This document shows positions 1 through 64,000 of a DNA stretch of 64,000 bases, one piece after another. The notes beneath the pieces were generated by a model. The model had not been told where the DNA came from. It saw nothing but the letters and a program-made list of their open reading frames with translations, and did not search any database. The translations under genes and the position numbers were made by a program. The DNA lies in assembly GCF_964204865.1 (NCBI RefSeq), contig NC_135257.1, positions 5,518,001-5,582,000 of the forward strand, written 5' to 3'. This DNA is from Styela clava (Eukaryota). Within the stretch, counting starts at the first letter, position 1. Each line of letters begins with the position of its first letter.

Positions 1-1782
1 AGGTAGCTCCTGATCCAATTGAATGGGACGCCTCTAATTCCATAGTGATAGAGCTTACTTAAAAGAATGAAATGGTAAATGGTGTCGAAAGCTTTGGAAA
101 TATCAAGAAATATTCCAATTGCATGTTGTTTGTCTTCAAAGGCCTTGGTCAGTTTGTGTACCAAAACATTAGCAGCCATAGCAGTGGAGTGATGCTTGCG
201 GAAACCAAATTGATGAGAGTGGAAAACATTGTTAGTTTCAAAGAAGTTTGACATTCTACTATACATTATTTTTTCAAGAATCTTAGAAAATGGTGGTAAA
301 AGACTAACAGGTCTATAATTTCCAAGATCTGAAACACTACCCTTTTTAAATAGAGGAAGAACTTTAGATGTCTTGAAGCTTTCAATGAATAATCCACTAG
401 ATAGTGAAAGATTAAATATATATGTCAGGATATCAATGATATGTTCTGGAACATGTTGCAATACTTTGAATGGAATACCATCGATTCCAAAACTTGACTT
501 GGGCTTCATTTCGCGTATAATATTTTTTATTTCTAATGATGTAGTTGGCCGTAAAAACATGGATGAGGATTCTTGCTTCTCAAGATATGAAATGTAATTT
601 TTGTCACAGCCAGCTGGTTGTGGCATACAGTCGAGCAGGCTTTGTGCCACTTGGGAAAAGTGTTCATTAAATTTATTTGCAATTTGTGTATTACTGCAAT
701 CGAGTCCAATCAAAGGACAAGAACCTGTTTTATTTTTACCAATAAGTTCATTAATTGTTTTCCACACTGCCTTGATTGATGTTGCCTTTGTGAGAGGCAA
801 ATTTAGATTTGTAATAATTTGATTTCCTTTTGTAGAGCAATCGAGTATAAAGGTTGCTGCATTCATTGAACTGTACTTTGTGCTTGTCATTTATGTTTTT
901 ATTGTTTATTAATTTCTTATAAAGTTTTTGTTTGACTTTGTTAAGTTTACGTAACTCAATATCATACCAAGGTTTGTTTGATCTGTTTGTTTGATTGTAA
1001 GGAAAAGATTGAGAGTAAGCAGTAGAGAATTTTTCAAAGCAAGTGTTGGAATCCTGGATGCTGCTGAAGTCATCAATATCAATAGAATTCAGTTCGTTCA
1101 TAAAAGTATTCAAGTTGGACGAAGTAAACTGGCGGTAAAACGTTTCAATTCTGTTCTGAATTTGCTTTTCTAGAAGAGAGCATTGTACAATTGGCAGATG
1201 ATCAGAAACACATTCTGCTAAAACAGCACTATTAACTTTTTTATCATATACGTTTGTCCAAATGTGGTCTATACAGGTAGCAGAACTTGAAGTTATCCTG
1301 GTGGGGCAGTTTATCAGACAATAATAGGCCAGGTTGTGCATAATATCAACAAATAGGCTGGTATTCATATTGGACTCATCAATAAGATTATAGTTGAAGT
1401 CACCCATTATATAATTATAATTCAACTTGTTCATCTTTAAGAGAACTTGGGACAAGAGATTCCGAAAGTTAGCATTGTTCAATTCATCAGTTAGTGGTGA
1501 TCTATAAATAGTACCGCAGCTTTTTTCTGAATGAAGAGAAGTACATAATTCTAATAATTCAGAATCAGATAGAGAAAAGGATGGTATGCAATTTTTTTCA
1601 CAAAAGAAACAGCACCAAGGCATATCATCAGCTCCAGATTGCAGGTTTTCATACTGCTGGTTAGAGATATTGATGCATTTTAAATGTATTCAATGTGAGC
1701 AAATGTTGCAAAAAATAGCTTTCTGATTAGTTCGGACTGATTTGTGGCAATTTCTACAGGGATATTTTAAATTATGTTTCAT
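1..1782 (-). mobile_element. Decayed CR1-group non-LTR retrotransposon ORF2 (PHD finger, partial AP endonuclease, start of reverse transcriptase); continues off the window edge
   Basis: From ATG 1782 it reads PCRNCHKSVRTNQKAIFCNICSH*IHLKC...PWCCFFC (PHD finger with a W->stop). ORF 751..1623 has APE motifs MGDFNYNL, PTRIT..SATCIDHIWTN and SDHLP. Bases 1-250 encode RT motifs QFGFRKHHST and FLDISKAFDTINH..LL.KLYHYGIRG. Frameshifts are present and the N-terminal half of the APE is missing. Confidence 0.9.
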
Positions 1783-2021
1783 GGTGGTGGCAAAGTAATA
1801 AAATAAAAAAATAAAATAAAAAAAAGTATAGTGAAGTAAGACAAAATCTAAAATACAAAGCTTGAATACAAAGTTTCCATGTGCAGAACTTATGGTTAAA
1901 TAAGTACTAGCCTAATTAGCATAAGAAAAAAAAGGGTGAAAATAAATTGAATTAAATTATGTTATCCCCCTGTGCTAAAGGCCACCACTATACCAATGAG
2001 ACCAAGTTGCAAACAGTGTGC

Positions 2022-2402
2022 CTATTTGCTAGGTCCCATTGGGCGAGCAGCAGCCCTGGAGTACAGGGGACGAGAGAGAGTAGTGATATCATTTGAACAA
2101 GATATAACTCGCCTTCTGTCCAAGTAAGCGTATATAGTCCCATTCATTGTCGACACCTTATGCTTCCCGAATGCTTCCTTGGCAGCGGCGAGGAGCTTGA
2201 GCCTATTCCGGGTCAAGGACTCCGTGATGGACAAACCGCTGCCTTTTAGATCTTTCCTCCTACCATATATTAAATTTTTTGTCGATCTTCGGACAAATTT
2301 AATAATGATAGGGTTCTTCGGGGACTTGGATCGCAATTTATGCTGTATTACAATAGGAGTCATAGTCAAGTTTATTTTTTCCCATTCAGTAAAAAATAAC
2401 AT
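2022..2402 (-). mobile_element. C-terminal fragment of the LINE ORF1 protein
   Basis: HKLRSKSPKNPIIIKFVRRSTKNLIYGRRKDLKGSGLSITESLTRNR matches the PIIvkF...l.I.EsLT pattern of CR1/L2-type ORF1. It lies directly upstream of ORF2 on the same strand. Confidence 0.75.
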
Positions 2403-2483
2403 ACGAAGTGAACAAAATACAAAACTAAAAACACATTTTTACTGGGGAAGGGAAGTCGCGGGGAACCAGGAATGGTTGTGGAA

Positions 2484-2795
2484 CTAATGTAACGTAATTC
2501 TTTTGCCTTTGGTCTTCTTTTTCTTGCAAAATTGACCCCCTTTTTTGAAAACTTTTTTGGGCCTACATCCTTCTTTCACAAAATAGAAAGTTTTGGGAGA
2601 TGTGCCTTGATTTGAATCCCAGACGCCACAATCGTCCGAAAATTCGGTTCGGTCAGTATTTTCACGATTCTTCGCGTTTGTTGTATTTGTGTGTGATGAG
2701 AAAATATAGCCTACATTTTCTTTGTGGCCAGTTGGAATTCCCGATAACGCCGTGCTTGGTTCACAACGGTCAAAGACTTGAAGAATATTTTCCAA
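2484..2795 (-). other. Orphan ORF fragment, probably transposon-derived
   Basis: 103-aa open frame with a protein-like P.G.KEN...FSDDCGVWD segment and a Lys-rich end, next to the LINE. No host exon structure is evident. Confidence 0.3.
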
Positions 2796-2883
2796 GATTA
2801 GAAATTCACCGTCCGGCAGAGGAAGGGCTCAACTTTTGGATGCTACGCAGCGACGTTGTACATTGAATAACAGCTATATTATG

Positions 2884-2919
<36 letters not shown>

Positions 2920-2938
2920 TAATATTGATGTTTTCAAG

Positions 2939-5900
2939 GAACAAGTATTACATTTGGATCAATAAGTCCAGCTAAAATCTGCTACGGTAAGAATAATTGT
3001 GATCAAGGAGAAGAAGAACGTGACTGTGTTGGAAGGTTACTTTTATATGCAAAAGATCTTACCTTAATTGTATAATTGTTTATTTGTAAATATTGTATAA
3101 TATGTTAGTATAGTATTTTTAAATTCGAATTGATTAATGGCGCAAAATACCGCTCAGGCTCAGAAGCGGTTATTTAGATATTTTTAGGAGCTCCATCTCT
3201 TTGCTGCTTCGGTATAACCAACTCAATATTTTACAACCAGAGTGAGGGTTAAGTTTTACACGTAGCTTGACAGTGGCTTATTTCTTGCTGAGTATCATGT
3301 GTTTCTCATTTAATGTCCTACGTTAGATTGACTTTCGTGATCTCTTTTGACTTTCAAAGCAAAAAAAAAACATTACGTGTAACGTCTCACCCGTTGCAAT
3401 AAATATTAACTTACGCATTATCATATATATAAATATATTTCTCTAGATTCTATTGTCATGGAAAATCACCCATTAATTAATATTCCAGAAGGACGAGTGT
3501 GCAATCAACAGAGGGTATAAAAATACCTATTGTCAAGACATTATAGGAAATTTTGTTTTAAAAAATCTTTGAAGAATTTCTTCTGATTAATGTCAAACCA
3601 CCACCAATTATATTGTCATAACGGTTTGGTAGTTTGTAACCTCTAATCCAAACATTAAAATATCCCGATTTTGTTTTGTCCGGATTGCGAAGATGGCAGT
3701 GATGAACTTGGCTGCAGTGATGAAACACATTTTTACTGTAATGATTCTGGAATAGTTGCATTTGTAAACAGAAAACAGGTCTAATCGTTTCGTTTAATGG
3801 TTTATAAAAATCTTCAATCTTTCACTTTCTTTAAAAAAAGAGCAAATACAAATGTTTCATGTTTATGTAAAAACTGATTTTAACTGGGTTAAAAGTAAGG
3901 GATTGGTACCTAGATTTGAGCAAACTTGTGTGAGCAAATTAAAATACTATATTTATATACTTTCACCGCAGAACACAAGTAATTCGTTGAGCGTAAACGG
4001 TTTTGTATGGGTGCGAGCTGTTTATTCATATTCATTAAATAATTTTAACGTTTTCTGTTATATCGTAAACTATTTTTTACTCATTTTTCTAGATTTGTGA
4101 TGGGAGTGAAGATTGTAAAAATGAACAAGACGAATGCCAACTTCACTGCATAACAAGTGTCTTTTCTGATATTCACGTAATGATCAAAGACGATGGTTTT
4201 TCTGATGTAACGTGGTTAATAAGTACGTAGTATAGCATTTTTTATTTTAAAGTGAATCTATGCATTGTGGACTGAAAAATGAAACGAATTTGATTTCTTA
4301 CATTGGTAGGAGACGGCTAGTCCAGTGAAACCCAAACTAAGATGGCAGTAACTGACAAATTATGAGGCCGAGGATGTACGAGAATGCAAGTATGTAGCAT
4401 AAGTGAAATGATTATACAAGTATCCGGTTTGAAGTATATCTCCCGCAATATGTTTCATTTTCTAACATTGACTAAACCAAAAAAACGCGTGTTATAAGTA
4501 GATGTCATATATGAATTGTTATAAAATGACTTTTGGTCAAGCAAGTGTTTGGAGCTGAAAACTTTCAATTGATGTATGGTCCTTATATTATACCGGGTGT
4601 TTCATTGCAGGCATTGCATCACTCGTAGGAAATATAGAAGTGATTGTTATCACCCTGTATCCGAGAAAAAGCAAGGCAAAAATAAAAAATAAATGCAAAT
4701 CAAAACAAGACGATTGTATTAAACCTCCCAGTGTGTGGTCGGCGTAAGTTTGAATTGCAGTCTACTTTTTTATGAAATTTAAGAAGAAAAAAGACCGTGA
4801 TCTAATTTCAAATATATACTATGGTCATTTGCATTCGCCGGTGATTATTGTCGAGGGGACAGAGAATGGCGCGGTGGATTGAGTTGTTCAGTACTTGGTG
4901 TTATTCTTTTGGTCGGATCAGAATTGTCAGTATTTTCGATGGTGATCCTTACAGGCTTCAGGGCTTTCACAGTCTTAAGGTTTGCAAGCGAATTGTTTCA
5001 ACTTCGTGATATTTTCAACACAGAATATAATCACTAATGATAATTCCAGGCCTTTTAAAGAACTTCGTTCAAAATCATTGGCTGCTATTTTACTGTCTTC
5101 GTGGATGGTTTCAATTCTTCTTGCTATTATACCTATTCTACCTTTTACTGAGGACTATTTCGTGGAAAGTGTTTGGTAAGTTTAGTTTTTAACTCGGCGA
5201 ACAATTCTGATCGTGCTAGGCAAGGGACACCACGCAAGAACAAAACTATCGATATTTCTATCCCGCACAATCTTTTTTTCTAATTTTCTTGTCACTTTCA
5301 TATTCGAGTTGTTGCTAAGATGAACGCATTCAAAGTCGAGTCAAGATCTAGAATCTGCTCAAAACAAAAGCGCTTTTTTGTGGCGGAGTATTTTTGTGGC
5401 CAAATATTCGTTATCGTAATATAGTATCATAAGTTTCTACTGATATTCATTTTTCTTGAATTGCTTCGAAAAACAGCGGTTGGGGATCAATTATTTTAGT
5501 AAAAACGCATTTATGTACAAATTTTTTTTTTATATTTGGTGTAGTTTTATATAGTGTGAAACTTTTTTATAGTGTTTTGATTATTAGGGTAGGTCAGAAT
5601 CCATTTTTTTTTCAACAATTAACAACAATGAAGTAGAGGAATTGAATCGTTGGCTTTCTTTAACAACAGAGTCTCCTGATAATACCTGCGAATGAGTATA
5701 ATTCCAACTGTGTTTCATTCTTTGTTAACTGTGCCAAGTACTGAATTTGTTTTCATAGATATGTTGGAACTTTAACGCCGTGGTCAACTTTGGAATTCTC
5801 TTTAAAAAAACTCAATTCGAATTATACTATTAGAAGAAAGTTTTGGATATGACTCTGCGCACACCGTTTGGTTATACCAACCTTATTTCCGAACCGCAAT

Positions 5901-6330
5901 ACAGATGTGGCATGGGCATACAGCCTTCTTTTCTTAATCGTGAATTTCTGTTCATTTTTTTTTTGTATTGAATTTTCTTTACTGTGCGCTAGGCCAGGGC
6001 TACTCAACTGGCGGACCGCGGTCCGAATCCGGACCTTTCGAGTATTGGATTTGGACCAAACCTAATTATTTATTTTGGATCATTAGCCCCACTTTTTCAA
6101 TTCCCTATTATAAAATGACTTTCACAGTTTTGAATATATACGAAAAGAACTATAACACTATAATAAACAATTTTAATTTGCTACTAATCATTAGTCGGTC
6201 GAGAAAGTGCTTGTTTAAGGATGCCGGAATATCATTTCTGGAAAGACCGGACACAAATAATTTTGAAGTTTTGTTTGCGGACCTTCGATAAAAATAGTTG
6301 AGTAGCCCTGCGCTAGGCTATAAGACATGT
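2939..6330 (+). pseudogene. LDLa-repeat rhodopsin-type GPCR (GRL101/RXFP-like, no LRRs seen), pseudogene
   Basis: Exon relics: ~2939-3036 (KICYGKNNCDQGEEERDCVGR), ~3448 (FYCHGKSP..IPEGRVC), ~4093-4220 (ICDGSEDCKNEQDECQ...MIKDDGFSDVTWLI), ~4611 (GIASLVGNIEVIVITL, TM1), ~4835-4979 (DYCRGDREWRGGLSCSVLGVILLVGSELSVFSMVILTGFR, TM3), ~5050-5176 (SWMVSILLAIIPILP, TM4), ~5840-5994 (WAYSLLFLIVNF, TM5). Frameshifts and an exonic MITE are present; TM6-7 were not found. Confidence 0.75.
5995..6310. mobile_element. hAT-type MITE
   Basis: Perfect 15-bp TIR CAGGGCTACTCAACT/AGTTGAGTAGCCCTG with an 8-bp TSD CGCTAGGC (5987-5994, 6311-6318). A truncated copy of the left end starts at ~38806. Confidence 0.92.
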
Positions 6331-7176
6331 AGGTATAAATAAATTGCTTACCTCTATTAAATTTTGTTGGTTGCTGTGATTTCTCGCTATGTTTCGTAAT
6401 AACATACCAGGTTATAATAATAAAAGAGACGATTATAGATAGAGTAAATAAAACTGAGCAAATGATTTATTTTCTTCTCGCTTTTTCATGTTCTGAATTT
6501 AAATTAATGTATTTTGTCATAATTTGGAAAGTTTTTCTATAACGAGATAATTTCTCAAAAATTTAAAAGGCTACTTTGAAAACAAATTTGTACAAGTTTG
6601 TTCAAAGCAAAATCACAATTCACAAAACAGACATTTTAATACGGCCAGGCCAGTAGAAATGGTTTAAATAAAGAAAAATCGTTCCTTATAAAAATTGATA
6701 GTAACTGTCCGACTGAAAAATTACGTTTCAAATAGCTGTAGCTTAAAATATACAAAATAAGAGGATTTTATGATTCTACAATTTTGCTTTGGAATTAATT
6801 CGATTTTGAATATTCAAAATTATTTATCATTCTGAAAAATCTAACAAAATAAATCGGAAAAAGTTTATAAATTTATGTAGCACATTTTTCTCATTTCCTT
6901 GAATTTTTCTGAACAAGAAAGATGAAAAAAATATATATATGAGCAAATTATCGTCTCTAATCCTCAATCTAATTCTTCTGAGATACCCAACATGGAGTAT
7001 CCATAGTGTATCCATTGCATTTTGTTATATTTTCATAATAAAATCCCTTGTTTAACTGCTTTTTCATTCTATTCCACACAGAACTGAACCTTACTTTCTC
7101 GTGCATCATTATATCTGGGCCTTTTAGAAATCCACTTTTTGGTATTTTGTTTATCTATATTCCAATATCTGACTTA

Positions 7177-8071
7177 GGGGAGGGTGGCCACGTTAGGACA
7201 TAGGGCACAATGGAAAATAAGCGTCTGTGCAGGGCGACGCAAGCTATGAGGTGGAATTGGTTTTTGACGGTTGAAACTAAAATTTCGCCATCTCAGTCTT
7301 TTTTCTATTTTAGCCTTACCAAAAGGATAAACCACTATCTGGCATTTTTACTTTAAGTCCACTATGAAACATTTTACTTGTTAATATATATATAAATGTT
7401 GGTGTTGTGGTTATATTGAAACAAATCAGTGATTGAAAAAATTACACTTTCGTTTTTTTTAAGCACTCAAAACCTGTATTTGTGGTTTAGGGCTATTTTA
7501 ATTGGGACTATTGTCGAGCATGGAAGTTTCAGAACTCATATTAAATTGATTGAAATTAGGTATAATCCAAAGGTAAAAATGTTTTTATTTAGATTTAATG
7601 ATTGGAATATAAAATTCACGAGTACTTCAAGAGGGGCAGACTCTTCCGATAGGTATGTTGACAAAAAGGTTTTAGGTTGCCAGTAAAGATAAATTGTTTT
7701 AGAAATTATTTGGATAAAGATTAGAATCATTATAGTTGAACATTTATTTCAAATCTCCAAATTTGAAGTTCTTTTGATGCCGATGTTGATTCGTTACTAT
7801 TTTTTATGGCATATGTCGTTGAATTTATTCGACGGCCGCATCGTGCACCAGGGTGTTTCCAAATGTTTCCCACCAGCGGGGTGCAGTGGGACAATAAACC
7901 AAGCATTTTTTATTGAATTTTGTGGTCAATCTGTTTTTTTTTCTTCTAGTCGCTGAATAAAAGCTACCATTTATTTCTCTCTGCATTAGCCCTGCAATGT
8001 CAAATGGATGTGCAGGTTGATGGGCTCAAACGATGCAAAAAAAAACTGTCCCAACTTTCCTCACTTTCCCC
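7177..8071. mobile_element. Non-autonomous TA-flanked DNA element (Tc1/mariner-pogo-like)
   Basis: TA|GGGGAGGGTG...CACTTTCCCC|TA imperfect TIRs. A shorter related copy in the opposite orientation at ~40828-41285 shares both ends. Confidence 0.6.
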
Positions 8072-10739
8072 TACACCGCACATGCTTTATTTTGCTCACA
8101 TCATAGTCGGAGTTGAAAGCTTACGGTAAATAATCTCATCGCGATCTACAGAACTGTATGGTCTAAAAAAATAATAAACTTCTTTAGGGTGACTCTTAAT
8201 ACTGGTTGCTTTGTTCCTAACTCGATTTAAATCTTTAATTAACCAGCTGTCTTATCAATATCTACGGATAAAACACGTTTGCATCGCTGTGTATTATGTG
8301 AAATAAATTTCATATTATATTGCATTCATTTCAAATTGAGCAGAACGGAACAAAGCAATTTCGTAATAGACTGAACTGGGGAATTTTAATTTTGATCGCA
8401 TTGATTCTAAAATTTATTTCCACGAAATTTATTTTGCTCAGTAGAATTAGAAGTTCGTTTTATCACCATACTGAAAAACCACTTCGTACAAACAGAATAT
8501 AAAACGATGTGGAAATGGCATTTCAAGGTAAATGGGGCGCAGTCAACCAATACTGATTTTCGAAATGAGACGGCAGTTTTATATTGAAATGATTTTGATT
8601 TTCATGGCAGTGATATCTGTGCTTTGAGTGGGCTAGATGAAGACCTCAAAAGCGTAAAAATATATTATTTAGTATTGTGATACTTCTACTATTGTGTCGG
8701 TTTTACATTTTATTGGCGACCTGTACTCGAACTCAAAGATAGATACATCCGTTGCGTGTTGTCCAAATGTATTTTATTACTTCTGTGCACATCATTTTCA
8801 TATGAAAAGGATTTGTATAAAGAAGGAATTGAATTTGCCTGGTGGTGAAATATTAACAACATCAAAATCACTTGTCAGAAGACGATATCAAGGCGTTTCT
8901 GAAATTATTTGGAGATAAATACCATTTGGACATAAACCATTAACATTAATCGGTAAATAAACGTTCAACGCCAAAGCAGCGAGCACAACAGATAGTTCGG
9001 CAAAGCCGAATTATCGATGGTCCAGGCCATTGAAATCTATCAACGAAGGCAAAACTTTCCCAAACGTTCCCCAATATGGGTAGAGCAAATGCATTAGGAG
9101 TACTATAGTTCAACGTTACGTGTAACAGTCCATGATACGGACAAGTGTCGACATCCTTACGCGTGGAATACGTGTTGCGAATGATAATAACATAGATAAT
9201 AAAAATAATTGGGTGCAATGCAGTGCACAGCGGCGAAAAATATGGCGAGAAAATATAAACACTGAAGAGTTCGACGTCCAAGCCAAAGACCTAGATTCAC
9301 ATTATATGAATCGTTTAATACGTAACTTTGGTACTGGTATAAGGTTCGTGAAAAGATCGGAAGGACTAGCCTGGTGAAATGCTTCGCGGTGTTACAAATG
9401 CAAAAATAGGAACATTTGTGTGAAATATCGAGCACCACATCAGGACTCGAAAATATTTGGAAAAAAAAATTAACAGCCATAATTTCGTTACTGTTCTGCA
9501 ATTTCAACTTAACGTAAACCGCCAATTCTCTTTATCGATAATACATATTACTCGCTTTTAGAAATTCTTTATCAACAAATTAATATTCTGTTTTATAAAA
9601 ACCATTAAACCTGCATATTCTTTTAACCTGTGGTATACGGGTTGCTACGAGAGCCAAAGTTGCTACATCTTTTCACCATTGATTTTTCTTATAAATTTGA
9701 TCACGTTTCGAATGTAGAATTAGATAGATCTCTCTGCACGGTCGCTGTTCGTTTGCGGGTTCGTCATCGTCACCGCAAGGCGGAGTCAAACACCGAAACG
9801 CATACCCGATTCATAATATAGTATGAGTGTGAGAGCTTATTTTACATCGTTTATCTTATATATTGCAAAGCTTCCTCACAGAATGTCCAATAAATACAAT
9901 TGACGCTTGGCGAATTAAAAAATGTGTTTCTCTGAAAAAATGAATCAGCGAAATTTTATATCAAAACTAAGTTGCATCCAATTTTTAATCAATCAAACAA
10001 TCTTTCACCAATGAAAATTTAAAGCAATTGGTCCATTAGGTAATAAGGAAAGCGATTTTTTACAACAACGAGAAGGTGAAGATAATGACTAACAGGATCA
10101 AAAACAATAGCATAATAACAAAACGATCCAAAAGTCCACTGTGAAATAATGGACCTTTGTGAAATAACGTGCAAACTTTAAGTAAGTCACTAGTCGTAAA
10201 TCAACCTATTTTCTTATTCGTTATTATTGGACACGTAGTGGACCTATGGATTGTTTTGTTATTATGTTGTTGTTCTTGTTATATTTATATTGCTACAAAT
10301 ATATATGTTCAAATCATTCTAATGTCAAATCGTTGTAATGTTTATTATTATAAATTATCGTCTTCGTAAAACCTCTATGTTTTGATATTTCATCGGTAAA
10401 GTTGCCATTTCCAGGACTGTGTTGTCAGGCATTTGAAATGTTTAAACTTTCTGAAGTCAGAATCACAGACTTTGGAGATGAGAGGTTAGAAGAAAGGCCA
10501 ATGCTCTAATTATTCAAAATTCAAAAATTATGGCATTGAAGCAGTGTTTATTGAATAAGTTTTACACATTTGAAATTAGTTTGAACATGTGAGCAAGTAG
10601 GTCAATGCAAGCAATATAAATGAAAATAGCTCAAATAGATATTTATGTGTAATATTCATGAATCCAATATTTATAAAAGATATTTCTGTGAGACCTATTA
10701 AAAAGTTTTATTGCGGCATATTTACAGCAAATATTCACT

Positions 10740-13700
10740 TCAGTATTTCTGACATAATACACCGTGCTCTTTCGATTCAGGGTAAAAATTATACATTGCT
10801 TGGTGTTGCTGTGATGATTGTTTGTAAACTTGCAGCTGTAGCGAAGTGTATGAACTGCCAGAGTCTGGATAACCAGAAAGCCATCGTACGAATGGAGCAA
10901 TTGATCCGTCTGCAAGCGTCACTGTTCTTGTCTAAAATTAAATGAAACAATTCGAAAACTTATCAATCAAAACAAACGAATAGTTTTCATTAGACTTACG
11001 GTACAGTAAAATGAAATGTATTCATGCCGTTGCCCAGAATGAACAAAGTAACCGTGAAATGAACATTCGGTCTACTTGTCACCGGCTATCTTGTAATGGC
11101 TGTATGAATAAAACTTATGAGTGCAAATTACCAACAGCATAGCCTCTATTTAGAAATAGGGAATTCCCCTCCATGTAATTTTGATTTAATGTTGTTCTGG
11201 CAGTTTAAGCTGGATTTTTTTTAAAAATGGATTCGGGGAGACAGTTGATTATTACGTATTAAGTTGGGACTGTAAGTAGCCTACTTATTGAAGATTGAAC
11301 TGTAGATTAATAGAGAAGTACTGGTAGCTTAAGGAGAAAAGATTACTTCATAAATGTAAACAAGAGAGCTATGCTCAAATATATGGACACGTAGCGCCAC
11401 CCAATGGCAATAATTTTGATGACGTCATAGCGAAAAAAAAAGTAATAGCCTTCTGGAGAAAAATTTTATCTTCAACCACTGAAAATTTCAAAGCAATTGG
11501 TCCAGTATTCGAAGAGAAAAGCGACTTTTTAAAAACGTGTCAAAGAACAAGAACAACAACAAGGACAACAAGAACAAGAACAAGAACAACAACAACATAA
11601 TATTGAAACGATCGTTATGTCCACTACGTGTCCAATAATATCAATAAACAAAACAAAAAATAGGATCCACAGTCATTTCCACGATATACTGAAATGAAAA
11701 AGTAGGGAAAGATCGCAATATTTATCTAGAATATAATTAGAGTATAAGTGAATATTACATAACTGTGTTTAAAAATTTGGATATGTCAAGTCTTCAATGA
11801 TAGGAGGTAAATCATTCCAAATTTCCGCTATGATGGCTATGTACAAAATACTGTATACTGTATTTGAAAAATAATTATCAAATGCTTATGGTAACAATCT
11901 CGAAGAGTATTGGTGCATTACTTTAAAAACATAAGTTGCAGCAACTTTGTTCATTAGAACCCCCAAAATAACCCAATTCGTGTGAAAAGAGTGAGAAACA
12001 AAATTAATTAATCATAAAATTGAAATAACGATATACAAAGTCTTTCAACTTGAGTATCTTATTCTCTGCAAATAAGGGGTAAGACTCATACGAGGTGTTT
12101 AATTGAATAAAATTCTTAAAGATATTTTTTTTTGTAAAAATGTATTTATACACTTTTCTGGTAATTAAGTACTCCTATGCAACTGAACCCCACTGTTAAG
12201 AACACGGTTAAGAACAGCACAATTCCTTTCTACCTGTTTAGACAAGATATACTTACTGAAGGGTTTATGGTCATTCCAAGCCAGATGTGTACCCAACTTT
12301 GCGAAGGAGGAATCAACGGTCGAACGTACGTCTTAATTTGTTCAAAATGTTGTGAGTCCTGGATGAATGCCGGCTTTCCTCGCTTTTTTGCGCATATTGC
12401 AAATGCTTCTTCCAAGTTAATATTTTTAGAAGAACTTAGAACAGCCCAATAGCAAGTTCTCCTGTAAGCAATACCATTGCAAATTGGTTCCACGTCATCA
12501 CGCCCGGAATCTACAAAAATGAGGCGCAAAAACTTTTTAAAAAACATTAGGGGAGAATTTTGATTTTTCCTTTCATAAGTAAAGAAAACGTTTGATAAAG
12601 CCTGGGCGTTCAAAACGATTATTGATTATTTGATGAGGTCGTTGTGATTTATAAAGAATGTTAGGACTTACCTTTTGAAGCATTCTTCTTTAGTTCAAGA
12701 ACTAATTCTTCTAACTTTTTTACTCGTATGGTTAAATTTCCATTAGCTGTTTACAAAAAAGTTTCAAATCATTGTAATGAATCAACTAGTTCTAGTTTTA
12801 TACAGCAATATCAATGTATTTGTCCAGTTGATGAATAGAATAGGCCTTGTATGAGTGGCTCTTGCATATATATTGCTTTCCTGAGCATTCATTTTCTTAT
12901 TTACTTGCTGAAGCTAATACATTTTGTAAGCGTCGTCCCGTTTTTGTAGTTTTGGTTTCATTGTGCTTGTAAATTCGGGTCAAGTCTGCTTTGCTTTCGT
13001 ATTTGTGAAACTTCTATTTTATCTACAGTAATCGGTAATCATTCCAAAAAAATCTTACGATTAAATTTTTCTTCTTTGAAACCTGCTTGATTTTTTGAAA
13101 ATAAAATAGTAATTTTAAAATAACGAAGTCACACCAACCAACACAAAATGCATTTGTGATTTATTGCAAAGAAATTCATATTAAACGAATATATATGCAT
13201 GAAATTGGTAGTTTTTTTATGAAAATATTTTCATGATTTGTTTAAATTTCTGAGATACAAGTTCAAATAATTACAGAATTTTTCAATATATATATATATA
13301 TATATATATTGAAAGTTTTAAGTTTTGATTTCAAACATAAAAAACAATGTTTAGCGGTTTTGCAGAGTATCGATCAGATCAAGTATATATTTATAGTGCG
13401 CACAATGTCACAATTACGTTAATTCTATATTTAAATAATATTTTCAGGTTGAATACGGATTTCAGATATATGGCATCATTTACAAATAGCCCGGACACTA
13501 AAAAGCAATCTCGGCCATTGATTCAAAAATATAAACCCAAACATATACCTTGTTCGATTGTTTCCTCAATTTTTTCATTTATCCTGTTGTAGTTGACAAC
13601 ACCTGAACCACCTTTTTCACCCTTACTACCAGATATTCCGCGTTCCCCTTTAAAACCTTGTGGTCCCCGTTTTCCAGGCATCCCATGGTCTCGCTGTGAA

Positions 13701-13834
13701 GTTGTTGGTATGGCGTGACCCCCTTCTCCTGCAAAAACGTCTTCGACTGTTTTACAAATCATATGCTTCGAGTTTCCTTGCACAATGTTTGTCATATAAC
13801 ACATGAACATGATAAAAATATGTAGGTTCTGCAT
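10740..13834 (-). CDS. Collagen/C-type lectin (mini-collectin) copy A, intact, ~268 aa
   Basis: Exons 13834-13549 (signal peptide MQNLHIFIMFMCYMTNIVQG, Cys, 10 Gly-X-Y), 12746-12672 (coiled neck NLTIRVKKLEELVLELKK), 12510-12257 (CTLD: CNGIAYRRTCYW...EAFAIC...IWLGM) and 10931-10740 (RWLSGYP...GVLCQKY*). All introns are GT-AG and the spliced 807 nt are in frame. Confidence 0.9.
11359..11638 (-). mobile_element. Helentron-associated interspersed element (HINE/DINE-1-like)
   Basis: Ends AACAAGAGAGCTATGCTC... and ...GTCCACTACGTGTCCAATAA, subterminal inverted repeat TGGACACGTAG/CTACGTGTCCA, short hairpin GAGC-TAT-GCTC, internal (AAC/AAG)n microsatellite, AA/TT flanks and no TSD. Confidence 0.7.
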
Positions 13835-14809
13835 TGTTTTAAGCCTAGATTTCAACAAAAAAAACGTTATTTGATATTTTTTCTGAATTCAAGTAACTCG
13901 TTTCTTCTTTGTGCGTGGGAAGCGGGGAAATAAAGCTGTTATTCCCATTGTACCCGAAATGTACGAATTTTTCAATGTTAATAGGACATTTCATTACAGT
14001 ATTAGGTGCTTATAAAAGTTGAATCACATATTAATAGCTGAATTTCGCTATATAATGTCAAACCCAATATGGCTTTTATGGTCCACAATAAGTGATAATA
14101 CGCTTTTTACAGCATTATATGGCAACTGATGAAAGTTTTCATCTTTCTAATTAAACTTCAATTTATTAAAATAAAAACTAGGGCTAAAACAACATGGCAT
14201 GTTTTTTAATTAGTTGCTTCTCAATATCGAATCCTACACAACATTTATCTGATGTACAAAGCGTTGATAAATCAATACGAAGGTAAAACAAACGTTTTTT
14301 GACTTTGTATTCATTTCTCTATTTGCATATCTAATTTTTCGTTGCCACCAGACAGACTTCAAAAATCAAGCGAAAAATACTTCATAAGACAATAGTTAAC
14401 TTGCAAATAAAGTCTCAAAATATTTTTTCATATATTTCTGAGTATGCTGTCTTGATTTTGATTGGTTCGAAACTTGAATAGGTTAAGGAAACGATGGTTT
14501 ATTAAATACCGATAGCAATTAAGAGGCATCTTTTTCATACTAATACCGTCATATTTGAAAATGAAACTTATAATCGCAAGTAATTAAGTGTGTTGCATCA
14601 TTTCAACCAATATTCTCTGAAAATGATTACATGATTCCTTTGTTTATGCTGGAGATGAACGACGTTGTTATTTTGATGATCTTTACCTGTATATATATAA
14701 TTCAATAGACGGCTCACTCATAGGTGACAAAACCTATGTAATAATATGTTTGCAGATGAACACTCATATGCAAGAAGCTAAAAGAAACTTACAAATTATT
14801 TGTCGAAGC

Positions 14810-15200
14810 GCCATTAAGTACCCTTTTGCCTAATGCTGATTTATAGAAAGTTAGCTGTGGCCCATATAGTAAGCGTGCCTGTAACCGCTCCCCACAGCAG
14901 TAAATCTGATAAAATGTCATTTTAGATTTGAAATTAAGAACTACTTCATCAAATTACCTCTATGCTATTTTTGTGAGGTTACGAGAGTATCTTGATCAAA
15001 CCCAGATTTGGAATTTGTTCTGTTATCTCAATATCCTCTCAGAACTCAGAAGAGTATTTGAAGTCGCTATCATTTTGGCACGTGGAATGGAATGCTGGTT
15101 ATATGTCTTCAATGACGTCAAGCGAGCTTTGCAGATTATCGGTTGTTGAGAAAAGACCGTGTATTGGCGCCGTTGTTGTCAGCAAAGCAGTAGCAGTTTC
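14810..15200 (-). promoter_or_regulatory. Candidate promoter and non-coding first exon module of the lectin genes
   Basis: The block recurs upstream of the lectin copies (27620-28030, 29125-29470, degenerate ~37390-37690). It contains TGACGTCA (15113-15120; 27922-27929), a TATA-like CATATAA on the minus strand and a conserved GAG|GTAATT donor-like site (14957). Each copy has a TAG acceptor 10 nt before the ATG. Confidence 0.4.
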
Positions 15201-17538
15201 TTTGAAGGTTGTCGTGATAAACAACCGAAATAATTCCAAACCTGATTATTATCATTTTCTGATGATGTCTGGGCTTGGTATTTTCGGAATGTTTAAACCG
15301 TTGATGTTTGGAAACGGAATTCGAACTTCACGTGATAATTGTTGTGTAAAGTTTTAAATATTATTTATCAAATGACAAACCAATCCCAATGAAGTTTTCG
15401 GATTTATTATTTTTGCACACGACGCTCACTTGAGCCTTTCGATCCGTACAAGGCGATATGTGCGAGATACGTTATTTACAGGGGGCGGCATTGTGTCACG
15501 GATGACTCTCCGATTTTTGACCCTAGACAAATTTTCGCTATAGAAAAATATGAAAACTTATTTCTGGATTATTTTCGCTGGTTGACGATTAAGACTGATG
15601 GTATAAGAATTATAAATAAAACTAGCTTTAAAGTTGGATACGTGAAATATATTTTAATCCCGTTTTCTAAAAGGTACGTAAAACATATGGATTTCAGTAT
15701 TTGAAATGATCAGGAATGGGGAACCAGGACACCTTTGTAGGAAGGGAGCAATAGATTCATCGGCAAGTATACTACAGTTTTGTCAGAAACAGAATATAAA
15801 ATATAATTAAGTACATTCCCCGGGAATAAATGCAAGATCGGATTTCAAATGTAAATATCTGTTTTTAAAAATATTAAAACGAAAATACGTGATATGGCAA
15901 ACGTTAAATGACATAGAGTGACATGACATCCTGATTAAATTTAAATAATTCCGAGCTAATACTAAATTTGACTTTCAGCATAGTTTGCCATTTTGATTAA
16001 TCTTTATCGTTAACTTTTGGGATGTGATGCATTGAAAATTCATGCCTCATACATTTTAGCTCAAAAGCTGAATTGGCACAGCCGATTGAACGATGCTCAT
16101 CATAAAACATGAACATAATAAAAATACGTTGGTGCATGTTTGTATGTATGCATTGTTTTAGGCGTGTATTTCAATATTAAAATTAGGAATTATTTTCCCG
16201 GTTGAAAGAATACATTATTATTCACATTGTTTCGTGAATATACATTTCTAAATAATCTGCAACATAGTAAATACAAATTAGATGTAAAAGCGACTATTTT
16301 TTCTTATTTGATTATTTCTCCATGCTTCAGTTTACTAAAAGAAGCACGACTTTTTACTCTCATGTATTTTTTCCGGTACATTTATAGACTTGGAACTTAA
16401 AAATTTATGTGCAGTGGCATCACGCCCATGTAATCATTTCCAGAGAATATTTGTTGAAATAATGCAACACACTTGATTACTTCCGATTATAAGTTTCATT
16501 TGCAAATATCACGCTCTCAGTATGAAAAAGATTCCTATTCATTGCCATGGCCCATTGGTATCTGATAAACTATCGTTTCATCGTTTCAGAAAAGAATAAA
16601 ATAAACTTGAGAGCAAGTTAACTGTGATATTATCAAGTATTTTTCGCTTGATTTTTGCAGTCTGGCTGGTGGGAACGTAACGGTTTCTTTTAGCTTTTAG
16701 GCTGGGGCCAAACCAATGAATATGAATATTTAAAAGGTAATTTAGCACAATTTCCGTTACGTCAGAATTATATTATGGACTACAAGCTAAGTTAAACGCG
16801 ACTGAAAAATACGCTGCGTCCACACCAGCTATCAGCGCCTTTCCCCATTAAAAAACCTAATCAAGAAGAGAATGAAGAACTAGATTTTTGTTGTTCTCTG
16901 TCTTACACGTGCGTATTCGAATCACATTGCCAGAATTCAATTCATTTCCGTGAGAAATCTTGCAATAATTGTTCAGCTGTCTCCAATAGAGTGCAGATTT
17001 TTACTGAAATTGCAAATTTTCTGAACAATTGAATATTGCAGTTTCTTTATCCATCCATAAATTGTTGCTATTAATTTTCTAACATAACATTCATTTGATT
17101 ATAAATTTAATATTATACATATTTCGAAATAATAGCAGTAAAGATATGTATACTATACATATTAGTTGTAGGAGTTTTAATTAACTTAATCGCGTGTATA
17201 GAATAATTCAAAAGTATGATACGAAATATGTATATAGCAACTAACCCCCAAATATACCCCATTTCATGTTGAAATCATTAAAACAAAGTTAATTTTTCCC
17301 AAAATTCGAACAAAGACTTTCGTAGGAATCAAATTACACCAGTTTTAAGAACACAACATGTTCCACCCATTCATTATCAAATTAAAATTTATATTCTCAA
17401 GACCTTTGGCACTGATGGAAATCATTATCTCTAAGTTCCCATCCGTACCATGTACATACTTACCATTATTGAGATAATAGAAGTTTCTGTTTATAACATG
17501 AATCACGAGCTCACGTTTACAGTATTTAATTAGACGTA

Positions 17539-18011
17539 TACGTTTGTCGTATACTTTGCCACTGTATGCAGTGCATCGTGCTCTGCCTTGTATCCAATCA
17601 TTGTAGACCCATTATTACCCTTTGTTTGTAGCGTAAATTAGTATTATTATCTATTGTCTGGTTTAGCGTTTTTCTTTCGGTCATTGGCATCACGTATTCG
17701 TCGTGTAAAGAGTCGCAGATATTTGTCTGTATTGTGGACTGTTCATTTATCTGTTATATATTGTAATTGTATTAGCCTCCCGGATCGGAAAACGTTTGGT
17801 GAGAAATTTGCCTTTTGTTGTTGTTATATGTTTTGACTTATGTTAATCAATTTTGTTTTATTTAAGAAAACCGCTGTTCTTTGCCAAGAATATAAAGAAG
17901 TGATTCATGCAGGTGTCTTGTTTGTGGACAAAGGGGCTGAGAGTGGCGCGTTCGATACGTTTTCATTGTGTCTCGTCGATATAGATTCCGGGCTATCAAA
18001 AAGACGTGACA
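17539..18011 (+). repeat. 5' LTR (first ~16 nt missing)
   Basis: Matches 21260-21732 with about 5 substitutions counted by eye; ends ACGTGACA. Confidence 0.93.
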
Positions 18012-18156
18012 TAAAAGTTTTCAAACGGGCTTCAAAATTCAAACGATTTCAAGTCTCCAAATATAATTTGTGAAGTTTTCAATGATATTAACGTTAATAC
18101 CAAAATTCTCAAGTTTTCAACCAAAGGGTTTCAAACATTAATTCGGGTTCTCAATA

Positions 18157-20607
18157 ATGGCAACCGGTGGTAGGTCGGATGACCAACATCAGGCAATGAT
18201 TAGCAATGCTCCTGGCAGTTTTAATGAATTTAAAACTCATCTAGATGTTTGCAGGAGTTCCAGTGACGTTAGCGACGTGAGTTCTTCAGCGTCATCGACT
18301 TTCTCCGTCCGGAATGCAAGAGTGAAGTTGGAGCTGGCACGCCTAAAGGCCCGTCAAGAAGAAGAACTCTCAGCTTTAGAAGACGACGTGCGTAAGCTTC
18401 GGACAAGACACGCTTTACAGGCTGCTGAAACAGAATCAAAGGTTTGGGAAATGAGCGATGACGAATTTTTGCGGTGGGTAACAGTAGATAGAATTAGGCA
18501 CGACAATAGCGTGAAATCCCGTGATTTCCCACCTAAATCACCGCTCATTGATAACGGTCGTGAAAATACTCCACGGCGTTTGCCGACTTTGCCTACACAC
18601 ACAGCTGATAGTAGCTCAGCTTATCCTGTGCCTCCACGTTTGAACCATGCTTTACATCGCAGAACTGTCGATCTACCCAAACCAGAAATTGCAAAATTTT
18701 CAGGTGATCCAATGGAATATTATTCCTTTATCCGCAACTTTAAGGCCCATGTTACAGATCTTGTAGATGATGATAACGTACGTCTGAGTTATTTGTTACA
18801 GCTGTGCCAGGGCGAAGCAAAAAATGCCATTGATCATTGCTCAATGATGGAACCGAGTCGCGGATATCGCGAAGCTATGAGAGAGCTGAAGAATGAATAT
18901 GGTAAAGATCATGTCATTTCCCGCACCTGTTTGGACAGGTTGAAGCGTGGTCCGAAGTTGAACTTTGACGACGCGAAAGGTATGCAAGCGTATGCGCGAC
19001 TGATGCGGAAATGTGGCTTAGTTCTTGGAGAAATCAGTGAGTACGACAATCTTAATAATTTTGACAATTTGCTGGCCATTGTTAAACGATTGCCACCAGA
19101 GTCGCAAAACGCTTGGGATTTCAAAGTGGCAACAATTTTAGAAACTGAGGATCGTGAAGCTAGTTACAACGACCTCTCTAAATTTGTCACCGAGCAAGCT
19201 AATGTTTCAAGATCAGACTTTCGTTTTGCCCGAAGAGATAGAAGGCAATCAAATTATTATGAAAATTCTAAGGCGAAAGGTAGTGCTTTTGCTATTTCTG
19301 CTAGTGGTTCAAATTGGCACTGCCCGTGTTGTAATTTCTCTCACGAATTATTCAACTGTAAGAAATTTAAAGTTCTTTCATGGTACGAACGATATAACGT
19401 GGCTAGACGGAATCAGTTGTGCTTCAAATGCTTAAGACGAGGGCATATGTTTAGACAGTGCACCCAGAATGAAAGTTGCCCCATTCACGATTGTAAGTAT
19501 CCGTTCCATCATGTTTTGTTGCATCGCGATTTCGAGACACCTACACGGCGAGATGGTATTAGTAAACAGACTTGTTCCGTCGGTACCTCGATGAACCATG
19601 CGGATCACGACGTTCACGCTAATAAATTGGCGCCCGCAAAGCAACAAGGGAACACCGGTGTTTACATGAATATCGTCCCGGTGACAGTAACTGCTGGCAA
19701 CAGGGCTTTTGATACATACGCTCTTTTGGACTGTGCTTCTACAACCACCATGTGTAGTGTGAAATTGATGAACAAATTAAATCTAACCGGGGTGCCTATA
19801 GATGTTACATTGCAAACTGTTGGTAATCGTCCCAAATGTGTTAAAGCAAAAAAGTTGTCCCCTCTACTCGTTAAAGAAATTGACGGACATGACGATTGCA
19901 TTGAATTGCCCAATGTATTGTGCGTCAGTAACTTGCCCATAAAGCCCAATAAGCTACCCTCGCGCAGTTCCTTGCGTAAGCTATCCTATTTGTCTGATAT
20001 CGACTTTCCTCGAATACACGACGGTGAAGTGACTTTGCTGATAGGAGCGGATGTTCCCGAAGTGTTTGTGTGGGAGGAATTTAGAAAGGGTCGGAGTCAA
20101 CAGCCGCTTGCGGTGAAAACCCCTCTGGGTTGGTCTCTTATGGGTCCGTCTCTGACCGTCTATGAAAACACTTCCATTAATTTCGTTGATACAAATCCTT
20201 TGGCGTCGCAGATTGAGCGACTTTGGCGTACGGATTTTGTTGACGTCCCCAGTATTTGTGACACTAAAACTTCCCGCGAAGATAGAATAGCGCGTAGTTG
20301 CATGGAAGACAAACTCAAATTTGTTGATGGACATTACGAACTACCTTTATTGTGGAAAATCAATCATCGCGAGTTACCATGTAATCAGAAAGTGGCGGAG
20401 AATCGCCTTCGTCAGTTAAAGCGACGTCTTTTAAAATATGACACATTGCACCAAAAATATATTCAGACATTGAATGATTATGTTGATAAAGGATACGCTC
20501 GTATAGCTGACAGTCCTAGGTCGCCGAACATCTATCCAACAAAATGGTTATTGCCACATCATCCTGTGATAAACCCAAAGAGCCAGACGACTTCATTGAC
20601 GCATTGA
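18157..20607 (+). CDS. BEL/Pao Gag-protease polyprotein, truncated at the start of RT
   Basis: LPKPEIAKFSGDPMEY (DUF1759-type gag), three Cys/His knuckles (CPCC..SH...C; CFKC...GH....C; C....CKYPFHH.LLH), aspartic protease TYALLDCAS, LLIGAD, TPLGW, YELPLLWK and WLLPHHPVINPK. Confidence 0.93.
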   Translation: MATGGRSDDQHQAMISNAPGSFNEFKTHLDVCRSSSDVSDVSSSASSTFSVRNARVKLELARLKARQEEELSALEDDVRKLRTRHALQAAETESKVWEMSDDEFLRWVTVDRIRHDNSVKSRDFPPKSPLIDNGRENTPRRLPTLPTHTADSSSAYPVPPRLNHALHRRTVDLPKPEIAKFSGDPMEYYSFIRNFKAHVTDLVDDDNVRLSYLLQLCQGEAKNAIDHCSMMEPSRGYREAMRELKNEYGKDHVISRTCLDRLKRGPKLNFDDAKGMQAYARLMRKCGLVLGEISEYDNLNNFDNLLAIVKRLPPESQNAWDFKVATILETEDREASYNDLSKFVTEQANVSRSDFRFARRDRRQSNYYENSKAKGSAFAISASGSNWHCPCCNFSHELFNCKKFKVLSWYERYNVARRNQLCFKCLRRGHMFRQCTQNESCPIHDCKYPFHHVLLHRDFETPTRRDGISKQTCSVGTSMNHADHDVHANKLAPAKQQGNTGVYMNIVPVTVTAGNRAFDTYALLDCASTTTMCSVKLMNKLNLTGVPIDVTLQTVGNRPKCVKAKKLSPLLVKEIDGHDDCIELPNVLCVSNLPIKPNKLPSRSSLRKLSYLSDIDFPRIHDGEVTLLIGADVPEVFVWEEFRKGRSQQPLAVKTPLGWSLMGPSLTVYENTSINFVDTNPLASQIERLWRTDFVDVPSICDTKTSREDRIARSCMEDKLKFVDGHYELPLLWKINHRELPCNQKVAENRLRQLKRRLLKYDTLHQKYIQTLNDYVDKGYARIADSPRSPNIYPTKWLLPHHPVINPKSQTTSLTH

Positions 20608-21165
20608 GACGCTTTACTGGACGGACGCAGAGGTCGTCCTGTTCACATATATTGCGACAATGGAAGCAATTTTGTAGGTGCTTGTCGCGAATTGAAAGAA
20701 TCAATTAGCAAATGGAACGAGCAAAGTATTGCAAACTATCTGCGTCAACGTGACGTAGAATTTAACTTTAATCCTCCATACGCCAGTCATATGGGTGGCG
20801 TTTTTGAAAGAATGATTAAATCAACTAAACGAATTCTATCTGTATTGTTGACAGGTCAATCGATTACTCATGAGAAGTTGGAGCCACTGCTAGTTGATGA
20901 ATTCTGGCGTAGATGGATAAAAGAGTACCTGCCAACAATAACACAAAGGTCAAAATGGACGAAAGGACGTGATAACTTCAAAGTCGACGATATGGTTCTG
21001 CTAGTTGATGAATCGATTCCTCGCGGTCGATGGACTGTTGGAAGGGTTATAAATACCTTCCCAGACAAACATGGACTCGTCCGCTCAGTGTTGGTGAGAA
21101 CCGGCACAAATGTTGTCAGACGACCCATTACTAAACTATGTCGATTTCTAGAAGACCAAAAATAA
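20585..21165 (+). pseudogene. BEL integrase remnant (core DNG region and DUF5641-like C-terminus)
   Basis: DDFIDALRRF / RGRPVHIYCDNGSNFVGA (frameshift at a GGAC duplication), FNPPYASHMGGVFERMIKS, FWRRWIKEYLP..QRSKW and RRPITKLC. The usual NSRPL...LTPNH segment is absent. Confidence 0.9.
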
Positions 21166-21243
21166 TGGATCAAATTATTGTTTCATTTACAACGTTTAAT
21201 TTTTTGGAATATATTCCCTGGGTCATATATTCGGGTGGGGGTA

Positions 21244-21732
21244 TGTTACGTTGTAAACGTACGTTTGTCGTATACTTTGCCACTGTATGCAGTGCATCGT
21301 GCTCTGCCTTGTATCCAATCATTGTAGACCCATTATTACCCTTTGTTTGTAGCGTAAATTAGTATTATTATCTATTGTCTGGTTTAGCTTTTTTCTTTCG
21401 GTCATTGGCATCACGTATTCGTCGTGTAAAGAGTCGCAGATATTTGTCTGTATTGTGGACTGTTCATTTATCTGTTATATATTGTAATTGTATTAGCCTC
21501 CCGGATCGGAAAACGTTTGGTGAGAAATTTGCCTTTTGTTGTTGTTATATGTTTTGACTTATGTTAATCAATTTTGTTTTATTTAAGAAAACCGCTGTTC
21601 ATTGCCAAGAATATAAAGAAGTGATTTATGCAGGTGTCTTGTTTGTGGACAAAGGGGCTGAGAGTGGCGCGTTCGATACATTTTCATTGTGTCTCGTCGA
21701 TGTAGATTCCGGGCTATCAAAAAGACGTGACA
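21244..21732 (+). repeat. 3' LTR (489 bp)
   Basis: TGTTACGT...ACGTGACA inverted termini, preceded by the polypurine tract. Confidence 0.95.
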
Positions 21733-22103
21733 GTATGATCGACGTATAAATACGACTCCGATATCTTTCGATAGGGACGATGTAAAACCATTCTAAGCTA
21801 GTCTGAATAAATGTTATAAGATTTATACTCTGTGTATCGTAGAAATCTGAGAATAAAATCAAACAGAGTTTTCTAAAGTTTCCTCATTCACGTGGGCGTT
21901 GAAGCTGAAGGGTGAACGGGTGACTTGCAAGTTCTGAGACTGTTTACGAAATAGCAATATACGGTAACATCACATTCATTTACCAATTATATATTATATT
22001 TGCTATATGTATACGTGTACTTGTTAGATCTATCAAAAATTAGTTGGCCTACTGGGTGGTAAACGTATATACACCCGACAGTTTACGGCAAGCAGTCACT
22101 TTA

Positions 22104-25100
22104 TTATTTTTGACATAGAACATCGTGTTCTTCCGATGCAGGTTGCCTATTGAACATTGCTTGGTTTCCAAGAGAAGATTTTTTATAAACTTGGAGCTGG
22201 ATTTTAGTATATGTACTTTTCAGTGATGGCCATTGTATGAATGGAGCAACAGATCCGTCTGCAAGCGTCACCGTTTGAGTCTGAAGCAAATAAATACCAA
22301 TATAATAAATCAATATTTAGGATTTCGATGAATATACAGTAGACTCACGGAATAGAGACTATACCTAAACGAAAAGCTGTAGATGCGACAAATCCAAGTT
22401 ACAAAATTTTTTCTAGTAAAAATATTGCTTAGACTAACGTAAGATTTTTTACATACAAAAGGCCGAAAACCTAAAAAACGCGTGTAGTGATAATTGTTTA
22501 TTTTAGGTTAATTAAATGCAGGGATGTTCGATTCAAATTAATATTCGAATATCGCGACCTCCGAATATCGTTTTTTAGTGTTTATAAGAATACTTGATAT
22601 GGTGCATATATATCCTAGCGCCGCCGTCCACGATTTGATACAATTAAAAACATTTCACAATTATATCATTTTTATTACCATCGAAAGCAGTCGTGTGCGA
22701 CGCTGCAATAAATTACAGTCGGCATTGAATAATTTTCAATATGCGCCGACTTGAAGTGTTTATAAGACGTCGAGGAAGTTTTTCATTGAAAATATTTTAC
22801 AATTATTATCGTAAATATTAATTTAGTCGAGATAGTTTGTGCAACCTCGGCGATAAATTTCAAAGCAAATTGTGTCGTAATTAATTGCTTACCCTCGATA
22901 GTAATAGAACATAACACGATTTTTTTTTCATTTCTTGCAATTTAGAGGGTATAAAATAGCTTCTATATACTATTTAGTATTTATCGCGGGTTTTATCAAT
23001 ATTACAACGTCATTGATGACTATGCCATGTAGTTTAAGTTGACAAAAATAATTATATCAGCCCACATGAAAGATTTAAATCAGCGCCGATTCAAAAAATA
23101 AATCACGTTTTTTGGTATTATTTCTCCATCATTTGCGTACAAGGAAATTCGGGAATCGGGTTCACTCATTTGATTATGACGATGTTACCCAAATGTACAT
23201 AAACATACCATTCTTAGTTTTTTTCGTTATTTTTCTGTACTTTTAATGTGTACCTTTTCTATTTATTATGCAGTAATCTAATTCTAACATGTATTTGTTA
23301 GGGGTTTTGACTGTTATTACTAATTATACAAATTTCATGTAGTTTTGTGTGGGCTTGGAACGAATTAAGGTTTTGGGGATATTACGGCCCGCGGGTTGGA
23401 TTGGCCCACCGGAGTATTTCATTCAACTCACCTGTGCCTGCTAAAATTATGAGTATAGTTTTTATAGATATATATTTCTGTTGAAAATATTAATGAAAAT
23501 TAATTTGACATGGATTTGTAGTTCATTGGCAGGATGCTATATTTTTATATGCAGTACATAAATTGATTTTAAATTGATATTGATTTTGAAATTTAGCATA
23601 TTTTGTCAATTTGGACGATTTTTGTTCCCTAACTTTCAGATATCCGGCTATTTTTCAAATTTACTTGCAAAAAACTTACTTCTCAGTGTTGTGTTGTTGC
23701 CACAAGCAGTATATAAAAAAACGGTTAAACGGTAAGTTCTTATTTAGATCTACTAAGCCTGAAAACTAAAGTTATAAAGTGGCTTATTTATTATAGATTT
23801 ACTGAGAAACACGAGCATCGGACCTTAAATATTTATTAAAGTTCAAAAGCTCAGCTGGTATAGCTGATTGAACAGCTGTTTGCTTTATCATTGAATGAGT
23901 GATTTATTTCTTCAAGTCGCTTGGCTCAATATCTGAAATCTGCACACACATTAAATTGGCGTGGATTCGAAATTCAGTTATTTAAAACAGATTGATGCAA
24001 ATTAGATTAGAATCAGTATTACTATTAAATAAATCCCCGTTTTCTAAAAATACCAGAACTCTCCAATAAGTGTCTTAAACTTAAAATAAAATACTTAGGA
24101 TAATGGCATGTGGAACGATCTCGTCCAATATTCATCGAGACTTTTAGTTTAACGATCACTAAATGCACATACTTCGTCCGCCCGACAAGATAAACTTACT
24201 GTGGGGTTTATGGTCATTCCAAGCCAGACGTGTACCCAGCTTTGCGACGAAGGAACTAGCGATCGAACGTACGTATTGATTTGTTCAAAATGTTGTGAGT
24301 CCTGTATGGTGGCCCATCGTTGTCACGCGTAAAATTGAAAATAAAAATAAAAAATAAAATAAAAAACCGATAATAAAAAAAATTTTGTGAAAAAACATAA
24401 NNNNNNNNNNNNNNNNNNNNNNNNNNNNNNNNNNNNNNNNNNNNNNNNNNNNNNNNNNNNNNNNNNNNNNNNNNNNNNNNNNNNNNNNNNNNNNNNNNNN
24501 NNNNNNNNNNNNNNNNNNNNNNNNNNNNNNNNNNNNNNNNAAGGTTGACAACGATGGTCCGCCTCGTGGCCCATCGTTGTCACGCGTTTTTATTTTTAGA
24601 AAATTTGCTTCTGCTTGGGACCAACGTTGTCAGGCATAATCCTACGCGCACAAATGTGTTCCCTGGGTTTCAAACTCACTACTGATTTTCTTGAGCAATA
24701 TTCAATATGAAAATGTTCTATAAATTCTCCATGCTACAAGTTCAACAAGAAGTAATATATTTATAATAATGATAAGAGAATATAGAATTGAATACGAAAA
24801 TTCGGAAAATTTGTTTTTACGTGTATAAGGTAATTTGGAGAATGCTGCTTAACTACTCAGTTGTCTGGACACTCGCGATGCCGGTACCGTACCGTCTTAC
24901 CAAATACCGGTAGTCGGTTATAGTCGCTTTGCGTCTGACCGTACCGGTAGCCATACATTCACTCATCATCTCCCATTCTTTCACGAGTGATTGCATGGGT
25001 ACCGGTACGGTCAGACGATACCGTACCGGCATCGCACGAGTGTCTGAGCAGTTAAGCAGCATTTTCCAATTAAATTACCTTCTACACGTAAAAACAAATT

Positions 25101-27084
25101 TTCGTATCCAATTCTATATTCTCTTATCCTTATTATAAATATATTGCTTGTGGTTGAACTTGTAGCATGGAGAATTTGTAGAACATTTTCATGTTGAATT
25201 TATTGGATATTGGTCATGAAAATCAGTAGTGAGTTAGAAACCCAGGAAACACATTTGTGCGTGTAGGATTAAGTCTGACAACGTTGGTCCCAAGCAGCAT
25301 CAAATTTTCTAAAAATAAAAACGCGTGACAACGATGGGCCACGAGGCGGACCATCGTTGTCAACCTTTTTATTTTCNNNNNNNNNNNNNNNNNNNNNNNN
25401 NNNNNNNNNNNNNNNNNNNNNNNNNNNNNNNNNNNNNNNNNNNNNNNNNNNNNNNNNNNNNNNNNNNNNNNNNNNNNNNNNNNNNNNNNNNNNNNNNNNN
25501 NNNNNNNNNNNNNNNNNNNCAATTATTTTTATGTTTTTTCACAACTATTTTTTTATTTTCGCTTTTTCATTTTATTTTTTCATTTTTTTTTTAAATTTTA
25601 CACGTGACAACGATGGGCCACCATAGTCCTGGATGAACGCCAGCTTTCCTTGCCTTTGTGCGCATATTGCAGATGCTCCGTCCCAGTTTACATTTCTAGA
25701 AGAACGTAATACAGTCCAATAGCAAGTTTTCCTGTAAGCAATACCATTACAAATTGGTTCCACGTCACCGCGCTTGGAATCTACAGAATGAAAAGTGCAA
25801 AAAACTCTTTGAAAATTATTTTGGAAGCATTTTGATTTTTTCAATTATACGTAAAGAAAAAGTTTAATAAAACCTTAGCGTTCAAAAAAATTATTGATTA
25901 ATTAAAACAGCCATTATGATTTATAAAGAATAATATGACCTACCTTTCAAATAATTCTTATTTAGTTCAAGAACTAATTCTTCTAGCTGTTCTACTCGTC
26001 TGGTTAAATTTCCATTAGCTGTTTACAAAACAAGTATCAAATCATTATTAATATAAATCAACTGGTTCTAGTTTTATACAACGGTATCAATGTATTTGAC
26101 CAGTTAATGAATGGAATAGGCCTTGTATGTGTGGCTCTTGCAAAGGGCACATTACTTGAAATATATAGTGCTTTCCTAAGCATTATTAACTTACTGATGC
26201 TCAGACATTCTGTAAGCGTCGACCCGAATTTATAATTTTAGTTTCATTGTACTTATAACATCGGGATACGTTTCTGCGATTACGTTTTTGTGAGGTTTGT
26301 GTTTTTCTACAGTGATGGAAAATCATTCCCAAAAAATCTTACAAATAATTATTTCTGTAACCGGCTTCATTATTGAAGAACATCATGGTAATTTGGAAAT
26401 GATAAAGTTACACCGACAGACACAATATGCCTTTTCAATACATTGCAGCAGAATCTATATCAAACGAACATGTATAAAATTGGATGTTTTATGAGGAAAT
26501 CATTTTTATGATTTGTCTAAACTTCTGATGTACGAGTTTAAAAAATTACATTATGATTCAATACACATTATAATTTTAATTTTTGTTCTCAATCCTAAAA
26601 AAACAATGTTTCGCAAATTCACACATTATTGATCAGTTCAATCATATATTTATATTATTTACAATGTCACAATTACGTTAATTTTATAATTAAATAATAT
26701 TTCAAGGTTTAATTCAGATATCTAGTATCATTTACAAATAGCCTGAACACTAAAAAGCAATCTCGGCTATTGAGTTAAATAAATAAACCCAAACATACCT
26801 TGTTCGATTGTTTCCTCAATTTTTTCATTTACCCTGTTGTAGTTGAAAACCCCTGGATCACCTTTTTCACCCTTACTACCAGGTATTCCGCGTTCCCCTT
26901 TAAAACCTTGTGGTCCCCGTTTACCGGGCAGTCCATGGTGTCGCTGTGAGGTTGTTGGTATGTCATGATCTGCTTTTCCTGTAAAAACGTCTTTGACTGT
27001 TTTACAAATCATATGCTTCGAGTTTCCGTGCACAATGTTTGTCATATAACACATGAGCATGATAAAAATATGTAGGTTCTGCAT
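22104..27084 (-). pseudogene. Mini-collectin copy B, disrupted by an exonic insertion
   Basis: Exons 27084-26799, 26018-25944, 25780-24200 (split by the 24305-25625 insert) and 22280-22104. The last exon is 12 nt shorter than in copy C and lacks the SGYP motif. Confidence 0.88.
24305..25625. mobile_element. Foldback-type palindromic element with a 6-bp TSD
   Basis: TIR TATGGTGGCCCATCGTTGTCACG(C/T)GTAAAATT. The arms are inverted copies nearly to the centre (~24900-25000). TSD GTCCTG (24299-24304, 25626-25631); copy A has one GTCCTG at this site. There is an N gap in each arm. Confidence 0.88.
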
Positions 27085-28649
27085 TGTTTTAAGCCTAGAT
27101 TTCAACAAACAAACAAAAGTGGTATCTTTCTGAATGCAAGTAACTCTTTTCTTCTTTGTGCGTTGGGGGCGGGAAAAATAAGAGTTAATATTCCCATTGT
27201 ACACAGAAGTACGAATTTTTCAATGTTATCAAGACATTTGTTCATAGTATTACGTGCTTACAACAGTTGAATTACATATTAAAGGCTGAATTTCGATGAA
27301 TAATGTCTTAGCTAATATGGGTTTTATGTTTCACAATAAGGAAGAAAACGCTTGTTATAGCATTATATGGCAAAAAGTTTTTATATTTCTAATTAATCTT
27401 CAATTTATTAAAATAGAAACTAGGAGTAAAATTGATTTTAAACTAGTATTTTTTTATTTATTTAAGCTGGAGAAGAACGATGCTGTTCTTCTGATGATCT
27501 TTTCCTGTACATAATTCAATAGTCAACTTACTCATAGGTGGAAAAACCTATGAAATAGTATATTTGCAAATAAACAGTCACGTGCAAGAAACAGAAAGAA
27601 ACTTATAAAATATATATTTGTCAAAGCGTCCTTAAGTACCCTTTTGCCTAAAGCTAGTTTAAAGAGAGTTACCTATGCCCCATATAGTGAACGCGTCTGA
27701 AGCACTTCCCAGTGGTAAATCTGATAAAATAGCATTTTGGATTTGACATAAAAAAATACTTGATCAAATTACCTCTATGCTGTTTTTGTGAAGTTTCGTG
27801 AATATCTTGATGAAACACATATTCGGAATTTGTTCTGTTATCTTATGGTCTTCCCAGAACTTAGTCGAGTATTTTAATTCGCTATCATTTTTGTATGTGG
27901 AATGCTGGTATATGTCTTCATTGACGTCAAGCAAGCTTTGCAGATCATCGGTTGTTGAGAGAAGATCATGATGTATCGCCGCCGTTGTAATTTAAGAATA
28001 CAGAGTTAGCACAGCTGTGGCAGTTTCTTTGAAGGCTGCCGCGATAAAATAATAATAATTCGAAACCTGATTAATATCATCTTCTGAATATGATTTTGTT
28101 TGCCAGGGCTTGGAATTTTCGGAATGTTAAACATTAATGTTTAGAAATCGAACTAAGGAATAATTATTGTGTAGAGATTTTATATATTATTTATCGAATG
28201 GCAAACCAAGCCCGATGAAGTTTTGAAATTCTAATTTTTGCACACGATGCTCACTCCCCTCTTTCGAGTCGCACAAGCGCTGACCTATATCCTGCGGTCT
28301 AGGTCCGACATTGTATTACGGATGAAAATATGGATACATGTTTAAGAGTATTTTCTCTGTTTGACGCTTGATTTAGGAGTTTATAATCAATATTTTATTC
28401 TAAAATATTTAACCAACTGTCATTTAGTAATATCGATGGATAATATTTTGACCCAGACTATTGCATTTATTTGGGACTAAATTTTGAAAACTGCAACTAA
28501 ACTAAATTTTGTAGGAGAACTGGTATTAGGAGTTATAAATAGAAACAGCTATAAAAGTTGGATACGAGCAATCCAGTTTTCTAAAAAGTACGTAAAAAAT
28601 TCATTAAAAAATTGTATTGCGATCACAGCGTCATATTAATAGCCAACCT

Positions 28650-28725
28650 TCAATTCATTATGTCTGACATAATACACCTTGCTTTTTCGATTCAGGTAAA
28701 TATTTATACGTTGCTTGGTATTCAC
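28650..28725 (-). pseudogene. Orphan fragment of the lectin last exon (fourth-copy relic)
   Basis: CTGACATAATACACC..GCT.TTTCGATTCAGG.AAA.A.TTATAC.TTGCTTGGT aligns with 10749-10805 (GVLCQ region of copy A). Confidence 0.7.
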
Positions 28726-29476
28726 GAAAAGATCACATCCATTTAATGAACGATGTTCATCAGATAAGACACGGACATAATAAAAATACGTAGGTACATG
28801 TTCGAACATATGCACCTGTATTTCAATAACTAAATTAGGAAATATTTTTTCAGTTAGATAGTTTACATTATAATGCACATTGTGCCTTGAATATACATTT
28901 TTAAATAATCTTCGGCATAGTCAATACGATTTAGATGTAAAATCGCATTGAAACTATTTTCCTTATTTATCTATGATTCAGTTTAAATTAGGTTGCGCGA
29001 CTTTTTACTCCCATTTATCTTTACCGGTACATTAATTATTAATAGACTTGGAACTTAAAAAATCGGCGCTCCGGGAGTACCAAAAAATCATGTGCAGTGG
29101 TTTCACGCTCGAAATTTTGTATTTTTCGAAGCGTCTTTAAAAACTTATTTGCCAAAAGCTGATTTATGGAAAGTTAGCTATGGCCCATAAGAGGAATGTG
29201 TCTGTAAATGCTTCCTACGGCAGTACATCTGATAAAATGTCAGTTCACATTTGACATTAAGAAGTACTTCATCAAATTACCTCTATGCTATTTTGGGAAG
29301 TTTCGAGAGCATCTTGATCAAAACCAGATTCGGAATTTGTTCGTTATCTTATTGTCTTCACAGAACTCAAAGCAGTATTTGAAGACGCTGTCATTTTGGC
29401 ACGTGGAATGCTGGTATATGTGTTCATTGACGATAAGCTTTATAGGCAGGCTATCTATCGGTCGTTTGGAGTAGAC

Positions 29477-31145
29477 CAGTGTTTCCCAACCTTTTTTGAT
29501 CGCGGACTATTTTCTCACTGGCGAAAACCTTTGCGGACTCAACATGAGTTTATTGCAACCGTACTCTGTGTGAAGAAGTAATAAAAACAAACACAACAGA
29601 ATTTTACCGAATTTCAAAATCGGAAATGCTACGCAATTACGCCTTTGTTAAAAGGACCAACTTCTCTAGTGCATAAATGGCCTTTTCTGTTGCACAATAT
29701 TCAATCCTTGACAACGACAAGAATTTGAAATGTGTTCTTATTTTAATTTAATTGTGTTCATGATCACTCGCGGTTGCGTTGACTTATGGCAAGATGAAAG
29801 CATTACTTCTTTTAAATGTCACGGCAATCTGCGAACATAATAATGTGAGAATATATTGCCGGTTATATTTAGTTTTGATATTAATTATTTGCGAATTTGT
29901 TATCGCCGTTGTACAACTTGATTTAGTAGACTACTTACTAAAAATATAATTAGTACATTAGTAAATAAAAATAAAAAATATTCATCGCCTTGCTTTAATT
30001 ATAATTTAATTGTGATCATTTTAATCTGCGGTTGTGTTGACGAAATAAAAGCAATACTATTCAGAAAATATCATGACAATCCGTGGACACAAAAATTCGT
30101 AGTAAAGTGTCCGATTATATTTTGTTCGATTCGTATTTTTGTGAATGCGACAAATATGAGCTGTTCGTACAACAGTAAAGCCAGAAGTCGGCAACATTTT
30201 GTCGCTCGCAGGCCAAAATTAAAGGTTGCAAGTCATTGGTTGGCCGCGCATATTTTTAGAAAGTAAAAAGCCGGACGTATGGCCAATGAATCACATTTTT
30301 TCACACAAATCAGAAGTTAAATTTTAAGCAGCGCCCGAAGACTGACCATTTGAATATTGAACCAATTGCACTTAGCGTTCGACTTTTCTGCGTTTTGTTG
30401 CCATGGAATGCCTAATTATAATTAATTTCTAGGCTCATTCAACGAGTAATTGTGAATTATATACTTGTTCGGTTATGATTTAATTTAGTCTAAACGTGCC
30501 GCAAAATAAATTCTGTCACGTAAAGAATATAATCGTAAAAACAGCTGTTTTGTTACTATAATTCAGAGAATCGTCGCGGGCCTGATTATATTGCTCCGCG
30601 GGCCGTAGGTTGCGGACCCTGCCGTAAAGCAAAGAATTCTGAGGGAAATGCCCTGATACGAATACTACGGTAGCACCCGAAATTTTGCATTTGCAACATG
30701 TCTAAAAAAACGTTTTTTAAAAACTTGTTTTATTTTCAGTATTTTGTATTGCCGCTTTTCAATTTAGAAAATTTAGGTTGCCACCAGAAAAATTATTCCT
30801 CGAACAACAACGACTAAATCCAATCGTTTGATTAAACGACGCGCAAGTGACCTGTGGCGTCACCTGTTACCAAATTTTCGAATAATAAATTGCTATTCTA
30901 ATAGTTTAATATTCGAATACATGCCAAGCCCTACTCATTCAGTATCCAAAAATTATTGACTCGATCAATGCTATATGAAAAAAACTTGCTTTTTATGTTT
31001 TATGTAAATTCTATCGTAAATTGTGGCTGATGGTTAAGATTCGCAAAAACGTTTGCGGCCCGCAGTGAGTTTCTGGCTCGTTGCGGACTCATTCAAACGC
31101 TCCGCGGACTCATTTGAGACCGCGGACTCGGGTTGGGAAATACTG
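29477..31145. mobile_element. Non-autonomous hAT (Charlie-like) element
   Basis: TIR CAGTGTTTCCCAACC/GGTTGGGAAATACTG, 8-bp TSD GAGTAGAC (29469-29476, 31146-31153) and subterminal GCGGAC repeats at both ends. Confidence 0.9.
30182..30621. mobile_element. Nested degenerate hAT MITE
   Basis: CAGAAGTCGGCAAC...GTTGCGGACCCTG ends, GCGGGCC subterminal motifs and an imperfect flanking duplication (A/C)GTAAAGC. Confidence 0.6.
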
Positions 31146-32251
31146 GAGTAGACCATGAAATAAACAGCAACGAAACTGATCTTCCGAAAAACATTGAGTA
31201 AAGCAATTGTTTACGATATTATAAGACTGATGGTATTTGCATTATCAGTACCTGAATCTAACGCAAATATGTAGTGCAGAGCGAAAATTGATGTGATGAT
31301 TACCACCTAAAACTCTTTTCTTTAGCTCTTTTGTAAGCAGAAGCTTAAAGTTTTCTGTTGTGTTGAAGATTCGGAAAATGACGATGATTATTTGGTGAAT
31401 CACTTTACACTTGCAAAATGTCATATATTCGTTCTATCCCACATGGAACGTTCTATCCCAGGCTCTCTCGCTTCGAGGGGTCTTTTCAAGAAGTTAAAAA
31501 CCGATGTCATTAACACGAATGACAAGGTAGCGACAAAAACAAACGCCTATGCAAAATTTCCCATAATCGTTTCGGTGTTTATGAACTATAAATTAATTCT
31601 TATAATGAGTTTTAGCATGAATGTTTATTAATTTTGCTATTTTCATTACTTATATCCATAATTGCTCTGTTCTGCACGTGGTTTTTCACGCATACCTTAA
31701 GGCTTTGCTTTATACAAACGCTATTAAAAAAAATTGAGTTTGAAAATTTTCTGAATGAATAAATTTCTATACTTGAAAAAATTAAAAAAAAAAAAATGTG
31801 GCTTATAATTTCAATTTATCGCAGTCGATACGCGGGCCTCAGCAATTAACCTTAAATAAGTGGTAAATCTTACATATATATAGCTCAAACGTAGTTAGGC
31901 TGAAGTCAAACCGATGAATTTTGATAAGTAATTATAACATGTCTCCTGATATCCGTTGAGAATTATTTTATGAACGACATCTGGACAAGTTAAGTAAAAC
32001 CAGATACTAAAACTAAAAACTACGCAGCGACCAAACCAGGTATTGGTGCCTTTCCTAATGTTAAACCTGACCGAGAAGAGAATGGAGATCTAGATCTTTG
32101 TTGTTATCTGCTTCACACGTGTGCATTCAAATCCCGTTGCCAGAATTTTTTAAATTCCTTCCTTTAGAAATCTTGCCATAATTGTTCAATAGTCTTGTCC
32201 ATCAACTGTCGCTGTCGCCCCTTTTTTTTAACATAACTTTCATTTGATTAG

Positions 32252-33280
32252 TGTTGCGCTCGATTCTATGTAGCCTGGTTACTTCTCACGCACATTAAGA
32301 GATTGGAGACTTCAAAAACGCGTCCCAATACCCCAGTCCTGACCCCAAACCTATATCGGTTAATTGTTACAACTAGTCCGTGCTTTCAAGCAATTAAAGT
32401 CTGTAAACAGCGGTTAAAGTGCCCCCAGATTCTTCTGTGCCTTTCAAATGCTGCCCCAATATAATTCAACTTGAAATCGGTGAATATCTTTAATAACAAT
32501 CAACAGACACTTCAAATCAAATCTCGAACATGAATCAGGAAAATAGAACTTGTCGGGTACCGGAAACGGAACGTTGTTAATGGAACGTAACGTAACGTTG
32601 TTAAAGGAACGGTTTTCTGCCAAAATAATAGATAAAACTAAATAGCTTATATGGCACAATTAATCGAATATAACAGTATTACCATTTTACAAGCAATAAC
32701 AATTCACATTAATTAGCAGATAACCATATGTCACAATTATGTACAGATTAAATCACATAGGATAAAATAGTATTCACAATACTAAAATACAGAATGAATC
32801 ATACAAGATAAAACAATATTTACATACCGAATGTTTAGGATCTCCAGGCAACTCAATTCAACAATTTATAATCCAAAGTAAATACAACTTAACTTATGTG
32901 ACTAAATACAAGAAACAGCATTTATCATTCTATTTGGACTATATTACAACCCTAACCTGTATCCCTACATTATATTACAACTCCAGTATAAACCGTTGAT
33001 TTTAAACCCAATTACTAATTTCAATTCGAATCGTTTATCCTAACCGCGAATAGTAAATCCAATATTAAACACGATAAACAACTCCTAGCGCAATAGATTA
33101 CACTGGATACAAGACAGAAGGTGCCAACTCATCGAAGCAGCGTGGCGATAATTTAGAATTCCCGGGATTAATCGAGAAACAGAACTCTGTCGCAATAATG
33201 CTGCGTCGATACGTTTGCAACGTCTGCGTAACAACGTAAAACGTCATCAAATTAGAAACACGTTATGATTCTCGCTAACA
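32252..33280. mobile_element. Solo LTR (1029 bp)
   Basis: TGTTGCG...CGCTAACA termini and 5-bp TSD ATTAG (32247-32251, 33281-33285). The paralogous site at ~17098 is empty. Confidence 0.8.
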
Positions 33281-33457
33281 ATTAGCAATTTAATATCATA
33301 CAAATTTTGAAACATTAGCATCAGAACGATTTATATTAAATAAGTTGTGAGCGTTTCAATAGACTTAATCGCGTATGTAGGATACTTCAAAAAGTATAAA
33401 TGCAAAAGATGTATACGTGTCCGTTTCCTATAATGTACTTGGTAGATCTATCAAAAA

Positions 33458-33847
33458 TAGGCGAACCATATTATATTAAAAAAAAGCGGGAAAGTGCAGA
33501 TTTAGCAAGCCAACTGTAATTCGATTCCGAGTCTAATATAAGTAATATTTTAACATTATCATTGTGGGTAGATTACGAGCATGAAAATTAGCTGTATATC
33601 CTATAAAATATCCTCTATTGGCCTTTGCTTCAAATAATGAAAATCCGACTTCAATTTTTCTATCTATACTATTGAAATGAGTTAGAATCAAAGATAAATT
33701 GGCTGCATTCGTTAAAAAAATATATTAACATCAAACAAAACAAAAAAAAATTATGGCTGTGATCTGCCTAACCGGGACATATATTGGCCGGGACAACTTG
33801 ATAAAATAGGTACTGTCCCGGCTGAAACGGGGCGTATGGTGAGTCTA
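33458..33847. mobile_element. hAT (Blackjack/Tip100-like) MITE
   Basis: TAGGCGAACCATA...TATGGTGAGTCTA imperfect TIR, CCGGGAC subterminal repeats and 8-bp TSD ATCAAAAA. The empty paralogous site is at ~22032. Confidence 0.82.
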
Positions 33848-33917
33848 ATCAAAAATTAGTTGGCCTATCAGGTGGTGAAAGTATGCACCCGACATTTTAC
33901 AACAAGCAGTCACCTAA

Positions 33918-36678
33918 TTATTTTTGACACAGAACACCGTGCTCTTTCGATTCCGGAGAAAGATTGTACATTCCTTGGGGTTCTTTAGAAGATTCGTTGT
34001 AAACTTGGAGCTGGATATTAGATAATGTACTGCTCGGATTTGGATACCCAGAAATCCATTGTGTGAATGGAGCAACAGATCCGTCTGCAAGCCTCACCGT
34101 TAGAAACTGAAACAGAAGAATTCCAATATAATAAATTAATATTTAGTATTAATATTTATTCTCTATATATATATATGCAAGATTGGATTTCAAAAATAAA
34201 TAGCCTATAAATCCAAAAAAAAAGTTTTTTTTTGACTGCTTTCTGATTTTGCTTTACTAATTATTATATGTTATTACTAAAAAAATATGTAATACATTTT
34301 GAAATGAACGTAATGTCACATGAATTTTAAGTTTATTGGCAGGATGCTATACTTTCATATATATTTATATAAATTATTTTCGAACTGATGTTGATTTTGA
34401 AGTTTAGCATGTTTTGTTTATTTGATCGATTATGGGGCTCTAACTGTCAGGTGTCCAACTATTTTTCAAATATACTTGTAAAAAACCTTCTCTTTGTTGT
34501 CGAAGCAGTATACAAAAGTAAGTTAAACGGTACGTTCTTCTTTAGATGTACTGAGCCTGAAACTTAATTACTAAACTGGTTTATTTACTGTGGATTCACT
34601 CAGAAACATGAGCAATTTTCGGACCTTACTTATTTATATCTCAAAAGCTCAGCTGGCACAGCCGACTAAACAGCCGTCTGTTTTATCATCATCGAATGAT
34701 TGATTTATTTTTTCAAGTCGCTTGGCTTAATATTTGAAATCTGCACTCGCATTAAATCAGTGTGGATTCGAAATTCAGTTATTTAAAACAGATTGATACA
34801 AATTAGATTAGAATCAGTATTACTACTAAATATTTTTCTAAAAATATCGAAACTCTCTAACAAGTGCCTTAAACTCAAAATAAAATACCTGAAATTTATG
34901 CCGTTAGGATACTGGCAGCTGAAGCGATCTTTTCAAATATTTATCAAGAATTTTAATTCAAAACGGTTATGAACTGGACATATTTCGTCCCCCTGATAAA
35001 ACAAGAGAGCTACGCCCAAATATATGGACACGTCTGTTCGCAGTACAGTACGGTTTACCGTACCGTCAGATCACAGTTTAAAAATATATTCACACCAAGC
35101 GGAGCAGTACAGTAGGATAAAAAATGGCGTCAGATGTCCGCAGAACGTTCGGAGACGTCATAGCAAACAAAAATAAATCTTACAGAGCTAACAGAAACAT
35201 TTGAAATAAATAAAAGTAATGTCCTTCTGGAGAAAAATCACATCTTTAACCACTATAAATTTCAAAGCAATTGGTCCAGTGATCAAAGAGAAAAGCGGTT
35301 TTTTAATATTTCCACTAGGTGTACAAAAAGTGTCAAAGAACAACAAGAACAAGAACAACATAAAAACAAAACGATCGTTATGTCCACTAAACGTGTCCAA
35401 TAAGAAACTTACCTTGGGGCTTATGGTCATTCCAAGCCAGACGTGTACCCAGCTTTGCGAAGGAGGAATCAATGCTCGAATGTACTTCATAATTTGTTTA
35501 AAATGTTGTGAATCCTGGAAGAACGCTATCTTCCCTTCTTTCCGTGTGCATATTACAGATGCTTCGTCGAAGTTTACATTTCTAGAAGAATGTAAAACAG
35601 TCCAATAGCAAGTTTTCCCGTATGTAACACCAACGCAAATCGATTCTTGGGCATCAGTCTCGAGAGCTTTAAAAATAAATGTGAACTTGTTTCAAAAAAT
35701 ATAACTTGTAAATAATTTAATTAGTTATGACTGTTATGTAAATATAAATTCATTACGTGTAGAACTGTATTGTGTATCAAATGTGTGTTTGATGTGAGAA
35801 ACTATTGTTATTTAGGAAAGAGAATTTGACTTACATTTCGAAGCATTTCTTTGTAATTTGAGAACTTGCTCTTCCAGCTTTTCTACTCGTCTGGTTAATG
35901 AACCAGTAGCTGTTTATAAAACACATTGTAACTAATTTTGATCAATGGATTCGTTGTTATCGAGCTCTAATTTTATCATCGCATCCAACCGACCTCTTTC
36001 CAGATAATATATATATATATTATGAATCGAATAGAACTCGCAAATCTATCGTTCCAGCAAAAGATATCTTATTTGAAATATAGGATGCTTTCTAGACAAT
36101 TCCTTTTGTTTACTGAACACTGCGATTGGACATCTATATAAATGCAAGACAAATACCTTGACTGTAATTTTATTCTCTTGAAAAATTTATTTTATCAATT
36201 ATAGTCGGGAATTATAAAATCCTGCAACGGCTTAGCTGAATATTACCATTCAGTATTTCTATGGAAGCTGCAAAAATATTTTGAAATTAAAAAATGTAAT
36301 TTTAAATTAGTAAAAATATCATAAGCCAAGAAAAAAAACTTGAAAACAATTGCAATGATTAAGTAGTGGTAGAATAATATACAAAACTCTTCACAAATTC
36401 CGTTAAAATAGTAATTTATCATTGGGTCAAATAAACACAAACTTACTTTGTTCAATGATTTCTTCAATTTTCTCATCCACCATTTTGTAGTTGACAACAC
36501 CTGGCTCACCTTTTTCACCCGATAGCCCGCGTTCTCCTTTAAATCCTTGTGGCCCTCGTTGTAAAGTTGTTGGTATGTCATTAACTTCGATTGTTTTGCA
36601 GATCATATGCTTGGTGTTTCCGTAAACAATGTTTATCAGATAACACATGAACATAATAAAAACACGTAGGTTCTGCAT
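33918..36678 (-). CDS. Mini-collectin copy C, intact, ~249 aa
   Basis: Exons 36678-36447 (signal peptide and 7 Gly-X-Y), 35909-35835, 35666-35413 and 34106-33918. Introns are GT-AG and the spliced 750 nt are in frame, ending GVLCQK*. Confidence 0.88.
35000..35403 (-). mobile_element. HINE copy
   Basis: Same termini and microsatellite as 11359-11638. It is absent from the paralogous intron position in copy B (~24188). Confidence 0.72.
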
Positions 36679-38668
36679 TGTATTAGGCCTAGATTTCACT
36701 AAAAAAGGTTATGGATTATTTTCTAGGTTGGAAGATAACATTGTGAAATTACATTTTTCAAATTCAGCTAATTATGCAATAGCAATACTAAAAACTACAA
36801 ACATTTTTGATTATTCTTCAACCTAGTAAATGTATTTGTATACAAATAGATTTAAAATCGATTTTGAACCATTTTCAATTATGTTATTAAGTTATGCTTC
36901 AGTATTGTAAGAGGTACGTTACTTTACTATCAGGGTTTACCGGTAAATATATATATAACATGAAAATATGATGTACAGTGGCATAAAGAGCCCAAATAAT
37001 TTCTGTTATAAATTCCAAATATCATGCTATTAGTATAAAAACATTTATTAAAAGAATTACTCGAAAATAAAAAAATGACTTTGAAGCATCCCGGGGCAAA
37101 AAAACTCTCCTATTTCATTTTAAGCTAATTTAAAATGTGGAAAGTTTTTTGGGTTCACGCTGTAAAATAAGTAAATAGTTAATGTGCCCAAAGCTAAGTA
37201 TTTTTTCTTTGTCTCTTTTGTAAACTAATTATGGAATGTCTGCTCACGTTTGTTATTTGCATTCAGTCTGATTTGGGAGAATATTGAAAAAAAAAATTAG
37301 AAACATATACAAAGCCAAATAACGTTCAATGTTGTTTTGAAGTGGAAGTCTTTGTCTCGTCTGAAGATGATTAGATATTCCAATAGATAAACGTGCCTGT
37401 AAACGCTTCCCTTGCTCGTACATCAGATAAATTGTCATTTTTAATTTGATATTAAAAGTATTATTGAGGGTGGAGTGGGAGGGGGGCACCCTGTACATGC
37501 CAAGATTCTGGAAATTGCGCTTTCTTTTGCTATTGTTTTCGTCTTCCTCAAATCAGAATTAGGTGTAGGCTATATGGTATTTTTGGCACATATATAATTA
37601 TGGTATTTCTGGCATTTTTGGTACGTGAGCTGCTTGTATAGAATGTCTTCATTGACTTCATTGTCTTTGTGGATGAAAGCTCATGAGAATAAACCGTGGG
37701 TGCATCAATCAACGTCTTTCCAAATAAAATTTGAGTTTTAAGGATTCGCAGTATTTTTGCAAATTTGTCCTAAATAAATACAATTTTCCATGGAAAATGA
37801 CCCATAAATGACTGGTATTTTTGGAATTTTGAAATGATGTGTGTTTAAGAACAAATTTCTATTTTTTATTCACAAATTGTTTTGTAAAATTTTATATATA
37901 TACCACTTATTCAAAAAAGAAGCCCGATTTTCACTCCCGAAAATACGTCATCTATTTCTGCATTGGGAATTATCAGACCGATAGTTTTTGCATTAATCGA
38001 TACATACTTTTTGGCGAATGTACTGCGTGGAATTTGAACGGAATTACTTAGAATTTTCTCAAACTTCGCCTTACCTTCCAATATATATAAATAGCAATTC
38101 GATGACGGGTATTTTCAATTCTGGCAAAAAAAGCAGTTTTAAAACACATTGCGCATTAACAGTTTAAGATGCCTAATAAGTATACTTTGTTCTAGTTGTT
38201 TTGTTGCAATGACATGAAAATTGCATGAAGGAAAATCCTGTATTTTTACATTTCCCGCCACCGCTGATGCATTGATGTCATGAGGTTTGCAGGTTGAAAT
38301 TTTTCTCCTAATGAAAAACGTGGTATCCCTTCATTATTCCCAATATATATAGTTTGCCGATTGTGGTTTATCGACATCGTTAACGTCGTTTATTACTTCC
38401 CGATTAATGCTTTTCGTTTTATAAAGTTAAAATAAAAATAAAATATATCGTGAATATTGCAGACTTTGTATGTCGTCTGTACGGCGTTGTTATTGTCCCT
38501 CATCGCGAATAAAATGTGGACAAATAAGAGCAGATAAACTCATTAGCATACGTCGCAAAGCACCAGTTGATAAGGCAGTAAGCGATATTGCAGGTTGAAT
38601 TGGAAATAAAAACAAGATTTTGTAAAACGAATACTCAAACTGTGCATGTAAAGTCTTTCCAGTAGAAG

Positions 38669-39262
38669 ATGATAATTCTTAAGATATTTGTATTTGTTGT
38701 TGTTTTTTACTCTACCCACTCGAGGTTTAACAGGGACGTTCAGATCTCCTTCTTCTGATTGTACCCCAACATGAATTAGAAAAATAAATGTCTTTTCGTC
38801 TAGACCAGGGCTACTCAACTGGCGGACCTCGGTCCGAATCCGTGCCTTTCGAGTATTATATTTGGACCTCAGCTGCTTTGAACGCATCATTTAATTTTAT
38901 TTTGTAATAACGATGTAATGCATTTTTCGCTAAACCACTATTTTGATACCAATATAAGGTTTTCAGAGCATCGACTCACCTGTTTACTCTCTTAGCATTT
39001 TCTAATCAGCAAGATGTCAACGGTGGCGTGACAACTGAAGTTTTAACGGCTGCTTGGATATCTTCCACAGATTTTTAGACATGGCGTATTGAAGAGTCTG
39101 TAACTCAATGTTTGCTTGCAACTATTAATTTTTTTTAAAACAAATTTCTGACAAATTCGAATGTTATGAGTACGATCATCAGATCGAGTTTATGATGCGA
39201 TACGGGATCGTGGCAATGGGGAAGACGGTACAAGCTGTGTGCACTGCACTTTCACCAAAGGT
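38669..39262 (+). pseudogene. 5' relic (exons 1-2) of a poly-LDLa paralog
   Basis: ATGATAATTCTTAAGATATTT matches 51268. It has a deletion, the donor GT changed to GG, the exon-2 acceptor AG changed to TG, and deletions in exon 2. Flanks ~38100-39540 align with ~50640-51910. Confidence 0.85.
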
Positions 39263-39541
39263 AGATCAATTTATTAAAATTCATACAGGGATTAATAGGC
39301 CATATTCACTTCATTCAACCATGAAGCTGTAAGCATTAGGTGAAAACCCATGAAATTAATACAACCGTGATTGATAATGTCATTACATTAGAGTCATAAA
39401 AAATCGAAAGTTCGTGATTGGAAATACTTGTAATGTCGGTTGAATCAAGAAATTACATAAATATGAGAAGGAAAATGATCGTGTTTTTGCTCATCACCAT
39501 CTACACATCAACAGCATATGGACGCTATTTTGGTCTATTCT

Positions 39542-42500
39542 GGTTGGTAACGTTATATGCAAATACAACCAAAAATATGCATACACAGCCAACATAAAAA
39601 AACATAACATATATAGTCAATCCCATATGATATACAGCAATTCACGTTATACCTATACGCAGTCAATGTCACATGCATATTTCATGTACAACCAATTATA
39701 TTTAATGTGCATTTGTCAAGGTCATGTACATACACAGCATACATACCTAACTCAGTATACATAAACAGCCATTTAAGTATCTAAATGGCATATTCAATAA
39801 TTTTTTCGTATTTTCGAATCATTCATTATTACTGTTCATTTTTTTGTGTAGGTGACATTTGGATTTATGACACATTAGTTTGTTTATTTCTACAACTATA
39901 ATGATTAAATTGTAATATTATTATTAATGATTTGCGATTGATTAACCGATAGGTGTTCATTTGACGTATGGAAGTTTCGAGGTTCATTTAAGACAGCAGA
40001 ATGTACGTACTTTATTTAAACTTCAACCAAAAAGATTTGCGTCTCAGCCACGAGTCTTACAAACATATTTTGAAAATATATACATTTTGTTTTTCTATTG
40101 GTTGTTAACATTGCTTGCTCTATCCATAAGCTAGGCGACAGCGGCTCCCAACCTTTTTTTCAAGCCACTCAAATTTTTCTAAAAAATAAAGTTTGTGAAA
40201 ACTTTCAACGTTTTTGTTAAAACAAGCAATCCAGGAGTAGCCTAATTTCTGGCGACCCAGTTTTGGGCAGGGATTGATAGGCTAGGAAACACTGAGCTAG
40301 GGGTTTGTAAGAGACTGAGAAATGCCTTCACTTCTGATTAGTTAGGTTAATTATGCCCCATCCAATAAATGGCGCAAAATAAGTGGATAAAAAGTTAAAA
40401 AAACGAGCTCATTGTATGGAAAACGTTCAAAACAGAAACTTGCCCTAAATCGAACCGATTTAAGTGAAGTATTGTTGCCAATGCGCGCTATACATCTCTG
40501 GCAGCAGCTCTGGGTCGCCTTGAGTCGGTATTGTCGCAATATATTTAAGCTTTTCAAATGAAATTATGTTTTTATTATTATTAAACTACTGTAAGAGAAT
40601 ATAAACATCATTTCATATGTTAAAAATATATGCTAAAACCTTCATGGATAATATAGATCTATTTGCTTCAAAAAGCGATGGAGGTGGTAACGTGACATAC
40701 ATATACTGCCACGAATATGCATATACCGCCAACATATATGCATATACAGCCAACCAAATTATATACTGCCGAGTCATGTGCATAATATAGCCAAGTCAAT
40801 ATACAAATACAGTCATTAAGGTAATGTGGGGGCAAGTTGGGAAGGTTGGGACAATTTTTTTGCATATTTTGAAACGTTTATTGTGCATAATTATTTCACT
40901 CTGCGGGACTAGTGCTGAGAGGAATAAATTTAGTTTTCATCCAGCGACTACGAAATTACCTTGTGACTCACATCTTACCCCCAAAATGCTTTGAAAAACG
41001 TTTGTCAAGTGTCCCACTATACGTACTTCCCTTAGGGGCACATTCGGACTGACCCTGGGCAAAATGGGGCATTCTGTTAAAGTATTCCCTTAAAAATAAG
41101 CAAAGAATCAGCATCATCATCTAAGGAAAGGGGGGACTTGAAATTTAATATTTTTATAATCAGTGTTCAACCAAAATATTTCAGATATTCTTTCAAAAAA
41201 ATATTCAAAGAAATTCCGGATACAGTATGAGTGTGAGAACTGATTTTCCACTGTCCCCCATGTAACACCGTGGCCCACTTTCCCCTACCAATACATAATA
41301 CATCTCATAATACCGTACCAAGTTACATATATGAAAATATAGCCAACTCAATATACAAATACATTCATTTAAGGTGATGTACAAATACTGCCAGATCATT
41401 TCATAAGAAACCAATTTTTGTATATGCGGTTGCATCTATGAATTACATGCACATTGCGCGTCGTTTCTAAAATTAGCGCAACAAAAAGCGTAAAAAACTC
41501 CAAAGCTGTTAGTGATCGATACGGTATTATTATAGAGGGGGTAAGGCTATACATACATGTTGATTGCGCACAAAAAGACATGGAACTACCAGTATTCGTA
41601 GTTCATGATAACTGTACAATAGGTACTAACCTATAATATCATAATACTCCACAACAGCTGGTTTGTTGTTAACATGAAAAATGTGCTGGCTGAAAATCTC
41701 TTTTCAGATGACTATTCTTTGGCTACTAGAAATAAACTGTCCCAGACTAATCGAATTAACCCTAATCAGAAAATAAAAAAACATAAAACTACCGGGGCGC
41801 GTATAGTCATTGATAAATGTCCAATAGGCGCCAATATACGATGTAATAATACCACAACAGCTGATCGTTGATAACACGAGAAATGTGCTGGCTGAAAATC
41901 TGTTTTTAAAGAACTATTATTTTAATTACACTAAACTAAATGATACTGATTAATTTTTTACATATACTTCATACTAAGTGTAAGAAACTTCCATCAATAG
42001 CCGTTTTGGAGTTTTTGAGAGTCATTTTTAACGCAGTCATTATATTAATATGACTTCCAAGATACGTCTTGAAAATGCAACTGCATCGGTACATAATATA
42101 CAGTAAGTGCAAGTATGTGAAATAAATTGCCTATGATGTTGCATGACATCGCTTATTAAATACCTTCATATATACATGAGATTCACTATACATACATATG
42201 ACATTGGCCGATTGAGTACATTACTTGAGAGGCCGTATAAGTATATTGCATAGTCCATATACATGAGCATATTGCATTGATTGCGAATAAACACTACTCG
42301 ATTGACCGTATATGTATATTAATTTGACTACATATGCGTATGATATTGACTTTTGTATGTGCATTATTTCGACTTGCTGTCTTTATGTGACTATTGTCTG
42401 ATCTAATTGGCTGTATATATATATATATATATGACATTGGATGTGTAAGTACATCACCAAAATGTCGATATTTGTATATTAATTGGCATGCATATGAAAT

Positions 42501-42566
42501 TGGCTCTATATGCATATTTAGTTGGTGCTATTTGTATATTTTTGACTGTATATAACGTTACCAACC
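39542..42566. mobile_element. Inverted-repeat-bounded mosaic element with degenerate ATATACAGCC-type subterminal arrays
   Basis: GGTTGGTAACGTTATAT at 39542 and ATATAACGTTACCAACC ending at 42566, with mirrored low-complexity arrays. No clear TSD. Confidence 0.5.
40139..40294. mobile_element. Small degenerate Charlie-like MITE
   Basis: CAGCGGCTCCCAACC...GGCTAGGAAACACTG with AGCTAGG near both flanks. It is absent from the duplicate block near 48483. Confidence 0.6.
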
Positions 42567-44432
42567 CCACTGATTGATTAAGACCTGATTAACTTTACAA
42601 ATTCTAAGAATGGCAACGATATTTCAACGGAATGACGCAAATATATACCATTTCACAGCACGCAAGAACCAAGTAGGAGTTCAACTGGACGTATTGAGAA
42701 GAACGTACATAAGAGATAGAACGTCAGATACTATGAAGCAAACAGGAAACTGAATGATATATGGAAAATGGAAGTCAATTAAGGATGAAGACGGGTTTAC
42801 CAGATCGTTTCTTTTTTTAACGATAATGCAATAATTTGTTTGAATTTGATATTTGAAAACTCACGATGTAACAAATCGAGTAAAATGCCTTGTAAATATG
42901 AGCAAAAATCCTACAATCGAATTAGCTTCAGAACAGTCACAGCTTGAAATTATTCAGCACAGCAAGTGCATTGTTTACATCGGGATCATGTGAATCACAT
43001 ATGAAAGTAGTGCAACACGACTGGTGTATTATTTAGACCAGGCATTACATTATGTACTAATGGAACAAATGTGTCCTTGACGTAAGCGTGAGGGTCATAT
43101 TAATTTCCGCATATGAACAATTCCCACATTACAATTCAAATAATGACGCAGTGGCAACTCATTTTCCATGGTAATTACAACAAACAATAGGCAGGCACGT
43201 TCGGCAAGTAAACGACAACCAACAGCCGTGTGCTTCCTCTTACGCTAATGAATACATAAACGCCGTACAACAATTTTTGTCTCGTGCATTGAAAGTGAGG
43301 TTCTACGAGGGCCACAAAACATTGTTTGCGAGCTGTATTCGGTCCACGGACCGAAGTTTGCTGACGACTGAAACAGATCATGAAGAACCGATCTCGACAC
43401 CTTCATGGCGTATAAAAAAAAGTGTGTTCCACTTGTTCCCATTTGTGTCTCATGTCCCATACATCAATTTGCACCACGCTTGCTCAAAAACTCGGCCCTC
43501 ACTATATGCACGATGTGAATATATGAACATACATTTTCAGTGAAACAAATACGCAAATATATACACAAGAGCACATATTATCTATAAAGCTTGAACGAAC
43601 AATAGAATCACGACCTGCTTCCAGTAATTTAATTGAATTTGTTTGAATTTTTTGTCCAATTGTAATAGAAAGCATGAATATCCACTTTATAGTGTTAAAA
43701 TTTTTAGTCAAATTTGACCAAAATGGTATGTAAATTGATGCAAATAGCCAGCTTCAATAATTTGGCATAGTATGGTAGTTTCAAACTGCTCGTAGTTTCT
43801 ATCAATAGCGGCAAGTACTTTTCCTTGTTTGTTTTACAAATTAGAATTTACAGCTGATCCATTTTTAATGTATCTTCACTAATAATAGCATGAATTAGCA
43901 AACAAACGTATTGTACACGGGGTGCCGTTTAACTAAATGTCCTTTCAAATAACTGGAGTTTGAATAATGTATTTCAAAAACTTTTCCAGAAAAATAGTAT
44001 ATATCGTGCAATGAGTCGTCTAAACCGATTTTAAACATGCGGTTGGATGGCCCCTCCTTGTATATAGAATAAACCAGGAAATACTACGTCACACGGAAGC
44101 CCAATATATTAGTTCAAAATTAAGGAAACAGGCTTGAATATGATATAGGTGGCTTGATAGCAAGATATACTACTATATGTAGATAGCTCGAATAGATGAA
44201 AGGTGAAATATTTATGTATATTATAATGTAAAAGTGTATGAAGGTATAAAGTTATAGCACGTAATGGTCTTTCACATTTAGTAATGATGGTTTTCTGCCC
44301 CAATAATTTTTTTTATCAGGTATACACTGTTTTATTTTAACACAAAATAAGAGTTATAGTAAAGATAAGTAAAACTGAATTACACTTAAATCCGGGTATC
44401 CGATTTCGACGACTCATTTATTACCGAAGAAA

Positions 44433-47400
44433 ATGATGAAGTTAATTCTATCAGCGATTCTCGTCCTCTATGCCGAGTTAGCCAGAGGTACGTAGCATTT
44501 TAAGTTGAAATAACTCAAATATGTACATATTTCGAACAACAGAACTGAGTTCTGTCAAAAAGAAAAAAAAGTCAATACATATGTATGAAAGTATTTGATT
44601 CTGAGAGCATACATAATTTATTCATACGAAAACGGTTACGCTATTTTTGGTGTATTATAGCAGTCAAATAATTCACGGTGCCTATATTTCCTTTTGTGTT
44701 CAACAATTATGCACCAAAAACAAGCACCCAATCTAAGCTTAATTAATCTTATGTGTCAATTGATAAATATTTTGGAAGATAAATTTACCAGCTTTGCATT
44801 TAACAAAGTTATTGTTTTAGGTCTCGAAAAGTGCATGATTCCAGCTTTATGCAATAACAGGCAAATACCAGCTTGGATACCTTTTCAGGTACTTTTGGGT
44901 GCGTGTGACTCAGAGTAGGTTTACCCTATATCAAATCTAAACTACTGTTTTAAACACTGATATGAGCATAAAATGATGTGTTGTGAATTTTATGTACCGC
45001 TATATGAATTCACATTTGTATTACATACAATATCACATTTGTGTTACATACACGGTTTTGTCAACGTTGAGCTATTTTCAAAAAAAGTATATTTTAAAAT
45101 AAAAACAGTAATTTCTTTGGCTCAATCAGCAGTATTTCTGATATTCGTTTCATGCAAATACAGTTTTCAGCTTACATAATGTATTTTGAAAACATCACGC
45201 AATTTGAACTAAACGCCCAATGCCCCACCATATATGATATAAAATAATGATTGCATTGAATATATGTGCAGAAATTCAATATAATTTGACAAATTTTTTT
45301 TCCAGCCGCAACAATTCAACGATGACTGTGATCGAAGACTAAAAGATTTGCAAGGTTGTCAAGGTTCCGGTTGTCTTGCCTCGTAGATTTATGTTTGACT
45401 GTTTATGATTACAGCTTATTCAAATCTCCGAAAAAATTAATGTATATATAATTGCAAGTGCGAGCCCCGTTTATCAGACAATAAATGAATCTACGTTATT
45501 CAGACTACAATCACTTGTATTGACGACGGAACAAATTGCGACTGATCGCCTTGGAGATGGTGAAGAATAGTGCGACAATCGCATTTTATTTGTAGTCAAT
45601 GTTCAAAATATTATAACGCTTTTTGCAAAATGTTTTTATTTTATTTTATATAATTTGACTTTGATCCAGTGGTCCGTCAGTCGAATGTTACTGATTTTAA
45701 AAAACTGCTTCACCATATGATTATTTTACCTTCAAATATAATATTAATGAGTATTCTTTTCTTGTCTTATGCCAGACACCTTTAAATCAGAAAAAGAAAA
45801 TAATTATCCGTGTGTTTAACCATTGAAAAAGGTAAAATATATACTCTATTTTGAAAACCATTTTTATTATGTAAATGCTTTCATTTTCTTAGACCGTCAC
45901 GATTTATTGAAGAATCAACTCTCGATGTTCTCTAAACAGCCACATTTTTCTGAAAAAATTGCACTTACCGCAGCAAATGCACAACCAACAACTGATGTAA
46001 TGAACACCATTCAGTCATTTGATGCAACAAAAAACAATTCACATTACATTAACAACTATTCAAACAGGACCTGATAAACAATTGACAACTGCCATGCAAA
46101 CAACTGAGATGCAACGAACAGTAAAACCAGGTGCGTGCGCGTGCTTATAATTTGTTCGAAATATTGTTCAGCAAAATGGTATTTTCGCACAAAAATTGAT
46201 TCTTTGATTCAGAATTTATAATAAAATAACTTGATAGCAATGCTCAAATATATGAACACATAGGTTAAATGTCATTGAAAAAGTTTGTGCAATTTAACAA
46301 CAATTTTTTTTTTTTCACAAACTTATTTTGATAACACGATAGTTGGAGGGTCTCCCTAAAACCAGGCACTTGCGAATTCAGGCACTTTGATATATTTTAT
46401 TTTTACCGTACGTCATTAGGGTTTCCAATTTACCTGACAAGATAATTAGACTTTAACATTGATTACAAAATATAGAAATCAGGCAGTTGTGAAATTTCAG
46501 GCTCTATTTTACTATGTATCTGATTACTCTAAAGCAGAAATTTAAATATATACACTTTGTATGGTTAAATTTACAACATTTTGGTAAAATACAATACCGG
46601 TTGTGACTGATGGAGACGTGTCATATTTCGCAAGTGCCTGATTTTTCATTTTTCTTGGTGACAGTTGCCATATTTTTTCGCAATTATTTTCTTAAATTAT
46701 TTGCGTCAGAACTTACTATTCTTTGCTTTCTAACGCAAATTCATTGTTCCACAACAATTTGAGCGTTTTTATTAATGCAATGAGCAATACCATTTGACAA
46801 CATATGGTCAACCATCGTACTTTCTGGATTTATTTGAAATTGAATATGAATGATAAAATCTGGCAACCTCAAGCACAAAATGCTAAAATCAGGCAAAACC
46901 TTGGTCAGACGAAACGTTACAGAAATATATTTGTGTTAGTGTGCAGCAAGACTCTTAATAGTCTTAAATCACTTAGGATAGTTATCTTTACTCTTGCTAC
47001 AGCATTCTCGCAATATATATGCATACGGATCCGCCGGCACAAAAGCATAGAAGAAGGATAAGTAGTTAGTCTCGCAGAAACCAAATCATTAACGACTAGT
47101 ACTAGTTCATCTCGTAAAATAAAATCACAGTGTTTGACTAGTCTCAAATTGCTTTTAATATTTTGTCGTCTTTTTCAGCTTGTCCACGGTCTGTTTTCAA
47201 CTTTACTAGTCCTTCCCAAAAAACTGATTATGTGAGAATCAAAGTGCCAGTACCGGAATTCACTGACATATCAATATGCTCATGGGTTGAAGTATCCAAA
47301 ACTTCTTATAAACATATCCATACCTTGCTAAGTTATGCAACAATAAATTCTTCTAACACGATATTAATCGAGTTCATCAAGACGGCTAAAATAAAAGTAA

Positions 47401-47795
47401 CGGTTAACGGTATAATATTGATGACCCACAACATTGATGTCAGCTTCAGAACCTTTTTATGCTTCATTATGGCCACTGATACAAAGATCTTTGTGAATGG
47501 ATCTTTGAAGGCGGAATCAGAGATACACAGTAAGCCAATTCCAGGAAACGGTTTGCTCGTCATTGGCCAGGATCAAGATAGAATTGGAGGAGGATTTCGC
47601 GCTCACCAGTCATTTTTTGGAATAATTGAGAACATATTCATTTGGAATCGCGCACTTACTGACGAGGAAATGCATGAAATGCATGAGCATAAATGCAAGT
47701 GTCCTAATGATTACGTCATTTCCGCCAATCAAACTGTTTCCGTTACTAAAGGAAATGTGATAGCAACATATACGCAAGATTGTGTAGCTCCCTGA
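44433..47795 (+). CDS. Secreted pentraxin-domain protein with a Thr-rich stalk (frameshifted as assembled; possible pseudogene)
   Basis: Signal exon 44433-44487 (MMKLILSAILVLYAELAR), candidate exon 45306-45354, Thr-rich exon ~45893-46130 with an extra A in 46029-46034, and last exon 47179-47795 with pentraxin motifs (SICSWV, TLLSYAT, IFVNG, LVIGQDQDRIGGGF..QSFFGIIENIFIWNRALT.EEM). The pentraxin domain is a secure call; the upstream joins are less certain. Confidence 0.75.
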
Positions 47796-49547
47796 TCACA
47801 AATTGTGAACATTTGCTTAATCTACATTTTCTTATCAGACCAATGCTTTCAATACCAGATTCTTCTTCTTCACCCATTTGGCAATAAACGAGGGAAAAGC
47901 TTCCACCTCCACGGCCATTGCAGCCCATCTTGAAAGTGATTATTTTTTATCAGTCCTGGCTGACGAATATACTGAATGTGATTAATTTTTAAATCTTTTA
48001 TGATTGCACACAATTTTACGACACTGTACAGAGTTTTGTACTACAGTTTAAAGATATGGATTTTTAACCAACTTTATTTCTAATTCTAATATTTCTAATT
48101 TTAAAATTGCGTAAATTATATATTAAATATCAAGTAAGTGGATGGTATATTCAATTATTTTCGGATTTCAATTTAGTCAAATCATGCATTATTACTATTC
48201 ATTTTCATGTGTAGCTGACATTTGGTTATGTCACATTTGTTTTCTTCTTCGTATCATTATTATGATTAAATTGTATTATTATTTTGAATGATTTACACTA
48301 TCAGTAGATGTTCAATGACGTATGGAAGTTCATTTATTTCGGTGGAATGTACATATTTTTTGTTAACTCCATACAAACGAGTCGGGTTTTAGATAAGTTA
48401 ATTCTTACAAACATATTTTAAAATTGCGATGTATTATTAAATTTTGTGTCTCCAAGATTGTCAATATTAATTGCTCGCGTAAGCAAGGAGTTTGCAAGAA
48501 ACTGAGAAAAGTCTCATTTTTTGAATAGTTAGGTTGAGTGTGCATCATACTTGAATGGCATTGATTGGTTCTGCAGTACTATTGAATTCAATATGAGCTG
48601 TAAATTTCCGGCAGCATTTGGATCGCCTTGAGTTGGTGTTGTCGCGATCTATTCACCTTATTTCAAAAGAAAACTATACTATAAACTACCACAAGACAAT
48701 GTTTTATTTCATGTGTACGAACGACATCTATGCGCTTCATTGCCGATGTCATCTTGAATAGTGAAGAATAAATAAGACTATAGGATTCTACAGGCAACTA
48801 AAATACGATGTCAATATTTCTAAGGCTCTCCAAGAATAGTAGTAAACCCTCTAAATTTCACAGAAGACATGAACCACACACCAGTCAATCAATTTGTATG
48901 TTTTTCCAAATTATACTAGCGTGTTACCAGTACAGGTCAGACATGTGAATGATAACCATGTGGAGATTAGATCAAGCTACGCTATTTTTCTACAGTGCGA
49001 TTCATTTCTTTGCAACATTTTGGAGTGTAATGAACAAGTTTGTGGGTGATTTAATACAATGTTCAAAAGAAACGAATGAAAAGAGTTGCATGAAAGTTTT
49101 TAGATCATATTCAAAACTTACGGTCTAGTTTGACACTTCATCAATAGGTTATTTTATATCTTTAATTTTGAGATTAAAATTAGGAAAAAAATGTTAAAAA
49201 ATTGGGAAATCTAAATGACAAGAACGACCTTTATTGAAATTGGATCTCGACTTCAGTTTGTATCTCCTAAAATACAATGAGGATTTCTTGAAACGAACAA
49301 CCTAGTATATATTGTAGGCTACGTTATATCATAGGAAAATTATGAACTGAGAATTGAACTAAGAATTCTCCTTAGAGATGATGATGATAAATATTAATTA
49401 TGTTTAAACAATATGCAATATTGCTTTGTAGAAAGATTCAAATATTTTGGCCATTCTTATATGTCGTCTCGAATATTAATTAATTGATGTTGGTAACTAT
49501 GTAAAATGTTCCGAAATCAAATTTATTACTCAAAGTATAGGATAGGA

Positions 49548-49665
49548 TAGGATTTACATATTCATCACGGGGAGAGGAAAGCCGGTAAGACGGCTTAATC
49601 ATATCGCGAACCACGGCTTCTCGTCCGGTTACCAGTCCCAGGTATGGTATGGGATTAGGTATTTG
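49548..49665 (-). repeat. SINE/LINE-type 3' end with an (ATCCT)n tail
   Basis: AGGATAGGATAGGAT tail followed by a GC-richer structured segment. It is absent from the paralogous intron at ~60990. Confidence 0.45.
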
Positions 49666-49926
49666 TTTTCGGAAGCATGGACTTGATTTAAATATGGCAT
49701 AAAAAGTATACGACTTACTTACAATATTATATTATTTGTCACTCAATTACCTCTAATATGTTAGACTAGAGCATTAGTCCTCAATGTGCTCCATACGGAG
49801 GCCCAGGACTCCGTGAGAGAAACTTAGCGGCCTGTCCGCAAGCTATTCATTTACTTATAAAAATTCCGATTTGGTTAATTTTGTGACTGTCCAAAGAAGC
49901 AATAACGACATCAATTTAATTTGGCA

Positions 49927-50035
49927 ATAGTAGTGTCGAAATGTGGCAAAGAAGCTGTAATTCAAATAGGACATTATCTGAGTTCCAACAGACGATTTCA
50001 ATTACCGCCTTGTTGCCACATTTCGACACTACTAT
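49927..50035. mobile_element. 109-bp micro-MITE or hairpin
   Basis: Perfect 23-bp inverted repeat ATAGTAGTGTCGAAATGTGGCAA/TTGCCACATTTCGACACTACTAT, with imperfect extension inward. Confidence 0.75.
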
Positions 50036-51267
50036 ATTAAAATGATTGACATATGTATTTCTCAAATACAAAGCAGCAAATACATCCGAGTAGTTAAATG
50101 AAGTAATTTCTATTTACTCAGAAACATTAATCGTGAGTAGCAATTTTTTTGTTTTTATAATTTCATTGTGTGGCTCTGTATATACCAGTCAACCTCTTCA
50201 TGGGTTCTCTTCATAACCTCTTCATAACACAAAAAAGAACCTTTGTGTTGGAAGATGAATCAGTTGAAGTTGATTGCGCATATTACGGGAATTGATATAC
50301 ATGGCAAGGCTCAACTTCAGTAGCTAATTTCAATTATCATTTAATCTCATCATTCATACATTGTTTCGTAATTCCTGTGGTAGGTTATAATTTCATGGAA
50401 TATGAAACTACCACCGAGTATCTTATACCACGTTCACAGAGTGTTTCATTTCATATTTTACCTTCAACTGCCGAAATGTGAAACGAAAATCCAGTATCAA
50501 ATTTCCTGTTTTAGTTGCAGGCTCGATTGTGAATAAACTGCTATTACTTTATATATATTAATAAAAAATTTTGAGCTCACATAGTTAGCAAATTGAACAA
50601 AGTGGAATGGAAATACTCAGAATGTTTCTCAAACCTAGCCATTCAAAATAGGTTATTTTTAATTCTGGCAAGAGAAGCAGTTTTTTATCTTCAATTGCTC
50701 ACTTCGAAAAAGTAGATTAGTTTCAAGAAAGATTGTACAATAATAAAAGTTTACGATGCCTAATAAGATTTTTTATTCTTTTTTGTTTGACGCAATAACA
50801 TGATCATTGCTTGAACGACAATCATGTAAAGAGGTATTTCCCGCCATCGCCCACACATTATGTCATAAGGCTTGCGGGTTGAAATTTTTCTACTTAGTGC
50901 AAAACGTGATATCCCTTGAAGGATCTCAATATAGGTCACCGATTGCGATTTACCGACGTCGACAACGTCGTTTAATCGAAAATATTACTTCCCGATTACT
51001 TGTTTTGTTTCTGAATCAAAATAAAATTCTACGATTTGGTATAAATCAAGCACATCGTGAATTTTGCAGACTTTTATATTTCGCCTACGGCGTTGGTAAT
51101 TTTCCACACCTCGACAAAATTTATCCAAACAGAGCAAATAAATTATGAGAATACGATGTCAGTGAACCGGTTGACAAGGCAAGGCATGCAAGCAATATTG
51201 CAAGTTGAAACTTTTCAAAAAGAATAACCAATCTTTTTATTTAAAGTATTTCGTTGGCAGAAAGAAG

Positions 51268-54200
51268 ATGATAATTCTTAAGATATTTATATTTGTCGTT
51301 GTTTTTATAAACAAGTGTTTTACTCTACCTGCACCAGGTTCAACAGGTACGTTCAGAAATCTGTCTACTACTAATCGTAATTTTAATATGAATTAGAAAT
51401 CTAAATATCTTTTTCCATCATTGGCGTGGTCTCGGACAAATTATAAAAGTTTCTGTAATTCAATGTTCGCTTACAACTCTCCAATTTTTTTGAATACAAT
51501 TTCAGACACATTCGAATGTTATGCTTACGGTAGTCAGATTGAATTATTTCATACCAGAGTTTGTGATGGGATACGGGATTGTGACATGGGAGAAGATGAA
51601 ACAAACTGCCGCACTTCGCCAAACGTAAGCCAACTTTTTTTTAAATTAATACTGAAACTAATAAACCACAATTACTGCATTTAGCAAAGTAGCTTCAAGG
51701 ATTGAGATAAAAACCCATGAAATTAGTACAAATGTGGTAGATAATGTCATTACATTAGTCCAAATTATAGAAATATCGCATTTTGAAATGATAGTTATGT
51801 CAATTGAATCCAGAAATTACGTAAATAAAGGAAGAAAAAATGTTTGTGTTTTTGCTTATCACCACAATTACATCTACAGCTTATGGGTAATATATAGATC
51901 TATTCGAAGTAAGTCTTGGCGGAATACATTTTTGAACTTGGTATTATTATTAATATCATTATTATTCATTGCCGCTTATAACTGGCGAACTTTTGTGCAC
52001 CAAATCTATGATATTTCTCGTTAGATGTCCAAATGCTCCTTCCCATTATGAGGACTTAAAACTACCAACTGTGCTTTCCACGTAGCTTCAAATACGTGAA
52101 TATTTTGTTAAAGCAAGTATGCTATGGGGTTAATCAGATTTCTGCAGATGTTAGCTAAGCTTGTTTGGACATGTATGTATATAATTATAGGCGCTGCCGT
52201 AGTATGTGAATCAAGATGGCGGACACCGGAACGTAGTATGTGTACCAGGTTAGGGTCAGGACATAATTTTATTCCAATTTTCCTTATTTCAGTTCTACTA
52301 AGAGTTCGTGGACTGGCCGACTCCCGTAGTATTTGTACTAAAATTATGGCCTAACCCTAACCTGGTACACATACTACGTTCCTGTGCCCGCCATCTTGGT
52401 TCACATACTACATGAGTACTTGATTATATACTAAAAAACATTTATGCAATTCATGTGTATAAAAAGTTCAATCATGTGACAAAATTTCCGTCTATCCTTA
52501 AAAAGTTTAGGTGCTTATAACATTTCTCGGAAACTTCCATGAAGTTGTTCATATGTGATGTAAAAAACATTTTGAGTTTTACGGTATGCATTTATTTTTA
52601 TCGCCTTGCCACCCACACCAAAACCTAAGACCTTCCCTTTAGACTTGTGAAATAGCGCAGTTTCAGTGTGAAAATAGACGATGTTTGCCAAAGACTTGGG
52701 TTTGTGATGGAACTGATGACTGCCGTGATGGAAGCGATGAAGCGAATTGTGAAGGAGTCAGTAATTTTTATATGCTTTCTGTTGTGAGCTATTCGATTAG
52801 TCTGCAGATTACTGTTTTTGTTCATCAGAGCAAAAATTGCCTTCTACGTTATCTGTGGAGACAACTGTTTTTCTTTATTGGTATTTTTCCTGTTTTTCTT
52901 TATTGAGAAATTATACCGCTTTACTTCGATGACCCGATTTGGTCAAAATTCACGTGCAAAGATCAACATTGACTTACAGCAGGTTTCAATAAATCACACA
53001 TCCTGAAATAATGTCAACTGATTCCAGTGTGAATTGTGATGATAACATATCCGCATCGCCTCAGTTTTGAAAATAGAGCTCGATATCATTAATTAACTAA
53101 GATGAAAATTTCATTGATTAAAGGTTACATGCACCAGTGACTACTTCAGTTGTGGAAATGGAATTTGCATGCCATCCACATGGCGATGCGACGGCCAGAA
53201 CGATTGCCATAACGGTAATGACGAACTTGACTGTCCTGATGACAATGAAAAGGTAAGTTATGCATTCGTGTATTCAATTTCATATCAAGGTTTATGAAAT
53301 GTTATTGTACCTAACTATCCTGAACTAACAGACAGATGAAGTTAGGGGTATGAATCGGCTTATAATTTTCAATATATCACATTCTTTGCAAGGTAGTGTG
53401 AATGAGTTGAGAACCAAACCGGTGTCTCCAAAATGTCGTGTCCCACTTGTCCCACATTATCATATTTTTCAATTTCTAATTTTGAATATAGCGCTCCAAC
53501 ACCGTTTTCGTAAATTTAGAATTGTCGAACCAGATAAGTACGACTAGTAAATTTTGTATTCTATGGGAATTTTCCAAGATATTGGGGACGGGGTGAAATA
53601 TTATTTTGACCACGTAGAAATGCCATTATTGCCGATTTATTCAAGTATTTAGTATCAGTGTTTTATTCCAAAGCTGAGTTACGTGAATTCTCAACACTGA
53701 GTATTAGAGAGATTACTAATTTGCGAAATTTTTAATTATTATTATTTAATACGAATGTAACACGGACACGCTAAAAAATTAAAAGCCTAAAAATGACAAC
53801 TATCAGCTAATATTTACTGCGGCCTTGGATTATGACAAGTCCCACTTGGGAAGTCGCCATTAGGAAATAAAAATCGCTGTATTGTTGCGAAGTTTTCAGT
53901 CTTCAAGTAAATTTCGAAAAATAAAATTGTCACGGCGATCGTTTCGACGGCCGACATCCCAAATACGGTTGTTTGAAATAACGATACTCATTATTCGGTG
54001 TTGTGTTCGTTGAAAATATTCGAATAATTCGACTAAACAAACTATTTGCCCACCACTAATCACGACGCATGTTAATTAGCATTGAATGGCGTTATAGTGA
54101 ATAAGTAATAGTTTCACATTTAATGCAATTGATCGGCGCTACATGCGAGCGTGTTTTTGTACTTACTGTACTATAAACGATTTTGACGCTACTGACATCC

Positions 54201-57200
54201 GCAAGTTACACTTCTCTCAAAATTTATTTTCACGATTTCTAATGTTCTATTTTCAAATGCGGGTACTGCTGACTACGGATTCATGGTCGATATTTGAAAT
54301 AGGACTTGCAAAATATTCCCCATAAACCGCCAGGCACATAAGAGGCGGGCTACACGTAACTGTGGAATTTCGCTGTGAACGACCCATTTTTTTCAGTTTA
54401 TTGAACGCCTTACGTCGTCGTGAATTGCATTTTGGGTGCTCTGTTTTAATTTCACCGAAAATTTTGCGCCCATGTAGGTAACTATCCTATATCAACCCGG
54501 CTATATTCCGGCACTGATAAACCAAGTCATAATTTGTCACCCATGTCATCAATAACCAAAACTTTTGTGATTGCTATTACCAGAAAGCCTATGTTGAATG
54601 AAAGTGCGACCTGCGGTTTTACTCAGTTATCTTTATCTGGTCCTCCTGTATTAAATGTTGCACACCCTTGATTTTAACTACTTAAATTGAGAATAATTCA
54701 GGTAGTCTGTAGACTAATATGATATCGTCAGGCTAATAACCGTCATTTTTTACGGTTTTGAGTTTTTTGTAAAATGTAATAGGTAAGGTATTTATGTAAT
54801 TCTGTGCTGCAATTGTTTCGTCAAAATGAAGTATCCTCGTTACCGCATGACTATTGTGACCACACAAAGGCAAAATAACCTCGGCGACCGATTTTCAAGT
54901 TTTTGCATCTCAGATTCTTGCTTAGCGCTTATAAATTTGAATATTTACTACAGTATAGGAAGGCGTGCACTTGTGATATTCACTGTCTGAGTCCAATTCA
55001 CCTTATAGTTGGCTTTTATATAGGGGGACATTGCTGATTTATTCTTTATATTTATTTTTAGTCTTATTTCGGTGGGTGTGCAGAGCGTGTTATATTGATG
55101 AAACATATATTCTTAAACATAAAAAATAATGTATTTGAAACAGATTAGCTATTTTGGAGATTACACATCTTAGATACTGAGAAATACATTCGTTTTTGGA
55201 TTGTTTGGTTTTCAGGACTGGTGCATATAGTCAAGTTGCAAAATTGCGTATGTCCCCAGTCATAGACACATTTCTGCTTAAGTCACAGTGCGCCATTATG
55301 ACGTCACATAACTGCGTCATACAAATTAAGTTAAATCTGGCTACGATCAAAAAATTGAAGCATGGCAAAATATTGACTCACAATGGCATAACAATATCAT
55401 TAGGAAGTTTTTTACGTTTTTCTAAAAACTGCTAAAATTGACTTACGCAATTCGGTTATTAGCGTGACGATATGTAAAAGTTAATAATGTCCCGAGCAGA
55501 TGTTGACATTATCTATCGAACCAAGAAATTATTGCCCCAACTAACATGAATACTACCATATTATTTTATGATATTTTTACCATTCTATTGCATTTTTCTC
55601 TCTGATTTTATATGTAACTGCAATACCTTATATTTTTTCTGCCAAGATGTTTGTTACTTTAGTGCAAGAATCAATTGCTTTTACTATTTTATGCCAATTT
55701 CTTTTTATTTCTATGTTAAGTTCCATTATTTTTTTCATCTTCGAGTCAATTCGTATTTAATGATACTAGCCCAATTGAAAAAATACTACAGTCACAATTT
55801 CTCAAATCACTGTAATCATATATTTTTGGTGCATTCACTACAAAGACATAAAGTCATGTTTTTGGTGAAATTAGTCTGCTTTACGAATGTGTCTTTCTAA
55901 CAAAAATTAACGAATTGCTTCAATCGTTCATTAAAAAATTGAGCATATACTATATGTAAACATAGGCTTATTCGTCACGTATATTTTCTACAAATATCTC
56001 ATTCTTCGAAGACACGTTTTCCAAACCGGGAAAAAATTCATCCCTGGCGAATAACTTTGTCGTTTTGGCGAGGAATCGGCTTTGTATTTGCTGTAGTATT
56101 ACTGATTTTACAAAGTTCGTTATGCTTATTATAATATAAACCACACATTCAATTAGAAAATACTGGAACTGTACAAAATCGGTTTTTCAACTAGCGCACA
56201 GACAAGTTTTTATGCATAGTGAGGGAAGAATATAAGGTTCAAAAATTTGAGAAGGGAGAAGTTTAACGAAAAAGGTTGGGAATCACATGACTTGTACACC
56301 TACATCTTATTCATCAGATGTTTTGTCCACATGTATCCCATTTACCATACATACCATTTAACAAATGTTTTGTCTACCAACAGCTCATTCGCAAAGTGTT
56401 TTCTCTTCATACATGTTGTTCAGCAGATATTTTTACTACATACATCTCATTCACGTGATACATCTCCTATTTTGTCCACATACATCTCGTTTCCATAATG
56501 AATCAACAGCTCATTCGTGAAGTGTTTTCTCTTTATATATTTTGTGCAGAAGTTTTGTCTATGTATATCTCATTCGCCAGATAATTTGTCCACATGAATC
56601 CCATTTATCACACTTCTCATTCACTAGATATATTTTGTCCATATATGTCTCGTTTTCCTCATGAAACAGTCGCGGTGATTATTCGCTTGTTAAAAAAAAC
56701 GACTTTTTCAGCGAGATTTTTCTGTTGCGTAAAATATTCAACCCATGGCAATTAACTTAATTGTGTTTAATGTAACTCACGGTGGCTTCTATTCAATACA
56801 TTATTACTCTAAAAAACAAATTGAATATGTGGACATAAACACATGAGATAAACTGCCTGGTTAGTTCTGATAGGTATGTTTGCAATCTTGCTAATGCGTT
56901 ATCGCCGTTAGGAATCCGTATTTTGCCATTTTGGAAATTATAAAATTTTGTACTCGTAACACCGAACCGCACTATCGCAATGCTGTCACTAAGATTATTT
57001 TTAAGATATAACCGTTATTTCTCACGAAGTAAAATATAATTTAGCACCATAAAACTTGATTGGATTAATTAATTTATCATCACAATCCGCGTCGCGTTTA
57101 CAACTTTGTATATTGTTGGGACAAGTGGTACACGTGCTACACGTGGGACAAGTGGGAAAAGTGGGACACGACATTTTGGAGACACCAGAACCAAACAAAT

Positions 57201-60200
57201 TTGAAGTCGGTGTCACCTACTTACAAAGTTCGCCATGGCGTGATATAACAACAAACTGAGAAAGACATAAAATAAATTAATGTGAACAATTTAAAATCGT
57301 ATTTATTTTTATTTTGGAGTGCATCTCAAAAAACGAATTAATTCTATACTATAAGCATAAATCCACATATTCCCCACTGGTATTCAACATGAAATTTATT
57401 TCAGCTACGAGTATGTGAAGTAACGGAATTTCGTTGTGGAAGTGGAAGTTGTATTTCTAAACATTGGGTCTGCGATTTCCATAACGATTGCGGAGATAAC
57501 TCTGACGAATACAATTGTACTTCATCACCTGTGAGTAATTGGTTACAATTTTTTTTTGGCTACTGACCGTCAAGGCCTCGAGTCTTCATAATACTAACCC
57601 TCGAGGTAGGTTTCGGCCAGGGCTTGAATCAGTTTAAGTTAATTTGGTCAGAAGCACTCTATCGCCCATCTTACCGCAATGGCCTTTAGTAGCAAAAATA
57701 AAAGTTGGAATTGCCAACCTCCAGCTCTTTCAATTTCTAGTGTTTTTTTTCGTTATCAGACTTCTACCTGTAGTTTTATAATTTATTCTCGTAACATTTA
57801 TGCTGAATATTGTATAAAATCATAGATGGTTTGATAATCGAAAAAAACCTTATCTTCACTGATATCACTGAAAACTGATGCTTTTCTTTATTGAACGAGA
57901 ATTCGGGGTTATCTTCACGTGTCCGACTTGTTCAAAATTCACTTGTAACACTTGACGTCGACTTTGCAGCATGTTTCAGTAAATTATCTTTTTTATAACA
58001 TTATTAAAATTAAACGATTCCAATCTGAACTTTGATAATTTGTCATATTGCAACAAAATAAGGATATTGGGTATATCCGATTTCTATTCAATCGTTTCAA
58101 TGTATCTTATAGTTATTACAAAAACATTGATGTTGGCTTTGAAAAATAGAGAGTTTATTAATAAGATGTGAATCTTATTGACTGTAGGTTACTTGCATCG
58201 GTAGCTACTTTAGTTGTGGAAATGGCAAGTGCGTACCACGCAAATGGCGATGCGACGGCGAGAACGATTGTCATGACGGTGAAGACGAAGTTGGCTGTCC
58301 TGATATCAATGACAAAGTGAGTTATACTATTTACCATGCGTTTTCAAACTCATATGAAGTGTTAGTATAGTTACAAACTCAAATCCATGTCCTTGGACAC
58401 ACGTAGTTGGGTTATTTAGAAGGTTTATAATAATCCAGCTTGTCCGATTTATTTCTCATTTTTTATACTATTTGCGGGCTGGTGTATCGGAAATGCAAAC
58501 TGACCAAGTTCAAACGTGAAGTCAAGAGCACCAACTTATAACGCCAGCCATGACACGGATGTTTATAGCAATGATGTATTCCCTTGTAAACTCTAAAACG
58601 TAAGATGTATTCTAAACGTCAATTCATTTTATACATTGTACTATAGACTTGCAATAAACATCAGTTCCAATGTGGAAATGAGGACTGTTTTTCTAAGAAT
58701 AGCACTTGTGATGGCAAGAAAGACTGCTCAGATGGCTCAGACGAAAGTAACTGTGAGGTAAGGATAAAATCAGCCATATCATTTGAACAAGACAGCAATG
58801 CTCATATCTAACCGCAGCAGTAATCTATGCTGGGGATGCAACGAAAACTACTCAGCGGCTTTTTCAAATGCTTCAAATCCTTATTACGAAGCAAGACCCA
58901 TCACTGCGATAGCAATTTATTTCCGTACCCGTGAGGCAGAGGTAGGCAGAAGGTTTCCGTAGTGCGGTGTGCGAGATATTTTCAAAAATACAAAAGGAAT
59001 TCATTTTCATTGAATTTTCCACATAGAGAAATGTATTAATGTGAATTTGATTATAGTTATTTGGTCATTTGTAACGCGCAAGATTTTTTACGATAAGTGT
59101 GGTCGGTTCTTCAGTTTTTCCATCAGTATAAATACGGTCGCTTGTGCCTCATAAATATTTAATCGGAGTTTGGTGAAATATTTTGTTTGTTTATGTACTT
59201 GTGAAAAATGATGTTTGCTTAAGTGTATTCACTCATTGGGAGTTCGTTCACCAGTGTTTTATTTGATATGTTCTTGTTAATCCTTTAGACCAGTTCTTTT
59301 CTGCTTATATGGACAAAATAATTGTCAAAGTTAATTCTTATTCAGCTACAGAAAACATTCATTTGTAGTACGCAAAAATAAAATATTGCAAACCCTTGAC
59401 GCGGGGCCTTTTCTGGGCATTCGGTTTGTCAAAACGATCGGCGGACCAGTCCATATGGTAGCTTGATATACGCAAAACCAGGGAAATTTGGGATGGCATA
59501 GTGAGCCCTATGAGATCATGACTCCTTCCATGACTTATAGTTTTGCTTTTGAAATCGATTCGATCCATTCATATTACTCATTAATAATTTTCCACAACAA
59601 CCAGAATCGCCCCAACAAAAACATACCAATTCAGAAAAACCCATGAGTTCAAGTAGAATGATACACATTATCTGCAGTAGGTTCAATTATGACTTGTTTC
59701 TCTAATTAAAAATAACACCTATTTTGAATTTAATTCTAGATTCGAAATAACTGCGCATTATATAATTTTGAACTACATTTTTGTGTTTCAAATCTATTGT
59801 TTTCAATTTTGCCTATTCTTGTAGTAAAATAACTCTAATTTCATTCAGAAATGTAAATCAGGAGCATTCAAGTGTTGGGATGACAGTAACTGTATTTCTG
59901 ATTTTTCGAAATGTGATGCAATCGAAGATTGTGATGATGGTTCAGATGAAATGTTCTGCCCGGAGGTAAATATATTTTTGAAACTAACTTGAAAAAGATT
60001 CCATTAAATTCCAAGCAACGTTTTCGTCACAATATCAAATGTTCAGCTCACTCCGGAACGAGCATTTAATAATGCCACAATTCGTTTTCATGCTCATTCA
60101 TTTCGAAATAATGATTTCGTGTTTTACCAAACTGTGTAGAAACAAGAGAGCTGTGCTCAAATATATGGACACGTTAACTAGAGCGAAGCAGTATTTACCT

Positions 60201-61152
60201 TTGACGCCACCGGTACCCACAAAAAACTCCGAGTTCCGCGTAGAAATAATTTACAGAATCAAACCGGACAGCCAGTATTCTCATGGATAAAATAATACAG
60301 CGAAATTTTAGACGAAATATCAGATTTCATGCGAAATTTAGAAATGAATAAAAGTAATAGCCTTCTGGCAAAAAAATCAATCTTCACTCACTGAAAATTT
60401 GGTCAAGCAATTGGTCAAGTATTCGAAGAGAAAAGCGGTTTTTTTAAAATGATAGAGACAACTAATAATGAAAATAACAATAAAAATTTTGAAACGATCG
60501 TTATGTCCACTACGTGTCCAATAAAGAAAACTTCGTCATTATCTTTCTGCAGTGCGAAGAATTCCTTTGCAACACCAGAGAGTGTATTCCTAATGAACAA
60601 GCATGCGATGGTATTCAACAATGTTCAGATGGAACGGATGAAAAAGATTGTGAAGTTTGTAGATGATATTTAAATCTTACAGTATATATATATATGTGTG
60701 TGTGTGTATGGCTAATAACACCACGATCCTGTTTGACACTTTATTATTAAGTTATATTATACCTTTAATTTTAAGAAACAGCAAAACGTTAGGTATGCTG
60801 AGATCCTGAATGCCGCGAATGACGTCATTTGCAATGACATCCCGACTTCAGTATACTTCAGTATACATTAACGCAAAATTGTTACCATAACGTGTATTGA
60901 AAAACGTTATGGCATAGGCATGGTTTGAACTTTTGGAATTGGAATTCTACTCAGAGATGATGATAAATATTTATCGTGTTTAAATAATTTGTAATTTTCA
61001 CTCAATTACCTCTATAGTATGTTCGAGGATGTCCACCAAATCACTTTCAATGTGACAATGGACAATGCAGACCAAATAAATGGAAATGTGATGGAATTGA
61101 TGACTGCGGGGATGAATCGGATGAAATCGATTGCACATATTACGGGAATTGA
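51268..61152 (+). CDS. Secreted poly-LDLa protein (signal peptide and 9 LDL-receptor class A modules, no TM)
   Basis: Exons 51268-51346, 51506-51624, 52643-52756, 53124-53252, 57405-57530, 58188-58316, 58647-58757, 59849-59965, 60553-60654 and 61018-61152. Each exon after the first encodes one C..F.C..C....CD...C.D..DE..C module. All introns are GT-AG and in frame; the protein ends DCTYYGN*. Confidence 0.88.
52190..52420. mobile_element. Palindromic MITE
   Basis: ~70-bp inverted arms GTAGTATGTGAATCAAGATGGCGGACACCGGAACGTAGTATGTGTACCAGGTTAGGG (52199) and their reverse complement ending at 52411. Confidence 0.85.
53420..57187. mobile_element. 3.8-kb non-autonomous MULE-like element in LDLa intron 4
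   Basis: TIR GGTGTCTCCAAAATGTCGTGTCCCACTT / AAGTGGGACACGACATTTTGGAGACACC with a 9-10-bp TSD (A)GAACCAAAC (53411-53419, 57188-57196). No transposase ORF is seen. Confidence 0.85.
57565..57685 (-). repeat. Possible tRNA-derived SINE head
   Basis: The minus strand reads GGCCATTGCGGTAAGATGGGCGATAGAG...GATTCAAGCCCTGGCC, resembling degenerate Pol III A and B boxes. Confidence 0.35.
60141..60524 (-). mobile_element. HINE copy
   Basis: AACAAGAGAGCTGTGCTCAAATATATGGACACGT...GTCCACTACGTGTCCAATAA. Partial copies lie at ~62521-62600 and, inverted, at ~10224-10282. Confidence 0.72.
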
Positions 61153-62282
61153 TATATATATATATATATAATCTATGAACTTGACTATGGGAGCTTATTC
61201 CGATTATCATTCATACATTTTTTTTATGATTCTTATTGGAATAACCTAACTGATTTCTTGTAAGGTGATATCACCACCCTATAAACATCACATTCATCGA
61301 GTGTTTTGCGTCCATATTTTATCTTCGGTCGATGAAATACATAATGGAACGTACGTATAACATTTCTCATTTTATCAACAGACTAAGTTGAACTGGTTGA
61401 CTAGCAAAAATTTATGTCTATATTAACATAGTTATGGACTAACCTGGTCAACAAGTTGAGCCGATTACGTCTGCGCTTTAAACAGTAATAAACTGAGTAT
61501 ATGTTCCAAATATATGATTTCATATATTGGGCACACTCAATGGCAATCGCATGGTTCTCAAACCTGAATGAATTTGAGAAATAAATATTTACTGTTGAAA
61601 ATTCTGCATTAAGAAGATAGCTACGATCTACTACTCTAGGTTGGAAATTTTTCTCCAAGAACATTGAGTTCTGTGAAATTCACTACCACCTTGTTGTTTT
61701 CCTGATCATATTGCCCCTGGCATTTTAGTAATCTTGTAGCAAAATATTGTCAACCAACGAATATGCTTAAGAAATTAAGATTGAATATTAGCTACATCGT
61801 AGCAGTTCTTACAAGGCGACAAGTGTATCGGTCAAAATGAATAAATGTATATATATATATATTGGGTTTAATTGGACAGAATATTAAAGTGGATTGAATC
61901 TGATATTTACTATCAAGTATATACTTGAACTTGTAAATTCTTTAAATTTCTTTACGGCCGATATTGGGTACATCCAACTAAATAAGTGAGATAAATTCTG
62001 GGGCGGATTGTAAATACGTCAAAAATTGTGTATATTAAATGTAAATAATACATATTATATAAATATTCTTCGATTACGGATTATACACAACTTCAATTTT
62101 CGAAGAAAATAAATTTGGCCGTAGGCACTAGTCGTGGTATTATACAAAGTTGTGCTTTCTCAATTCTTAGTACATACATATTTACTTGGATTATCAAGCA
62201 ACAAACGAACCTACAGTTTTTTAGTCAACATAAATTTTCAGTTTAGGGCAGTTTAATTTTGTTACAGTGTAACAAAACTGCC

Positions 62283-63712
62283 ATGATAACTCTAAGAATA
62301 ATCGTGTTCATCTCGGCCTTGATAGCCAAATGTTATGGAATTCCGAAGCCGGGTATGTTTCAAATATTCTTGGTATCTTGTTTCTTGATATCTTAGGTTG
62401 GCTTGTTTTATAAGTATTTTCTTGGAGAAATGAGTGGGGAAATCTGTGACTATGATATCTGTGATAAAGCAATATAAAACAATGTGGCATTTATTAGCAA
62501 GATTCTGCATAGTCATGTACAACAAGAGAGCAATCTCAAATATATGGACCTAGCGAACAACAACAATCTTTGACCAAAACGATCGATGGGTTCACACTAT
62601 CAGCTCAATCCACAAACATATAGACACCGAGTCCGTTACCGTTTAAAACGCATGTCACCTGAAAATGCGTTGGCAATATTTTGTAAAATCTTCAACCAGA
62701 CAAGGTCCAGATTGAATTTGAAGATGATAGAAATAATAATGACTTATAAGACAATTCAATTTAACTATCAAAACCTGGAAACAATTAGTTCAGTGGATAA
62801 GATAAAAATTTTGTTACAACTACAATTGGAAAAAATGCAATAATTCTCTGTCTGAACAGTGCAAACGCGTGATACTTCTGCAAAATAAAAACGTGTTTAT
62901 TACGTTTCCTATAGACGTTATTCGTTGCGTTTCTTTCGGAAGCCAAATTGCTATATCCGGTAGAAGAGTTTGTGATGGAATGCGCGATTGTGACGAAGGC
63001 GAAGACGAAGAAAATTGCGATCAATCACTCCATCCATACGTAAGTCTACAATAAAAATGAAATGAAATTTTGAATCAACTTGTTCTCTATTTGAAATGTT
63101 GCAAGGTTTGTCCCATATAAGTTTCTGAACAATTCGCAACTATGCGTCTCGGTACTATGTTTTGCAAGAACGGTATTTTTTGTTAGTTGGTCATACCCAT
63201 TTTTGTCAGTACCTAACTCAATTAAGATGATGTTTGGTTATATCACCACATTTATGTCGTAGCGTTGAAATATTCGGACACAAAAGCGAATTTTTATCAG
63301 TAGCCTATCGGTAGTTTTTCTATCAAAAATAGTATTATTGTTAAATATCAAGTTTTTGACTGTAATTTAAATATGCCATCATGATAGTCTAAGTCACAAA
63401 TTCGACTTTGCAAAATAGATGTTTCAGAATTTTTGGATTGGTTTTAATACTCAATGTGAAAATTGCGATGTCGATTTTATTTTTTGAAACCGATGTATAT
63501 TAAAAACTTTTAGAAATTCAATTTAGAGGTAACGATAGTAGAAAATTATGGAACTAATGACATAGCTATTTGTGCTTTTCCGCCCCTCATCTTTTTGTTA
63601 GGATTGTGCAAAAAGAGAGTTTCAATGTTCAAACGGCATATGCTTACCAAAATTCCTGCATTGTGATGGAATAGAAGATTGTGGAGATGGAAGCGATGAA
63701 ACCAATTGTGAC
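62283..63712 (+). CDS. Second poly-LDLa paralog, 5' part (probably continues beyond the window)
   Basis: Signal exon 62283-62352 ([23 protein letters not shown]), exon 62915-63039 (CVSFGSQ...[17 protein letters not shown]) and exon 63602-63712 ([35 protein letters not shown]). Intron phases match the first gene. Confidence 0.85.
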
Positions 63713-64000
63713 GTAATTAACGTAATTATTTTTTTGTGCTTTTGATTAGTTTAACTCGTTATTGTATTTTTATCTCACTCGTGACAGTATTGACCAAAAC
63801 CTGTCTACAAAGTGAAGAACGTGTAAATATTTAAAGTTTCATGGTCACACTATTTATAATCTCACAAAAAATTCAGCTCAATCCCGTCAAATACCTATAA
63901 TTTAGACAAGCAAAATCAACGTCTAATAACGTTTTAAATATAGTTTAACCTTATCACGCAAACAAGAAACAAACAGTTTAAGTCGATACAGGTGAATATG

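Follow-up and report, generated by a model that had tools for sequence, protein, structure and literature searches.

Two tandem sea-squirt genes encode proteins with a predicted signal peptide and little besides LDLa modules

Background

LDLa arrays usually sit within membrane receptors or mosaic proteins, and the question posed by the locus studied here is whether its run of LDLa-coding exons forms genes of their own, with secreted products, or a truncated piece of something longer, and what such products might do. The window, a 64,000-nt stretch of the Styela clava genome, carries one complete gene of this kind (gene A), the beginning of a second (gene B) and a dead copy. A match to the cellulose-synthase family above the cut-off agrees with a tunicate source. 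A first-pass annotation made from the DNA alone had described gene A as a signal peptide, nine LDLa modules and a stop, belonging to a family of soluble proteins.

Results and discussion

Gene A is transcribed and ends after its ninth module

Gene A occupies 51268-61152 on the forward strand and consists of 10 exons separated by introns that are all of the GT..AG type. Its 386 aa product comprises, in order, a hydrophobic leader, nine LDLa modules with one module per exon, five residues and the stop. The features of the locus are as follows.

51268..51346, + strand: exon 1, ATG and predicted signal peptide of ~19 aa (hydropathy only), phase-1 donor; joint to exon 2 in 4/4 runs
51506..51624, + strand: exon 2, LDLa module 1 without its first and third Cys (four left), phase 1 at the start and phase 0 at the end
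52643..52756, + strand: exon 3, LDLa 2 with Trp and the acidic residues for calcium, phase 0-0
53124..53252, + strand: exon 4, LDLa 3 with Trp, phase 0-0, 80% identical to exon 6 at the DNA level
53421..57186, no strand assigned: insertion in intron 4, 35-bp inverted repeats at both ends (34/35 matching)
57405..57530, + strand: exon 5, LDLa 4 with Trp, phase 0-0
58188..58316, + strand: exon 6, LDLa 5 with Trp, phase 0-0
58647..58757, + strand: exon 7, LDLa 6 lacking the ligand-position aromatic, phase 0-0
59849..59965, + strand: exon 8, LDLa 7 lacking the ligand-position aromatic, phase 0-0
60553..60654, + strand: exon 9, LDLa 8, short first loop, Gln replacing one calcium Asp, phase 0-0, 88% identity to gene B module 6
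61018..61152, + strand: coding part of exon 10, LDLa 9 (Trp present), five residues, TGA stop
61153..61981, + strand: 3′ UTR up to the reach of the contigs, AATAAA at 61487, 61580 and 61840; its true end lies beyond the contigs' resolution

The ten-exon mRNA anticipated by the first-pass annotation was recovered in transcript-type contigs, which join all nine introns at the predicted sites and run past the stop into the 3′ UTR. Gene A contigs were present in four out of four sequencing runs from three studies; these runs are labelled 'RNA?', a guess of the tool that the GT..AG joints back. Seven introns were joined in all four runs, intron 4 (4.1 kb long because of the insertion) in two, and intron 2 is listed for one, where the joint carries a six-base in-frame allele. 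Contigs cross the stop from exon 10 and reach 61603-61981, with a single contig of 1307 bases extending from exon 4 through the stop to 61603, 451 bases past it, and no spliced exit from exon 10 was seen among the 15 joints listed of 84; with the rest of the joints and 1082 loose ends outside that listing, some room is left for a minor longer isoform. A joint at 60650-61025, considered as the trace of an A-B hybrid transcript, was rejected as such, its letters being those of gene B's own exon 7/8 junction.

Upstream of the gene A ATG lies an in-frame stop, and the one in-frame Met, 41 codons up, is cut off by a stop. The product has no second hydrophobic segment (highest 19-residue hydropathy 0.41 vs 2.34 for the leader), and a GPI anchor or ER retention was rejected, as there is no hydrophobic or KDEL-like tail. 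Gene A is thus a transcribed gene encoding an LDLa-only protein with a predicted signal peptide.

Gene B and a split dead copy share the architecture

Gene B starts 1.1 kb downstream of gene A, at 62283, and continues to G000:C9:5593127, 11 kb beyond the window. The first-pass annotation was right that a diverged paralogue follows in tandem, but this does not end at 63712 as had been supposed. Its eight exons encode 295 aa, made up of a leader, seven LDLa modules, three residues and a stop, and its junctions are predicted except the last (exon 7/8), the letters of which equal one joint in run X1. The last intron measures 9.6 kb because it contains a transposon with a DDE transposase frame. Outside the leader we detected no transmembrane-type segment in gene B (hydropathy at most 0.82).

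62283..64000, + strand: gene B exons 1-3 as far as they lie in the window (62283-62352 signal peptide; 62915-63039 four-Cys module; 63602-63712), with five further exons beyond it

The two proteins are 56% identical over 288 aligned positions, and five position-matched exons give dN 0.21, dS 1.49 and dN/dS 0.14, showing that the pair is under purifying selection. The terminal modules are strongly conserved, and the most conserved module of all is A8/B6 (pN 0.06), which has no ligand aromatic and has Gln in place of one calcium Asp; on these features it may have a different job. From their similarity, modules 3 and 5 of gene A look like a recent duplicate.

Upstream of gene A lies a dead copy of it, which the earlier reading had noted for a matching end at 50295. 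The shared ending and stop were confirmed, as 50254-50295 matches the last 14 codons of gene A including the stop, but the copy in fact consists of two parts, 38157-39540 and 48983-50465, which a pentraxin gene separates.

38157..39540, + strand: dead copy, 5′ piece, upstream region with exons 1 and 2, frameshifting deletions and lost splice sites
48983..50465, + strand: dead copy, 3′ piece, with exon 9 decayed, exon 10 interrupted but keeping the final codons and stop of gene A (50293-50295), and a 3′ UTR

Degenerate LDLa-like bits at 2971-4167 were considered as a fourth copy and rejected, their match to gene A not being above chance. When the 377-Mb genome was searched with four queries (leader, modules 1 and 8, last exon) and the best candidates were scored, no close copies came up besides A, B and the dead remnant. 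The term 'family' hence holds in that paralogues exist, but it amounts in this genome to two intact genes and one dead copy.

Since the dead copy shares the stop and gene B (dS ~1.5) also stops after its last module, three residues beyond the last Cys, the stop is old, in agreement with the earlier view that it is ancestral. This bears on the rival view that gene A is an annotation artefact or a truncated part of some longer receptor gene. In its favour one can cite the many short LDLa-only database entries that represent pieces or short isoforms of LRP8, SORL1 or LRP2. Against it stand the common stopping point of A, B and the dead copy, the contig spanning exon 4 to well beyond the stop, the start of gene B so soon after gene A, and the dN/dS of 0.14. 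We found no EGF, beta-propeller, Ig or protease exons in 222 kb around the genes, using LDLa-masked protein queries that detected such exons in control loci; this query set left out 7TM and LRR, and to that extent the truncation reading keeps some room, but no other receptor exon was found in the 222 kb. A continuation of the LDLa-LRR GPCR (GRL101/RXFP) or mosaic-protease type is likewise at odds with an open frame that closes behind the last module in both genes and in the dead copy, and with the absence of a protease exon nearby. The claim that EGF, beta-propeller, protease and transmembrane parts are missing is upheld by these searches, by the hydropathy profile and by the joints listed, none of which is a spliced continuation, and we regard the truncation or artefact reading as largely refuted and extremely improbable.

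Composition of the LDLa modules

The described order of signal peptide, nine LDLa modules and stop is borne out by the exon model, by Pfam and by the hydropathy-predicted leader. Eight of the nine gene A module exons score over the PF00057 cut-off (31-58 bits vs 24.1), as do 15 of the 16 modules of both genes together. Module 1 of gene A stays below it at 18.7 bits because its first and third Cys are missing, and with only four Cys it is a variant module; its best model of five has a pLDDT of 76 (the others 56-60), and a Foldseek search placed LDLa structures in the top rows, none at E<=0.001. Six Cys are found in 14/16 modules, the first module of each gene having four, which gives totals for the mature chains of 52 (8x6+4) in A and 40 (6x6+4) in B, all able to pair within their own module. 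LDLa sequence accounts for 92-93% of each chain, with linkers of 2-8 residues between modules where counted.

In LDL-receptor repeats, an aromatic residue two before the fourth Cys and the calcium-bound acids together grip lysines of the ligand. All 16 modules of A and B close with DE, and most have Asp after the fourth Cys (15/16) and before the fifth (14/16). An aromatic occupies the ligand position in 5/9 modules of A (Trp in modules 2-5 and 9) and 3/7 of B (Phe or Trp in modules 3, 4 and 7), and is missing in the remaining four of each. Both mature chains are acidic (pI 4.1; in A, 81 Asp+Glu vs 31 Lys+Arg), and N-glycosylation sites are present.

An all-phase-0 array where other LDLa exons are mostly predicted as 1-1

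Intron 1 of gene A is in phase 1, and the inter-module introns are in phase 0 in 8/8 cases, all joined by transcript-type contigs; the six inter-module introns of gene B are all predicted to be phase 0. The class 1-1 layout of shuffled modules, with phase-1 introns on both sides, is consequently absent from A (8/8) and B (6/6 predicted). As a control we took 40 other LDLa-bearing stretches, drawn from the 150 scored among 634 candidates and from another genome search, and predicted splice sites with one generic matrix. These yielded 144 modules in 39 stretches, 91 of them with six Cys and 57 with both sites scoring above zero; among these 57 LDLa exons from other genes of the same genome, 35 were predicted as 1-1 and none as 0-0. 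The same matrix applied to A and B returned 0-0 for 8/8 scorable modules, matching the contig joints. The all-phase-0 LDLa exon array is therefore unusual.

Elsewhere in this genome, four other types of gene show a single predicted phase-0 intron between LDLa modules: two lipoprotein-receptor genes with five LDLa, EGF and propeller (at G000:C3:13.21 Mb and C3:15.35 Mb), small LDLa genes that end in a lysine-rich tail (C16:9.62 Mb), and a mosaic gene. Three of these four types also have a four-Cys first module. The two receptor genes, which combine a four-Cys first module with one phase-0 LDLa intron, are on this likeness a possible source lineage of A and B, and 0-0 exons could have arisen by unequal crossing-over between 0-1 and 1-0 module exons. 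A module tree (99 rows, 36 columns; 53/96 forks open) neither groups the A and B modules together nor ties them to a receptor, as 11 changes are required to place their 14 six-Cys modules; a single starred fork joins A module 6 to one from the receptor at C3:15.35 Mb. An array entirely in phase 0 would permit in-frame gain or loss of modules (nine vs seven), and would hinder in-frame capture of phase-1 EGF or propeller exons.

Relation to receptors and to LDLa-only proteins of other animals

Members of the LDL receptor family (LDLR, VLDLR, LRP1/2, vitellogenin-receptor type) share with A and B a tandem cluster of 7-9 LDLa modules after a signal peptide, and are the closest among solved structures, the nearest by sequence being the ligand-binding repeats of LRP2, VLDLR, LRP4 and LDLR; the best database matches reach 38-46% identity. 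In contrast, A and B have none of the EGF modules, YWTD propeller, transmembrane segment and NPxY tail of that family, and their inter-module introns are all phase 0 whereas the other LDLa genes of this genome have mostly 1-1 introns (predicted). By analogy, A and B may work like a freed receptor ligand-binding cluster, yet they fall outside the LDL receptor family. The nearest functional parallel could be the shed or cleaved ectodomains of LRP1 and ApoER2, which are anchorless soluble LDLa strings with a described decoy action: excerpts of one paper call the shed LRP1 ectodomain a soluble decoy (PMC11325810), and those of another report that a furin-cut ApoER2 fragment sequesters Reelin in vitro, while being undetected in vivo (PMC7410921). 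As described there, these fragments are cut from membrane receptors, whereas A and B are separate genes, each with a stop of its own, phase-0 introns and a first module of four Cys.

Searches for an orthologue in other animals gave no candidate when exon 2 was compared with longer proteins, and the best 120 of 5735 matches to an eleven-module profile were LRP, SORL1, perlecan and similar proteins of 833-1993 aa. Module 1 retrieved only generic LDLa clusters from the ESM Atlas, and the last modules of A and B matched metagenome contigs at 11 loci, five with 44-53% identity over the whole module and six being short, chance-like matches. These searches, run with single exons, modules or a profile, are weak and may have missed full-length orthologues. 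Among the 120 short LDLa proteins listed, 11 pass a crude filter (leader, no anchor, little else), about half of which resemble partial sequences or short isoforms of LRP8, SORL1 or LRP2. Tick P0127, P0225 and P0231, the unnamed P0227 and ribbon-worm P0030 are complete-looking predictions with the same overall architecture as A and B, but are no nearer to A than generic LDLa arrays are: in a search of short proteins seeded with P0030, not with gene A, the best of the matches listed scored 190 bits to A, against 275 bits between A and B. The signal-plus-LDLa-only architecture is thus not unique to these sea-squirt genes, and on these scores it is probably convergent in ticks, a ribbon worm and the A/B pair.

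Centipede venoms also contain LDLA proteins, without an assigned function and expanded in one lineage according to excerpts of the source (PMC4379518); these are secreted, as A and B are predicted to be, but in the context of venom, and are likened here by description, not by sequence. A literature search, covering mostly open papers apart from supplements, where ascidian proteome tables could list such genes, turned up neither an ascidian protein made only of LDLa modules nor an LDLa array with phase-0 introns. The architecture had been put forward as an uncharacterised system, which holds as far as ascidian accounts go; signal-plus-LDLa-only proteins, themselves uncharacterised, are predicted in other phyla as well.

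A candidate soluble trap for lysine-rich ligands

From the way LDLa modules work in proteins of the LDL receptor family, we propose with a probability of about one half that the A and B products are soluble and multivalent, and trap or carry lysine-rich extracellular proteins in a calcium-dependent manner. After export via the secretory path, led by the hydropathy-predicted signal peptide, each module would fold around a calcium ion, and an acidic cage together with the Trp would clasp a lysine of the ligand. In A, avidity would come from modules 2-5, four neighbours that all bear Trp, together with module 9, while modules 6-8 would act as spacers or bind something else. Because they have no membrane anchor, A and B would not internalise cargo themselves, so that ligands may be held away from membrane lipoprotein receptors or handed to them. 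The two proteins would thereby compete or partner with such receptors in the way of shed LRP1 and cleaved ApoER2, with the difference that they have genes of their own. In its simple form this model does not explain why the best-conserved module, A8/B6, has no aromatic.

Alternatively, A and B may be structural linkers of an extracellular matrix such as tunic, egg coat or adhesive, in which the LDLa string would cross-link matrix proteins in a calcium-dependent manner. The sea-urchin envelope proteins proteoliaisin, SFE1 and SFE9 carry LDLa arrays, and are larger, egg-specific proteins with CUB or low-complexity parts. All three are LDLa-rich and secreted, as A and B are predicted to be, and assemble in a calcium-dependent way. 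From excerpts of the respective papers, proteoliaisin links ovoperoxidase into the sea-urchin envelope (PMC11361572) and an Oikopleura house protein, a protease, has one LDLa domain (PMC3390340). The secreted-type, modular, acidic character of A and B and their N-glycosylation sites fit such a role, but both lack free Cys and any low-complexity or CUB segment, and their linkers are short. The occurrence of gene A in all four runs, the tissues of which are not on record, argues mildly against an egg-only function. We consider a matrix role possible but tentative.

The gene neighbourhood brings in another reading, a humoral immune adaptor binding pattern-recognition proteins, complement-type protease complexes or cationic defence peptides, as the window also holds the pentraxin-domain gene and three genes with collagen-like segments that resemble collectins. 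Pfam found no lectin match in these three genes, the lectin part being our own reading. LDLa modules occur in complement factor I, but gene neighbourhood is weak evidence in animals, and A and B possess neither a catalytic nor a lectin domain, which makes this role unlikely. An immune adaptor of this kind is a special case of the trap model.

Secreted LDLa proteins can also be ligands, those of the Jelly belly and HEN-1 type carrying one LDLa. The strong conservation of the terminal modules would suit a signalling ligand or co-factor acting on a cell-surface receptor in this manner, but a module number that varies between A and B contrasts with the single LDLa of the known ligands, and we judge this role very unlikely.

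Conclusions

Returning to the soluble trap, a broader evolutionary scenario, which we hold to be doubtful, is that of a dedicated soluble decoy-receptor gene derived from a lipoprotein-receptor cluster. Re-phased from 1-1 to 0-0, the cluster would have been cut off from the shuffling of EGF, propeller and anchor exons, growing only by self-duplication, and would have given rise to a tunicate-wide family that soaks up lysine-rich ligands (lipoproteins, protease-inhibitor complexes, the animal's own cationic peptides). The weight of the finding is limited by there being two genes, a common domain and a similar architecture predicted in other animals. In mammals, the soluble LDLa decoys on record arise as by-products when receptors are shed, and a directly encoded one in a close relative of the vertebrates would offer a clean handle on the trap role.

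Allelic variation in gene A and decayed LDLa fragments

RNA-type contigs that join the introns of gene A (predicted signal peptide and nine LDLa modules) displayed allelic variation at two sites: at window 58689, 4/4 runs carried a Phe-to-Ile change in module 6, and at window 51617-51618 six bases were inserted where exon 2 ends, keeping the frame. Scattered, decayed LDLa-like fragments in differing frames lie elsewhere in the window, and are not clearly related to gene A or its tandem paralogue, gene B.

Window 2971-4167, plus strand: decayed LDLa-like fragments

Pentraxin-domain and putative collectin-like genes, and mobile elements

The two pieces of the decayed copy of gene A are separated by a pentraxin-domain gene (Pfam PF00354) predicted to encode a secreted protein, the middle exon of which (approximately 45893-46130) contains stops in the reading frame used, and may therefore carry a frameshift. 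Three further tandem genes each have a leader and a short stretch of collagen, and their C-terminal part resembles a lectin; we read these as collectin-like, with the collagen piece as the only Pfam match, below the cut-off. The middle copy is broken by a repeat array which itself contains N stretches. The 473-bp terminal repeats of a Bel/Pao-type remnant are 99% alike, and the element in intron 7 of gene B has 306-bp inverted ends (97% match) and a THAP plus DDE_Tnp_4 transposase frame, with more frames on the opposite strand.

Window 44434-47795, plus strand: pentraxin-domain gene
Window 12233-13888, 25575-27219 and 35191-36708, minus strand: putative collectin-like genes
Window 17539-21732: Bel/Pao-type LTR retrotransposon remnant, DUF1759 and DUF5641 frames
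G000:C9:5584228-5592833: 8.6-kb element, gene B intron 7

Other LDLa genes in the genome

Many LDLa modules are located inside single long exons at L045, L046 and L047, with open frames of 432-808 aa, and several such genes are in tandem at C19:10.98 Mb. Two lipoprotein-receptor genes on C3 have five LDLa modules in the first cluster, with four Cys in the first module, and in both a phase-0 intron is predicted to separate module 2 from module 3; the plus-strand gene seems to have a sushi-like segment ahead of the anchor, plus an NPxY motif.

G000:C19:10.98 Mb (L045), C4:12.93 Mb (L046), C14:10.0 Mb (L047): long-exon LDLa genes
G000:C3:15347000-15357000, plus strand: lipoprotein-receptor gene
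G000:C3:13195000-13213000, minus strand: lipoprotein-receptor gene
G000:C16:9622000-9628000 (equivalent to the L059:25900-27700 region), minus strand: small LDLa genes, two tandem copies

The small C16 genes contain one phase-0 intron, and encode one four-Cys and two ordinary LDLa modules and then, after a Pro/Thr linker, a strongly basic tail rich in Lys and Cys that closes with a stop. No membrane anchor was seen in these genes, which represent a second kind of LDLa protein that is apparently secreted.
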